A stretch of 32,000 nt of DNA. Origin: an archaeon (GTDB lineage Archaea > Iainarchaeota > Iainarchaeia > Iainarchaeales > CSSED10-239). The translations under genes were made by a program, and so were the position numbers. The stretch is taken from contig DAOOUC010000001.1 in NCBI GenBank assembly GCA_035390665.1, positions 90,001 through 122,000 on the forward strand, in the 5' to 3' direction. This document shows, piece by piece, positions 1 through 32,000 of the stretch. Positions within the stretch are counted from its first letter, which is position 1; each line of letters begins with the position of its first letter. The notes under the pieces are model-generated. The model was given only the letters and a program-made list of their open reading frames with translations. It had not been told where the DNA came from and did not search any database.

Positions 1-101
1 GGAATAATTATTGTTAATCTAAGTACATTAATCACAATTGCAAAAACTAAGATTCTAAATTATAGGGATAATATACTTGCAACATTATAATTAGTATTAT
101 T

Positions 102-1169
102 ATGTTTTATTTATCTTTAATCTTGTTTACTTTAATTTTTCTTATAATTGCTTGTATCTCTGATTTAAAATCAAGAGAGATTTCAAATAAATTAATCTTA
201 TTTTTTTTAATATTTGGTATAATTCTAAAATTAGGATATAGTATTATTACTAGGAATTATTCCATAGTGTTTGGTGCATTATTGTCTTTAGTTTTAACTT
301 TTGTTGTCTTTTATATATTATGGGAATTAGGAGTTATTGCTGGAGGAGATTTTAAGCTTTTCTTAGTGCTTTCTATTCTAATCCCAAATATTAATTTGCC
401 ATTTAATCTCTCAAGTATTTGGTTTCCAGCCTTTGTTTTCGTAATAAGCTTATTTATGTTACTGCCATGGATAATAATATATTCTATTTATTTTATTGTA
501 GTAAAAAAATATTATTTAGATCTATTTAAACTGTGGATATCAAAATCAAATTTAATATCAATGGGTGATTCAATAGCAGTAATCTTTTTGATATCACTAC
601 TGTATTCTTTATTTAGTAAGGTAACAGTTCTAATTCTTTTATTTGCATCATTTGTATTTACTATATTAATTTACAAAATAAAAAACAAGAAAATCTTTTA
701 TTCTGTTTTATTAGGATTTTATAGTTTTACAATTGTTGCTTTAGTTTTAGAAAATCAGATTAGAGCAATATCTTTAACTAATCTTTTAATAACCATTTTG
801 TTTGTAATTGGATTCTCTATACTTGGAACACTATATAAAATAATAAAAGAAAAAGTACTAATTGAAGTTAAAGCACTCTCTAAACTAAAAGAAGGAGATT
901 TGCCACTCTACAATTACTATTATAAAAATAAAAAATTAAAGTTAATTAAACCCACAGTTCTAACTAAAATAAAGATGTTATTGAATAATACCTATTATTT
1001 AAATTTAAAGATAGATTCTTCTAAAGCTTGCGGAATAACCAAAGAAGACATTCTATTTTTAAAAGGTATGTATAAAAATAATTTAATAAGCTCTAAAATA
1101 TATTTAAAAAAGACTCTGGCATTTGTTCCAGCAGTTTTATTAGCATATATTTTAGTAATAATAATTTAG
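102..1169 (+). CDS. A24-family aspartyl prepilin/preflagellin peptidase (EppA/PibD/FlaK-like)
   Basis: 355-aa polytopic membrane ORF. It has both catalytic-Asp contexts of A24 peptidases: ACISDLKSREISN near the N-terminus and GVIAGGDFKLF (GxGD-like). The terminal AFVPAVLL helix also fits. Two class III signal peptide genes follow immediately. It is longer than FlaK/PibD-type enzymes, so the EppA-like call is inference. Confidence 0.8.
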   Translation: MFYLSLILFTLIFLIIACISDLKSREISNKLILFFLIFGIILKLGYSIITRNYSIVFGALLSLVLTFVVFYILWELGVIAGGDFKLFLVLSILIPNINLPFNLSSIWFPAFVFVISLFMLLPWIIIYSIYFIVVKKYYLDLFKLWISKSNLISMGDSIAVIFLISLLYSLFSKVTVLILLFASFVFTILIYKIKNKKIFYSVLLGFYSFTIVALVLENQIRAISLTNLLITILFVIGFSILGTLYKIIKEKVLIEVKALSKLKEGDLPLYNYYYKNKKLKLIKPTVLTKIKMLLNNTYYLNLKIDSSKACGITKEDILFLKGMYKNNLISSKIYLKKTLAFVPAVLLAYILVIII

Positions 1170-1180
1170 GTGAATAATAC

Positions 1181-1639
1181 ATGAAAAAAGGACAACTTTC
1201 AATTGAAGTTATAATATTATTAGCAATATTTTTACTTTTTTTTCAAGCAATGATTCTACCGTCAATTGAATTTGCAGAAAATACAATAAAAGATACTCAC
1301 GCTATTGTTCAAACAAAGAAAGGCATAGATGGTTTAGCAGACAATATAGAACAATTTTCAAATAGTGCAGGATACGGTAAAAGACATATGTTTTTCTATA
1401 TTCCAAATAACACAATAATTACAGATTGTAATAATACAAATAAAACTATAAATTATGAAATAAGAATATCAACACAAAAGCCAACCCCAATTGGCTGTGA
1501 TGTTAACGGACTATGTAAGTTTTCTAAACAATTGTATATAACTAACGATTTTTCATGTACAAAGATCGGGCCAGGATATAATAGCAATATCTTTATAGAA
1601 AAAACAGATGAAGGCGAAATAGATATATCTTCTGAATAA
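1181..1639 (+). CDS. Archaeal type IV pilin-like protein with class III signal peptide (DUF361/Class_IIIsignal type)
   Basis: The N-terminus MKKGQLSIEVIILLAIFLLFF has the predicted cleavage site KG|Q, Gln at +1, Glu at +5, then a hydrophobic helix. An SD-like AGGTGA lies at 1168-1173. The globular part has 4 Cys and several N-x-S/T sequons. Confidence 0.75.
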   Translation: MKKGQLSIEVIILLAIFLLFFQAMILPSIEFAENTIKDTHAIVQTKKGIDGLADNIEQFSNSAGYGKRHMFFYIPNNTIITDCNNTNKTINYEIRISTQKPTPIGCDVNGLCKFSKQLYITNDFSCTKIGPGYNSNIFIEKTDEGEIDISSE

Positions 1640-1654
1640 GAAAGTGAATAGCAA

Positions 1655-1993
1655 ATGAAAAAAGGACAAGTAAGTATAGAATATGTGATTGTTATTGCAG
1701 TTATCTTAATCTTAACTGTATTTTTTGCTAATCTTACATTTGATACAACAGACACAACAAAATCCATAGCTAAAATAAAATTAAGAACGCTTGATCTAAT
1801 TACATTAAATGATTCTAATGCAACTCTTTTAAATGTGGAGAACACGATTGTAGATTCTAATCTGAATTTAAAACTATACATTAAAGATGGATTACAGTTA
1901 AATCTAACAGATCAAAACTACACAGAAGTAATAAATAATATAAAAGAAACAACTTATTATGAAAATATTAATTTAAGTTTTGAATATAACTGA
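1655..1993 (+). CDS. Archaeal type IV pilin-like protein with class III signal peptide (paralog of 1181..1639 at the N-terminus)
   Basis: The N-terminus MKKGQVSIEYVIVIAVILILTV shows the same KG|Q...E(+5) pattern. The first 15 nt are identical to the upstream gene (atgaaaaaaggacaa). The gap to the upstream gene is 15 nt and contains an SD-like AGTGA. Confidence 0.75.
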   Translation: MKKGQVSIEYVIVIAVILILTVFFANLTFDTTDTTKSIAKIKLRTLDLITLNDSNATLLNVENTIVDSNLNLKLYIKDGLQLNLTDQNYTEVINNIKETTYYENINLSFEYN

Positions 1994-2002
1994 GGTAATA
2001 AA

Positions 2003-2575
2003 ATGAATTCAAAATATTTATTGTTACAAGGATTCTTATTAACAAGTGTTTTTGTAAGTTTATTTGTAGATAAAAATCTTTTTTTAAAAATTTTATTGAT
2101 AGTCTTACTTTTCCTTTATGGTTTATTGATTTTACCTGAATTTAAATATAATAGAGAAAGGTATTTATTTTCAGCAACTGGCTTTGTTATTATATCCATT
2201 TTATTCTTGTTTGTAAGACACACAACAGGAACAACATATATTTTAATTCTTTGTTGTTTACTTGTTTTGTTTGTTTATCTTTCAAGAGTAATGTTTTCAA
2301 AAACATTCGGTGTTGTTTTAGAAAGTTCAACAAGATTTACTAAAGTTAAAATAACAGATGAACTATTTAGTTATGGGCAAAAATTTGAATTAAGATCAAC
2401 TAAGAAGTATACAATTGATTCAATAGTTTTAATAGAACTAGATAAATCGGTTTTAAGAAAACCAATATCGATTATTAAACAAATAGATAGAGAACCAAAA
2501 ATTATCAAAACCCTTATAAAAAATAACAAAATCACAAAAAAATCAAAGAAAACAATTAAGAAGAAGAAAAAATAA
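2003..2575 (+). CDS. Hypothetical 4-TM membrane protein with soluble beta-rich C-terminal domain and poly-Lys tail (possibly NfeD-like; weak)
   Basis: Four hydrophobic segments are followed by GVVLESSTRFTKVKITDELFSYGQKFELRS...IVLIELDKSVL, a pattern reminiscent of NfeD C-terminal OB domains. It ends in KKSKKTIKKKKK. GAGGT SD lies upstream. No family assignment is possible by eye. Confidence 0.5.
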   Translation: MNSKYLLLQGFLLTSVFVSLFVDKNLFLKILLIVLLFLYGLLILPEFKYNRERYLFSATGFVIISILFLFVRHTTGTTYILILCCLLVLFVYLSRVMFSKTFGVVLESSTRFTKVKITDELFSYGQKFELRSTKKYTIDSIVLIELDKSVLRKPISIIKQIDREPKIIKTLIKNNKITKKSKKTIKKKKK

Positions 2576-2603
2576 ATATTCCTTATAGATTGTAAGGAAT
2601 ATT
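2575..2603 (+). promoter_or_regulatory. Perfect 11-bp stem / 7-nt loop hairpin in the intercistronic gap, overlapping the SD of the next gene
   Basis: AATATTCCTTA (2575-2585), tagattg, TAAGGAATATT (2593-2603); base pairs were checked one by one. The left arm starts at the last base of the upstream stop codon. The right arm contains AAGGAA, the only SD-like element before the ATG at 2608. Confidence 0.5.
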
Positions 2604-2607
2604 ATAA

Positions 2608-2964
2608 ATGTTTGAAAAATATATAAGAATACTAATTATTTGTTCTTGTCTTTTCGGACTTCTTGGGATTCTATCGATAACTTATTTTTATGAATCTAGA
2701 CAAATTTCTGTTTCTTCTCTTTTAGGTACTGAACCAAATGAAAAAATATATATTGTTTCTGGGCAAGTAAAAGAGATTACAGAAAAATCCAATACTCTTT
2801 TTTTTCAATTGTGTGATTCTTTTGAGTGTGTGCAAGCGGTTTATTTTAATCCAACAAAAGAAGATGTGGCATTTGTTTCTAGAAATCAAGAATTAACAGT
2901 AAAAGCAAAATATACAACTTTTAATAATACCCCTGAACTAATTGCTTTTTCTTTCAGGAGGTAA
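2608..2964 (+). CDS. Membrane-anchored OB-fold protein (tRNA_anti-like OB domain)
   Basis: An N-terminal TM helix (ILIICSCLFGLLGILSITYFY) is followed by IYIVSGQVKEITEKSNTLFFQLCDSFECVQAVYFNP...ELTVKAKYTTFNNTPELIAF. This is the typical v.v.G.V..i...g..f..l.D..g.i..v.f...l.v.G.....g..el pattern of small OB-fold domains. Confidence 0.55.
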   Translation: MFEKYIRILIICSCLFGLLGILSITYFYESRQISVSSLLGTEPNEKIYIVSGQVKEITEKSNTLFFQLCDSFECVQAVYFNPTKEDVAFVSRNQELTVKAKYTTFNNTPELIAFSFRR

Positions 2965-2970
2965 TTTTTT

Positions 2971-4167
2971 TTGTTTCTCGTAGATGTTATTGCAGGAATT
3001 CTGTTTGGTTTTGCTCTTGGATTAATTCCGAGTTTGCATATTAACCTCATAGGTTATCTTTTTTCCTTATTTGGGATGTTTATGTTTTTCAAAAACCACT
3101 TCTATTTTTTCTTTTCTCTTTGTATTTCTCAGACTCTTACAAGTATTGTTCCTTCTTTTCTTTTTTATGCTCCAACCCCCGACACCTTAATTTCACCATT
3201 TCTTGGACAACCTGAAAGCCCCAAAATAGCTCTTTTAGAATATTTTTCTCTTTCTTTCTTTGGTTTTCTTCTTGGTGCTTTTTTCGCAGTTTTATTTCTC
3301 CCAATTTTTTACTTATTGTTTGTTATGTTTTCGGATTTCTACATTTTGATTTTTATTGTTCTTTTGCTTGTCTTGATATTTTTAATCTTTCAAGAAAATT
3401 ATTGGCAATCTTGTGGCCTTGTGTTTTCTATTGTTGTTTTTTCTGGGGTATTAGGCACCTTTACTTTAAAATATAATTTCTTTTTCAAAGAACCGTTAAT
3501 TCCGTGTATTTTTGGCTTGTTTGCTTTCCCAAATATTTTAGTGATTTTGTTTTCTGATAGTAAGGGTCAGGAAAAGTCAAGTCCATCTGTCCAAGAAATA
3601 ATAAGTTTTAAAGATATTGTTAACTCTTCTTTTCTTGGCACCCTCTTTTCCTCAACTATAGCTATTTTCCCTTCTCTTAGCCCAGGTCTTGCTATGTCTT
3701 TTGCTTCTTTTTTTCAAGATAAAAATTCTTCAAAAAAAACAATCGTAATGTTTTCAAGCATTCTTTCAAGTGTGCTACTAATTTATTTTTTCTTGTCTGT
3801 TGTTTTTAACAAGCACAGGCTTGGTTTCTTATCAATGCTTTCTACAAACCAAATTTTTCCAAAAATGGTTCTATCTGATATTTTCTTTATGTCTTTTGTT
3901 TTTCTTTTAGTTGTTGGTTTAACTGTGTTTATAATTTACAGTTCAATAGACACAATTATTTTTTTTCTAAATAGGTTTGATAAAAGAAATATTTTATTTT
4001 GTGTTTCTACTTTTTCCATTCTCCTTATATTTTGGTTTTGCGGCCTTGCGGGGGTTTTCCTTTTGCTTGTTTCTACAGCAATTGGTTTTTTGCCAATAGT
4101 TTATAATAAAAACAGATTGGCTCTAATGTCTTATTTAATTATTCCAACAGTTTTGTTTTTTGTTTAA
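2971..4167 (+). CDS. Polytopic integral membrane protein, possibly DUF112/TctA-like (COG1784-type)
   Basis: 398 aa and at least 10 hydrophobic segments. The TTG start is supported by a strong AGGAGGT SD at 2955-2961, and no in-frame ATG is nearby. Two G-x-x-(P)-S/G-L motifs (GLIPSLHINL, IFPSLSPGLAM) resemble the duplicated PG(L/I) motifs of TctA/DUF112 proteins. The family call comes from memory of the motif only. Confidence 0.4.
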   Translation: MFLVDVIAGILFGFALGLIPSLHINLIGYLFSLFGMFMFFKNHFYFFFSLCISQTLTSIVPSFLFYAPTPDTLISPFLGQPESPKIALLEYFSLSFFGFLLGAFFAVLFLPIFYLLFVMFSDFYILIFIVLLLVLIFLIFQENYWQSCGLVFSIVVFSGVLGTFTLKYNFFFKEPLIPCIFGLFAFPNILVILFSDSKGQEKSSPSVQEIISFKDIVNSSFLGTLFSSTIAIFPSLSPGLAMSFASFFQDKNSSKKTIVMFSSILSSVLLIYFFLSVVFNKHRLGFLSMLSTNQIFPKMVLSDIFFMSFVFLLVVGLTVFIIYSSIDTIIFFLNRFDKRNILFCVSTFSILLIFWFCGLAGVFLLLVSTAIGFLPIVYNKNRLALMSYLIIPTVLFFV

Positions 4168-4175
4168 TTAAGGAA

Positions 4176-4556
4176 ATGGATATTATGAGTAACTGGAAAA
4201 TAAAGAAAAAAATCCTATTGACAATCATGGAATTATCTAAAGAGGCTTATCCAAATGAATTTAGTGGAATGCTTGTTGGGGATAAAGACGAAAAGATTAT
4301 TGATGACATCTATATAATTCCAGCAACAATAAATAATCACAATTCTTCAACTCTTCGTTTAGACTTGGTGCCAATGTCTTTTTCAATCGTAGGCTCTGTT
4401 CACTCACACCCATCTTCTTCAAGTCAAGCTTCAAGAGCAGATCAGAAATTTTTCCAAAGTAAAGCAATAAATATTATTTCAAGATATCCTTATAGCCCAA
4501 TGGATTTTACAGCTTACAACCACAAAGGAGAAGAAGTTGGAATTGAAATAATCTAA
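4176..4556 (+). CDS. Stand-alone JAMM/MPN+ metalloprotease (Mov34/PAD-1 family)
   Basis: The JAMM motif is complete: upstream Glu in YPNEFSGMLVG, then HSHPSSSSQASRAD, which fits H-x-H-x7-S-x2-D exactly. Its size (about 125 aa) matches minimal archaeal JAMM proteins. The true start may be the ATG at 4188. Confidence 0.8.
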   Translation: MDIMSNWKIKKKILLTIMELSKEAYPNEFSGMLVGDKDEKIIDDIYIIPATINNHNSSTLRLDLVPMSFSIVGSVHSHPSSSSQASRADQKFFQSKAINIISRYPYSPMDFTAYNHKGEEVGIEII

Positions 4557-4610
4557 TTTTATTTATAAAAACCTAAGTTTTTATATGTTATTATTATTAT
4601 TATTCTTATT

Positions 4611-5543
4611 ATGAGAAAAAGAAAATTTAAATTCAAAGCCCTTTCGCCAATAGTTGCAACAATTCTTTTAGTTGTTGTTTCTGTAATTCTGGTTTCAATA
4701 GTTTTGAATTGGGGCAGAAACATTACAAACTCTAGTTTAAATGAAACAGACCCAATACTAAAGCAAACAAATCAGAACTATTTAATAGGCAGCCCAAAGC
4801 TTAATGCCCAAGGCATTCTTACTTTTAAGAATATCACTCCCGGTGAGAAATCAATAACAATAACTAGCTATCAGATAGTCAGTAGTTCAGAAGACGATAA
4901 CTTCAACAACACAATAGCCCTTAATGAAACTACAATCCAGCCAGGCGCTACACACGTCATCTCAATACAGGCCTTTCCACCAGAACCAAAATTTACAATA
5001 TTATTAATCACAGATGAAAACGAATATATCTCAATAGAAGGAATAAGAAATCCCCCAGTAACATTACAAGATATTCCTGTAGAAGAAGTTCTTGAACTTC
5101 CATATGTTATGGATGGAGAGAATAAATTATACATTCATCCAACAGATAATTCTACAGGTGTTGCTTGGGGCTGTCCAGGGACATTAATTGGTTCTGGTGC
5201 TCAATCACTAACAAATGGTTTAGCAAACACCACTGCGATTCTTGCAGGCTGTGTAACAAGACCAATAGCTGCAAGTATTTGTAATGATTTAGATTTTGGA
5301 GGATATGATGATTGGTATCTTCCTGCGAGAGATCAGCTGGGTGAAATTTGTAGTTACCAAGCAGTTATATATACAGGAGATTATAGTAGTTCTTGGATAG
5401 GTCTTGATTTTTGTAGTTATAGTTATTGGACAAGTACAGAATGGGGCGCTAACGACGCATACTATATGGAACCAGGTGGTTGGAGCCTAGAACAAAGTTC
5501 AAAGTCCGAAATATATCGTGTACGTTGTGTTCGTGGAGGATAA
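4611..5543 (+). CDS. Archaeal type IV pilin N-terminal domain protein fused to a C-terminal DUF1566 (Lcl C-terminal-like) domain
   Basis: The N-terminus MRKRKFKFKA|LSPIVATILLVVVSVILVSIVLNWG matches the Pilin_N/DUF1628-type class III signal. The C-terminus ICNDLDFGGYDDWYLPARDQLGEI...YWTSTEWGANDAYYM...IYRVRCVRGG matches the DUF1566 hallmarks (GG..DWrLP...EL ... YWsSte ... vRCVR). Confidence 0.8.
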   Translation: MRKRKFKFKALSPIVATILLVVVSVILVSIVLNWGRNITNSSLNETDPILKQTNQNYLIGSPKLNAQGILTFKNITPGEKSITITSYQIVSSSEDDNFNNTIALNETTIQPGATHVISIQAFPPEPKFTILLITDENEYISIEGIRNPPVTLQDIPVEEVLELPYVMDGENKLYIHPTDNSTGVAWGCPGTLIGSGAQSLTNGLANTTAILAGCVTRPIAASICNDLDFGGYDDWYLPARDQLGEICSYQAVIYTGDYSSSWIGLDFCSYSYWTSTEWGANDAYYMEPGGWSLEQSSKSEIYRVRCVRGG

Positions 5544-5557
5544 AATTCTATTTATTT

Positions 5558-5590
5558 GTTTTTAATTATTTTTTTATTCCTATTTTCTTT
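5558..5590 (+). terminator. Oligo-T tract candidate archaeal terminator after the pilin-DUF1566 gene
   Basis: T5 at 5559-5563, T7 at 5569-5575 and further T-runs lie within 50 nt of the stop at 5543. Archaeal RNAP terminates at oligo-T. The call is weak because the genome is AT-rich. Confidence 0.35.
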
Positions 5591-5666
5591 CAAAAACGCC
5601 CTAAAAAAACAAAAATTTATAAACCTTACAGCACAAAGCATTTATTAATTTTGGTTATTAATATCT

Positions 5667-5695
5667 TTAGTTGATGTCTTTTGACATTTGACTAA
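5667..5695 (+). promoter_or_regulatory. Interrupted palindrome upstream of grpE, candidate operator
   Basis: TTAGT-TG-ATGTC tttt GACAT-TTG-ACTAA has 5+5 perfectly complementary outer and inner arms. It lies between a TATA-like TTTATTAA (5641-5648) and AAATATAAATA (5705-5715), 36 nt before the grpE ATG. Confidence 0.35.
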
Positions 5696-5730
5696 AAATT
5701 ATTCTAAATATAAATAATGTGAGGATATCT

Positions 5731-6267
5731 ATGAGTACAGACAATAAAGAATCCATCTCAAAAGAGGAAGAAACAAAAATTAAAGAAACAATAGAGACAA
5801 TAAAACAAAAACTTGAAGAACAAGACAAACTTTCTAAAGAGTATCTGGATTTGCTTCAAAGAACACAAGCAGAGTTTAGAAACTATAAGCAAAGAGTTGA
5901 AAGGGAAACACAAGATATTATCTTTATAGAGAAAGCAAAAATCTTAGCTGAATTTTTAAATTATAGAGACACAATTGTTAAAGCAATAGAAAAAGAAAAA
6001 GAAGAGATTACAAAAAAATCTCTAGAGCACATGTTAGTAAATTACGATATTATTCTAAAAAGGCAAGGCATAGAAAAACTAGAAGTTATAGGTAAAGACT
6101 TTGATTATAATTTCTGTGATTGTTTGTTAAAGCAAGAGTGTGAAGAAGATAAAGACAATAAAGTAATTGCAATTATTGAAGATGGCTTTACATTAAATAA
6201 AAGATTAATAAAACCAGCAAAGGTTATTGTTGGTGCAAGTAAAAAAGAAAATGGTGATAAGATATGA
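5731..6267 (+). CDS. grpE: GrpE nucleotide exchange factor
   Basis: A coiled-coil N-terminal half carries [18 protein letters not shown] (GrpE signature region), followed by a beta C-terminal domain. The stop overlaps the dnaK start (ATGA at 6264-6267). I prefer the ATG at 5731 (GAGGA SD at 5721-5725) over the GTG at 5719 used by the ORF track. Confidence 0.9.
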
Positions 6268-8066
6268 GTAAAGTAATTGGAATTGATTTAGGTACAACAT
6301 ATTCTGCAGTTTCTGTTGTAGAAGCTGGACAGCCAAAAATTTTAATTAATTCAGAAGGGTCAAGAACAACCCCTTCTGTTGTTGGATTATCTAATGGCGA
6401 AATAATTGTTGGAGCATTAGCAAAAAGGCAAGCAGTTGTTAATCCAGACAATACCATATATTCCATAAAAAGAAAAATGGGAAGTGGAGATAAAGTTAAA
6501 ATTGGAGGAAAAGATCATTCCCCAGAACAGATTTCTGCATATATTTTACAAAAATTAAAAAAAGATGCTGAAGAACAATTGGGTCAAAAAATTACTCAAG
6601 CAGTAATAACAGTTCCAGCATATTTTTCAGACTCTCAAAGAAAAGCAACAAAGGCAGCAGGAGAGATTGCTGGTCTAGAAGTTTTAAGAATAATTAACGA
6701 ACCAACAGCTGCTGCTTTAGCGTATGGTCTAGATAAAAAACACGCCCACACAATTTTAGTATTTGATTTTGGTGGTGGAACTTTCGATGTTTCTATTTTA
6801 GAGTTATCTGACGGTGTGTTTGAAGTCAAAGCCACAGCTGGAGACAACCACTTAGGTGGTGATGACATTGATCAAAAGATAATTGATTTCTTAGTTTCAG
6901 AGTTTAAGAAAAAAGAAGGAATTGATTTAATAAAAGATAAAATGGCAATGCAAAGATTAAAAGATGAAGCCGAAAAAGTAAAGATAGAGTTGTCTACAAC
7001 TTTAAAGGCAACAATTAATATCCCATATATTACAGCAACACAAGAGGGGCCAAAGCACTTAAACATAGAATTAACAAGAGCAAAGCTTGAAGATTTATGT
7101 GCTGATATTTTTAAAAGATTAGAAATTCCAACAAAGCAAGCAATTAAAGATTCAAAGCTTGATTTATCTAAGATTGACGAAGTTGTTATGGTTGGGGGTT
7201 CAACAAGAATTCCAAAAGTAATTGAGCTTGTTGAAAAATGGACAAATAAAAAACCAAATAAATCAATCAATCCAGATGAAGTAGTAGCAATGGGTGCTGC
7301 AATTCAAGGTGCTGTTCTTGCTGGAGAGGTAAAGGACATACTTCTTCTTGATGTTACTCCTTTGTCTTTAGGTATTGAAACTTTAGGTGGAGTTTTTACA
7401 AAATTAATTGAAAGAAATACAACAATACCAACAAAAAGATCTCAAGTTTTTTCAACAGCTTCTGATTCTCAAACAGCTGTTGATATTCATGTACTTCAAG
7501 GTGAAAGACCATTAGCTAAAGACAATCTAACACTTGGAAGATTCCAGTTGATTGGTATTCCTCCAGCACCACGAGGAGTTCCTCAAATAGAAGTTAGTTT
7601 TGATATAGATTCCAATGGAATAATTAATGTTTCAGCAAAGGATCTTGGTACAGGAAAATCTCAAGCAATTAAGATTACTTCAACAACTTCTTTAAGTAAA
7701 GATGAAATTGAAAGATTAAAAAGAGAAGCAGAAGAGCATGCTGAAGAAGATAAAAAGACTCAGGAAAGAATAGAGACAAGACACAAAGCAGAAACTTTAG
7801 TGTATTCTGTAGATTCAGTTTTAGAAGAAGCAAAAGAAAAGTTGTCTCCTGAAGACACAGAAGAGATAAAGAAATTAAAAGAAGAACTAAGACAAGCAAT
7901 TGATAGTGATTCAGCAGATCTAGAAGAAAAGACAAACGCCTTACAAACAAAACTTTATGATGTTTCTAAAAAGCTTTATCAAAATGCAGCTCCAAATCAA
8001 GAAGGCACAGATGATTCCAAAGACAAAGGAAAAACAGTTGATGCAGATTTTACAGAGGAAAAATAA
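6264..8066 (+). CDS. dnaK: Hsp70 chaperone DnaK
   Basis: Signature segments [21 protein letters not shown] and [12 protein letters not shown] are present, and the full 600 aa are collinear with Hsp70. The N-terminal ATPase domain is the short form ([28 protein letters not shown]), i.e. without the roughly 25-aa insert of Gram-negative DnaK. Confidence 0.97.
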
Positions 8067-8082
8067 AGAAGTGTGACCCATT

Positions 8083-9225
8083 TTGACAAAAGATTACTAC
8101 AAGATTCTTGGAGTTAACAAGAATGCAAATGATGAAGATCTAAAGCAAGCCTATAAGCAATTGGTTAAGAAATATCATCCAGATATTTCTAAAGAGCCAA
8201 ATGCAGAAGAAAGACTAAAAGAGATAACAGAAGCTTATGCAGTTCTTTCTGATCCAACTAAAAGACAACAATACGATATGTTTGGTGAAGAGGGAGTAAA
8301 AGGTGGCGCAGGTTTCAATCAAGGTTTTTCAGGACAAGGTTTTAATTTTGATTTTTCTGATATCTTTTCTAAGTTTGGTTTTGATGAAGATGAGGATTCT
8401 GGTTTCTTTCAAGGTTTTAGAAGCATGCACAGAGGAAGAAGTCAAAGAGAGTCTTGGGCTGAACTAGATTTAAGAACAAGAATAAATATTGATTTTGTTA
8501 CTGCAATTAAAGGCGGGAAAGTAAGTGTTGGTGTTTACAAAGATGTTGTTTGTGATACTTGTGATGGCACAGGCTCTAAATCTAAATCTAAAACCACTTG
8601 TTCAGCTTGTGGTGGAAAAGGAAGAACACTAACTAAAAAACAAACCCCTTTTGGTATTTTTGCAATAGAACAAACTTGTTCTAAATGTAAGGGAGAAGGA
8701 AAAATAAATACAGACCCCTGTAAGAAATGTGATGGAAAGGGCCATGTAAAAAAAGAAACAATTCTTGGAATCGATGTTCCAGCAGGAATTAGCAACGGAG
8801 ATGTTATAAGACTAAGAGGGCAAGGTAACACACATAATGGAGAAGTAGGAGACTTATTTGTTTCTGTTAGTGTAACAGAACACGAGTTCTTCAAAAGAGA
8901 AGGTTATGATCTATATTGTGAGATTCCAATAATTTATTCTGAATTGATCTTAGGAACAAAGATAAAAATAAAAGGGATTCAAGACACAATTAATTTAACA
9001 ATACCAGCAGGCACTCGTCCAGAAACTATCTTTAAAGTTTCAGGAAAAGGTTCTCCTGATCCAAACAAAAGAGGTTTGCACGGTTCTTTATTTGTTAAAG
9101 TAATATTAGCAGAGCCTATCGATGTTAATAGAGAATACAAGCAACTATTAGAAAAACTTGCAAACATTGATAATAAAACAAAAAAGAAGATACAAGATAA
9201 GTTTAAAAGTTATGTTGAGTTTTAA
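8083..9225 (+). CDS. dnaJ: Hsp40 co-chaperone DnaJ (type I, with Zn-finger domain)
   Basis: J-domain DYYKILGV...YHPD; a G/F-rich linker; four CxxCxGxG repeats (CDTCDGTG, CSACGGKG, CSKCKGEG, CKKCDGKG). The TTG start gives the canonical M-x-K-DYY N-terminus. Confidence 0.95.
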   Translation: MTKDYYKILGVNKNANDEDLKQAYKQLVKKYHPDISKEPNAEERLKEITEAYAVLSDPTKRQQYDMFGEEGVKGGAGFNQGFSGQGFNFDFSDIFSKFGFDEDEDSGFFQGFRSMHRGRSQRESWAELDLRTRINIDFVTAIKGGKVSVGVYKDVVCDTCDGTGSKSKSKTTCSACGGKGRTLTKKQTPFGIFAIEQTCSKCKGEGKINTDPCKKCDGKGHVKKETILGIDVPAGISNGDVIRLRGQGNTHNGEVGDLFVSVSVTEHEFFKREGYDLYCEIPIIYSELILGTKIKIKGIQDTINLTIPAGTRPETIFKVSGKGSPDPNKRGLHGSLFVKVILAEPIDVNREYKQLLEKLANIDNKTKKKIQDKFKSYVEF

Positions 9226-12200
9226 AAAAACTCAGATAGACTTTTCTGCTTTTTTGCCTCTTTGTCTGAGAATAGACTGTCTATCTCATTTTCACTTAAG
9301 TTTATTCTTTGCAAAAGATGTGGATTTAATTGATAGTCAATGATTAGGTTTTTTGCAACTTCAAGATATTTCTTTATGGAACCTTGTGCAATTGTTAAAA
9401 TTATTTTTCCCCCACAGTCGCATTTTCCTGACAAAGGCATTCTTCTAAATTTCTTGTTGCATTTAACACATCTTAGTTTCTGTCTTGCAAAAGCTCTGGT
9501 GTTACCAATAATGTCTGGAAAAAGATGATAGTGGAGTAGTCTTTCAAGTGCGTCTTGATTATCAACTGCAAGGATTCTTCCCTGAAGTTTAGCTTGTTTA
9601 TCTACTTTTTCTTGCATTGATTTAATTGAGATATAAGTAGATTGCTTTGGCCCTTCATCGAAGTAATTAGTGTCGTGTGTAAATTTCACACAACTATATT
9701 GTTCTTCTGTTCCAAGAAGTTTCTTAACAGGAACAATCCCTTCAACTTTATCTGGATCAGCAAATGATTTTGTTGCTAAATAAAATTCATAAGGATAACT
9801 TGTGTTAGTTTCTATCTCGTGCGATTCATCATCAATCTCGTAAGGACTAAGAACAGTAGTAAATGCTAAAGGTGCATCCATTCTTCCGCCTCTACCCGTA
9901 CTAAGATAACTTTTAGAAAAATTAAGCATAGAGTCCATTAACAATAACATCGAGTCTTGATCTCCATCAACATTTCTTCTTTTGGCTGTAATATAATAAG
10001 GATGTCCCCAAGCAAGTTTAGATTTAGAATAACCAATTATTCTTCCAACAATTCCAGCAGAAGTGTGTGGTGCAAGACCAATCACAAGTTGTCCAATAAG
10101 ATCTTCTTTAGTTTTAGCATTATAAAATCTAGGCAAGTGATAGTATTTTTCTAACAAGTCATCAACGAAACCTGCAACTCTTAAAAAATATTCTCCACAG
10201 CCTTCATCAACAATTGTATCTTGTGGAAATATAGAAAGTCTTTGGTTATTGTCTTTCAAATCATTTCCAAGATAGTCTTTTTTATATCCAAGTTCTTTTA
10301 GTTTCTCAATAGAAAGATTTAGTTCCTTTCCACTAAATTGAGATATAGTTGCATTTAATGCCTCGTATCTACAAGTTCCATCTCTAAAAACATAAACTTC
10401 GTGTTTAGCTCTTAATAGTCCTTTTTCTAATGGTTCAGATATTTTTTCTTTACTGACTAAACCTTTAACACCTTTAAGGCTATCAGGTATTCCAACCTTT
10501 AAGTTGTTTGCTGCACTTTCAATAAGTTTATCAAGATCAATCTTATGTTCTAAAATCAATTTTGTTTCTTGATTGCATTTAGGACATATTTTTTCATGTG
10601 TTTGCATTTTACATTTATTACACATTCTTATTTCTTTTGTGTTTATTCCACAATTAAAGCAATAACCATTATAAATAATTTTTTTACACTCAGGGCAAAG
10701 ATATGATTTGATCTCAACTTCGTTAACTCCAATATCTTGTTGTTTTGTGCCATCTGCTCTTTTCTTAATTGCTTTCATTAAGTCTCTAGAGTTACCAAAG
10801 CCTCTGCCGATTGGAAACAAAACATTTGGTTTACCTGCCATCTCTCTTTCATGAGCAGCTTCTGGTCTTCCCATTCTTGCTCCAACCCAAAACCCTGATT
10901 TTTCATTAATTTTAATTTTTGAAATTGCACTAAGTATTTCTGTTGTTGTTTTCTCTGTGTTTTCAATTAGTTCTTTATATTCTTCTAAAGGATCAATTGC
11001 ATTAAGTGAACCAACAGTTTTTAGAAGAGGATAAGCTATTTCTTTTTCTACAAGTATTTTGTTTTCTTCTTCAAGATATTTGTGTGGTAGTCCCATTTTC
11101 TCAAATATGTTTTTTATTTCTTTATTATATTCAATCTTAAAACCAATAATTTGTGTTTCTTTTGTTGATAATAAATCTCCTATACCAATAATATCAATAT
11201 CATCAATTGCTTTTTCTATAACGTCTTTAATATTTTCAAAAAAGTTTTTCTTTTTTATTTCAATTTCTTCGTCACTAAATATTTTATCTGATTCTCTTAA
11301 ATTTCTAATAAGTGTTTTTAGTTCTTCATGATTCAAAAGTTCATAATATGCTAAATATTTTGGAAATAAAGGCAAGTCGTATTTTTGAGATAATGCAACA
11401 GAAGTATATGGATTTGGTTTATTAAAAACTTCCTTACAGATATTTAAAACAGTTCTTGATATTTTTCCGGTCTTTTCAAGATATTCCATTTCTGCAATCC
11501 ATTCTTCTCTAACATAGCCCGCTTTAACTAAAGGGTGTCCTGATTTCCTAAAATCTCCAACAGAGATTAGCATGTCTCCTAAGAAAAGAATCTTGTCTAT
11601 TTCTGCTAAGTATTTTTTAGCAGTATTAACATCATCAATATAAACAACGTCTTTATTCTTCAACCTTACAATTGGTCCGTCAATTGTTGAGCAAGGGAAA
11701 TATTGTAAAGATTTACCTGGCCTTTCAATTCTCCCGTGTGTTCCAACAGCTATAAATTCATCTAGTACCATCATTGTAGCAGGATTTATTGCTTTTGCCA
11801 TTAATCCAGCATTTCTTGCTCTACCATATCTAAGTCTAAAGCCCCCTGGTCTAAACGGATAAGAAAACACAGGTCTACCGGCTGCTAACCCCTCAAGATA
11901 TTTAGTTGATGGTTTTAGTTCAAAACCTTCAGCGGTTTTTTTAACTTTAACAAGTTTTTCAAGCCAAGCCCAATTAAGGCCCATCTTCTTACTTGTTTTC
12001 ATAATTTTAAGGGCCCTAACATAAAGTCCATCAATTAAAACAAGACACATTGCCCCTCTTACTCTGTTTGTTTCAATTCCAGGGACATCTCTATTAGCAA
12101 CAATCTCAACTTCGTTATCTGCATAACTATTTACTCTAACAGGAATATTTTCAATAATAATTCTAACTTCGTTTTCTGTTATTCTTTGCTGTCTAACAAC

Positions 12201-12791
12201 AACTTCATCTTGATAAAGCATTCCTTCTTCAATTACTCTTTCAATTTCTTGTCTACTTGGTTTAAATCTATCTAAGTTAAGTTTAGCTCTAGCAAGATCT
12301 CCAAGTAATAGTGGTAAAGTTTGAGCATTTCCTCCAGCAGCTCTAATCGGCCCCGCAAAGTAAATATCAACAAATGGCGTACCATCTTCATTTTTAGAAA
12401 TCTTAATTTCTGGTAATCCATCAAGAGGAGAAACAACCACTCCTTCTGTTTCTATAATTAAGGCAGTTCTTAAAGCTTGATCAAGTCTTTTTTCAGGATC
12501 TTCAATGTCTCCTAATTTTCTATCCAAGATATCATTAAAAATCTGAAGCATTACAGGAAATCTTTCTTGGTGTTCTTCCCACAACTCATTGTATCTTTGA
12601 GCAACACCAGGGGGTCCGACAAGAAGTTCAGTTTTTTCAGCAATACCTCTAGCAGGAAGTGACTCTATGTCGTTATGTGGATCTTTTCCTTGTTGTCTTG
12701 CATTTTTTGCAACAGCTACAGCTGCATCAATCTCTTTAGTTAGGGCGTCATAATATTCTTTAACTTCTTTGTTTGCTTTAATCTCACTCAT
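9222..12791 (-). CDS. polC: DNA polymerase II (PolD) large catalytic subunit DP2
   Basis: 1189 aa with a DP2-typical N-terminus (YYDALTKEIDAAVAVAKNARQQGKDP). Cys4 clusters: CPECKKIIYNGYCFNCG, CNKCKMQTHEKICPKCN and C-terminal CVKCNKKFRRMPLSGKCDCGG. It is translationally coupled to DP1 (ATGA overlap at 12788-12791). No intein-sized insertion is present. Confidence 0.95.
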   Translation of the reverse strand: MSEIKANKEVKEYYDALTKEIDAAVAVAKNARQQGKDPHNDIESLPARGIAEKTELLVGPPGVAQRYNELWEEHQERFPVMLQIFNDILDRKLGDIEDPEKRLDQALRTALIIETEGVVVSPLDGLPEIKISKNEDGTPFVDIYFAGPIRAAGGNAQTLPLLLGDLARAKLNLDRFKPSRQEIERVIEEGMLYQDEVVVRQQRITENEVRIIIENIPVRVNSYADNEVEIVANRDVPGIETNRVRGAMCLVLIDGLYVRALKIMKTSKKMGLNWAWLEKLVKVKKTAEGFELKPSTKYLEGLAAGRPVFSYPFRPGGFRLRYGRARNAGLMAKAINPATMMVLDEFIAVGTHGRIERPGKSLQYFPCSTIDGPIVRLKNKDVVYIDDVNTAKKYLAEIDKILFLGDMLISVGDFRKSGHPLVKAGYVREEWIAEMEYLEKTGKISRTVLNICKEVFNKPNPYTSVALSQKYDLPLFPKYLAYYELLNHEELKTLIRNLRESDKIFSDEEIEIKKKNFFENIKDVIEKAIDDIDIIGIGDLLSTKETQIIGFKIEYNKEIKNIFEKMGLPHKYLEEENKILVEKEIAYPLLKTVGSLNAIDPLEEYKELIENTEKTTTEILSAISKIKINEKSGFWVGARMGRPEAAHEREMAGKPNVLFPIGRGFGNSRDLMKAIKKRADGTKQQDIGVNEVEIKSYLCPECKKIIYNGYCFNCGINTKEIRMCNKCKMQTHEKICPKCNQETKLILEHKIDLDKLIESAANNLKVGIPDSLKGVKGLVSKEKISEPLEKGLLRAKHEVYVFRDGTCRYEALNATISQFSGKELNLSIEKLKELGYKKDYLGNDLKDNNQRLSIFPQDTIVDEGCGEYFLRVAGFVDDLLEKYYHLPRFYNAKTKEDLIGQLVIGLAPHTSAGIVGRIIGYSKSKLAWGHPYYITAKRRNVDGDQDSMLLLMDSMLNFSKSYLSTGRGGRMDAPLAFTTVLSPYEIDDESHEIETNTSYPYEFYLATKSFADPDKVEGIVPVKKLLGTEEQYSCVKFTHDTNYFDEGPKQSTYISIKSMQEKVDKQAKLQGRILAVDNQDALERLLHYHLFPDIIGNTRAFARQKLRCVKCNKKFRRMPLSGKCDCGGKIILTIAQGSIKKYLEVAKNLIIDYQLNPHLLQRINLSENEIDSLFSDKEAKKQKSLSEFF

Positions 12792-14233
12792 TCTTTTTTC
12801 CTTTCAAAGTCTTTTATACAAACTTTTTGATCTTTAAGATTAAATAGTATTGCTTTAGATACTGTCGGCACATGCCCCATCTCTTGTTGGAAAGCTGTAA
12901 TTGATTGCCAGCAAGATGTGCTTATTAAATGGCAGTGTTTATATTTAGAGTAGGCGTGATGATGGATGTGTCCACAAATAAAAACTGCTGGTGCTTCTCT
13001 GACAACTAAAAAGTTTTTTTCAATTGGTATAAAAGTTTGCTTTTCTCCAAATTGCGGCATCAAGTCTCTTCTAACCATTAGTTCTTTTTGTGCAAGATCC
13101 GGTTTATCCATTTTTAAATCTTTTATTTTTCCAAAGATTCCATGAAGTGATACTCCGTGATACATTAAAAACAATAATCCTTCAAGTTCAATCCAAGATG
13201 GAGAACCAAGAATATGTATGTTTTCTTTTTTATAACAGTTAGGTAAATATTTTTCAGGGATTGCAGGCTGTGGATCTGAAACTCTAACAGCGTCGTGGTT
13301 TCCTGGTATTAAAAATATTTCAATATGTTTAGGAATCTTTAATATTAGTTCTTCGAATACTCTATATTGTTCAAAGATGTCTGTTATTGCAAGTTCATCA
13401 TATTGTTTAGGGTATATTCCAATTCCGTCTACAAGATCTCCTGCAATAATAATATATTTGATTTTAGAAATTAGGTCTTGATCTTCTTTTGTAATATTGA
13501 TTCCATTAATCCAGTCAATAAAATCATTAAATTCTTCTTCTCGGAATAGTTTGCTTCCAACATGCGTGTCTCCTAAGATAACAACATAGTTGTCTTTTGT
13601 TGTTGTGGCACTAATATTTTCATAAGGAAGATCAGCATACATTATTTCTTTAGCAATAAATATGTCTTTAGATAAAACTGCGCATTTAAACCCGACAACA
13701 TTATCAAAAAGTATTTCTTTAGGATTAACTTCAAATTCTTTGTTTTCCATTATTACAATATTGACTCTTCCAGTTGGGTCGTCAACAGTCAATAATAGAT
13801 TTCCGTTCTTTGTTAGTCTTTTATCAAAAACCATTCCTACAATATCAACTTCCGTGTTTTTTGTTTCTTTTTTTGCTTCTTCAATTGGCACAGGTTTTAG
13901 GTTTTCTCTTTTTTTTAAAATTTCGTAGATTGCTTGATATTTATCAAGGAAAAGAGATAAGAAGTCATCAACTGAGCCTTGCGATAGTTCCTTTCCTGTA
14001 ACATCATAAGCATCTAATATTCTAAAGTTTTTTCCAGTAGTTTCTACTTTTTCTTCAATGTTGTTTGTTGTAGATATTATTTTTTTAATATCATCTTTAC
14101 ACACAAATATGATTTTTTCTTCTGCAAGTTTATCTAGAATTTTCTGATAATTATTTAGGTTTAATAATCTTAAGCAATCCTCATTAATTATAAGATCTTT
14201 TTCTTGTGCATAGCACACAATTTTTGAATCCAT
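12788..14233 (-). CDS. polB: DNA polymerase II (PolD) small subunit DP1 (3'-5' exonuclease, calcineurin-like phosphoesterase fold)
   Basis: Phosphoesterase motifs GDTHVGS, AGDLVDG, GNHDA and GHIHHH are present, preceded by an OB-like segment. It lies immediately upstream of DP2. Confidence 0.93.
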   Translation of the reverse strand: MDSKIVCYAQEKDLIINEDCLRLLNLNNYQKILDKLAEEKIIFVCKDDIKKIISTTNNIEEKVETTGKNFRILDAYDVTGKELSQGSVDDFLSLFLDKYQAIYEILKKRENLKPVPIEEAKKETKNTEVDIVGMVFDKRLTKNGNLLLTVDDPTGRVNIVIMENKEFEVNPKEILFDNVVGFKCAVLSKDIFIAKEIMYADLPYENISATTTKDNYVVILGDTHVGSKLFREEEFNDFIDWINGINITKEDQDLISKIKYIIIAGDLVDGIGIYPKQYDELAITDIFEQYRVFEELILKIPKHIEIFLIPGNHDAVRVSDPQPAIPEKYLPNCYKKENIHILGSPSWIELEGLLFLMYHGVSLHGIFGKIKDLKMDKPDLAQKELMVRRDLMPQFGEKQTFIPIEKNFLVVREAPAVFICGHIHHHAYSKYKHCHLISTSCWQSITAFQQEMGHVPTVSKAILFNLKDQKVCIKDFERKKE

Positions 14234-14509
14234 TTATTTTACTTGCTCTTTTAGATTTTCTAATTTACTAATTAATGACCACACTGCGCTTCTACAAAAT
14301 TGTGGAACATTATTGTTATTTGTTATATCTTCTAACTCATACATAATGCCAGAAATCTCAACAACATTACATTTAGTTTTTAATCTTTCTTCTATTCCAG
14401 TTAATAGAATTTTTAGATTTTTTGGAATTGCTGAATCCTCGATTAAAAATTCAATTTCAGCAACAATATCTTCAACAGCTTTAGAAGTGTCAATTGTTTT
14501 CTTTCTCAT
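14234..14509 (-). CDS. UPF0147-family small helical protein
   Basis: 91 aa. The pattern EDSAIPKNLK...ELEDITNNNNVPQFCRSAVWSLISKLE matches my memory of the UPF0147 consensus (D.svPrNir...Ldeis.DpnmP...Rt.iW.i.s.LE). Its stop codon directly abuts the DP1 start (no spacer). Confidence 0.6.
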   Translation of the reverse strand: MRKKTIDTSKAVEDIVAEIEFLIEDSAIPKNLKILLTGIEERLKTKCNVVEISGIMYELEDITNNNNVPQFCRSAVWSLISKLENLKEQVK

Positions 14510-14614
14510 GGTTTATCACTTCCTAATTTTTCTTTTGCGATTAAAAAAATAGCAAACTCTATTATATTTTAGTGAAAAACTATTTTTAATAGATATGGTT
14601 TGAAAAAAGAAGAG

Positions 14615-15547
14615 TTAACTCCATCTGCTTTTCTTTTTCTTGTCTACAGGATAACTTTCTACAAGTTCTTCCATAGTAACATTTTCTTGTCCCTCAAGAA
14701 TACCGTCTTTTCCATAGGTACTAGATACAACTAGCTTTTTTCCGGGATTGTTTTCTCTTAAAGTTTTTAACATTTCTTCTTGCTCACTTTTACTTATTGT
14801 TGGATTGTAAACAAAAACAATCAAATCTGATATTGCTTTGATTGCTGCAATTGCTTGCTTTTCAATTGCATTCATTTCTTTAAAGTCGTGATGAATTAAA
14901 CCAGGAGTATCAATTACTTGAAAGGTTTCTTGTCTTCTTTTAAAGTATCCCACATTTAAGGCTTTAGTTGTAAAAGCATAGCTGTTAATCTCTGGCGTTG
15001 CTTCTGTTATTTTTGTAAGATAGGTGGTTTTTCCTGCATTTGGTATTCCAACAAGAACAATAGTCTTAAGATTGAAGTCAGGGTTAGCAATTCTTTTAAA
15101 TTCTTTTTCCAAGTTTAAAAGTTTATCAAAAGTTGAGTCAAGGTTTCTAAGAACCGAAGAAAGGCGGCCAACATATTCTTTCTTAATTCTAACAAAGAAG
15201 TCTTTATCGTGTTTCTTGCTTCTACTTCCTTGCATTTTCATTAGTTGTCTTTTATATCTTTCTGATAGTTTATTAATAACAGTAATATTACTAGTAATGT
15301 GGTTTCTGTATTTTTCCATGGTTGATTTGGGACAAACATTTTTAAACATCATTCCATAGTATTCATTAACAGTATCATAGTCAGGTAGTTTGTCTGAGAC
15401 ATATTTTAATTTTTCAGTAACTTCTATCTGATAAAGAGAAATATACTTGTGTGCCATGTCGTTTCTTTGATAGTCTTTAACTCTTCTTACTTTGTTTATA
15501 ACTGCGTCTAATATGTCCTTGGATTTTGTGATTTTTGGAAAGTTCAT
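14615..15547 (-). CDS. Nog1-like GTP-binding protein (archaeal NOG1/OBG-HflX-like family)
   Basis: A helical N-terminal domain is followed by G1 GIPNAGKTT, G2 FTT and G3 DTPG. The overall layout resembles archaeal NOG1 homologs. No clear NKxD G4 motif is visible. Confidence 0.7.
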   Translation of the reverse strand: MNFPKITKSKDILDAVINKVRRVKDYQRNDMAHKYISLYQIEVTEKLKYVSDKLPDYDTVNEYYGMMFKNVCPKSTMEKYRNHITSNITVINKLSERYKRQLMKMQGSRSKKHDKDFFVRIKKEYVGRLSSVLRNLDSTFDKLLNLEKEFKRIANPDFNLKTIVLVGIPNAGKTTYLTKITEATPEINSYAFTTKALNVGYFKRRQETFQVIDTPGLIHHDFKEMNAIEKQAIAAIKAISDLIVFVYNPTISKSEQEEMLKTLRENNPGKKLVVSSTYGKDGILEGQENVTMEELVESYPVDKKKKSRWS

Positions 15548-15668
15548 CTTAATTTCTCCTAAAAAGTTACATTTATAATTAATTTCTTTTATATTTATAT
15601 ATAGAACTACTTATATATTATATATAAGATTTTCTTTTTAAAGCCAATTATTATAATGAGGAATAAGT

Positions 15669-16751
15669 ATGAATTTCATAAATGCAAAAAATCATAAAAA
15701 ATTATATATTGTACCATTAATTGTTGCAATAGTTTGTTTAGTTTTAATTTTTATAACCCCTGGAGTTTCCAAAGGAATTGATTTAAAGGGCGGAAACCAG
15801 CTAATTTTAAGATATGAAGGAACAGCAATTGATTCAGGCGCTTTAGCAAATACCTTAAAGCAAGAATTCAATCTAAAAGAAGTAAATGTTAATGAAACAA
15901 AAGGACCAACAAGCACAGGATTAGTAATTGATTATTCCACAAGCCCAGAAATAGATACAGCAAAGGCAGAAAAAGACAAACTTGATTTTATTAATGGAAA
16001 TATTGATGATTTAAAAACAAAAGCAACAGAAGTTCTTTCTCCTCTAAAGGATAAAGGTTATTTGTCTGAGCAAGTAATAACAGATATTTCTGATATAAGA
16101 AATAAAGAAGATTTAAAGGTTTATTTAAATGAAAATATAATCTTAGCAAATAATGAATTTAATAATCAAATAATAAACAAAGTAAAATCAGAACTAAACC
16201 TAACAACAGAAGCAAAAATACAAACAAGAGAAGTTTCAGCAACTCTTGGTAAAGACTTTGTTAAGTCTTCTTTAAAGGTAGGAGTTATTGCATTTATTTT
16301 ATTATCTTTAGTAATATTTTTATTTTTCAGAGAAATTATTCCATCTGGTTTAATTATCTTTGCTGCAACTTTCGATATATTGGTTGCATTAGCTGGTATG
16401 GCACTTCTAGGTTTGCCATTAAGTCTAACAACAATTCCAACATTGTTAATGCTTATTGGTTATTCTGTAGACACAGATATTTTACTTAGCACAAAACTTT
16501 TAAAGAACAGAACAGATGATGTTTACGTTGTAACAAATAAGTCAATGGCAACAGGAATGACAATGACAATAACTACATTAATAACAGTTCTTGTGATGCT
16601 TGTTGTTTCTTATTTCATGCAAATGACTGTAATTTTAGAAATAGCAACAGTATTGTTCTTCGGTCTTATCGGAGATATAGTTTCAACATGGTTCTTTAAT
16701 GCGCCTGCATTAATATCTTATGTTCAAAATAAAAATAAAAACAAAAATTAA
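15669..16751 (+). CDS. secF: Protein-export membrane protein SecF
   Basis: N-terminal TM then GIDLKGG; an extracytoplasmic domain; a C-terminal 6-TM block containing GYSVDTDILL (SecF-type GYS.nD motif). GAGGA SD lies upstream. The secF-before-secD order matches that known for archaea. Confidence 0.8.
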   Translation: MNFINAKNHKKLYIVPLIVAIVCLVLIFITPGVSKGIDLKGGNQLILRYEGTAIDSGALANTLKQEFNLKEVNVNETKGPTSTGLVIDYSTSPEIDTAKAEKDKLDFINGNIDDLKTKATEVLSPLKDKGYLSEQVITDISDIRNKEDLKVYLNENIILANNEFNNQIINKVKSELNLTTEAKIQTREVSATLGKDFVKSSLKVGVIAFILLSLVIFLFFREIIPSGLIIFAATFDILVALAGMALLGLPLSLTTIPTLLMLIGYSVDTDILLSTKLLKNRTDDVYVVTNKSMATGMTMTITTLITVLVMLVVSYFMQMTVILEIATVLFFGLIGDIVSTWFFNAPALISYVQNKNKNKN

Positions 16752-16769
16752 GGAAAAGGTGTTTTTTAG

Positions 16770-18416
16770 ATGAAAACTTTATTAAAAAAACCAATAGTCA
16801 TTATTTGGATAATTATCTTATTATTTTCAATAGGATTACTATTAACAAAAGGAATTCAATATGGTGTTGATTTCTCTGGTGGAACTTCTTTTTCAATAGT
16901 TCTTGAAAAACCAGTAGAATCTGATGAGATGCCAAGGGTTGTTTCAATAATTAATAGAAGACTTGATTGGGCAGGTTTAAAGGATGCAAAGGTTACTTCG
17001 TCAGGTAATCAATATGTTACTGCGCAATTAGCAGAGTCAAATCCAGACGAGATTACAAGATTAAAAAACACACTTTTAAAACAAGGTAAATTTGAAGCAG
17101 TATTAGATGGAAACACCTTATTTGTTGGAGAAGATTTAATTACAATCTATAAAGATCCTGCAAAGGGTTATGGAATCACGCAAATAGACAGAAGCGGAGC
17201 AAGCCAATGGGTTTTACCATTTATGTTATCTCCAGAAGCTTCAAGAAGATTTGCAGAAATGACTTTCCATAAATGTACAGCAACAGGCTATGATTCTAAA
17301 AAAGTAGAATATGATTGTGAGAAAACTTATTTCTTTATTGACAGGCCAACGGATGCTATATTTATTGTAGATACAGAAACATATACAGATGAAAGGCAAG
17401 TTCCTGTTTCTCCAGAAGTTTCTGGAAGTGAAACAATTTCTTTTGAGGATATAATTTCACAAGTAAATACTAAATATTATGTTGTTGATTCAGAACTAAC
17501 AGAAAATGAAAGAACAGATATTTTATCAGATATTAACAAATATTCTAAAGTCATAGTTTCAGGTTCTGTTTCAGATAGTATCAAAAAAAAATTATCAGAT
17601 ATGGGTTATAGAGTAGTAGTAATTAACAAACCTGAGAACCAACCATGGATTTGGGAAGCAACAGGACTAAAATCCATAATTTCTTTAACAGAAGGCGTAG
17701 CGAATATGGCTGCTCCATCAACAAGTTCTCCAAAGTTTGAGACGTTTAATAGTTTAACAATTACAGGAAGCACTTCTTCAAAAGAAGATGCAAAACAAAG
17801 ACTTGATGATTTATTAGTTATCTTAGAATCAGGTTCTTTACCAATAGCAATTGAAAGCATAAGCACAGAGTCTATCTCTCCATATCTTGGAGATGAGTTT
17901 TTGGACAATTCTTTGTGGATTGGTTTAATTGCGTTGTTGACTGTTGCATTAGTATTATTCATTAGATACAAGGTATTTAATTTGATTTTCCCAATATTAA
18001 TCTCAGATATTTCTGAATTAATAATTTCTTTAGGTTTCTTGTCCTTAATACAATTTAGAGTTGATCTTGCAACAATTGCTGGAATTATTGCAGCTATTGG
18101 TACAGGTGTTGATCATGAAATCATAATCACAGATGAACTTTTAAAAGGCACAGGAAAAGACGAAGAAAAATCTGGTTTAAGTTTAACTGCAAAAATAAAG
18201 AACGCTTTCTTTATTATCTTTGCAGCTGTTGCTACAGTATTTGCAACAATGCTTCCAATTATTTTCTTTAATGTTGGATTAAGTAAATTTGTTGGATTTG
18301 CAATAACTGTAATGTTTGGTGCAGTACTTGGTGCATTTATAACAAGACCGGCATTTGCAGAGATTGCAAAAGTTGTTGTAGCACATCATGAAAAAAAACA
18401 AGAGAGTAAAAAATGA
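16770..18416 (+). CDS. secD: Protein-export membrane protein SecD
   Basis: N-terminal TM then GVDFSGG; a large extracytoplasmic domain; a C-terminal 6-TM block with IGTGVDHEIIITDE (SecD-type motif). AGGTG SD lies upstream. Confidence 0.8.
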   Translation: MKTLLKKPIVIIWIIILLFSIGLLLTKGIQYGVDFSGGTSFSIVLEKPVESDEMPRVVSIINRRLDWAGLKDAKVTSSGNQYVTAQLAESNPDEITRLKNTLLKQGKFEAVLDGNTLFVGEDLITIYKDPAKGYGITQIDRSGASQWVLPFMLSPEASRRFAEMTFHKCTATGYDSKKVEYDCEKTYFFIDRPTDAIFIVDTETYTDERQVPVSPEVSGSETISFEDIISQVNTKYYVVDSELTENERTDILSDINKYSKVIVSGSVSDSIKKKLSDMGYRVVVINKPENQPWIWEATGLKSIISLTEGVANMAAPSTSSPKFETFNSLTITGSTSSKEDAKQRLDDLLVILESGSLPIAIESISTESISPYLGDEFLDNSLWIGLIALLTVALVLFIRYKVFNLIFPILISDISELIISLGFLSLIQFRVDLATIAGIIAAIGTGVDHEIIITDELLKGTGKDEEKSGLSLTAKIKNAFFIIFAAVATVFATMLPIIFFNVGLSKFVGFAITVMFGAVLGAFITRPAFAEIAKVVVAHHEKKQESKK

Positions 18417-18853
18417 TTACACAAGCACAATTATTAGAGCTTTTAACTCCAGGAGTAATAAGCGGTTTAACTGCAGGAATGGTAGTTGTTCTAATTTTTG
18501 TGTTTATTCTTTGTTTGTTGTTTTTTATTGGCGCATATATTTACTATTGTCTTGTATGGTACCACCTTTCCAAGAAACTAAAATACAAAACAGCATGGTT
18601 AGCATGGATTCCAATTGCCAATCTTTTTTTAATGCCAATATTAGCAAAGAAGCATTGGGCATTAGGTTTTTTATTATTGATTCCAATAGTTAATATTGTT
18701 TTTTCAATAATCTGGTGCTGGGACATCTACAAGAAAAGAAAGTTTTCAGGGGCATTAAGCCTAGTAAAAGCAGGCTATGTGGTAATTCCATTAATTCCCT
18801 TTGTTTTTATTGCGGATTTTATAATAATGGGAATCATTGCTTTTGAGAAGTAA
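18413..18853 (+). CDS. Small 4-TM membrane protein, DUF5684-like
   Basis: TAWLAWIPIANLFLMPILAKK...LLLIPIVNIVFSIIW resembles the AWLAWIPI.N...LLLIP.VN repeat signature of DUF5684-type proteins. The start overlaps the secD stop (ATGA). Confidence 0.5.
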   Translation: MITQAQLLELLTPGVISGLTAGMVVVLIFVFILCLLFFIGAYIYYCLVWYHLSKKLKYKTAWLAWIPIANLFLMPILAKKHWALGFLLLIPIVNIVFSIIWCWDIYKKRKFSGALSLVKAGYVVIPLIPFVFIADFIIMGIIAFEK

Positions 18854-19256
18854 TTTTTACAAGCCAAACAACCACAAACAGCATTAGAAACCAAGATATT
18901 ATGTGAAGCTCTTGATGCAAGCCTATCTTTTCTGATAGCATAACGATGATTATTCTTAACAGGTTTACTAAAAACAGCACAATTGTGCTTACTGCTATTG
19001 CTTTATTTGAAATCTTTTGTTTTATTGTCTTTAAGGCAATAACAACCCCTAGATAAGCAGAGACTGAGACAATCCCCGAACAATAAACCACAAAGTCAAA
19101 GGCCTCATAATTCACATTGTTTCCAAGAAGCCAAAAGATTAGTTTTTCTTCAAGACCAACTAAGAAGTTACCAAAAATAAAGACGCCGATAGCTAAAAAT
19201 AAGAAATAGCTAATAAAGAAAACCAAAATAAATCTAATCTTCTCTTTTGTGTTCAT
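18834..19256 (-). CDS. Minimal exosortase/archaeosortase-family protein (ArtE-like size)
   Basis: 140 aa, about 5 TM. The candidate catalytic triad sits in the expected order and context: Cys in FVVYCSGIVSVSAYLG (CSG motif), Arg in LVNLLRIIIV (N-x-x-R motif), and His in GLHQELHIISW. Confidence 0.6.
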   Translation of the reverse strand: MNTKEKIRFILVFFISYFLFLAIGVFIFGNFLVGLEEKLIFWLLGNNVNYEAFDFVVYCSGIVSVSAYLGVVIALKTIKQKISNKAIAVSTIVLFLVNLLRIIIVMLSEKIGLHQELHIISWFLMLFVVVWLVKITSQKQ

Positions 19257-19294
19257 CTATTATATTATAAATAAATGTCTTTAAAATAGTTAGT

Positions 19295-19948
19295 TTATAT
19301 TAAACTAAAAACCAATAAAGATAGTCCACCAATAATTAATGTTGTTAAAAAATTAGTTTGACTATTATCAAGATATCCTTTGTTTTCAAATAGTGCTCCA
19401 ATAAAACTATCTATAATTGTTCCAAGCATTCCAAAGCTTGCAATTATTAATGAAATATTGAAGCTTACTTTAAAAATAAAATAAAATAATCCAAAACTAA
19501 AAGCTGAAACCATTAAAGCCCCAAATAACCCTAAGATTGTTATTCCGCCATTTGTTCCAGGTTCTACTTCTTTAAAATTAGTTATAAGTCTTGGTTTTAT
19601 TTTAGATAACCTTCCAATCTCTGAAGAAAGAGTATCAGAAAATGCTGCTGCAATTGTTGAAGCAGAAGCATAAATTTGTCCAAAAACAACTAACACCGTT
19701 CCAATAAGACAATTGCCTAAAAGATTAATGTAGTTTCTTTTTTCTTTTTTATTTTTAAGAACAACAGTTATTCCTTCTGCAATACAGAAATAAGAAAGAA
19801 GATAAATAAACAACATTATTTTTCCAAAATATAAAAATACTCCGCTCATTCCAAATATTATAGAAATAGTAAATAGGTCGTATTTTCTAGTAATAAAAAG
19901 AATAATTCCTAAAATATAAAAAAAAAGAAGATAGTAAATAAAACTCAT
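19295..19948 (-). CDS. DUF92/TMEM19-family integral membrane protein (COG1836)
   Basis: 217-aa polytopic protein. AAAFSDTLSSEIGRLS matches the a.aDT.aSEiG signature of DUF92. A Gly-rich GTNGGITILG segment is also typical. Confidence 0.6.
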   Translation of the reverse strand: MSFIYYLLFFYILGIILFITRKYDLFTISIIFGMSGVFLYFGKIMLFIYLLSYFCIAEGITVVLKNKKEKRNYINLLGNCLIGTVLVVFGQIYASASTIAAAFSDTLSSEIGRLSKIKPRLITNFKEVEPGTNGGITILGLFGALMVSAFSFGLFYFIFKVSFNISLIIASFGMLGTIIDSFIGALFENKGYLDNSQTNFLTTLIIGGLSLLVFSLI

Positions 19949-19957
19949 ATTCTTTCC

Positions 19958-20527
19958 TTATACAACCGTTACTTTAACAACCATAACTTTGTTAACATAA
20001 CCTAATTTTATAAGTTTTGCTTTACATCTTTCTGAAATGTGTTGAAATATTAAATCATTCCAGTTTTCTTTTGCTGTTTTTGCTGTAATCTCTTCAGTAA
20101 AGAAATCAACAATTGCTTTTCTTGCTTGTGTTCTTAAAGGTGTTGTGTATTTTGCACCAGTTATTGCAAGAATCTTTAATTTTAATTTGATTCCGTCTTT
20201 TGTTGTAACATAGAAAACTGGTTCAATCTTTGACTTTTGTCTTCTTATAAGTCTTCTAAGTAGGCTTGTTTTTGCTTCGAATTTTGAAATAACTGTGTCA
20301 GCTTTAGCGCCTGTTATTTTATTTATTTTAAAACTTACTTCAAAGCTTGAGTCTCTTATATTTCCTGTTAATTCATTTAATCCTTTCTTAACAACTCTTC
20401 CAATTAAGTTTTTAGGATTAATTGTGATTGTTTCTCCGATTTTCTTTTCATCAAAAGTAGTATCTGCAGAAACATCATACCATTTTTTCTTTTTCCATGT
20501 ATCAACTGTACTTTTTTTATCTGCCAT
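19958..20527 (-). CDS. rps3ae: 30S ribosomal protein eS1 (S3Ae)
   Basis: VDTWKKKKWYDVSADTTFDEKKIGETI is the eS1 N-terminal signature. Length is 189 aa. It lies downstream of uS15 with a 14-nt gap. Confidence 0.9.
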   Translation of the reverse strand: MADKKSTVDTWKKKKWYDVSADTTFDEKKIGETITINPKNLIGRVVKKGLNELTGNIRDSSFEVSFKINKITGAKADTVISKFEAKTSLLRRLIRRQKSKIEPVFYVTTKDGIKLKLKILAITGAKYTTPLRTQARKAIVDFFTEEITAKTAKENWNDLIFQHISERCKAKLIKLGYVNKVMVVKVTVV

Positions 20528-20541
20528 AATTTAAACACCCA

Positions 20542-20946
20542 TCACTTTACAAGTAGCTTTGCTGAGTCATCTGAGTATCTCCAATCGCTACTGATTTTTT
20601 TTGCTTTAATATAATGTTTTCTAAGTCTTTTAATTTTAGAAACAGTTTTTTGATATCCTCTTTTACCGCTTGTATCTTTTTTATTGTTTTCGTTATGTTT
20701 AATTAATTTAACACTTTTATTAATAAGATACAATAATTCGTCAGGTAATTTATCGTTTTTTAGATTAAGTTCTTTTTGAACCTTTCCAATCTTTTTACCT
20801 GTTGCCTCAAGAACAGAGTTAACTCCATATTTTTTTTTTAAAGTTAATCCAATTTCTGTTGTTGTCTTACCTTTCTTTGTAAGATCTTCAATTACATCAT
20901 ATATTTCTTTTTTATCTAAAACCTTTTTTTCTGTTTTATCACTCAT
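20542..20946 (-). CDS. rps15: 30S ribosomal protein uS15 (S15P/S13e)
   Basis: LPDELLYLINKSVKLIKHNENNKKDTSGKRGYQKTVSKIKRLRKHY...WRYS...AKLLV is collinear with archaeal S15P. The N-terminus appears shorter than canonical (see findings). Confidence 0.88.
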   Translation of the reverse strand: MSDKTEKKVLDKKEIYDVIEDLTKKGKTTTEIGLTLKKKYGVNSVLEATGKKIGKVQKELNLKNDKLPDELLYLINKSVKLIKHNENNKKDTSGKRGYQKTVSKIKRLRKHYIKAKKISSDWRYSDDSAKLLVK

Positions 20947-21093
20947 CGTTTAATCACTTTATTTTTATTAATATTAGTCAATTATTTATGTGGCGAATAA
21001 AATAATAACTAAAGAAGTTTTTTATACCAAAAAATTGGTTAATAATATATATTATCTGTTTCGATTTATTTAAATACGTTTTTATTTTGGTTT

Positions 21094-21657
21094 TTAAAGA
21101 TATCTTGCTCTTTTCTCTATAATCTCTATTTGGCTAAGGATCTTTGGTTCTTTTGTTTCTTTTTTATACCCGACTAAGATCTTTTCCCAGAATTTTTCTG
21201 TTTTTTTGCTTGCTTTTAAGGTTTTTTTAAAGACAAGAAGGTCTGTTGCCTTGTCTTCAATCTTGTTTGAAAGATAACCAAGGCCAAAGTCAATAAAGTA
21301 AATCTTTTTAGTCTTTGTTGTTAGAATATTAATAAGATTTAAGTCTCCATGTATTATTCCATTATTATGAAGTCTTGCAATTTCTTTTCCAATAGTTTCT
21401 AGATATTTTTCATGTTCTTTAGTATTTTCAATCTTTTCCATAATAATGGTGTTTTCTGTAACAGAGTAAACAACAGGAGTATTAAGACCTAAGCAACTTG
21501 CTTTTTTAAGAAGGGTTGCTTCTTGCTTGTTTCTTGTTTTAATTATTTTTTTATCAAGTACAGGGTCTCTATAGTCCTTAGATATCCTTTCTTTAATAAT
21601 ATTCTTGCCTTTAGAAAAGATTTTAGCTTCAGCACCACTATTGATTTCTTTACTCAT
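21094..21657 (-). CDS. bud32: Bud32-type atypical Ser/Thr kinase (KEOPS subunit)
   Basis: SGAEAKIF (P-loop-like), HGDLNLINIL (catalytic loop, compare HGDLTTSN) and IDFGL are present, and the size is about 190 aa. I chose the start at MSKEINS (ATG at 21657). The ORF track extends it to 21678. Confidence 0.85.
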   Translation of the reverse strand: MSKEINSGAEAKIFSKGKNIIKERISKDYRDPVLDKKIIKTRNKQEATLLKKASCLGLNTPVVYSVTENTIIMEKIENTKEHEKYLETIGKEIARLHNNGIIHGDLNLINILTTKTKKIYFIDFGLGYLSNKIEDKATDLLVFKKTLKASKKTEKFWEKILVGYKKETKEPKILSQIEIIEKRARYL

Positions 21658-22159
21658 CAAAACACATCTCAAGTTCAAGTGCTTTTTCTTTTAGGCCTTC
21701 TATGTCGTAATTAGTTAGTGCATCAATATAACTATTCCAATAGATTTTATTAAGTTTCTTAGAATAAGTATTATTAAATTTTTCAAGAAGCAATTCTTTA
21801 TTTTGAATTTGCATTTCAATTCTTGCAACTGTGCTTCTTGTAATACACCTTGTTTCAAGTTGAGAGTACTCTAAATGTCTATTAATCTTTTTAGCTTCAA
21901 GCATTAAATCAAGATATTCTGTAATTGGTCTTGTGTATTTGTCTTGATTTAGTTCTTCTAATTTTATTTTATATTCTATGTAATTTTCAGGAACAAGATA
22001 ATTAGAAGTTATAAGATATTCTTCATTAATTTTAGATATTTTATTTATTTGAAAATTAGCAATAAAACCAATAAACAAGAAGATAATAAGTGCAGTTATA
22101 GCTAAAATAACCAAATGTCCCAATATTGTTGTTGGTTTTCTTTTGGATGCTAATGACAT
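21650..22159 (-). CDS. Hypothetical N-terminally membrane-anchored protein
   Basis: 169-aa ORF with a single TM (HLVILAITALIIFLFIGFIANF) followed by a helical, charged domain. It overlaps the valS stop by 10 nt and the bud32 start by 8 nt, which argues for real co-translation. No family was recognised. Confidence 0.5.
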   Translation of the reverse strand: MSLASKRKPTTILGHLVILAITALIIFLFIGFIANFQINKISKINEEYLITSNYLVPENYIEYKIKLEELNQDKYTRPITEYLDLMLEAKKINRHLEYSQLETRCITRSTVARIEMQIQNKELLLEKFNNTYSKKLNKIYWNSYIDALTNYDIEGLKEKALELEMCFDE

Positions 22160-24522
22160 ATTATTTCACTTGTATTTGTGTATTCTATATTATATATATT
22201 ATGTGTCTTTTTTATATCTTTTTCTATTTTCTCAAATTTCTTATTTATCTGAATTTTCTCTATTTTGTCCTTTAAAGATAGATTATTTTCTTTCTTGTAT
22301 TTCCAAATTGTATTGTTAAGGTTTTCAATATCTTCTAAATTCAAAATGCTTTCGTATTTTTCTGTAGTTGGGTATTTTTCAAGATTTATGTCTTTATTAT
22401 AAAGTTCTTTAGATATAATTGAAGTTGTAAATGGAGTTATTGGATATAATAAAACCAAAAACCTTTCTAAACAATAATTAAGAGTATCAATTGCTCCGTT
22501 CTGTTCTTCTTTTGAAAATTCTCCTTCTTGATTATATGCTCTGCTTTTTACAAGCTCTAAGTAGTTTGAAGAAAAAGTTGTCCATAAGAAGTATTTAAGT
22601 TTTACAATAGGGTTATGAAAGTCATATGCCTTATATTGTTCATCACAATAATCAATAATTTCATTTATTTCTTTTCTTAAAAGTTTATCAAGTTCAGTAT
22701 ATTCTGCGTTTATTCCTTCATTTCTTTTAAATTGAGAAATAAACTTAGATGCATTCCAAAGTTTGTTTAGGGTTTTTTGTTCTGAAGATATTCTGTCTTT
22801 AGAGCACTTCAAGTCCTTTTCATTTAGATTTCCTTCATCAGCAACCCAAAGTCTTAAAGATTCTGCACCGTAATCTCTTAATATCTCTTGAGGATCTACA
22901 ACATTCCCAAGAGATTTAGCCATCTTGTTTCCTTTGTCGTCTAGAATATGCTGATGTATATAAACATCATCAAAAATTATATTTCCTGTAAACAAGTAAC
23001 ACTTAAGAAGAGTGTAATACAACCAAGTTCTTACAATTTCTTTTCCTTGTGGTCTTAGAGTACAAACAGGGTGTTTATTGTAAAATTCAGTTCCATAGTT
23101 TAAAACAAACAAAGGAGATATGGATGAATCAAACCAAGTATCAAAAACTCTTTGTTCTCCTTCTATCTCTTGACTGCCACATTTTGGACAGCTATTAACT
23201 GGTGCTTTTTCACACCAAGGTTTTTGATATTTTCCAGAGGTTCCTAATATTGCTTCTCCGCAAGTTTTACAATACCAGATAGGAATTTCAGTTGCATAAT
23301 ATCTTCTTCTAGATATTGGCCAATCAATAGAAACAACATCTAACCAGTCAAGAAGTATTTTTTTAGTTGCAGGGTTTGTAAAGTTTACTTTTTCAGCAAT
23401 TTTTCTCATTTCTTCAATATAGTCTAATTGTTTAAGATAATATTCCTTTAAAGAAATAAATTCAATTTCGTCTTTTGATCTCTCACAGATTGGAACTTTG
23501 TGTTGTATTGTTTTTTCTTCAGTAACAAGATTGTTTGCTTTTAGTTCTTCAATCATTTTTTGTCTTGCTTCTTTTACTTTTAGGCCTTCTAAAAATCCTG
23601 CATTGTTATTCATTTTTCCAGTAATATCAATTGACATTATTGGTTTAATTCCTTGTTCCATGAAAAATCTAATATCTGAATAATCTCCTGCAGAACACAT
23701 CATGACTAGCCCAGTTCCCTTATCAACTTTTGCTTGAGGATGAGATTTGATTGGAACTTCTCTATTAAACAAAGGAGAAATTGCAGTTTTTCCTTCAAGC
23801 TTTTGCCAACGTTCATCTTCTGGATTAAATATAACCATTCCAAGAGAGCAAACAAGTTCTGGTCTTGTTGTTGCGATTGGTATTTTTTCTCCTGTTTCTT
23901 TAACACTAAAAAGTATTGTATAAAATTTAGAATCAACAATTGCATAATCTATCTCAGAATCAGCAAGAGTAGTTTTACAACCAGGGCAATAGTTTGTTAC
24001 TTTTTCATCAAGGTAGATAAGCCCTTTGTTGTAAAGTTCAATAAATGTAGTTTGAGTGAGTGCTCTGTATTTGTCTGAATCCGTTTTATATAAAGAACCA
24101 ATTTTTCCATTTTCGTCATAGGTATTAAAAGAAATTCCAAGTTCTTTAAAGGTTTTGCTTGTTTGGTTGGAGGTTTCTTCAAGAAGTTGTTTACAATAGT
24201 TTACATATTCAACTCTTGGAGTATTAAGAATAGACATTTTAAATTTCTTTTCTGCAGCCATTTCAATAGGAAGTCCATTTCTATCAAGTCCATAAGGAAA
24301 TAATACATTAAATCCTTTTTGTCTTTTGTATCTAGAAATAAAATCCATTATTGCATAGGTTGAAGCATGCCCCATATGTACTGGACTATTGATGTATGGT
24401 GGTGGCGTGTCTATACTATATACTGGAGAATTATCTTTTTCTTTAAATTCAAATATTTTAGAATCTATTTCTTTTTGAATAATTTCTTTTTCAAGTTCCT
24501 TGTTCCATTTTTCTAATGCCAT
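22150..24522 (-). CDS. valS: Valyl-tRNA synthetase
   Basis: A class I aaRS with PPPYINSPVHMGH (HIGH) and NKMAKSLGN (KMSKS). ATTRPELV and DWPISRRRYYATEIPIWYC are ValRS-like segments. Zn-type Cys pairs CPGC and CKTC...CPKC are present. At 790 aa it is short but collinear. IleRS or LeuRS is less likely but cannot be excluded without alignment. Confidence 0.8.
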   Translation of the reverse strand: MALEKWNKELEKEIIQKEIDSKIFEFKEKDNSPVYSIDTPPPYINSPVHMGHASTYAIMDFISRYKRQKGFNVLFPYGLDRNGLPIEMAAEKKFKMSILNTPRVEYVNYCKQLLEETSNQTSKTFKELGISFNTYDENGKIGSLYKTDSDKYRALTQTTFIELYNKGLIYLDEKVTNYCPGCKTTLADSEIDYAIVDSKFYTILFSVKETGEKIPIATTRPELVCSLGMVIFNPEDERWQKLEGKTAISPLFNREVPIKSHPQAKVDKGTGLVMMCSAGDYSDIRFFMEQGIKPIMSIDITGKMNNNAGFLEGLKVKEARQKMIEELKANNLVTEEKTIQHKVPICERSKDEIEFISLKEYYLKQLDYIEEMRKIAEKVNFTNPATKKILLDWLDVVSIDWPISRRRYYATEIPIWYCKTCGEAILGTSGKYQKPWCEKAPVNSCPKCGSQEIEGEQRVFDTWFDSSISPLFVLNYGTEFYNKHPVCTLRPQGKEIVRTWLYYTLLKCYLFTGNIIFDDVYIHQHILDDKGNKMAKSLGNVVDPQEILRDYGAESLRLWVADEGNLNEKDLKCSKDRISSEQKTLNKLWNASKFISQFKRNEGINAEYTELDKLLRKEINEIIDYCDEQYKAYDFHNPIVKLKYFLWTTFSSNYLELVKSRAYNQEGEFSKEEQNGAIDTLNYCLERFLVLLYPITPFTTSIISKELYNKDINLEKYPTTEKYESILNLEDIENLNNTIWKYKKENNLSLKDKIEKIQINKKFEKIEKDIKKTHNIYNIEYTNTSEIICH

Positions 24523-24586
24523 TTATGATTACCTTGTTAAATATAATATATATTTATGAAAATTAATAATTAAAAATAGAATTGTT

Positions 24587-25270
24587 TTAGATTTTATTAA
24601 TTTGTTTAATGTATTTAATAAGTATTTTGTTTGCCTTTATTTCATTGTCGTGAGCATTAATTTGTTCAATGATCTTTTCAACTTTTGCTTGAGCATTTTC
24701 GGATTTAAACTGTTGTTTCTTTTTGTTATGGTCTCCTATGTTGTTATCTTTGTAAATTATTGATTTATTAACAGTGTCTGATAGTTTCTTTCTGTAATCA
24801 TAGTCTACTAAAAAAGTATCTAGTAAAGTTTCATAAGCAGGATCCATTAATACCTCGTCTGTTAGTTTAGTGCTAATAACATCTTCCTTATATTCAGGAT
24901 TAATCATTTGTTTGATTTTATGTTGCCAGAATTTCTTCTTAAAAATCATTGTTGCTTTTACTTTCTTGTAGTAATTTTCTGCTTGACTTTTTTCTTTTTC
25001 CCAAAAGTTTTTTAGTTTCTTTAGTTTAGAATTTGTGGCCTCAAGATCATCAATTTTTAATTGTAAATCTGAAATTTTAGGATGAATTATTCTTTTATTT
25101 TCAATAATTATAAATTTTCTTTTAAAAAATAGGTCCAAATAAGGCTTATCATTTGTTTTTTCTAGTCTAAACTCTTGCAAGAATGCTTCGTAGTTGTTTA
25201 TTGTTTTGGATAATGGCATATTTAAACACATTAAGCCCATTGTATTTAGATAAAATTTTAGTAAACACAA
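24587..25270 (-). CDS. Hypothetical coiled-coil, Lys-rich protein
   Basis: A long ORF with no recognisable motif and predicted helical/coiled-coil segments (DLQLKIDDLEATNSKLKKLKNFWEKEK). The true start is probably internal (the ATG at 25240 or 25219), since the first 10-17 codons are Cys/Leu-rich and overlap a TATA-like stretch. Confidence 0.5.
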   Translation of the reverse strand: MCLLKFYLNTMGLMCLNMPLSKTINNYEAFLQEFRLEKTNDKPYLDLFFKRKFIIIENKRIIHPKISDLQLKIDDLEATNSKLKKLKNFWEKEKSQAENYYKKVKATMIFKKKFWQHKIKQMINPEYKEDVISTKLTDEVLMDPAYETLLDTFLVDYDYRKKLSDTVNKSIIYKDNNIGDHNKKKQQFKSENAQAKVEKIIEQINAHDNEIKANKILIKYIKQINKI

Positions 25271-25303
25271 TATAAAAAAGTAAAGCTAAATGTTTTTAAA
25301 GCT

Positions 25304-25525
25304 TTATAATCTTTCAAATTCGTCTTTAGAAATGTTTAAGGTCTTTAAAATCTGATGTATTGTTCCAATTTTTAAAATTTTGTGATTAGGAATAACAAGT
25401 ATTTTATTTTCCTGATTTTTAAAAATAAGGTGGCTCCCTTTTTGTCTAATTAATTTATATCCTTGTTTTTCAATAATTTCACAAACGTACTTTGAAGAAG
25501 TGTTTTGTAATTTAGACATTAACAC
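25304..25525 (-). CDS. hicA: HicA-family toxin (mRNA interferase)
   Basis: About 70 aa. GYKLIRQKGSHLIFKN...ILVIPNH..LKIGTIHQILKTLNIS is the HicA/YcfA dsRBD-like signature with the conserved His. Confidence 0.8.
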   Translation of the reverse strand: MLMSKLQNTSSKYVCEIIEKQGYKLIRQKGSHLIFKNQENKILVIPNHKILKIGTIHQILKTLNISKDEFERL

Positions 25526-25745
25526 TCACTTGCATTTGTTTAATAGAAATCGAAGACACAAGATTTTTTAATTTGGTTTTATTTATTTCTTCAGTGTATA
25601 TCTCTATTGCTTCTTTAATATTTTTTAGAGTATCTTTCTCTGTTTCTCCTTCAGAAATACAACCAGGAAGAGAAGGCACATATGCAGTATATCCCCCTTC
25701 TTCTTGCTTTTCTAAAATTATATCAAATTTCATAGTCTTTTTCAT
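25512..25745 (-). CDS. hicB: HicB-family antitoxin, short form (UPF0150 fold only, no DNA-binding domain)
   Basis: MKFDIILEKQEEGGYTAYVPSLPGCISEGETEKDTLKNIKEAIEIY is the canonical HicB N-domain. It overlaps hicA by 14 nt. The start was set at the ATG at 25745 (or 25733) because a consensus TATA (TTTAAATA on the minus strand, 25772-25765) lies inside the longer ORF-track model (to 25844). Confidence 0.75.
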   Translation of the reverse strand: MKKTMKFDIILEKQEEGGYTAYVPSLPGCISEGETEKDTLKNIKEAIEIYTEEINKTKLKNLVSSISIKQMQVSVNV

Positions 25746-25883
25746 ATATATTACTGATTTAATATATTTAAATATAGCTGGTTTTGTTTTTTGGAATTGT
25801 GAGAATTTTTCAAATAATTTTTTGATAATTACAAAAATTTCCATTTATAATTATTTCTTATCTTAATATATATGTGATAATTT

Positions 25884-26204
25884 ATGTTTGGCGGAATAGA
25901 TCCTAGAAGAATGCAATCAATGATGAAACAAATGGGTATTGAAAATACAGAAATACCTGCAAAAAGAGTAATCATTGAAACTGATTCTAAAAGAATAATT
26001 ATTGAAAACCCAAATGTTACTCAAGTTTCTATGCAAGGACAAAAGACTTTTCAAATAATGGGCGAAGTAAGAGAAGAAACAGGCATTCCAGAAGAAGATA
26101 TTCAAATGGTAATAGATGCAACAAAAAAATCAAAAGAAGAAGCAAGAAAAGCATTAGAAAAAGAAAATGGAGATATAGCAAAAGCAATTGAATCTCTTCA
26201 ATAG
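25884..26204 (+). CDS. nac: Nascent polypeptide-associated complex protein (archaeal NAC, NAC + UBA domains)
   Basis: MFGGIDPRRMQSMMKQMGI...VIIE..SKRIIIENPNVTQVSMQGQKTFQI is the archaeal NAC signature. The C-terminal EEARKALEKENGDIAKAIESL is a UBA-like tail. Confidence 0.92.
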   Translation: MFGGIDPRRMQSMMKQMGIENTEIPAKRVIIETDSKRIIIENPNVTQVSMQGQKTFQIMGEVREETGIPEEDIQMVIDATKKSKEEARKALEKENGDIAKAIESLQ

Positions 26205-26206
26205 TT

Positions 26207-27481
26207 TTATTTGCTTAAACTTAAATACAATAAATTATCTCTTTGATAATATCCTTGTAAATTTAATTCTATTTCTGTTTTATTTAAATCCTCTGGATAA
26301 TCTAAAAGTACATCTGTTGTTGGTTCTTTATAGTTGTATTTCTTTCCAGAAATTATAACTTCAGTTGTATCAACAGAAGCAAGAACAGTAAATTTTAATT
26401 CTTGGTTGTTTAATTTATTTTTTAATTCAGAAGCATTTATATCAGAATAATCAAATTCAATATAAGCAGTAACTTCTGGTTCTTGTAGTATTTCTGTATT
26501 GGTAATTTCTAAAGCAGAAATTAATTTTGTTTTTGTCTCCAAGTATTTTTCAAAAGTGATATTATTATCAAAATTAATTGTAGTTATATTTTCATCAACT
26601 AAATAATCAACAAAGCCCTTTTCTTCTTTTAATATATTTAATTTACTCTCAATTTCGGTTTTGTTTTTATCAGCAGTATTAATTTGTAATTGTTTAGTAA
26701 TCTGGTATTCAAAAGAAGTATTTTCGTAGCTTTCTTTAACTTTATTTTCAATTTCTGTTTTATTTAACTTATCTAAAGAATAATTTATTTGACTATAGAT
26801 TTTATCTTTAAATTCTGTGATTTTAAAGTTTTCATAGCCAATAAGCATTTGGAATTGGTTGCTATTATTTATTTGTTCAATTCCTCTTGATTGTATAAGT
26901 TCTGTTCCTCTAAATGTTGCATATGCTGCAACTGAAAGATTGTCTCCTTTTAATGTTTCCATTCCAAGAATCCCTTCCATATTTTGTACAATAAATTCAT
27001 ATTCTATTTCTTGGTTTTGATCGTTTGTAAATTTTACTTTTTCAGGTATTTCTAATAATCCAAATTGATAAAATTCAGGTGTTTCAAAAATATTTAGATT
27101 TTTTATGCTATCAATTATTTCTTGTTTTTTTTCAGGAACAACACTTAAAGTTATTATAAGATTAATGTTTCCATCTGCATCTGGCCTAAATTCTATTTGT
27201 TTGTTTTTTATTCCAGAGACATCAAGTAGTTTTGTGTTTATTGAGGTTTCTTCAAAATCTAAAGGTCTTCCCGCAGCAATAATTTGAGGGAATAGTTCTC
27301 CAACATTAGCATCAATTGTAGCAGTATAACTTACAAGTTCTAAATTTTGATTAGTATCTATTGGAGTATAGTCCTCTCCAGGCGTGCTTGTATTGTCGCT
27401 AAATGTAATCATAGCAAATAAAGAGCCCACAAAAAGTATTACAATTAATAAAGAAAATATTGTTTTTTTATCCATTTTCAT
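26207..27481 (-). CDS. Hypothetical secreted or membrane-anchored protein with internal repeats
   Basis: 424 aa with an N-terminal signal/anchor (KKTIFSLLIVILFVGSLFAMITF). It is acidic and Asn/Thr-rich, with many N-x-S/T sequons. The motif NKTEIE occurs three times. No family was recognised. Confidence 0.55.
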   Translation of the reverse strand: MKMDKKTIFSLLIVILFVGSLFAMITFSDNTSTPGEDYTPIDTNQNLELVSYTATIDANVGELFPQIIAAGRPLDFEETSINTKLLDVSGIKNKQIEFRPDADGNINLIITLSVVPEKKQEIIDSIKNLNIFETPEFYQFGLLEIPEKVKFTNDQNQEIEYEFIVQNMEGILGMETLKGDNLSVAAYATFRGTELIQSRGIEQINNSNQFQMLIGYENFKITEFKDKIYSQINYSLDKLNKTEIENKVKESYENTSFEYQITKQLQINTADKNKTEIESKLNILKEEKGFVDYLVDENITTINFDNNITFEKYLETKTKLISALEITNTEILQEPEVTAYIEFDYSDINASELKNKLNNQELKFTVLASVDTTEVIISGKKYNYKEPTTDVLLDYPEDLNKTEIELNLQGYYQRDNLLYLSLSK

Positions 27482-27561
27482 AAATCGTTCACATTAAAAT
27501 TTTATTTGATAATAATAATATATTATAGAAACTAAATATATTTAAACTAAATTGATTAAAG

Positions 27562-28488
27562 ATGTCTTTAAAACTAGGGAAAATAAAATTAAAAAATAAA
27601 GGTATTCTTGCACCGATGTTAGAATATACAAATCTTTCTTTTAGACAGCTTTGTGCAAAAAATAATTGTGCTTTGGCTTACACAGAGATGATTCACACTA
27701 GTTACATTTTAAATTCTCCAATAGACGAAATAAAAAATAAAACAAAAGATGAAGACTATCCTGTTTCTTTGCAGTTAGTTGGGGATTTTACAAATACTAA
27801 AGAAACAATTGATGCTTTTACTAAAGTTCAAGACATAGAAGATTACGATATTATTGACTTTAATCTGGGATGTCCATCTCCAAAAATTGCAGCAGGAAAA
27901 GGAGGGGCAATTCTTCTTAAAGATATTTCAAAAGTTTCTAAAACTTTAAAAGAAATAAAAGAAATAAGCAATAAGCCAATAACTGCAAAAATTAGATTAG
28001 GATATGATAAAGATAATTCTAAAGATATTTTAAATAAATTAGAACTTTCTGGAATTGATGCTTTAGCTATTCATGGCCGCTTAGGTGTTTCTGATTATTC
28101 AATACCTTCAGATTATAAAAAAGTAATTTCTTTAGCAAAAGAAACCTCTTTACCAATAATCTATAACGGAGATATTACTTTAGAAACTTCTGATTCTTTT
28201 AAAGGCATTGATGAATTTAGTGGATTAATGGTTGGAAGAGATGCCGTAAGAAACCCAAGTATTTTTTCTAAGATTGCAGGTATCAAACAAAAAACAATCC
28301 AAGAAAATATTTCTTTGTTTTTAAAGATTTCAAAAAAATACAATAACTCAATAATAAATCAAAAACTTGTACTTCTACAAATGCTTGCGGGTTTTAGTGG
28401 AGCAAGACAATTGAGAGCGAAATTAACAACTTTAAAAACACAAGAAGAATTAGATTTGTTTTTAGAAAAACACAAAATAGACAATTAA
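27562..28488 (+). CDS. dus: tRNA-dihydrouridine synthase (Dus family, TIM-barrel flavoenzyme)
   Basis: LAPMLEYTNLSFRQL, DFNLGCPSPKI (catalytic Cys context), KIRLG, AIHGR and GNGDI-like YNGDI are all present. Confidence 0.88.
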   Translation: MSLKLGKIKLKNKGILAPMLEYTNLSFRQLCAKNNCALAYTEMIHTSYILNSPIDEIKNKTKDEDYPVSLQLVGDFTNTKETIDAFTKVQDIEDYDIIDFNLGCPSPKIAAGKGGAILLKDISKVSKTLKEIKEISNKPITAKIRLGYDKDNSKDILNKLELSGIDALAIHGRLGVSDYSIPSDYKKVISLAKETSLPIIYNGDITLETSDSFKGIDEFSGLMVGRDAVRNPSIFSKIAGIKQKTIQENISLFLKISKKYNNSIINQKLVLLQMLAGFSGARQLRAKLTTLKTQEELDLFLEKHKIDN

Positions 28489-29166
28489 AAGTATAAGTAA
28501 AACTATCAAAAAAGATTTCCAATTTCTAAATATAAACAGAAATATATTTTTAAAAAATTCAAATACATATTCTAAAAATTTTTTTGGATCTTTGATTTCA
28601 TCAAGCATTTCAATAAAAAGGTCTTTATTGTCTTTTGTTTTTTGATTAATAATATTAAAATTATTAATTTTACCTAAAACCGCATCAAGAGAAAGTTCAT
28701 GGTTTTCAAAATTACATTTCCAAATCGGGATGTACATTTCTTCAAACCCACTTAAAGTTAAATTGTCTTTATCTACTTCAAATTTACAAGATAGCATTTT
28801 AGCAATTATGTCTTGCGCTTCAGCTTTAGTAAGTAGTGATTTTTTTAATCTTATCTCTACTTTTTCAAGGGCAATATCAATGGTGTCTATATTTTGAGGG
28901 GTTTCATGCTCTAATAGTTTAAGATATTCTTCTTGAGATCTATTTGTTAAAGAATTTAGTGCAACTTGCCCAGTATAATGCTTATACACGTTGTTTTTTT
29001 TAGAATCAACATCATAGAAACAGACCCAAAAAGGGACAATATTAAGGTGGAAGTTATTTTTAGTAATATTCACCTTATGTCCTTTCCTGTTAAATTCTTT
29101 TTGAACTATAGAAACTGCTTCTTCAAGAGTTATCTTAACAGGAAAAGCATTCTTGTTTAATTTCAT
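28462..29166 (-). CDS. Hypothetical tail-anchored membrane protein
   Basis: 234 aa with a soluble N-terminal body and a single TM at the extreme C-terminus (WKSFLIVLLILLIVYFVFF-stop). It lies 13 nt downstream of sepF on the same strand. Its last 27 nt overlap the 3' end of dus on the opposite strand. Confidence 0.5.
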   Translation of the reverse strand: MKLNKNAFPVKITLEEAVSIVQKEFNRKGHKVNITKNNFHLNIVPFWVCFYDVDSKKNNVYKHYTGQVALNSLTNRSQEEYLKLLEHETPQNIDTIDIALEKVEIRLKKSLLTKAEAQDIIAKMLSCKFEVDKDNLTLSGFEEMYIPIWKCNFENHELSLDAVLGKINNFNIINQKTKDNKDLFIEMLDEIKDPKKFLEYVFEFFKNIFLFIFRNWKSFLIVLLILLIVYFVFF

Positions 29167-29179
29167 TTTTTAAATGAAT

Positions 29180-29524
29180 TTATCTTTTTTTAACAATTTT
29201 TACTTTTGATGGTGTTAAAAGAATCTTTGATGGTGAGATCATTGCAAGGTCTCCGCCTGTATCTTTAACAAACATCTTAATTTGTCCTAAAAATTGTTTT
29301 GCTCTTTGAGCATTTCTTTTTGTTAAGTTCTCAACATCTAAAAGAACAAGATTTTTTTGTTTTAATTCTTTTATTGTTTCTTCAACTTCTGCGTTTGTTT
29401 GTAAGCTGATTGGTTTTACCCAAAAGTCTACGTCTTCTGGTTCTTCCTCAACTTCCATATTGTTTAAGTAGTCGTCTACGTCTAGGTCTTCTCTTTTTGA
29501 GAAAACGCCGTCAAAAAATGCCAT
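29180..29524 (-). CDS. sepF: Archaeal SepF-like cell division protein (DUF552)
   Basis: 114 aa. An N-terminal amphipathic MAFFDGVF segment and an acidic linker are followed by the core VKPISLQTNAEVEETIKELKQKNLVLLDVENL...FVKDTGGDLAMISPSKILLTP, which fits the SepF fold pattern. A strong SD GAGGTGGAG lies upstream. Confidence 0.7.
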   Translation of the reverse strand: MAFFDGVFSKREDLDVDDYLNNMEVEEEPEDVDFWVKPISLQTNAEVEETIKELKQKNLVLLDVENLTKRNAQRAKQFLGQIKMFVKDTGGDLAMISPSKILLTPSKVKIVKKR

Positions 29525-29717
29525 GTTTCTCCACCTCTAATTTTTCCCCTTTTTATTTAATTTAAAATACTAGTAATAAATATATTGAACCAAAATATAT
29601 AAAAACGAATTGTTGTATATGCGGTTGTTTTTTTCTAAAAAAATAAAAGCAAATGCTTTTAAATACATATAGTTTAATTAGCACTAATTTATATGGTTTT
29701 TTGGTTATATATTCTAT

Positions 29718-30881
29718 ATGAAATATACTCACATTATTATTCATTATTCAGAGATTGCAATTAAGAAAGACAATAGAAGTACTTTTGAAAATATTCTTAT
29801 TAAAAATCTAAAAGAGTGTCTAGCGATTGATGTTTCTCAAATCTACAAACGATTTGGAAGAGTTATTTGTGTATTATCAGAAACCGCAAATTTAGAAAAT
29901 ATTAAATTCACTCTATCTAAAATACCAGGGGTTCATAGTTTTTCTTTTTGTTTAACAACAGTTCAAGATTTAGAAGAAATTAAAAAAACAGCAAAAGATA
30001 TTGCAGAAAATACAACCTTTGAAAATTTCAGAGTATCTTCTAAAAGATCATTTAAGGGCTTTAAGTATACTTCTCAAGAAATTGATAGGCTTGTTGGCGA
30101 AGAAATCTTTGAAAATCTTAAAAAGAAAGTAAAATTAAAAAATCCAGAACTAGAAATTAATATTGAAGTTACAGAAAAGGAAGTTTTTGTTTATACTAAT
30201 AAAGAAACACATATAGGAATTGGTGGACTTCCAGTTGGTTCAACAGGAACTGTAGTGTGCTCTCTTTCTGGGGGAATTGATAGTCCTGTTTCAGGGTATA
30301 TGCTAAACAAAAGAGGGTGTAAGGTAGTTTATGCACACATTCAAAGTAATAATCTAGTAACAAAAGAAGTTGAAGAAAAAATCTTTAAGCTTTGTTCTAC
30401 TTTAAGAAACTATCAAGGAAGAACAAAACTAATAGTAATTCCTTTTTCTGAGATTCAAAAACAATTGTTAATGGTTGTTCCTGCAGATTATAGAATGATA
30501 ATTTATAGAAGATTTATGTTTAGAATAATTAACAAGTTAGCAGAAAAAGAAGGCGCTCTTGGAATTGTTACAGGAGACTCTGTCGGTCAAGTTGCTTCTC
30601 AGACACTTGAAAACTTAAACTGTATTTATGAGGCTTCAAAGCTTCCAATTTTTTCCCCATTGATTGGTTTAAACAAAGACGAGATTATTGAAATTTCTCA
30701 AAAGATTGGAACCTATGATATTTCAATTATGCCATATCCTGACTGTTGTTCCTTTATGGTTGCAAGGCACCCTAAGACAAGAGGAAAGATTGAAGAAGTA
30801 AAAGACATTGAAAGCAACATCAAGAATATTGATGCATTAGTAGATGATGCAATATCAAAAGCAAAAGAGCACATCTTTTAA
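29718..30881 (+). CDS. thiI: tRNA 4-thiouridine/thiamine sulfurtransferase ThiI (THUMP + PP-loop, no rhodanese domain)
   Basis: HYSEIAIKKDNRSTFE (ThiI N-terminus), PP-loop SGGIDSPV, GDSVGQVASQT and PDCCSFM are present. Length is 387 aa. Confidence 0.9.
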   Translation: MKYTHIIIHYSEIAIKKDNRSTFENILIKNLKECLAIDVSQIYKRFGRVICVLSETANLENIKFTLSKIPGVHSFSFCLTTVQDLEEIKKTAKDIAENTTFENFRVSSKRSFKGFKYTSQEIDRLVGEEIFENLKKKVKLKNPELEINIEVTEKEVFVYTNKETHIGIGGLPVGSTGTVVCSLSGGIDSPVSGYMLNKRGCKVVYAHIQSNNLVTKEVEEKIFKLCSTLRNYQGRTKLIVIPFSEIQKQLLMVVPADYRMIIYRRFMFRIINKLAEKEGALGIVTGDSVGQVASQTLENLNCIYEASKLPIFSPLIGLNKDEIIEISQKIGTYDISIMPYPDCCSFMVARHPKTRGKIEEVKDIESNIKNIDALVDDAISKAKEHIF

Positions 30882-30905
30882 TGCTTTTGTTCATCTATTT
30901 AATTT

Positions 30906-32000
30906 ATGTTTTCAATAAACTTAAATCAAAAGAAAAAGGCCCTTGAACCACTTATTGCAACTATTTTGTTAATAGTTGTTTCTGTAATTTTAGTTACAAT
31001 TGTTTTAACTTGGGGCAAGAACTTTTCAGTAGAAGAATTAAATAAAACAAATAATATTATTTACGTAAAATCAGATATAAGTAACTATATACAATATAAA
31101 ACAAGAAGTAATACAACAAGCGAAAACAACATTTTAGAAATAAAAAATATACATCCAACAGAAACTGCAACAATTGTCGGATATAAGATATTATCTCCAA
31201 ATAGTAAATTTAGATTTTTAGACGATTATCAATTTAGTCTTGATGAAAATGCTACATTATCTCCCGGTCAATCAATTTTTTTAGGATTAGCCTGTACGCC
31301 AGAGCAAACATTTAATGTTGAATTATTAACAAGTGATAGCAAATATATTTTTATAAAATATAATAGTCTTAATTCTAGTCCAGCAAGTTGTATAAAAGAC
31401 ATGGATTTTGGTTGGCATCACGCATGTGTGGTTTTAGCAACGGGCAAAGTAAAATGTTGGGGGCGAAATGATAATGGCCAATTAGGAGATGGCACAATAG
31501 CTCAAAAAAAAATACCAATAGAGGTCTTAGATATAAATTCAGGGGTTGCAATAACCGCCGGAGATTTACACACGTGTGTTGTTTTGAGTTCAGGAGAAAT
31601 AAAATGTTTTGGAGATAATCCTTATGGTCAATTAGGTAATCAAAATACAACAGATAGCAACTTTCCAGTAACTGTTTTGGGAATAAATAATGCAATAAAA
31701 GTTTCAGGTGGTTGTTGGCACACATGCGCATTACTAAATACTGGTGAAATAAACTGTTGGGGGGCAAATACAAATGGCCAATTAGGTAATGGTACAAAGA
31801 CAAATAGTTTAATACCAGTTTCTGTTATTGATTCAAATAATGATATTATTACAAACTTTGTAGATGTAAAAGTAGGCTGTACTAATAGTTGTGCATTACT
31901 AAATAACGGACAAATAATGTGTTGGGGTAATAATCAATATGGGAAGTTAGGAGATGGCACAACAACAGATAAAAATACTGCAACACCCGTTTTAAATGTG
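30906..32000 (+). CDS. Archaeal type IV pilin N-terminal domain protein fused to RCC1-repeat beta-propeller (3'-partial, runs off the window)
   Basis: Hand-translated: ATG at 30906, then 365 codons open to the window edge. The N-terminus MFSINLNQKKKA|LEPLIATILLIVVSVILVTIVLTWG is paralogous to 4611..5543. From about codon 165 there are at least 4 RCC1-type blades (HACVVLATGKVKCWGRNDNGQLGDGT; HTCVVLSSGEIKCFGDNPYGQLGN; HTCALLNTGEINCWGANTNGQLGNGT; SCALLNNGQIMCWGNNQYGKLGDGT). It is absent from the supplied ORF track because it has no stop. Confidence 0.85.
   Translation, partial: MFSINLNQKKKALEPLIATILLIVVSVILVTIVLTWGKNFSVEELNKTNNIIYVKSDISNYIQYKTRSNTTSENNILEIKNIHPTETATIVGYKILSPNSKFRFLDDYQFSLDENATLSPGQSIFLGLACTPEQTFNVELLTSDSKYIFIKYNSLNSSPASCIKDMDFGWHHACVVLATGKVKCWGRNDNGQLGDGTIAQKKIPIEVLDINSGVAITAGDLHTCVVLSSGEIKCFGDNPYGQLGNQNTTDSNFPVTVLGINNAIKVSGGCWHTCALLNTGEINCWGANTNGQLGNGTKTNSLIPVSVIDSNNDIITNFVDVKVGCTNSCALLNNGQIMCWGNNQYGKLGDGTTTDKNTATPVLNV

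Follow-up and report, generated by a model that had tools for sequence, protein, structure and literature searches.

The gene at 4611-5543 on the forward strand of the window (the whole 32,000-nucleotide stretch that was analysed) probably encodes a modular archaeal type IV pilin of fixed specificity, a putative surface adhesin predicted to serve as a minor or tip subunit with a ligand-binding head. A surface-displayed binding module, as proposed in an earlier note on this DNA, was the best reading of its architecture. The non-diversified DUF1566 copy, the 13-member repertoire, the cassette-like insertion, and the variable (TTA)n tract are new here. Already known are modular pilins in bacteria, DUF1566 as a target class of diversity-generating retroelements (DGRs), and the fold of the Lcl head.

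Pilin Module and Protein Structure

The gene and the modules of its product were as follows.

4611..5543 (+): ORF of 310 aa, predicted modular archaeal type IV pilin with a DUF1566 head (Pfam, NCBIfam, AlphaFold2, Foldseek)
4611..4640 (+): n-region of the class III signal, MRKRKFKFKA, with predicted prepilin-peptidase cleavage between A10 and L11
4641..4718 (+): hydrophobic N-terminal alpha-helix of the pilin, aa 11-36 (AlphaFold2 helix 13-36; Pilin_N at aa 9-32)
4785..5048 (+): aa 59-146, the beta-sandwich of the pilin module, with many N-glycosylation sequons (AlphaFold2, Foldseek, sequon count)
5049..5096 (+): linker, aa 147-162, NPPVTLQDIPVEEVLE (pLDDT 67-76; the similarity of the stalk ends here)
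5097..5540 (+): DUF1566/Lcl_C head, long form, aa 163-310, C-type-lectin-like fold (PF07603; model against 8q4e)

The 310-aa ORF was present exactly as the earlier note had described it. Its product began with MRKRKFKFKA/LSPIV (MRKRKFKFKA/LSPIVATILLVVVSVILVSIVL; slash, predicted cleavage), in which a short basic leader, a [KR]-[GA] cleavage motif, and a hydrophobic helix were all present. The UpsA pilin model of NCBIfam matched aa 9-121 (E 1.9e-5), and the Pfam model Pilin_N covered aa 9-32 with 18.1 bits, below its cut-off of 25.2. The low Pilin_N score was compensated by the structure and the paralog family, both of which supported a pilin module. The class III signal and pilin anchor claimed earlier were thereby upheld through the UpsA match, the fold match to the pilus 8fk7, and 18 paralogs. 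The Pfam co-occurrence that the note had suggested as a check was seen for PF07603, which scored above its cut-off, and not for Pilin_N.

An AlphaFold2 model computed from a 33-sequence alignment had a mean pLDDT of 83.9 and comprised two modules joined by a lower-confidence linker: a helix (aa 13-36), a beta-sandwich (aa 59-146; strands with pLDDT 86-94), and an alpha/beta head (aa 165-309). The first module showed the pilin fold, an alpha-helix on an Ig-like beta-sandwich, so the structure prediction proposed earlier returned a pilin-like helix and sandwich, a linker, and a separate head. Fold search was used because a PDB sequence search with the protein gave no DUF1566 relative and only a weak pilin match (E 0.086). 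The top Foldseek match of the model in the PDB was the archaeal type IV pilus 8fk7 of Pyrobaculum calidifontis (E 4.6e-5), followed in second rank by the Legionella Lcl C-terminal domain (Lcl-CTD) 8q4e (E 9.7e-4; target-normalised TM 0.62). Further matches to archaeal pili were 8q30, 6nav, and 8tib, with Sulfolobus pili ranking after Lcl-CTD.

The protein contained eight N-x-S/T sequons, compared with 3.2 expected from shuffles (P = 0.0075), and six of the eight fell within aa 37-105 of the stalk. The sequon-rich beta stalk of the earlier description was therefore confirmed by count and by strands, and the stalk is probably N-glycosylated. In its class III signal, N-terminal helix, and Ig-like, probably glycosylated beta-sandwich the protein resembled the archaeal pilins Sulfolobus UpsA/AapB, P. 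calidifontis 8fk7, and S. islandicus 6nav. Those pilins are single-module proteins of 130-150 aa, whereas the protein here adds a head of 148 aa.

DUF1566 Head

Lcl_C (PF07603) was detected at aa 178-308 with 36.5 bits against a cut-off of 34.9; a genome-level search returned 34.9 bits, likewise marked above the cut-off. The motifs GYDDWYLP, YW(S/T)STE, and VRCVR aligned with 30 homologues. Together with the fold match to Lcl-CTD, these results bore out the earlier identification of a DUF1566 head. The module started at LPY(V/I)M-GE-KLYIHPTDNS and occurred without a pilin module in P0011 and P0012. In the AlphaFold2 model the head had a pLDDT of 89-98 except for the loop 251-270. Its net charge was -9, and it contained six cysteines, four of which were conserved in bacterial relatives.

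The analogy with Lcl drawn in the earlier note stood in part. Lcl of Legionella pneumophila is a type II-secreted trimer with a collagen-like stalk, no disulfides, and a basic surface that binds sulphated glycosaminoglycans (PMC11162425). The head here shares PF07603, the C-type-lectin-like fold, and its position on a stalk with Lcl-CTD (8q4e), at only 18% identity in the structural alignment. It differs in being carried by a pilin, in its six cysteines, and in its charge of -9. No G-x-y collagen repeats were found in the protein sequence, and with its net negative charge the head did not show the basic ligand-binding surface of an Lcl-type adhesin. Lcl-like binding of sulphated glycans is disfavoured because the head is acidic.

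Head identity was 52-55% to the heads of P0003-5, 47% to P0011/12, and 45% to a Bacteroidetes-labelled protein. It was only 31-32% to the short-form heads of the pilin-DUF1566 DGR targets in the same-genus genomes G007 and G009, and 26-31% to heads from f10, a second family of the phylum. On an unrooted maximum likelihood tree of 48 long-form heads, eight family or pilin-module rows (six from named f1 genomes, P0003, and P0004) formed one clade with support of 99/80. This clade was sister to P0011/12, with the Bacteroidetes-labelled rows on the other side of a tree whose rows were mostly unlabelled. Being unrooted and mostly unlabelled, the tree gave no direction of head transfer and spoke neither for nor against a bacterial donor. 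In f10, DUF1566 heads were fused to another class III pilin type, KGQGTIEYLVIIG. The tree did show that the DUF1566 heads on pilins in this phylum stem from more than one head lineage.

Pilin Paralogs and Pilus Machinery

The genome measured 848 kb and was 86% complete. Almost all named relatives of the PolD large subunit were Candidatus Diapherotrites/Iainarchaeum. The organism is thus a reduced DPANN archaeon, in agreement with the reduced archaeon that the earlier note had supposed. A phmmer and then jackhmmer search of this genome with aa 1-159 as query identified 18 ORFs with a common signal, helix, and beta-module (E <= 4e-19). All 18 carried K-[AG]/[LVIF]-[SET]-x-[LIV]-I after a basic stretch, with P at +3 in 15.

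Five of the 18 were plain pilins (157-165 aa). A tandem array at C1:135433-137423 comprised four of these and came immediately after two T2SSF platform genes. The other 13, this gene included, had a C-terminal extension and were 310-1324 aa long; they totalled 7,712 aa, or about 2.7% of the genome. The heads of the modular paralogs included Glug repeats in four (by Pfam in two, assigned by eye in the other two), FGE-sulfatase-like domains in two, and RCC1 repeats in two (Pfam). Single paralogs carried DUF2341 with Laminin_G_3, CHB_HEX_C_1/Fn3_assoc with DUF5018, DUF5018 with a domain without assignment, and an unassigned domain interrupted by a Hint domain.

Two further features of the window belong to this system.

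30906..32000 (+): second modular pilin, pilin module with an RCC1-repeat head, running off the window end (Pfam RCC1)
102..1169 (+): A24 prepilin peptidase, candidate processing enzyme, 3.4 kb upstream of the gene (Peptidase_A24 52 bits; Arc_PepC 28.5 bits)

The second pilin was 43% identical to aa 7-143 of the 310-aa protein. The peptidase at 102..1169 was one of three A24 prepilin peptidases in the genome, which also encoded five T2SSE-type ATPases. Peptidase, ATPase, and T2SSF platform were thus all present at genome level, and no assembly ATPase was found beside the plain-pilin locus.

A pilus locus with pilins of a different type, whose leaders are of the KG/QGALEYLL kind, lay just upstream of the window.

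The protein combined a complete pilin module, a short linker, and a head that is not specific to pilus biology, which is the makeup of a modular pilin. Bacterial examples are PilB (vWA module) and PilC (lectin module) of Streptococcus sanguinis (Raynaud et al., bioRxiv 10.1101/2021.01.27.428410; PMC9934059). In both groups a short linker connects the N-terminal pilin module to a binding module that folds independently; many architectures share one carrier, and adhesion at the filament tip is presumed. In the archaeon, unlike the bacterial cases, the carrier is archaeal (class III signal of the Pilin_N/UpsA type plus beta-sandwich) instead of IPR012902, the head is DUF1566, 13 paralogs share a 0.85-Mb genome, and incorporation into pili is predicted. 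The survey of modular pilins started from the bacterial motif IPR012902; its text does not contain the word "archaea" (bioRxiv 10.1101/2021.01.27.428410). The gene is an archaeal analogue and not a member of the surveyed set because its N-terminus is of the archaeal Pilin_N/UpsA type and lacks IPR012902.

Distribution and Head Exchange

Of 21 other genomes belonging to the same GTDB family, 20 contained the pilin module, with 3-29 matches each; among 19 other families of the order it was found in only one (E <= 1e-5). Among 1.84 billion representative proteins there were 8,933 matches. The head accounted for nearly all of them, and very few clusters at 50% identity spanned both modules. The pilin-DUF1566 architecture is therefore rare in public data and recurrent in this phylum. 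A contig search with the P0001 query returned only five weak matches, to bacterial DUF1566, and the genome analysed here was not among them.

The metagenome proteins P0006-P0010 were 64-72% identical to the protein over stalk and linker (IPEEQQDIPVEE) and then continued into unrelated heads, among them CHB_HEX_C_1 and a domain with the sequence YVDHIRITVYYTN. The P0004 and P0005 genes share the same synteny. Their identity was 100% over nt 1-95, fell to about 45% across the stalk, and rose to 97% across the head. These patterns show that heads are exchanged, with the linker as the point of exchange. The 13 modular pilins form a repertoire of exchangeable putative adhesins.

Diversity-Generating Retroelements

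DUF1566 domains are an established class of DGR targets (category "d"/CLec2; PMC5758913). The only DGR of this genome was located on contig C13, outside the window. Its target was the paralog with an FGE-type head at C13:876-2228; the variable region spanned 2101-2219, the template repeat 3231-3349, and the reverse transcriptase 3571-4602. Of the 21 mismatches between template and variable region, 20 were at template adenines. This template matched C13:2101-2219 only, and no template-like repeat of the 3' end of the DUF1566 gene was found in the assembly of this 86%-complete genome.

Complete DGR cassettes in G007 and G009 targeted pilin-DUF1566 genes of 286 and 283 aa. Homologues were compared over a 95-nt core with the G007 template as reference. 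Mismatches numbered 22 in the adjacent variable region (20 at adenines), 26 in the remote P0005 gene, also of G007 (21 at adenines), and 20 in the P0004 gene from another sample (19 at adenines). The nearest full-length homologues (43-60% identity) thus carry DGR-written tips, since their template mismatches are mostly at adenines. The P0004 contig and the surroundings of P0005 up to a distance of 10 kb contained neither a template repeat nor a reverse transcriptase; the matching template is elsewhere in G007. The equivalent segment of the present gene was defined by the same comparison.

5436..5530 (+): head tip, which aligns collinearly with the 95-nt region varied by DGRs in the homologues and equals it in length, apparently fixed here (template comparison)

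This tip kept 32 of 56 non-adenine positions of the G007 template, as against 54-55 of 56 in true variable regions, and was invariant in three independent assemblies. P0002 and the near-identical assemblies differed from the window protein only at S86G. The combination that defines a DGR target, a C-terminal variable region, a cognate template, and adenine-specific mismatches, was not found for this gene.

The comparison with the DUF1566/CLec2 proteins of DGRs (Legionella LdtA; Wu et al. 2017, PMC5758913) followed the same lines. The domain class is the same, and the homologues P0004, P0005, and the G007/G009 genes vary at the equivalent C-terminal 95 nt. The present gene differs in that no cognate template repeat was found and the tip was invariant across three assemblies; moreover, LdtA is a lipoprotein and not a pilin.

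Insertion of the Gene and the (TTA)n Tract

The surroundings of the gene contained the following features.

4561..5586 (+): lineage-specific 1,026-bp insertion with the whole gene, its own putative promoter, and a T-rich tail (spacer alignment; ATTTT at both junctions)
4562..4587 (+): putative promoter with two TATA-like boxes, TTTATAAA (4562-4569) and TTTTTATATG (4578-4587), read from sequence
4588..4611 (+): 24-nt (TTA)5-TTC-(TTA)2 tract, the final A of which also begins the ATG (read from sequence)

grpE was found in 11 relatives (seven of the same genus and four of the same family), and every one of them had the gene order TctA-JAB-grpE-dnaK with a JAB-grpE gap of about 150 nt. A pilin-DUF1566 gene between JAB and grpE occurred only in this genome and two near-identical strains. 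As a target duplication, ATTTT at both junctions is weak evidence in AT-rich DNA. The gene is a recent single-gene insertion, a 1-kb cassette with its own predicted promoter and (TTA)n tract. Unusual conservation of the gene relative to its flanks (Fisher P = 4e-5) was considered and rejected: the flank mismatches were concentrated in dnaK, and other neighbours were as conserved as the gene.

The TATA-like boxes are inferred to be the promoter; TTTATATA occupied the TATA-box position in the homologues P0003-6. A scan for sigma-70 promoters and terminators was uninformative for an archaeon. Trinucleotide repeats of at least five units occurred only twice in the 848-kb genome, this tract being one of them, and the tract was absent from the other 17 family genes of the genome. 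The P0003, P0004, and P0005 genes read TTTATATA(TTA)n-TG with n = 8, 7, and 9, respectively, and shared the rest of the upstream sequence. P0006, with the same stalk and another head, also had a (TTA) tract, which was degenerate in P0007 and missing from P0008. When L020 was searched by motif for the G004 copy, nothing usable emerged. In the window the tract was interrupted by TTC and was identical in three assemblies.

Tract length sets the distance from TATA box to ATG in steps of 3 nt. With eight units, about 27 nt separate the centre of the box from the A of the ATG; in archaea, transcription usually starts at this distance from the TATA box. A leaderless mRNA is therefore possible, as is tuning or switching of expression by tract length. 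A more far-reaching reading, speculative and on present evidence rather unlikely, would make the pilin-DUF1566 gene a mobile adhesin cassette, composed of promoter, (TTA)n tract, pilin stalk, and exchangeable head, in which slipped-strand changes of (TTA)n switch or tune expression, as in contingency-locus phase variation. To our knowledge, such variation is hardly documented in Archaea.

Evaluation of Alternative Readings

If the gene encodes a modular pilin, the basic leader and hydrophobic helix would insert the protein into the membrane, and an A24 prepilin peptidase would cut after Lys-Ala, between A10 and L11. Helix and glycosylated beta-sandwich would then act as a pilin subunit that joins the plain pilins, probably as a minor or tip subunit, from which the 16-residue linker would extend the C-type-lectin-like head towards a ligand on a host cell or substrate. 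Class III signals can also serve surface proteins that form no filament, and the sugar-binding proteins of the Sulfolobus "bindosome" are an example of such unpolymerised anchoring. By analogy, the protein could be a membrane-tethered surface lectin that is never polymerised, with signal and helix used for export and anchoring and the beta-domain as a stalk. The ratio of 13 head-bearing genes to five plain pilins, which is odd for tip subunits, favours this view, as do the solitary position of the gene in a housekeeping context outside any pilus operon and the failure to find an adjacent ATPase. Against it, the module is a complete pilin fold whose best PDB matches are assembled archaeal pili, and the helix is 39-53% identical to those of the plain pilins, which themselves lie behind T2SSF genes. 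Bacterial modular pilins of like design also enter pili (bioRxiv 10.1101/2021.01.27.428410). A tethered lectin is regarded as clearly less likely than a pilus subunit, though worth serious consideration.

The two other readings concern the head and are both very improbable. Active DGR diversification would require a template in the roughly 14% of the genome that was not assembled; an active-looking DGR is present elsewhere in this genome, the closest homologues P0004 and P0005 match the template of a sister genome, and the tip is collinear with variable regions of the same 95-nt length. The assembly nevertheless holds no template-like repeat of the 3' end, the genome's own template matches only its C13 target, and the tip both departs from the G007 template at non-adenine positions and is identical in three independent assemblies. 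The specificity of this copy is thus predicted to be fixed, with a very small chance left for an unassembled template. Equally improbable is a non-adhesive head, such as a sensor or a structural component of the cell envelope, that the pilin module merely places outside the cell. The function of DUF1566 is established for Lcl only (PMC11162425), and the acidic, cysteine-rich head here is unlike Lcl. Set against this, the fold is C-type-lectin-like, the studied cases (Lcl and the DGR target LdtA, PMC5758913) are surface-exposed binding modules, sister heads undergo DGR diversification of the sort typical for ligand-binding surfaces, and the other heads of the family are mostly binding or repeat domains.

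Implications for Host Attachment

The prevailing view of DPANN archaea is that they live on host cells, to which they are attached through molecules that are largely uncharacterised. About 2.7% of the coding capacity of this genome goes to 13 putative binding modules on pilin anchors, and their heads are concrete candidates for host-recognition factors. Reading the gene as a modular pilin would carry the "modular pilin" principle over from bacteria, for which it was described, to archaeal pili. The family shows head exchange on a conserved stalk, DGR hypermutation of lectin-fold heads, and possibly switching through the length of a promoter repeat. If the last of these is true, head swapping, DGR hypermutation, and tract switching would be three layered ways to vary the attachment of DPANN archaea to their hosts.

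Genomic context of the pilin-DUF1566 gene

Comparison of window 4561-5586 with loci from relatives (L068-L078) revealed that TctA-JAB-grpE-dnaK-dnaJ is an array conserved across the family. In this lineage only, the spacer between JAB and grpE holds the pilin-DUF1566 gene, as an insertion of 1,026 bp (window 4561-5586). No mobility gene was attached to the insertion in this comparison.

Elsewhere in the array, mismatches to the corresponding loci of two near-identical strains (L064 and L065; 99% overall) clustered in dnaK (window 6264-8066). This gene accounted for 57 of the 86 mismatches with one strain and for 27 of the 55 with the other, and each neighboring gene for 0-12. The dnaK segment may have recombined.

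In relatives, the orthologous genes had defence-like or mobile neighbors. KilA-N, SLFN/AlbA_2 ATPase, PDDEXK_1, Fic, and AbiEii were found around the genes for the close homologues P0005 (L042, on C6 of the same-genus genome G007) and P0004 (L045), and these surroundings may represent a variable genomic island. In the second family of the phylum (f10; L057, L058, and L061 in genomes G157, G132, and G146), DUF1566 heads were carried on another class III pilin type (KGQGTIEYLVIIG…), an architecture that looks independently assembled.

Other pilins and the DGR of the same genome

The genome (G000) encoded a second, different pilin system, an Epd/Tad-like locus 3 kb upstream of the pilin-DUF1566 gene. 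It contained an ATPase, two platform genes, an A24 peptidase, two KKG|Q mini-pilins, and four pilins of the KG|QGALEYLL type, the product of one being 292 aa long. Within the window lay another modular pilin of the studied family, and outside it a complete diversity-generating retroelement (DGR). The features were as follows:

C1:83499-91993, extending to window 102-1993, Epd/Tad-like pilus locus
Window 30906-32000, continuing to C1:122465, modular pilin (519 aa)
C3:51429-53225, paralog of the preceding pilin (CHB_HEX_C_1 and RCC1)
C12:6506-7927, Hint-interrupted modular pilin
C13:876-4602, complete DGR, including two accessory ORFs
C13:876-2228, DGR target gene
C13:2101-2219, variable region, inside the target gene
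C13:3231-3349, template repeat
C13:3571-4602, reverse transcriptase

In the product of the DGR target gene, the pilin module carried an FGE-sulfatase-like head, and 20 of the 21 mismatches between template and variable region fell on template adenines. The head of the modular pilin at window 30906 was an RCC1-repeat beta-propeller. In the C12 modular pilin, and likewise in the protein P0038, a Hint/intein-like domain split an unknown head domain ('…YVDHIRMTVYYTN').

A (TTA)n tract at the start codon

Tracts of (TTA)n were located at five loci:

Window 4588-4611, continuing into the start codon of the pilin-DUF1566 gene
L042:9975-10003
L045:2706-2728
L066:209-235
L081, immediately upstream of 210

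Besides the window tract, the whole 848-kb genome contained only one other trinucleotide repeat of at least five units. Orthologous genes from other samples carried 7, 8, and 9 (TTA) units, with the remaining upstream sequence identical. The tract could act as a repeat-length switch for a leaderless pilin-adhesin gene.

Follow-up and report, generated by a model that had tools for sequence, protein, structure and literature searches.

At the downstream edge of the window (the whole 32,000-nucleotide stretch of DNA analysed here), an ATG at position 30906 opens a plus-strand frame that, as the original prediction had stated, stays open for 365 codons up to the last nucleotide. An in-frame stop lies one codon 5' of this ATG, and the frame is missing from the program-made list of open reading frames because it runs off the window end. 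Extension of the contig, which had been proposed as a check, recovered the full gene. The in-window part corresponds to the first 70% of a 519-aa protein (P0121), which it matches with 100% identity and 100% coverage of the window part, and the gene would end at window-equivalent position 32465. From the N- to the C-terminus, its product comprises a class III leader of 12 residues, an alpha-1 helix, a beta-sandwich and, after a linker of 9 residues, a closed RCC1-like propeller with seven blades. The features considered in this study are as follows.

30906..32000, plus strand: modular pilin gene, first 365 of 519 codons (translation, match to P0121, intact in four assemblies)
30906..30941, plus strand: predicted class III (prepilin) leader MFSINLNQKKKA, residues 1–12 (motif)
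30942..31067, plus strand: hydrophobic alpha-1 helix, aa 13–54 (AlphaFold model)
31068..31364, plus strand: beta-sandwich pilin body ('stalk'), aa 55–153, seven strands (model, Foldseek, profile)
31365..31391, plus strand: short linker, aa 154–162, ending in Cys162 (model, alignments)
31392..32000, plus strand: RCC1-like beta-propeller, blades 1–4 of 7 in the window, aa 163–365 (Pfam, model)
31375..31803, minus strand: antisense ORF of 142 aa, mechanically listed, wholly within the RCC1 coding region
4611..5543, plus strand: paralogous modular pilin, HOW29144.1 (leader MRKRKFKFKA, helix, stalk, Lcl_C/DUF1566 head)
102..1169, plus strand: prepilin (class III signal) peptidase with A24 and Arc_PepC domains (Pfam, NCBI name, motifs)

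Across 11,095 bp, the window is 100% identical to a matching locus (L001), and no fewer than four independent metagenome assemblies contain the 519-aa protein in identical, intact form; the genome occurs in the samples ENA ERZ27257456, JGI 3300010429/3300009776/3300025706 and SRR4244739. A stop, a frameshift or an assembly artefact in the gene is therefore rejected. The public annotation of the protein is hypothetical protein PK685_00640 (archaeon). The gene lies among housekeeping neighbors, with ThiI upstream and MnmA downstream, away from the pilus locus described below. A scan for sigma-70 promoters and terminators around it yielded nothing above shuffled expectation, as expected for an archaeon. 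The antisense ORF sits inside this strongly supported plus-strand gene and is most likely spurious.

The N-terminal module adopts an archaeal type IV pilin fold

The protein encoded at 30906 starts with a charged leader ending in [KR]-[GA], followed by at least about 20 hydrophobic residues (MFSINLNQKKKA|LEPLIATILLIVVSVILVTIVLTWG, with the bar marking the predicted cleavage site). Cleavage is predicted to follow Ala12, placing K at –2 and A at –1. The same arrangement is found in the 4611..5543 protein (MRKRKFKFKA|LSPIVATILLVVVSVILVSIVLNWG), and the class III motif is also present in 84 related ORFs. In addition, the motif KKA|LEPLIATILL is common to the 30906 protein and the plain pilins adjoining TadC genes. 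Residues 1–11 are modeled with low confidence. AlphaFold defines a helix at residues 14–54 in the stalk-only model and at residues 14–51 in the full-length model. The alpha-1 helix (aa 13–54) is presumed to serve as the filament-core and membrane-anchor segment.

The stalk model (pLDDT 85.8) comprises this helix and seven strands, that is, the long N-terminal helix and beta-sandwich typical of filament subunits. Its best Foldseek match in the PDB is the archaeal type IV pilus of P. calidifontis (8fk7_A, 1.7e-6), followed by the Sulfolobus pili 6nav and 6w8x. Consistent with the fold comparison, a stalk profile searched against PDB sequences retrieved 8fk7_A (9.7e-10) and 8rey_M (8.5e-6), and the fold and profile matches to solved archaeal pili span profile positions 1–115. 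Alignment of the family reveals that Tyr93 of the beta-sandwich is invariant and that Cys130 is frequently conserved. The structure prediction called for by the original prediction thus yielded an archaeal type IV pilin fold, which refines what had been termed a stalk: it is indeed a conserved module shared with the 4611..5543 protein, but it is the pilin globular domain itself, not a separate spacer.

Curated pilin profiles perform poorly here. The suggested scan with Pfam PF07790 (Pilin_N) gave no match at all in the 30906 protein and a sub-threshold match in the 4611..5543 protein (18.1 bits against a cut-off of 25.2), and TIGR02537 scored 19.4 against a plain pilin (P0038), below its cut-off of 20. 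These low scores would suit a signal-anchored (type II) membrane protein of the ordinary kind, or an artefact of assembly, whose likeness to pilins stems only from a hydrophobic N-terminus. We consider such an explanation highly improbable, as the similarity runs through the beta-sandwich when the helix is left out, the module matches solved archaeal pili by both fold and profile, the gene is identical across independent assemblies, and plain relatives directly adjoin TadC genes. The Pilin_N and TIGR02537 profiles fail to capture this lineage.

The C-terminal module is a closed seven-bladed RCC1-like propeller

The linker (aa 154–162) shows no regular structure in the full-length model (pLDDT 92.1, pTM 0.84), and the Cys at its end is conserved among relatives in the alignment. 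It is followed by the propeller domain (aa 163–512, about 38 kDa), which is modeled as 28 strands forming seven blades in a closed ring with a pLDDT of about 98. At least four RCC1-type blades had been claimed in the original prediction, and the RCC1 profile scan that it recommended finds four repeats in the window (aa 163–361; PF13540 3e-36, PF00415 9e-34) and seven in the full protein (PF00415 1.2e-53, 179.9 bits, cut-off 21.7). The full protein also matches PF25390 WD40_RLD (8e-75, 252.8 bits, cut-off 150), and four repeats are visible at the DNA level at 31425–31971.

In Foldseek comparisons, the propeller superimposes on UVR8 with a TM-score of 0.89 and an rmsd of 1.8 A (ranges 0.87–0.90 and 1.6–2.2 A), and further matches include HERC1/2, RPGR and RCC1. 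RCC1 propellers in general have very diverse partners. The beta-lactamase inhibitor BLIP-II (3qhy, 1jtd) is also among the fold matches, and one relative that shares the pilin module carries a pretoxin-HINT domain, suggesting that payloads other than adhesins exist in the family. The propeller could accordingly be pictured as an inhibitor or effector that blocks a protein of another cell, as BLIP-II does, or as a module with a signaling role. We give this idea very little weight. The BLIP-II match is distant, with a TM-score of 0.40 as compared with 0.65 for UVR8 when both are normalized by query length; binding modules of lectin-like or Ig-like type predominate among the heads of the family; and the only pilin–RCC1 protein that has been tested affects host binding.

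A paralogous pilin in the same window carries an unrelated head

The 4611..5543 protein shares its N-terminal module with the 30906 protein and differs in its payload, as had been proposed. Its beta-sandwich stalk extends to about residue 160 and is followed by an Lcl_C/DUF1566 head at aa 178–308 (Pfam, 6.8e-9) in place of the RCC1 propeller; it also gives a weak match to the UpsA pilin (1.9e-5). The identical 15-mer that had been noticed, gttgtttctgtaatt, occurs exactly twice in the window, at 4674 and 30975, where none would be expected by chance, and sits within a 93-nt stretch over which the two genes are 76% identical. At the protein level, BLASTP aligns the two with 40% identity over 145 aa (E 4e-12). 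The beta-sandwich alone, with the helix removed, still aligns with 35% identity over 78 aa (E 1.8e-5 in a search of about 190 sequences). The proposed stalk paralogy is thus significant in pairwise alignment. The stalk strings compared in the original prediction are indeed paralogous, but they had been attributed to the wrong proteins: ILTFKNITPGE... belongs to the 4611..5543 protein and ILEIKNIHPTE... to the 30906 protein. We also rejected the explanation that the stalk similarity reflects the hydrophobic helix only, because the beta-sandwich alone is significant and specific to head-bearing pilins.

A diversity-generating retroelement acting on the DUF1566 head was considered separately. No repeat of the DUF1566 region is present in the window and no reverse transcriptase was found among the scanned ORFs; in the absence of both a template/variable repeat and a reverse transcriptase, this candidate was rejected for the window.

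The carrier defines a family with more than 20 types of head

Clustering of the proteins that share the stalk and cataloging of their heads had been suggested as a follow-up. In an exhaustive HMMER search (E<=1e-30), at least 141 clusters, defined at 50% identity, were retrieved; all of them carry the stalk at the N-terminus, and their median length is 475 aa. The census rests on this search, since word-indexed stalk-profile searches gave mostly short proteins and missed P0121. Among the 150 best stalk matches, 91% are at least 260 aa long. The heads fall into more than 20 Pfam families, including ConA-like lectins, GLUG, Lcl_C, RCC1, Kelch and PKD, and are mostly lectin, propeller or Ig-like modules. 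The ConA-like lectin is the commonest head (23/132), whereas RCC1 heads occur in ten of the 141 clusters.

Stalks that are 67–72% identical to that of the 4611..5543 protein bear unrelated heads, and the similarity ends at about residue 160. Likewise, relatives of the 30906 protein with other heads cease to align with the carrier at about residues 159–163, which marks the junction where heads differ. The central reading of the original prediction, in which one conserved pilin-type anchor and stalk bears interchangeable heads, is therefore supported by near-identical stalks with unrelated heads. Furthermore, the beta-sandwich shared by the 30906 and 4611..5543 proteins matches other long, head-bearing pilins and not the plain pilins of about 155 aa, so that, judged by sequence, this stalk is a dedicated carrier subfamily. 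In a pattern-limited scan, the family occurs in Iainarchaeota/Diapherotrites-type MAGs, and it appears to be typical of that lineage. Judged by this occurrence, the source archaeon is putatively an Iainarchaeota-type DPANN member.

Pilus machinery is encoded in the same genome

The protein encoded at 102..1169 is named prepilin peptidase by NCBI and matches PF01478 (1e-13) and PF06819 (1.8e-6), with the motifs CISD and AGGD visible, while its scores against the NCBIfam FlaK and EppA models are below the cut-offs. It is a candidate processing enzyme for the modular pilins. A gene for a second, different class III protein type (KG|Q...E, PF04021) follows the peptidase gene, and the enzyme may therefore serve those proteins instead. 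About 11.7 kb beyond the window end, on the same 158.7-kb contig, lie two TadC-like (T2SSF) platform genes and four tandem plain pilins. This locus was joined to the window through 100%-identical overlaps, and the layout of TadC and plain pilin genes recurs in other MAGs. A cognate peptidase and an assembly platform are thus found in the same genome; no type IV pilus assembly ATPase turned up within the roughly 60 kb surveyed.

Whether the modular pilins enter these filaments bears on a further explanation, in which the 30906 protein is displayed at the cell surface outside the pilus. Here, the class III signal and helix would serve for export and anchoring, or for a very short pseudopilus, and the heads would be exposed at the cell surface and not on long filaments, much like the sugar-binding class III proteins of the Sulfolobus bindosome. 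The location of the 30906 gene outside the pilus locus fits this arrangement, as does the distinctness of the stalk subfamily from the plain pilins of that locus. On the other hand, the alpha-1 helix of the 30906 protein is identical at 27 of 30 positions to those of two plain pilins of the same genome, as anticipated for helices that pack against one another in a shared filament core. In addition, the stalk shows the complete fold known from archaeal pilins that form filaments, and bacterial modular pilins of the same layout are pilus-borne (PMC8179133). Display outside the pilus is thus unlikely, though less so than the two alternatives discussed above.

Comparison with known pilins and adhesins

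The closest functional precedent is PilX2, which serves Nanosynbacter lyticus TM7x (Saccharibacteria/CPR) as a minor pilin in its thin T4P-2 pilus (PMC11623550). Deletion of pilX2 roughly halves host binding without abolishing filaments, and PilX2 was for this reason proposed to be a pilus adhesin (PMC11623550). Compared by published description, PilX2 and the 30906 protein both carry a pilin module at the N-terminus and a seven-bladed RCC1 propeller at the C-terminus, and both come from ultrasmall organisms. PilX2 is distinct in that it is bacterial, has a bacterial-type pilin fold, reportedly has no signal peptide predicted for PilD and has its gene within the pilus locus. The 30906 protein, by contrast, is archaeal; its class III motif is canonical, its body is a beta-sandwich, and its gene lies away from the pilus locus. 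The common architecture is probably convergent.

Bacterial modular pilins such as S. sanguinis PilB, which bears a vWA module, and PilC, whose module is a ConA-like lectin, occur in many architectures, and an adhesive role has been shown (Raynaud et al. 2021, PMC8179133). The 30906 protein resembles them in joining a small pilin module (residues 1–153) through a short linker (154–162) to a bulky domain that is not pilus-specific (RCC1, 163–512), and its paralogue does the same with Lcl_C. ConA-like lectin heads are present in the bacterial PilC and are the commonest in the archaeal family. By comparison, the carrier of the 30906 protein is an archaeal beta-sandwich that forms its own sequence subfamily apart from plain pilins. 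The N-methylation motif IPR012902 was the criterion for the published bacterial set, which does not cover archaea (PMC8179133); by inspection, the KA|LEP... of the 30906 protein differs from the bacterial G|F..E, and membership in that set is thus not expected.

The solved archaeal pilins (P. calidifontis 8fk7, S. islandicus 6nav, S. solfataricus 6w8x and UpsA) share the class III leader, helix and beta-sandwich, but are single-module proteins of about 130–145 aa. The 30906 protein adds a 350-aa propeller to this scaffold and is only 12–16% identical to them. Large beta-propeller proteins associated with type IV pili, namely PilY1/PilC and the archaeal DUF2341 'PilY-like' adhesins, are thought to be located at the tip (Makarova et al. 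2016, PMC4858521). The propeller closest to that of the 30906 protein by identity (54%) belongs to a Nanopusillaceae protein (P0136) with DUF2341 and seven RCC1 repeats. PilY1 itself is not a pilin, docks via minor pilins and has a propeller of a different family (IPR008707), whereas in the 30906 protein the candidate adhesin is itself a pilin. The Sulfolobus bindosome proteins are also archaeal and expose a non-pilin functional domain at the surface behind a class III signal, but their domains bind solutes and they lack the pilin beta-sandwich carrier.

Taken against this literature, the claim of an undescribed attachment system was overstated, as both modular pilins (PMC8179133) and an RCC1-propeller pilin (PMC11623550) have been described. 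What does stand is its archaeal version: no description of archaeal modular pilins with a dedicated carrier was found in the literature searched, the coverage of which is incomplete.

Proposed function and implications

We regard it as probable that the product of the 30906 gene is a modular archaeal type IV pilin, present in low abundance or at the filament tip, with its propeller serving as an adhesin module. In the proposed mechanism, the leader would be removed at the membrane by the prepilin peptidase of 102..1169, and the helix would anchor the protein in the membrane until the type IV pilus machinery, with its TadC-like platform, inserts it into a filament made mainly of plain pilins. 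A 38-kDa head cannot fit on every subunit of a helical pilus, and the protein is therefore expected to be a low-abundance or tip subunit, with the propeller shown outward as a ligand-binding module. The 4611..5543 protein may act likewise, with its Lcl_C/DUF1566 head instead of the propeller, and a dedicated carrier pilin would thus have been recombined with many binding heads at a fixed junction. We infer both pilus incorporation and adhesion; a minor or tip pilin adhesin is the most likely function, since an RCC1-propeller pilin, PilX2, is needed for host binding and bacterial modular pilins are adhesins.

The grafting of binding modules onto pilins is a principle already known. The stalk profile catches archaeal modular pilins that the Pfam and NCBIfam pilin models miss and that carry public labels such as 'hypothetical' or 'DUF1566 domain-containing'. 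Little is known about how DPANN archaea attach, and most of their lineages are uncultured; in this regard, the stalk family provides sequence-defined candidate adhesins tied to identifiable machinery, whose head content can be compared across genomes and habitats for the prediction of partners or substrates. The comparison with Saccharibacteria further suggests that their RCC1-propeller pilins and the archaeal family may be convergent solutions in two ultrasmall radiations. More tentatively, and with doubt prevailing, Iainarchaeota-type DPANN might swap heads at the fixed junction near residue 160 and thereby retarget their pili, the RCC1 pilin being an independently evolved counterpart of PilX2. 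If so, the same attachment device would have arisen convergently in two ultrasmall radiations, and the range of hosts or substrates would be predictable from the set of heads.

The 30906 gene encodes a pilin with an RCC1 propeller head

Translation from the ATG at 30906 yields 365 codons with no stop as far as the window edge, as the original prediction held, and the frame is missing from the ORF listing because it runs past the window end. Since a stop codon sits one codon 5' of this ATG in the same frame, no other start is possible. The complete protein (P0121; hypothetical protein PK685_00640 [archaeon] in NCBI) comprises 519 aa and is 100% identical to the window-encoded part, and the intact gene is called with the same start on contigs of at least four independent assemblies, which rules out a stop or frameshift; one of these contigs, L001, matches the window at 100% identity across an overlap of 11,095 bp. 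P0131 (615 aa) and P0145 (605 aa), both from other metagenomes, match P0121 end to end at 48–50% identity, so that conservation of the pilin–RCC1 fusion extends past this one genome. The protein contains 11 N-x-S/T sequons.

Pfam detected the anticipated RCC1 repeats, four in the window-encoded part (PF13540 3e-36, PF00415 9e-34, aa 163–361) and seven in P0121 (PF00415 seven times at 1.2e-53; WD40_RLD 8e-75). The full-length model (pLDDT 92.1, pTM 0.84) consists of a helix, a beta-sandwich (62–153), an unstructured linker (154–162) and a propeller (163–512), the 28 strands of which form seven four-stranded blades. The propeller superimposes on UVR8 with a TM-score of 0.87–0.90 (target-length normalised) and an rmsd of ~1.8 Å; further matches are the RCC1-like domains of HERC1/2, RPGR and RCC1 and, at a greater distance, BLIP-II. 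By identity (54%), the most similar RCC1 propeller belongs to P0136, a 600-aa protein of a Nanopusillaceae archaeon built of DUF2341 and seven RCC1 repeats. DUF2341 has been tied to PilY-like pilus adhesins in archaea (Makarova et al. 2016, PMC4858521); thus, DPANN archaea have RCC1 propellers on two kinds of pilus-associated carrier.

The proposed paralogy with the gene at 4611..5543 (+) was borne out by BLASTP (40% identity over 145 residues, E 4e-12), and the latter carries the expected Lcl_C (DUF1566) domain (6.8e-9 by Pfam). The 15-mer said to be shared occurs exactly twice in the window, with none expected by chance, and falls within 93 nt over which the two genes share 76% identity. Two peptide strings quoted in the original prediction were interchanged, the rest of its description being accurate.

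The stalk is an archaeal type IV pilin

The N-terminal anchor together with the segment originally named a stalk was modelled by AlphaFold (residues 1–165, 124 relatives as input, pLDDT 85.8) as a long helix (14–54) followed by a seven-strand beta-sandwich. Its top PDB match by Foldseek is the archaeal type IV pilus subunit of Pyrobaculum calidifontis (8fk7_A, 1.7e-6), with the pili of Sulfolobus islandicus (6nav) and S. solfataricus (6w8x) near the top of the list, and a profile built from 45 stalks retrieved 8fk7_A (9.7e-10) and 8rey_M (8.5e-6) from the PDB sequence set. The N-terminus, KKKA/LEPLIATILL..., has the class III signal form, and the same motif starts the small pilins encoded beside the pilus platform genes. 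These fold and profile matches, together with the class III signal, indicate that the stalk is the pilin itself and not a spacer; of the proposed anchor and stalk, the conserved carrier stands and the stalk as a separate piece does not. The curated pilin profiles PF07790 and TIGR02537 do not reach their cut-offs with these proteins, which explains the public labels 'hypothetical' and 'DUF1566 domain-containing'. The 4611 paralogue matches the NCBIfam UpsA pilin model weakly (1.9e-5, below cut-off) and archaeal Pilin_N in Pfam below threshold.

In A5, an alignment of stalk-bearing proteins, Tyr93 (GYK) is invariant, and most stalks contain a cysteine in a 'C.P..' motif plus a second one at the stalk end just before the head. 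In the RCC1 pilin these are:

31293–31295, + strand: Cys130, of the 'C.P..' motif
31389–31391, + strand: Cys162, the last stalk position before the head

The pair, both members of which are absent from the 4611 paralogue, may form a disulfide closing the carrier domain at the junction.

A dedicated carrier subfamily with interchangeable heads

When one genome per species was scanned with a pattern, 45 loci were identified, up to nine in a genome, all of them in MAGs that bear the label Ca. Iainarchaeum, Diapherotrites, Ca. Forterrea multitransposorum or just archaeon. An ORF scan of these loci gave 84 pilin genes of two kinds: plain pilins of 147–169 aa in tandem triplets or quadruplets, and long pilins (31 complete, 325–641 aa), frequently in tandem arrays with differing heads. 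Such arrays comprise five modular pilin genes in L013 (Ca. ainarchaeum sp. STD2_171, 586..8174) and three in L015 (Ca. Forterrea multitransposorum CP045477, 5959..10729). Two 467-aa copies in L013 (starts 1886 and 4589) have the same first 45 residues, and this agreement in length and N-terminus suggests a recent duplication. The helix-free beta-sandwich of both window proteins finds only other long pilins or fragments at E ≤ 1e-4, and shows no similarity to plain pilins (E > 0.2). Therefore, the stalk represents a dedicated carrier subfamily.

HMMER, run exhaustively with a stalk profile against 1.84 billion representatives, returned 1460 matches at E ≤ 1e-3, of which 248 had E ≤ 1e-10 and 141 had E ≤ 1e-30. 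The position of the stalk is invariably N-terminal, and 136 of the 150 best matches measure at least 260 aa; the 132 new family members reach 1271 aa, with a median length of 475 aa. Both the window's own 519-aa protein and other long members escaped a word-indexed search with stalk profiles but were recovered by exhaustive HMMER, so the lengths obtained from the indexed search are skewed towards short proteins.

Heads detected by Pfam scans of the 132 new family members. The scans count families, and many of the proteins have no Pfam match.
Laminin_G_3 (ConA-like lectin): 23
GLUG: 22
Lcl_C: 12
RCC1: 8 (P0121 and P0145 are outside the count)
CHB_HEX_C_1/Fn3_assoc: 7
DUF5122 propeller: 5
Peptidase_M26_N: 5
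PKD: at least 4
FGE-sulfatase-like: 4
DUF285: 3
Kelch, NHL, LVIVD, Pentaxin, Toxin_R_bind_N: 2 each
PT-HINT, Listeria-Bacteroides repeat: 1 each

As far as residue 160 or so, the stalks of P0001, P0002 and P0007 share 67–72% identity with that of 4611..5543, and past this point the proteins are unrelated; the P0002 head is CHB_HEX_C_1/Fn3_assoc by Pfam, and the heads of P0001 and P0007 have no Pfam match. The Lcl_C-headed P0027, P0083 and P0242 align with 4611..5543 over the full length at only 30–35% identity. Head exchange is directly visible, at the sequence level, in these comparisons, which together with the carrier-pilin family supports the original idea of one conserved anchor and stalk bearing interchangeable heads.

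A pretoxin-HINT/intein-like domain (PF07591, 1e-16) occupies aa 320–449 of a 474-aa stalk-bearing pilin (L044:434-1855, MAG DAOOON01), and is also present in one representative in alignment A7. Pretoxin-HINT domains are typical of polymorphic toxin systems, a hint that the C-terminal part of some carrier pilins may be a payload delivered by cleavage instead of an adhesin.

Pilus machinery in the same genome

Genes for prepilin processing and prepilin-like proteins lie at the start of the window:

102..1169, + strand: prepilin peptidase, A24 plus archaeal C-terminal domain
1181..1639 and 1655..1993, + strand: two small class III proteins, MKKGQ[LV]SIE..., Pfam PF04021, directly after the peptidase

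The peptidase resembles FlaK and EppA models alike, below their cut-offs, and carries the motifs CISD and AGGDFKL, which we take to be the sites of the family's two catalytic aspartates. One of the two small proteins is named 'UPF0333' by NCBI; given their different class III signal, the genome encodes two prepilin-like substrate kinds, KG/Q..E and KA/L[ES]P.

Contigs overlapping the window at 100% identity carry two T2SSF/TadC-type platform genes and, behind them, a tandem of four plain pilin genes (158, 159, 157 and 159 aa); this block starts ~11.7 kb beyond the end of the window. Other related MAGs have the same layout, with a methyltransferase, a GTPase, two platform genes and three or four pilins. 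Of the first 30 residues of the mature RCC1 pilin, 27 are identical in two of the four plain pilins, consistent with helices packed together in one filament core. No assembly ATPase was seen in the ~60 kb examined. The main rival explanation is bindosome-like display at the membrane without pilus incorporation.

The window also contains a HicA/HicB toxin–antitoxin pair (25304..25844, −; HicB by Pfam scan, HicA by public gene calls) and a GrpE-DnaK-DnaJ operon (5719..9225, +) amid otherwise archaeal genes, including PolD (9222..14233), ribosomal S3Ae, NAC and SepF (29180..29524), at 29% G+C.

Discussion

The 30906 product is a modular type IV pilin of archaeal type whose head is an RCC1 propeller, and it belongs to a large carrier-pilin family with interchangeable heads. 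The domain architecture, the existence of the family and the presence of a peptidase, a platform and plain pilins in the same genome are observed; the steps that follow are inferred. The peptidase would cut the leader after Ala12, and the helix would serve as a membrane anchor up to the point at which the pilus machinery inserts the protein into a filament composed mainly of plain pilins. In a helical filament, pilin subunits are closely staggered (PMC10191384). Not every position can accommodate a 38-kDa head on a 9-residue linker, so the RCC1 pilin should be a rare or tip subunit. The propeller would then attach to a ligand of another cell or surface. An analogy supports this: the closest specific analogue, PilX2, is a minor pilin of the ultrasmall episymbiont N. 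lyticus TM7x with a seven-bladed RCC1 propeller, and deletion of PilX2 lowers host binding from ~10.6% to 4.6% of host cells while filaments stay (PMC11623550).

The principle of binding modules on pilins is already known, and the archaeal precedents are isolated cases in papers, among them the DUF2341 PilY-like adhesins (PMC4858521). In the literature searched, what appears new is the archaeal version with a beta-sandwich carrier pilin as its own subfamily, the fixed stalk–head junction, the repertoire of more than 20 head families, and the family's expansion in Iainarchaeota-type MAGs, with several copies in a genome. Since a free-living habit has been argued for some Diapherotrites, polymers or surfaces may just as well be the targets of the heads.
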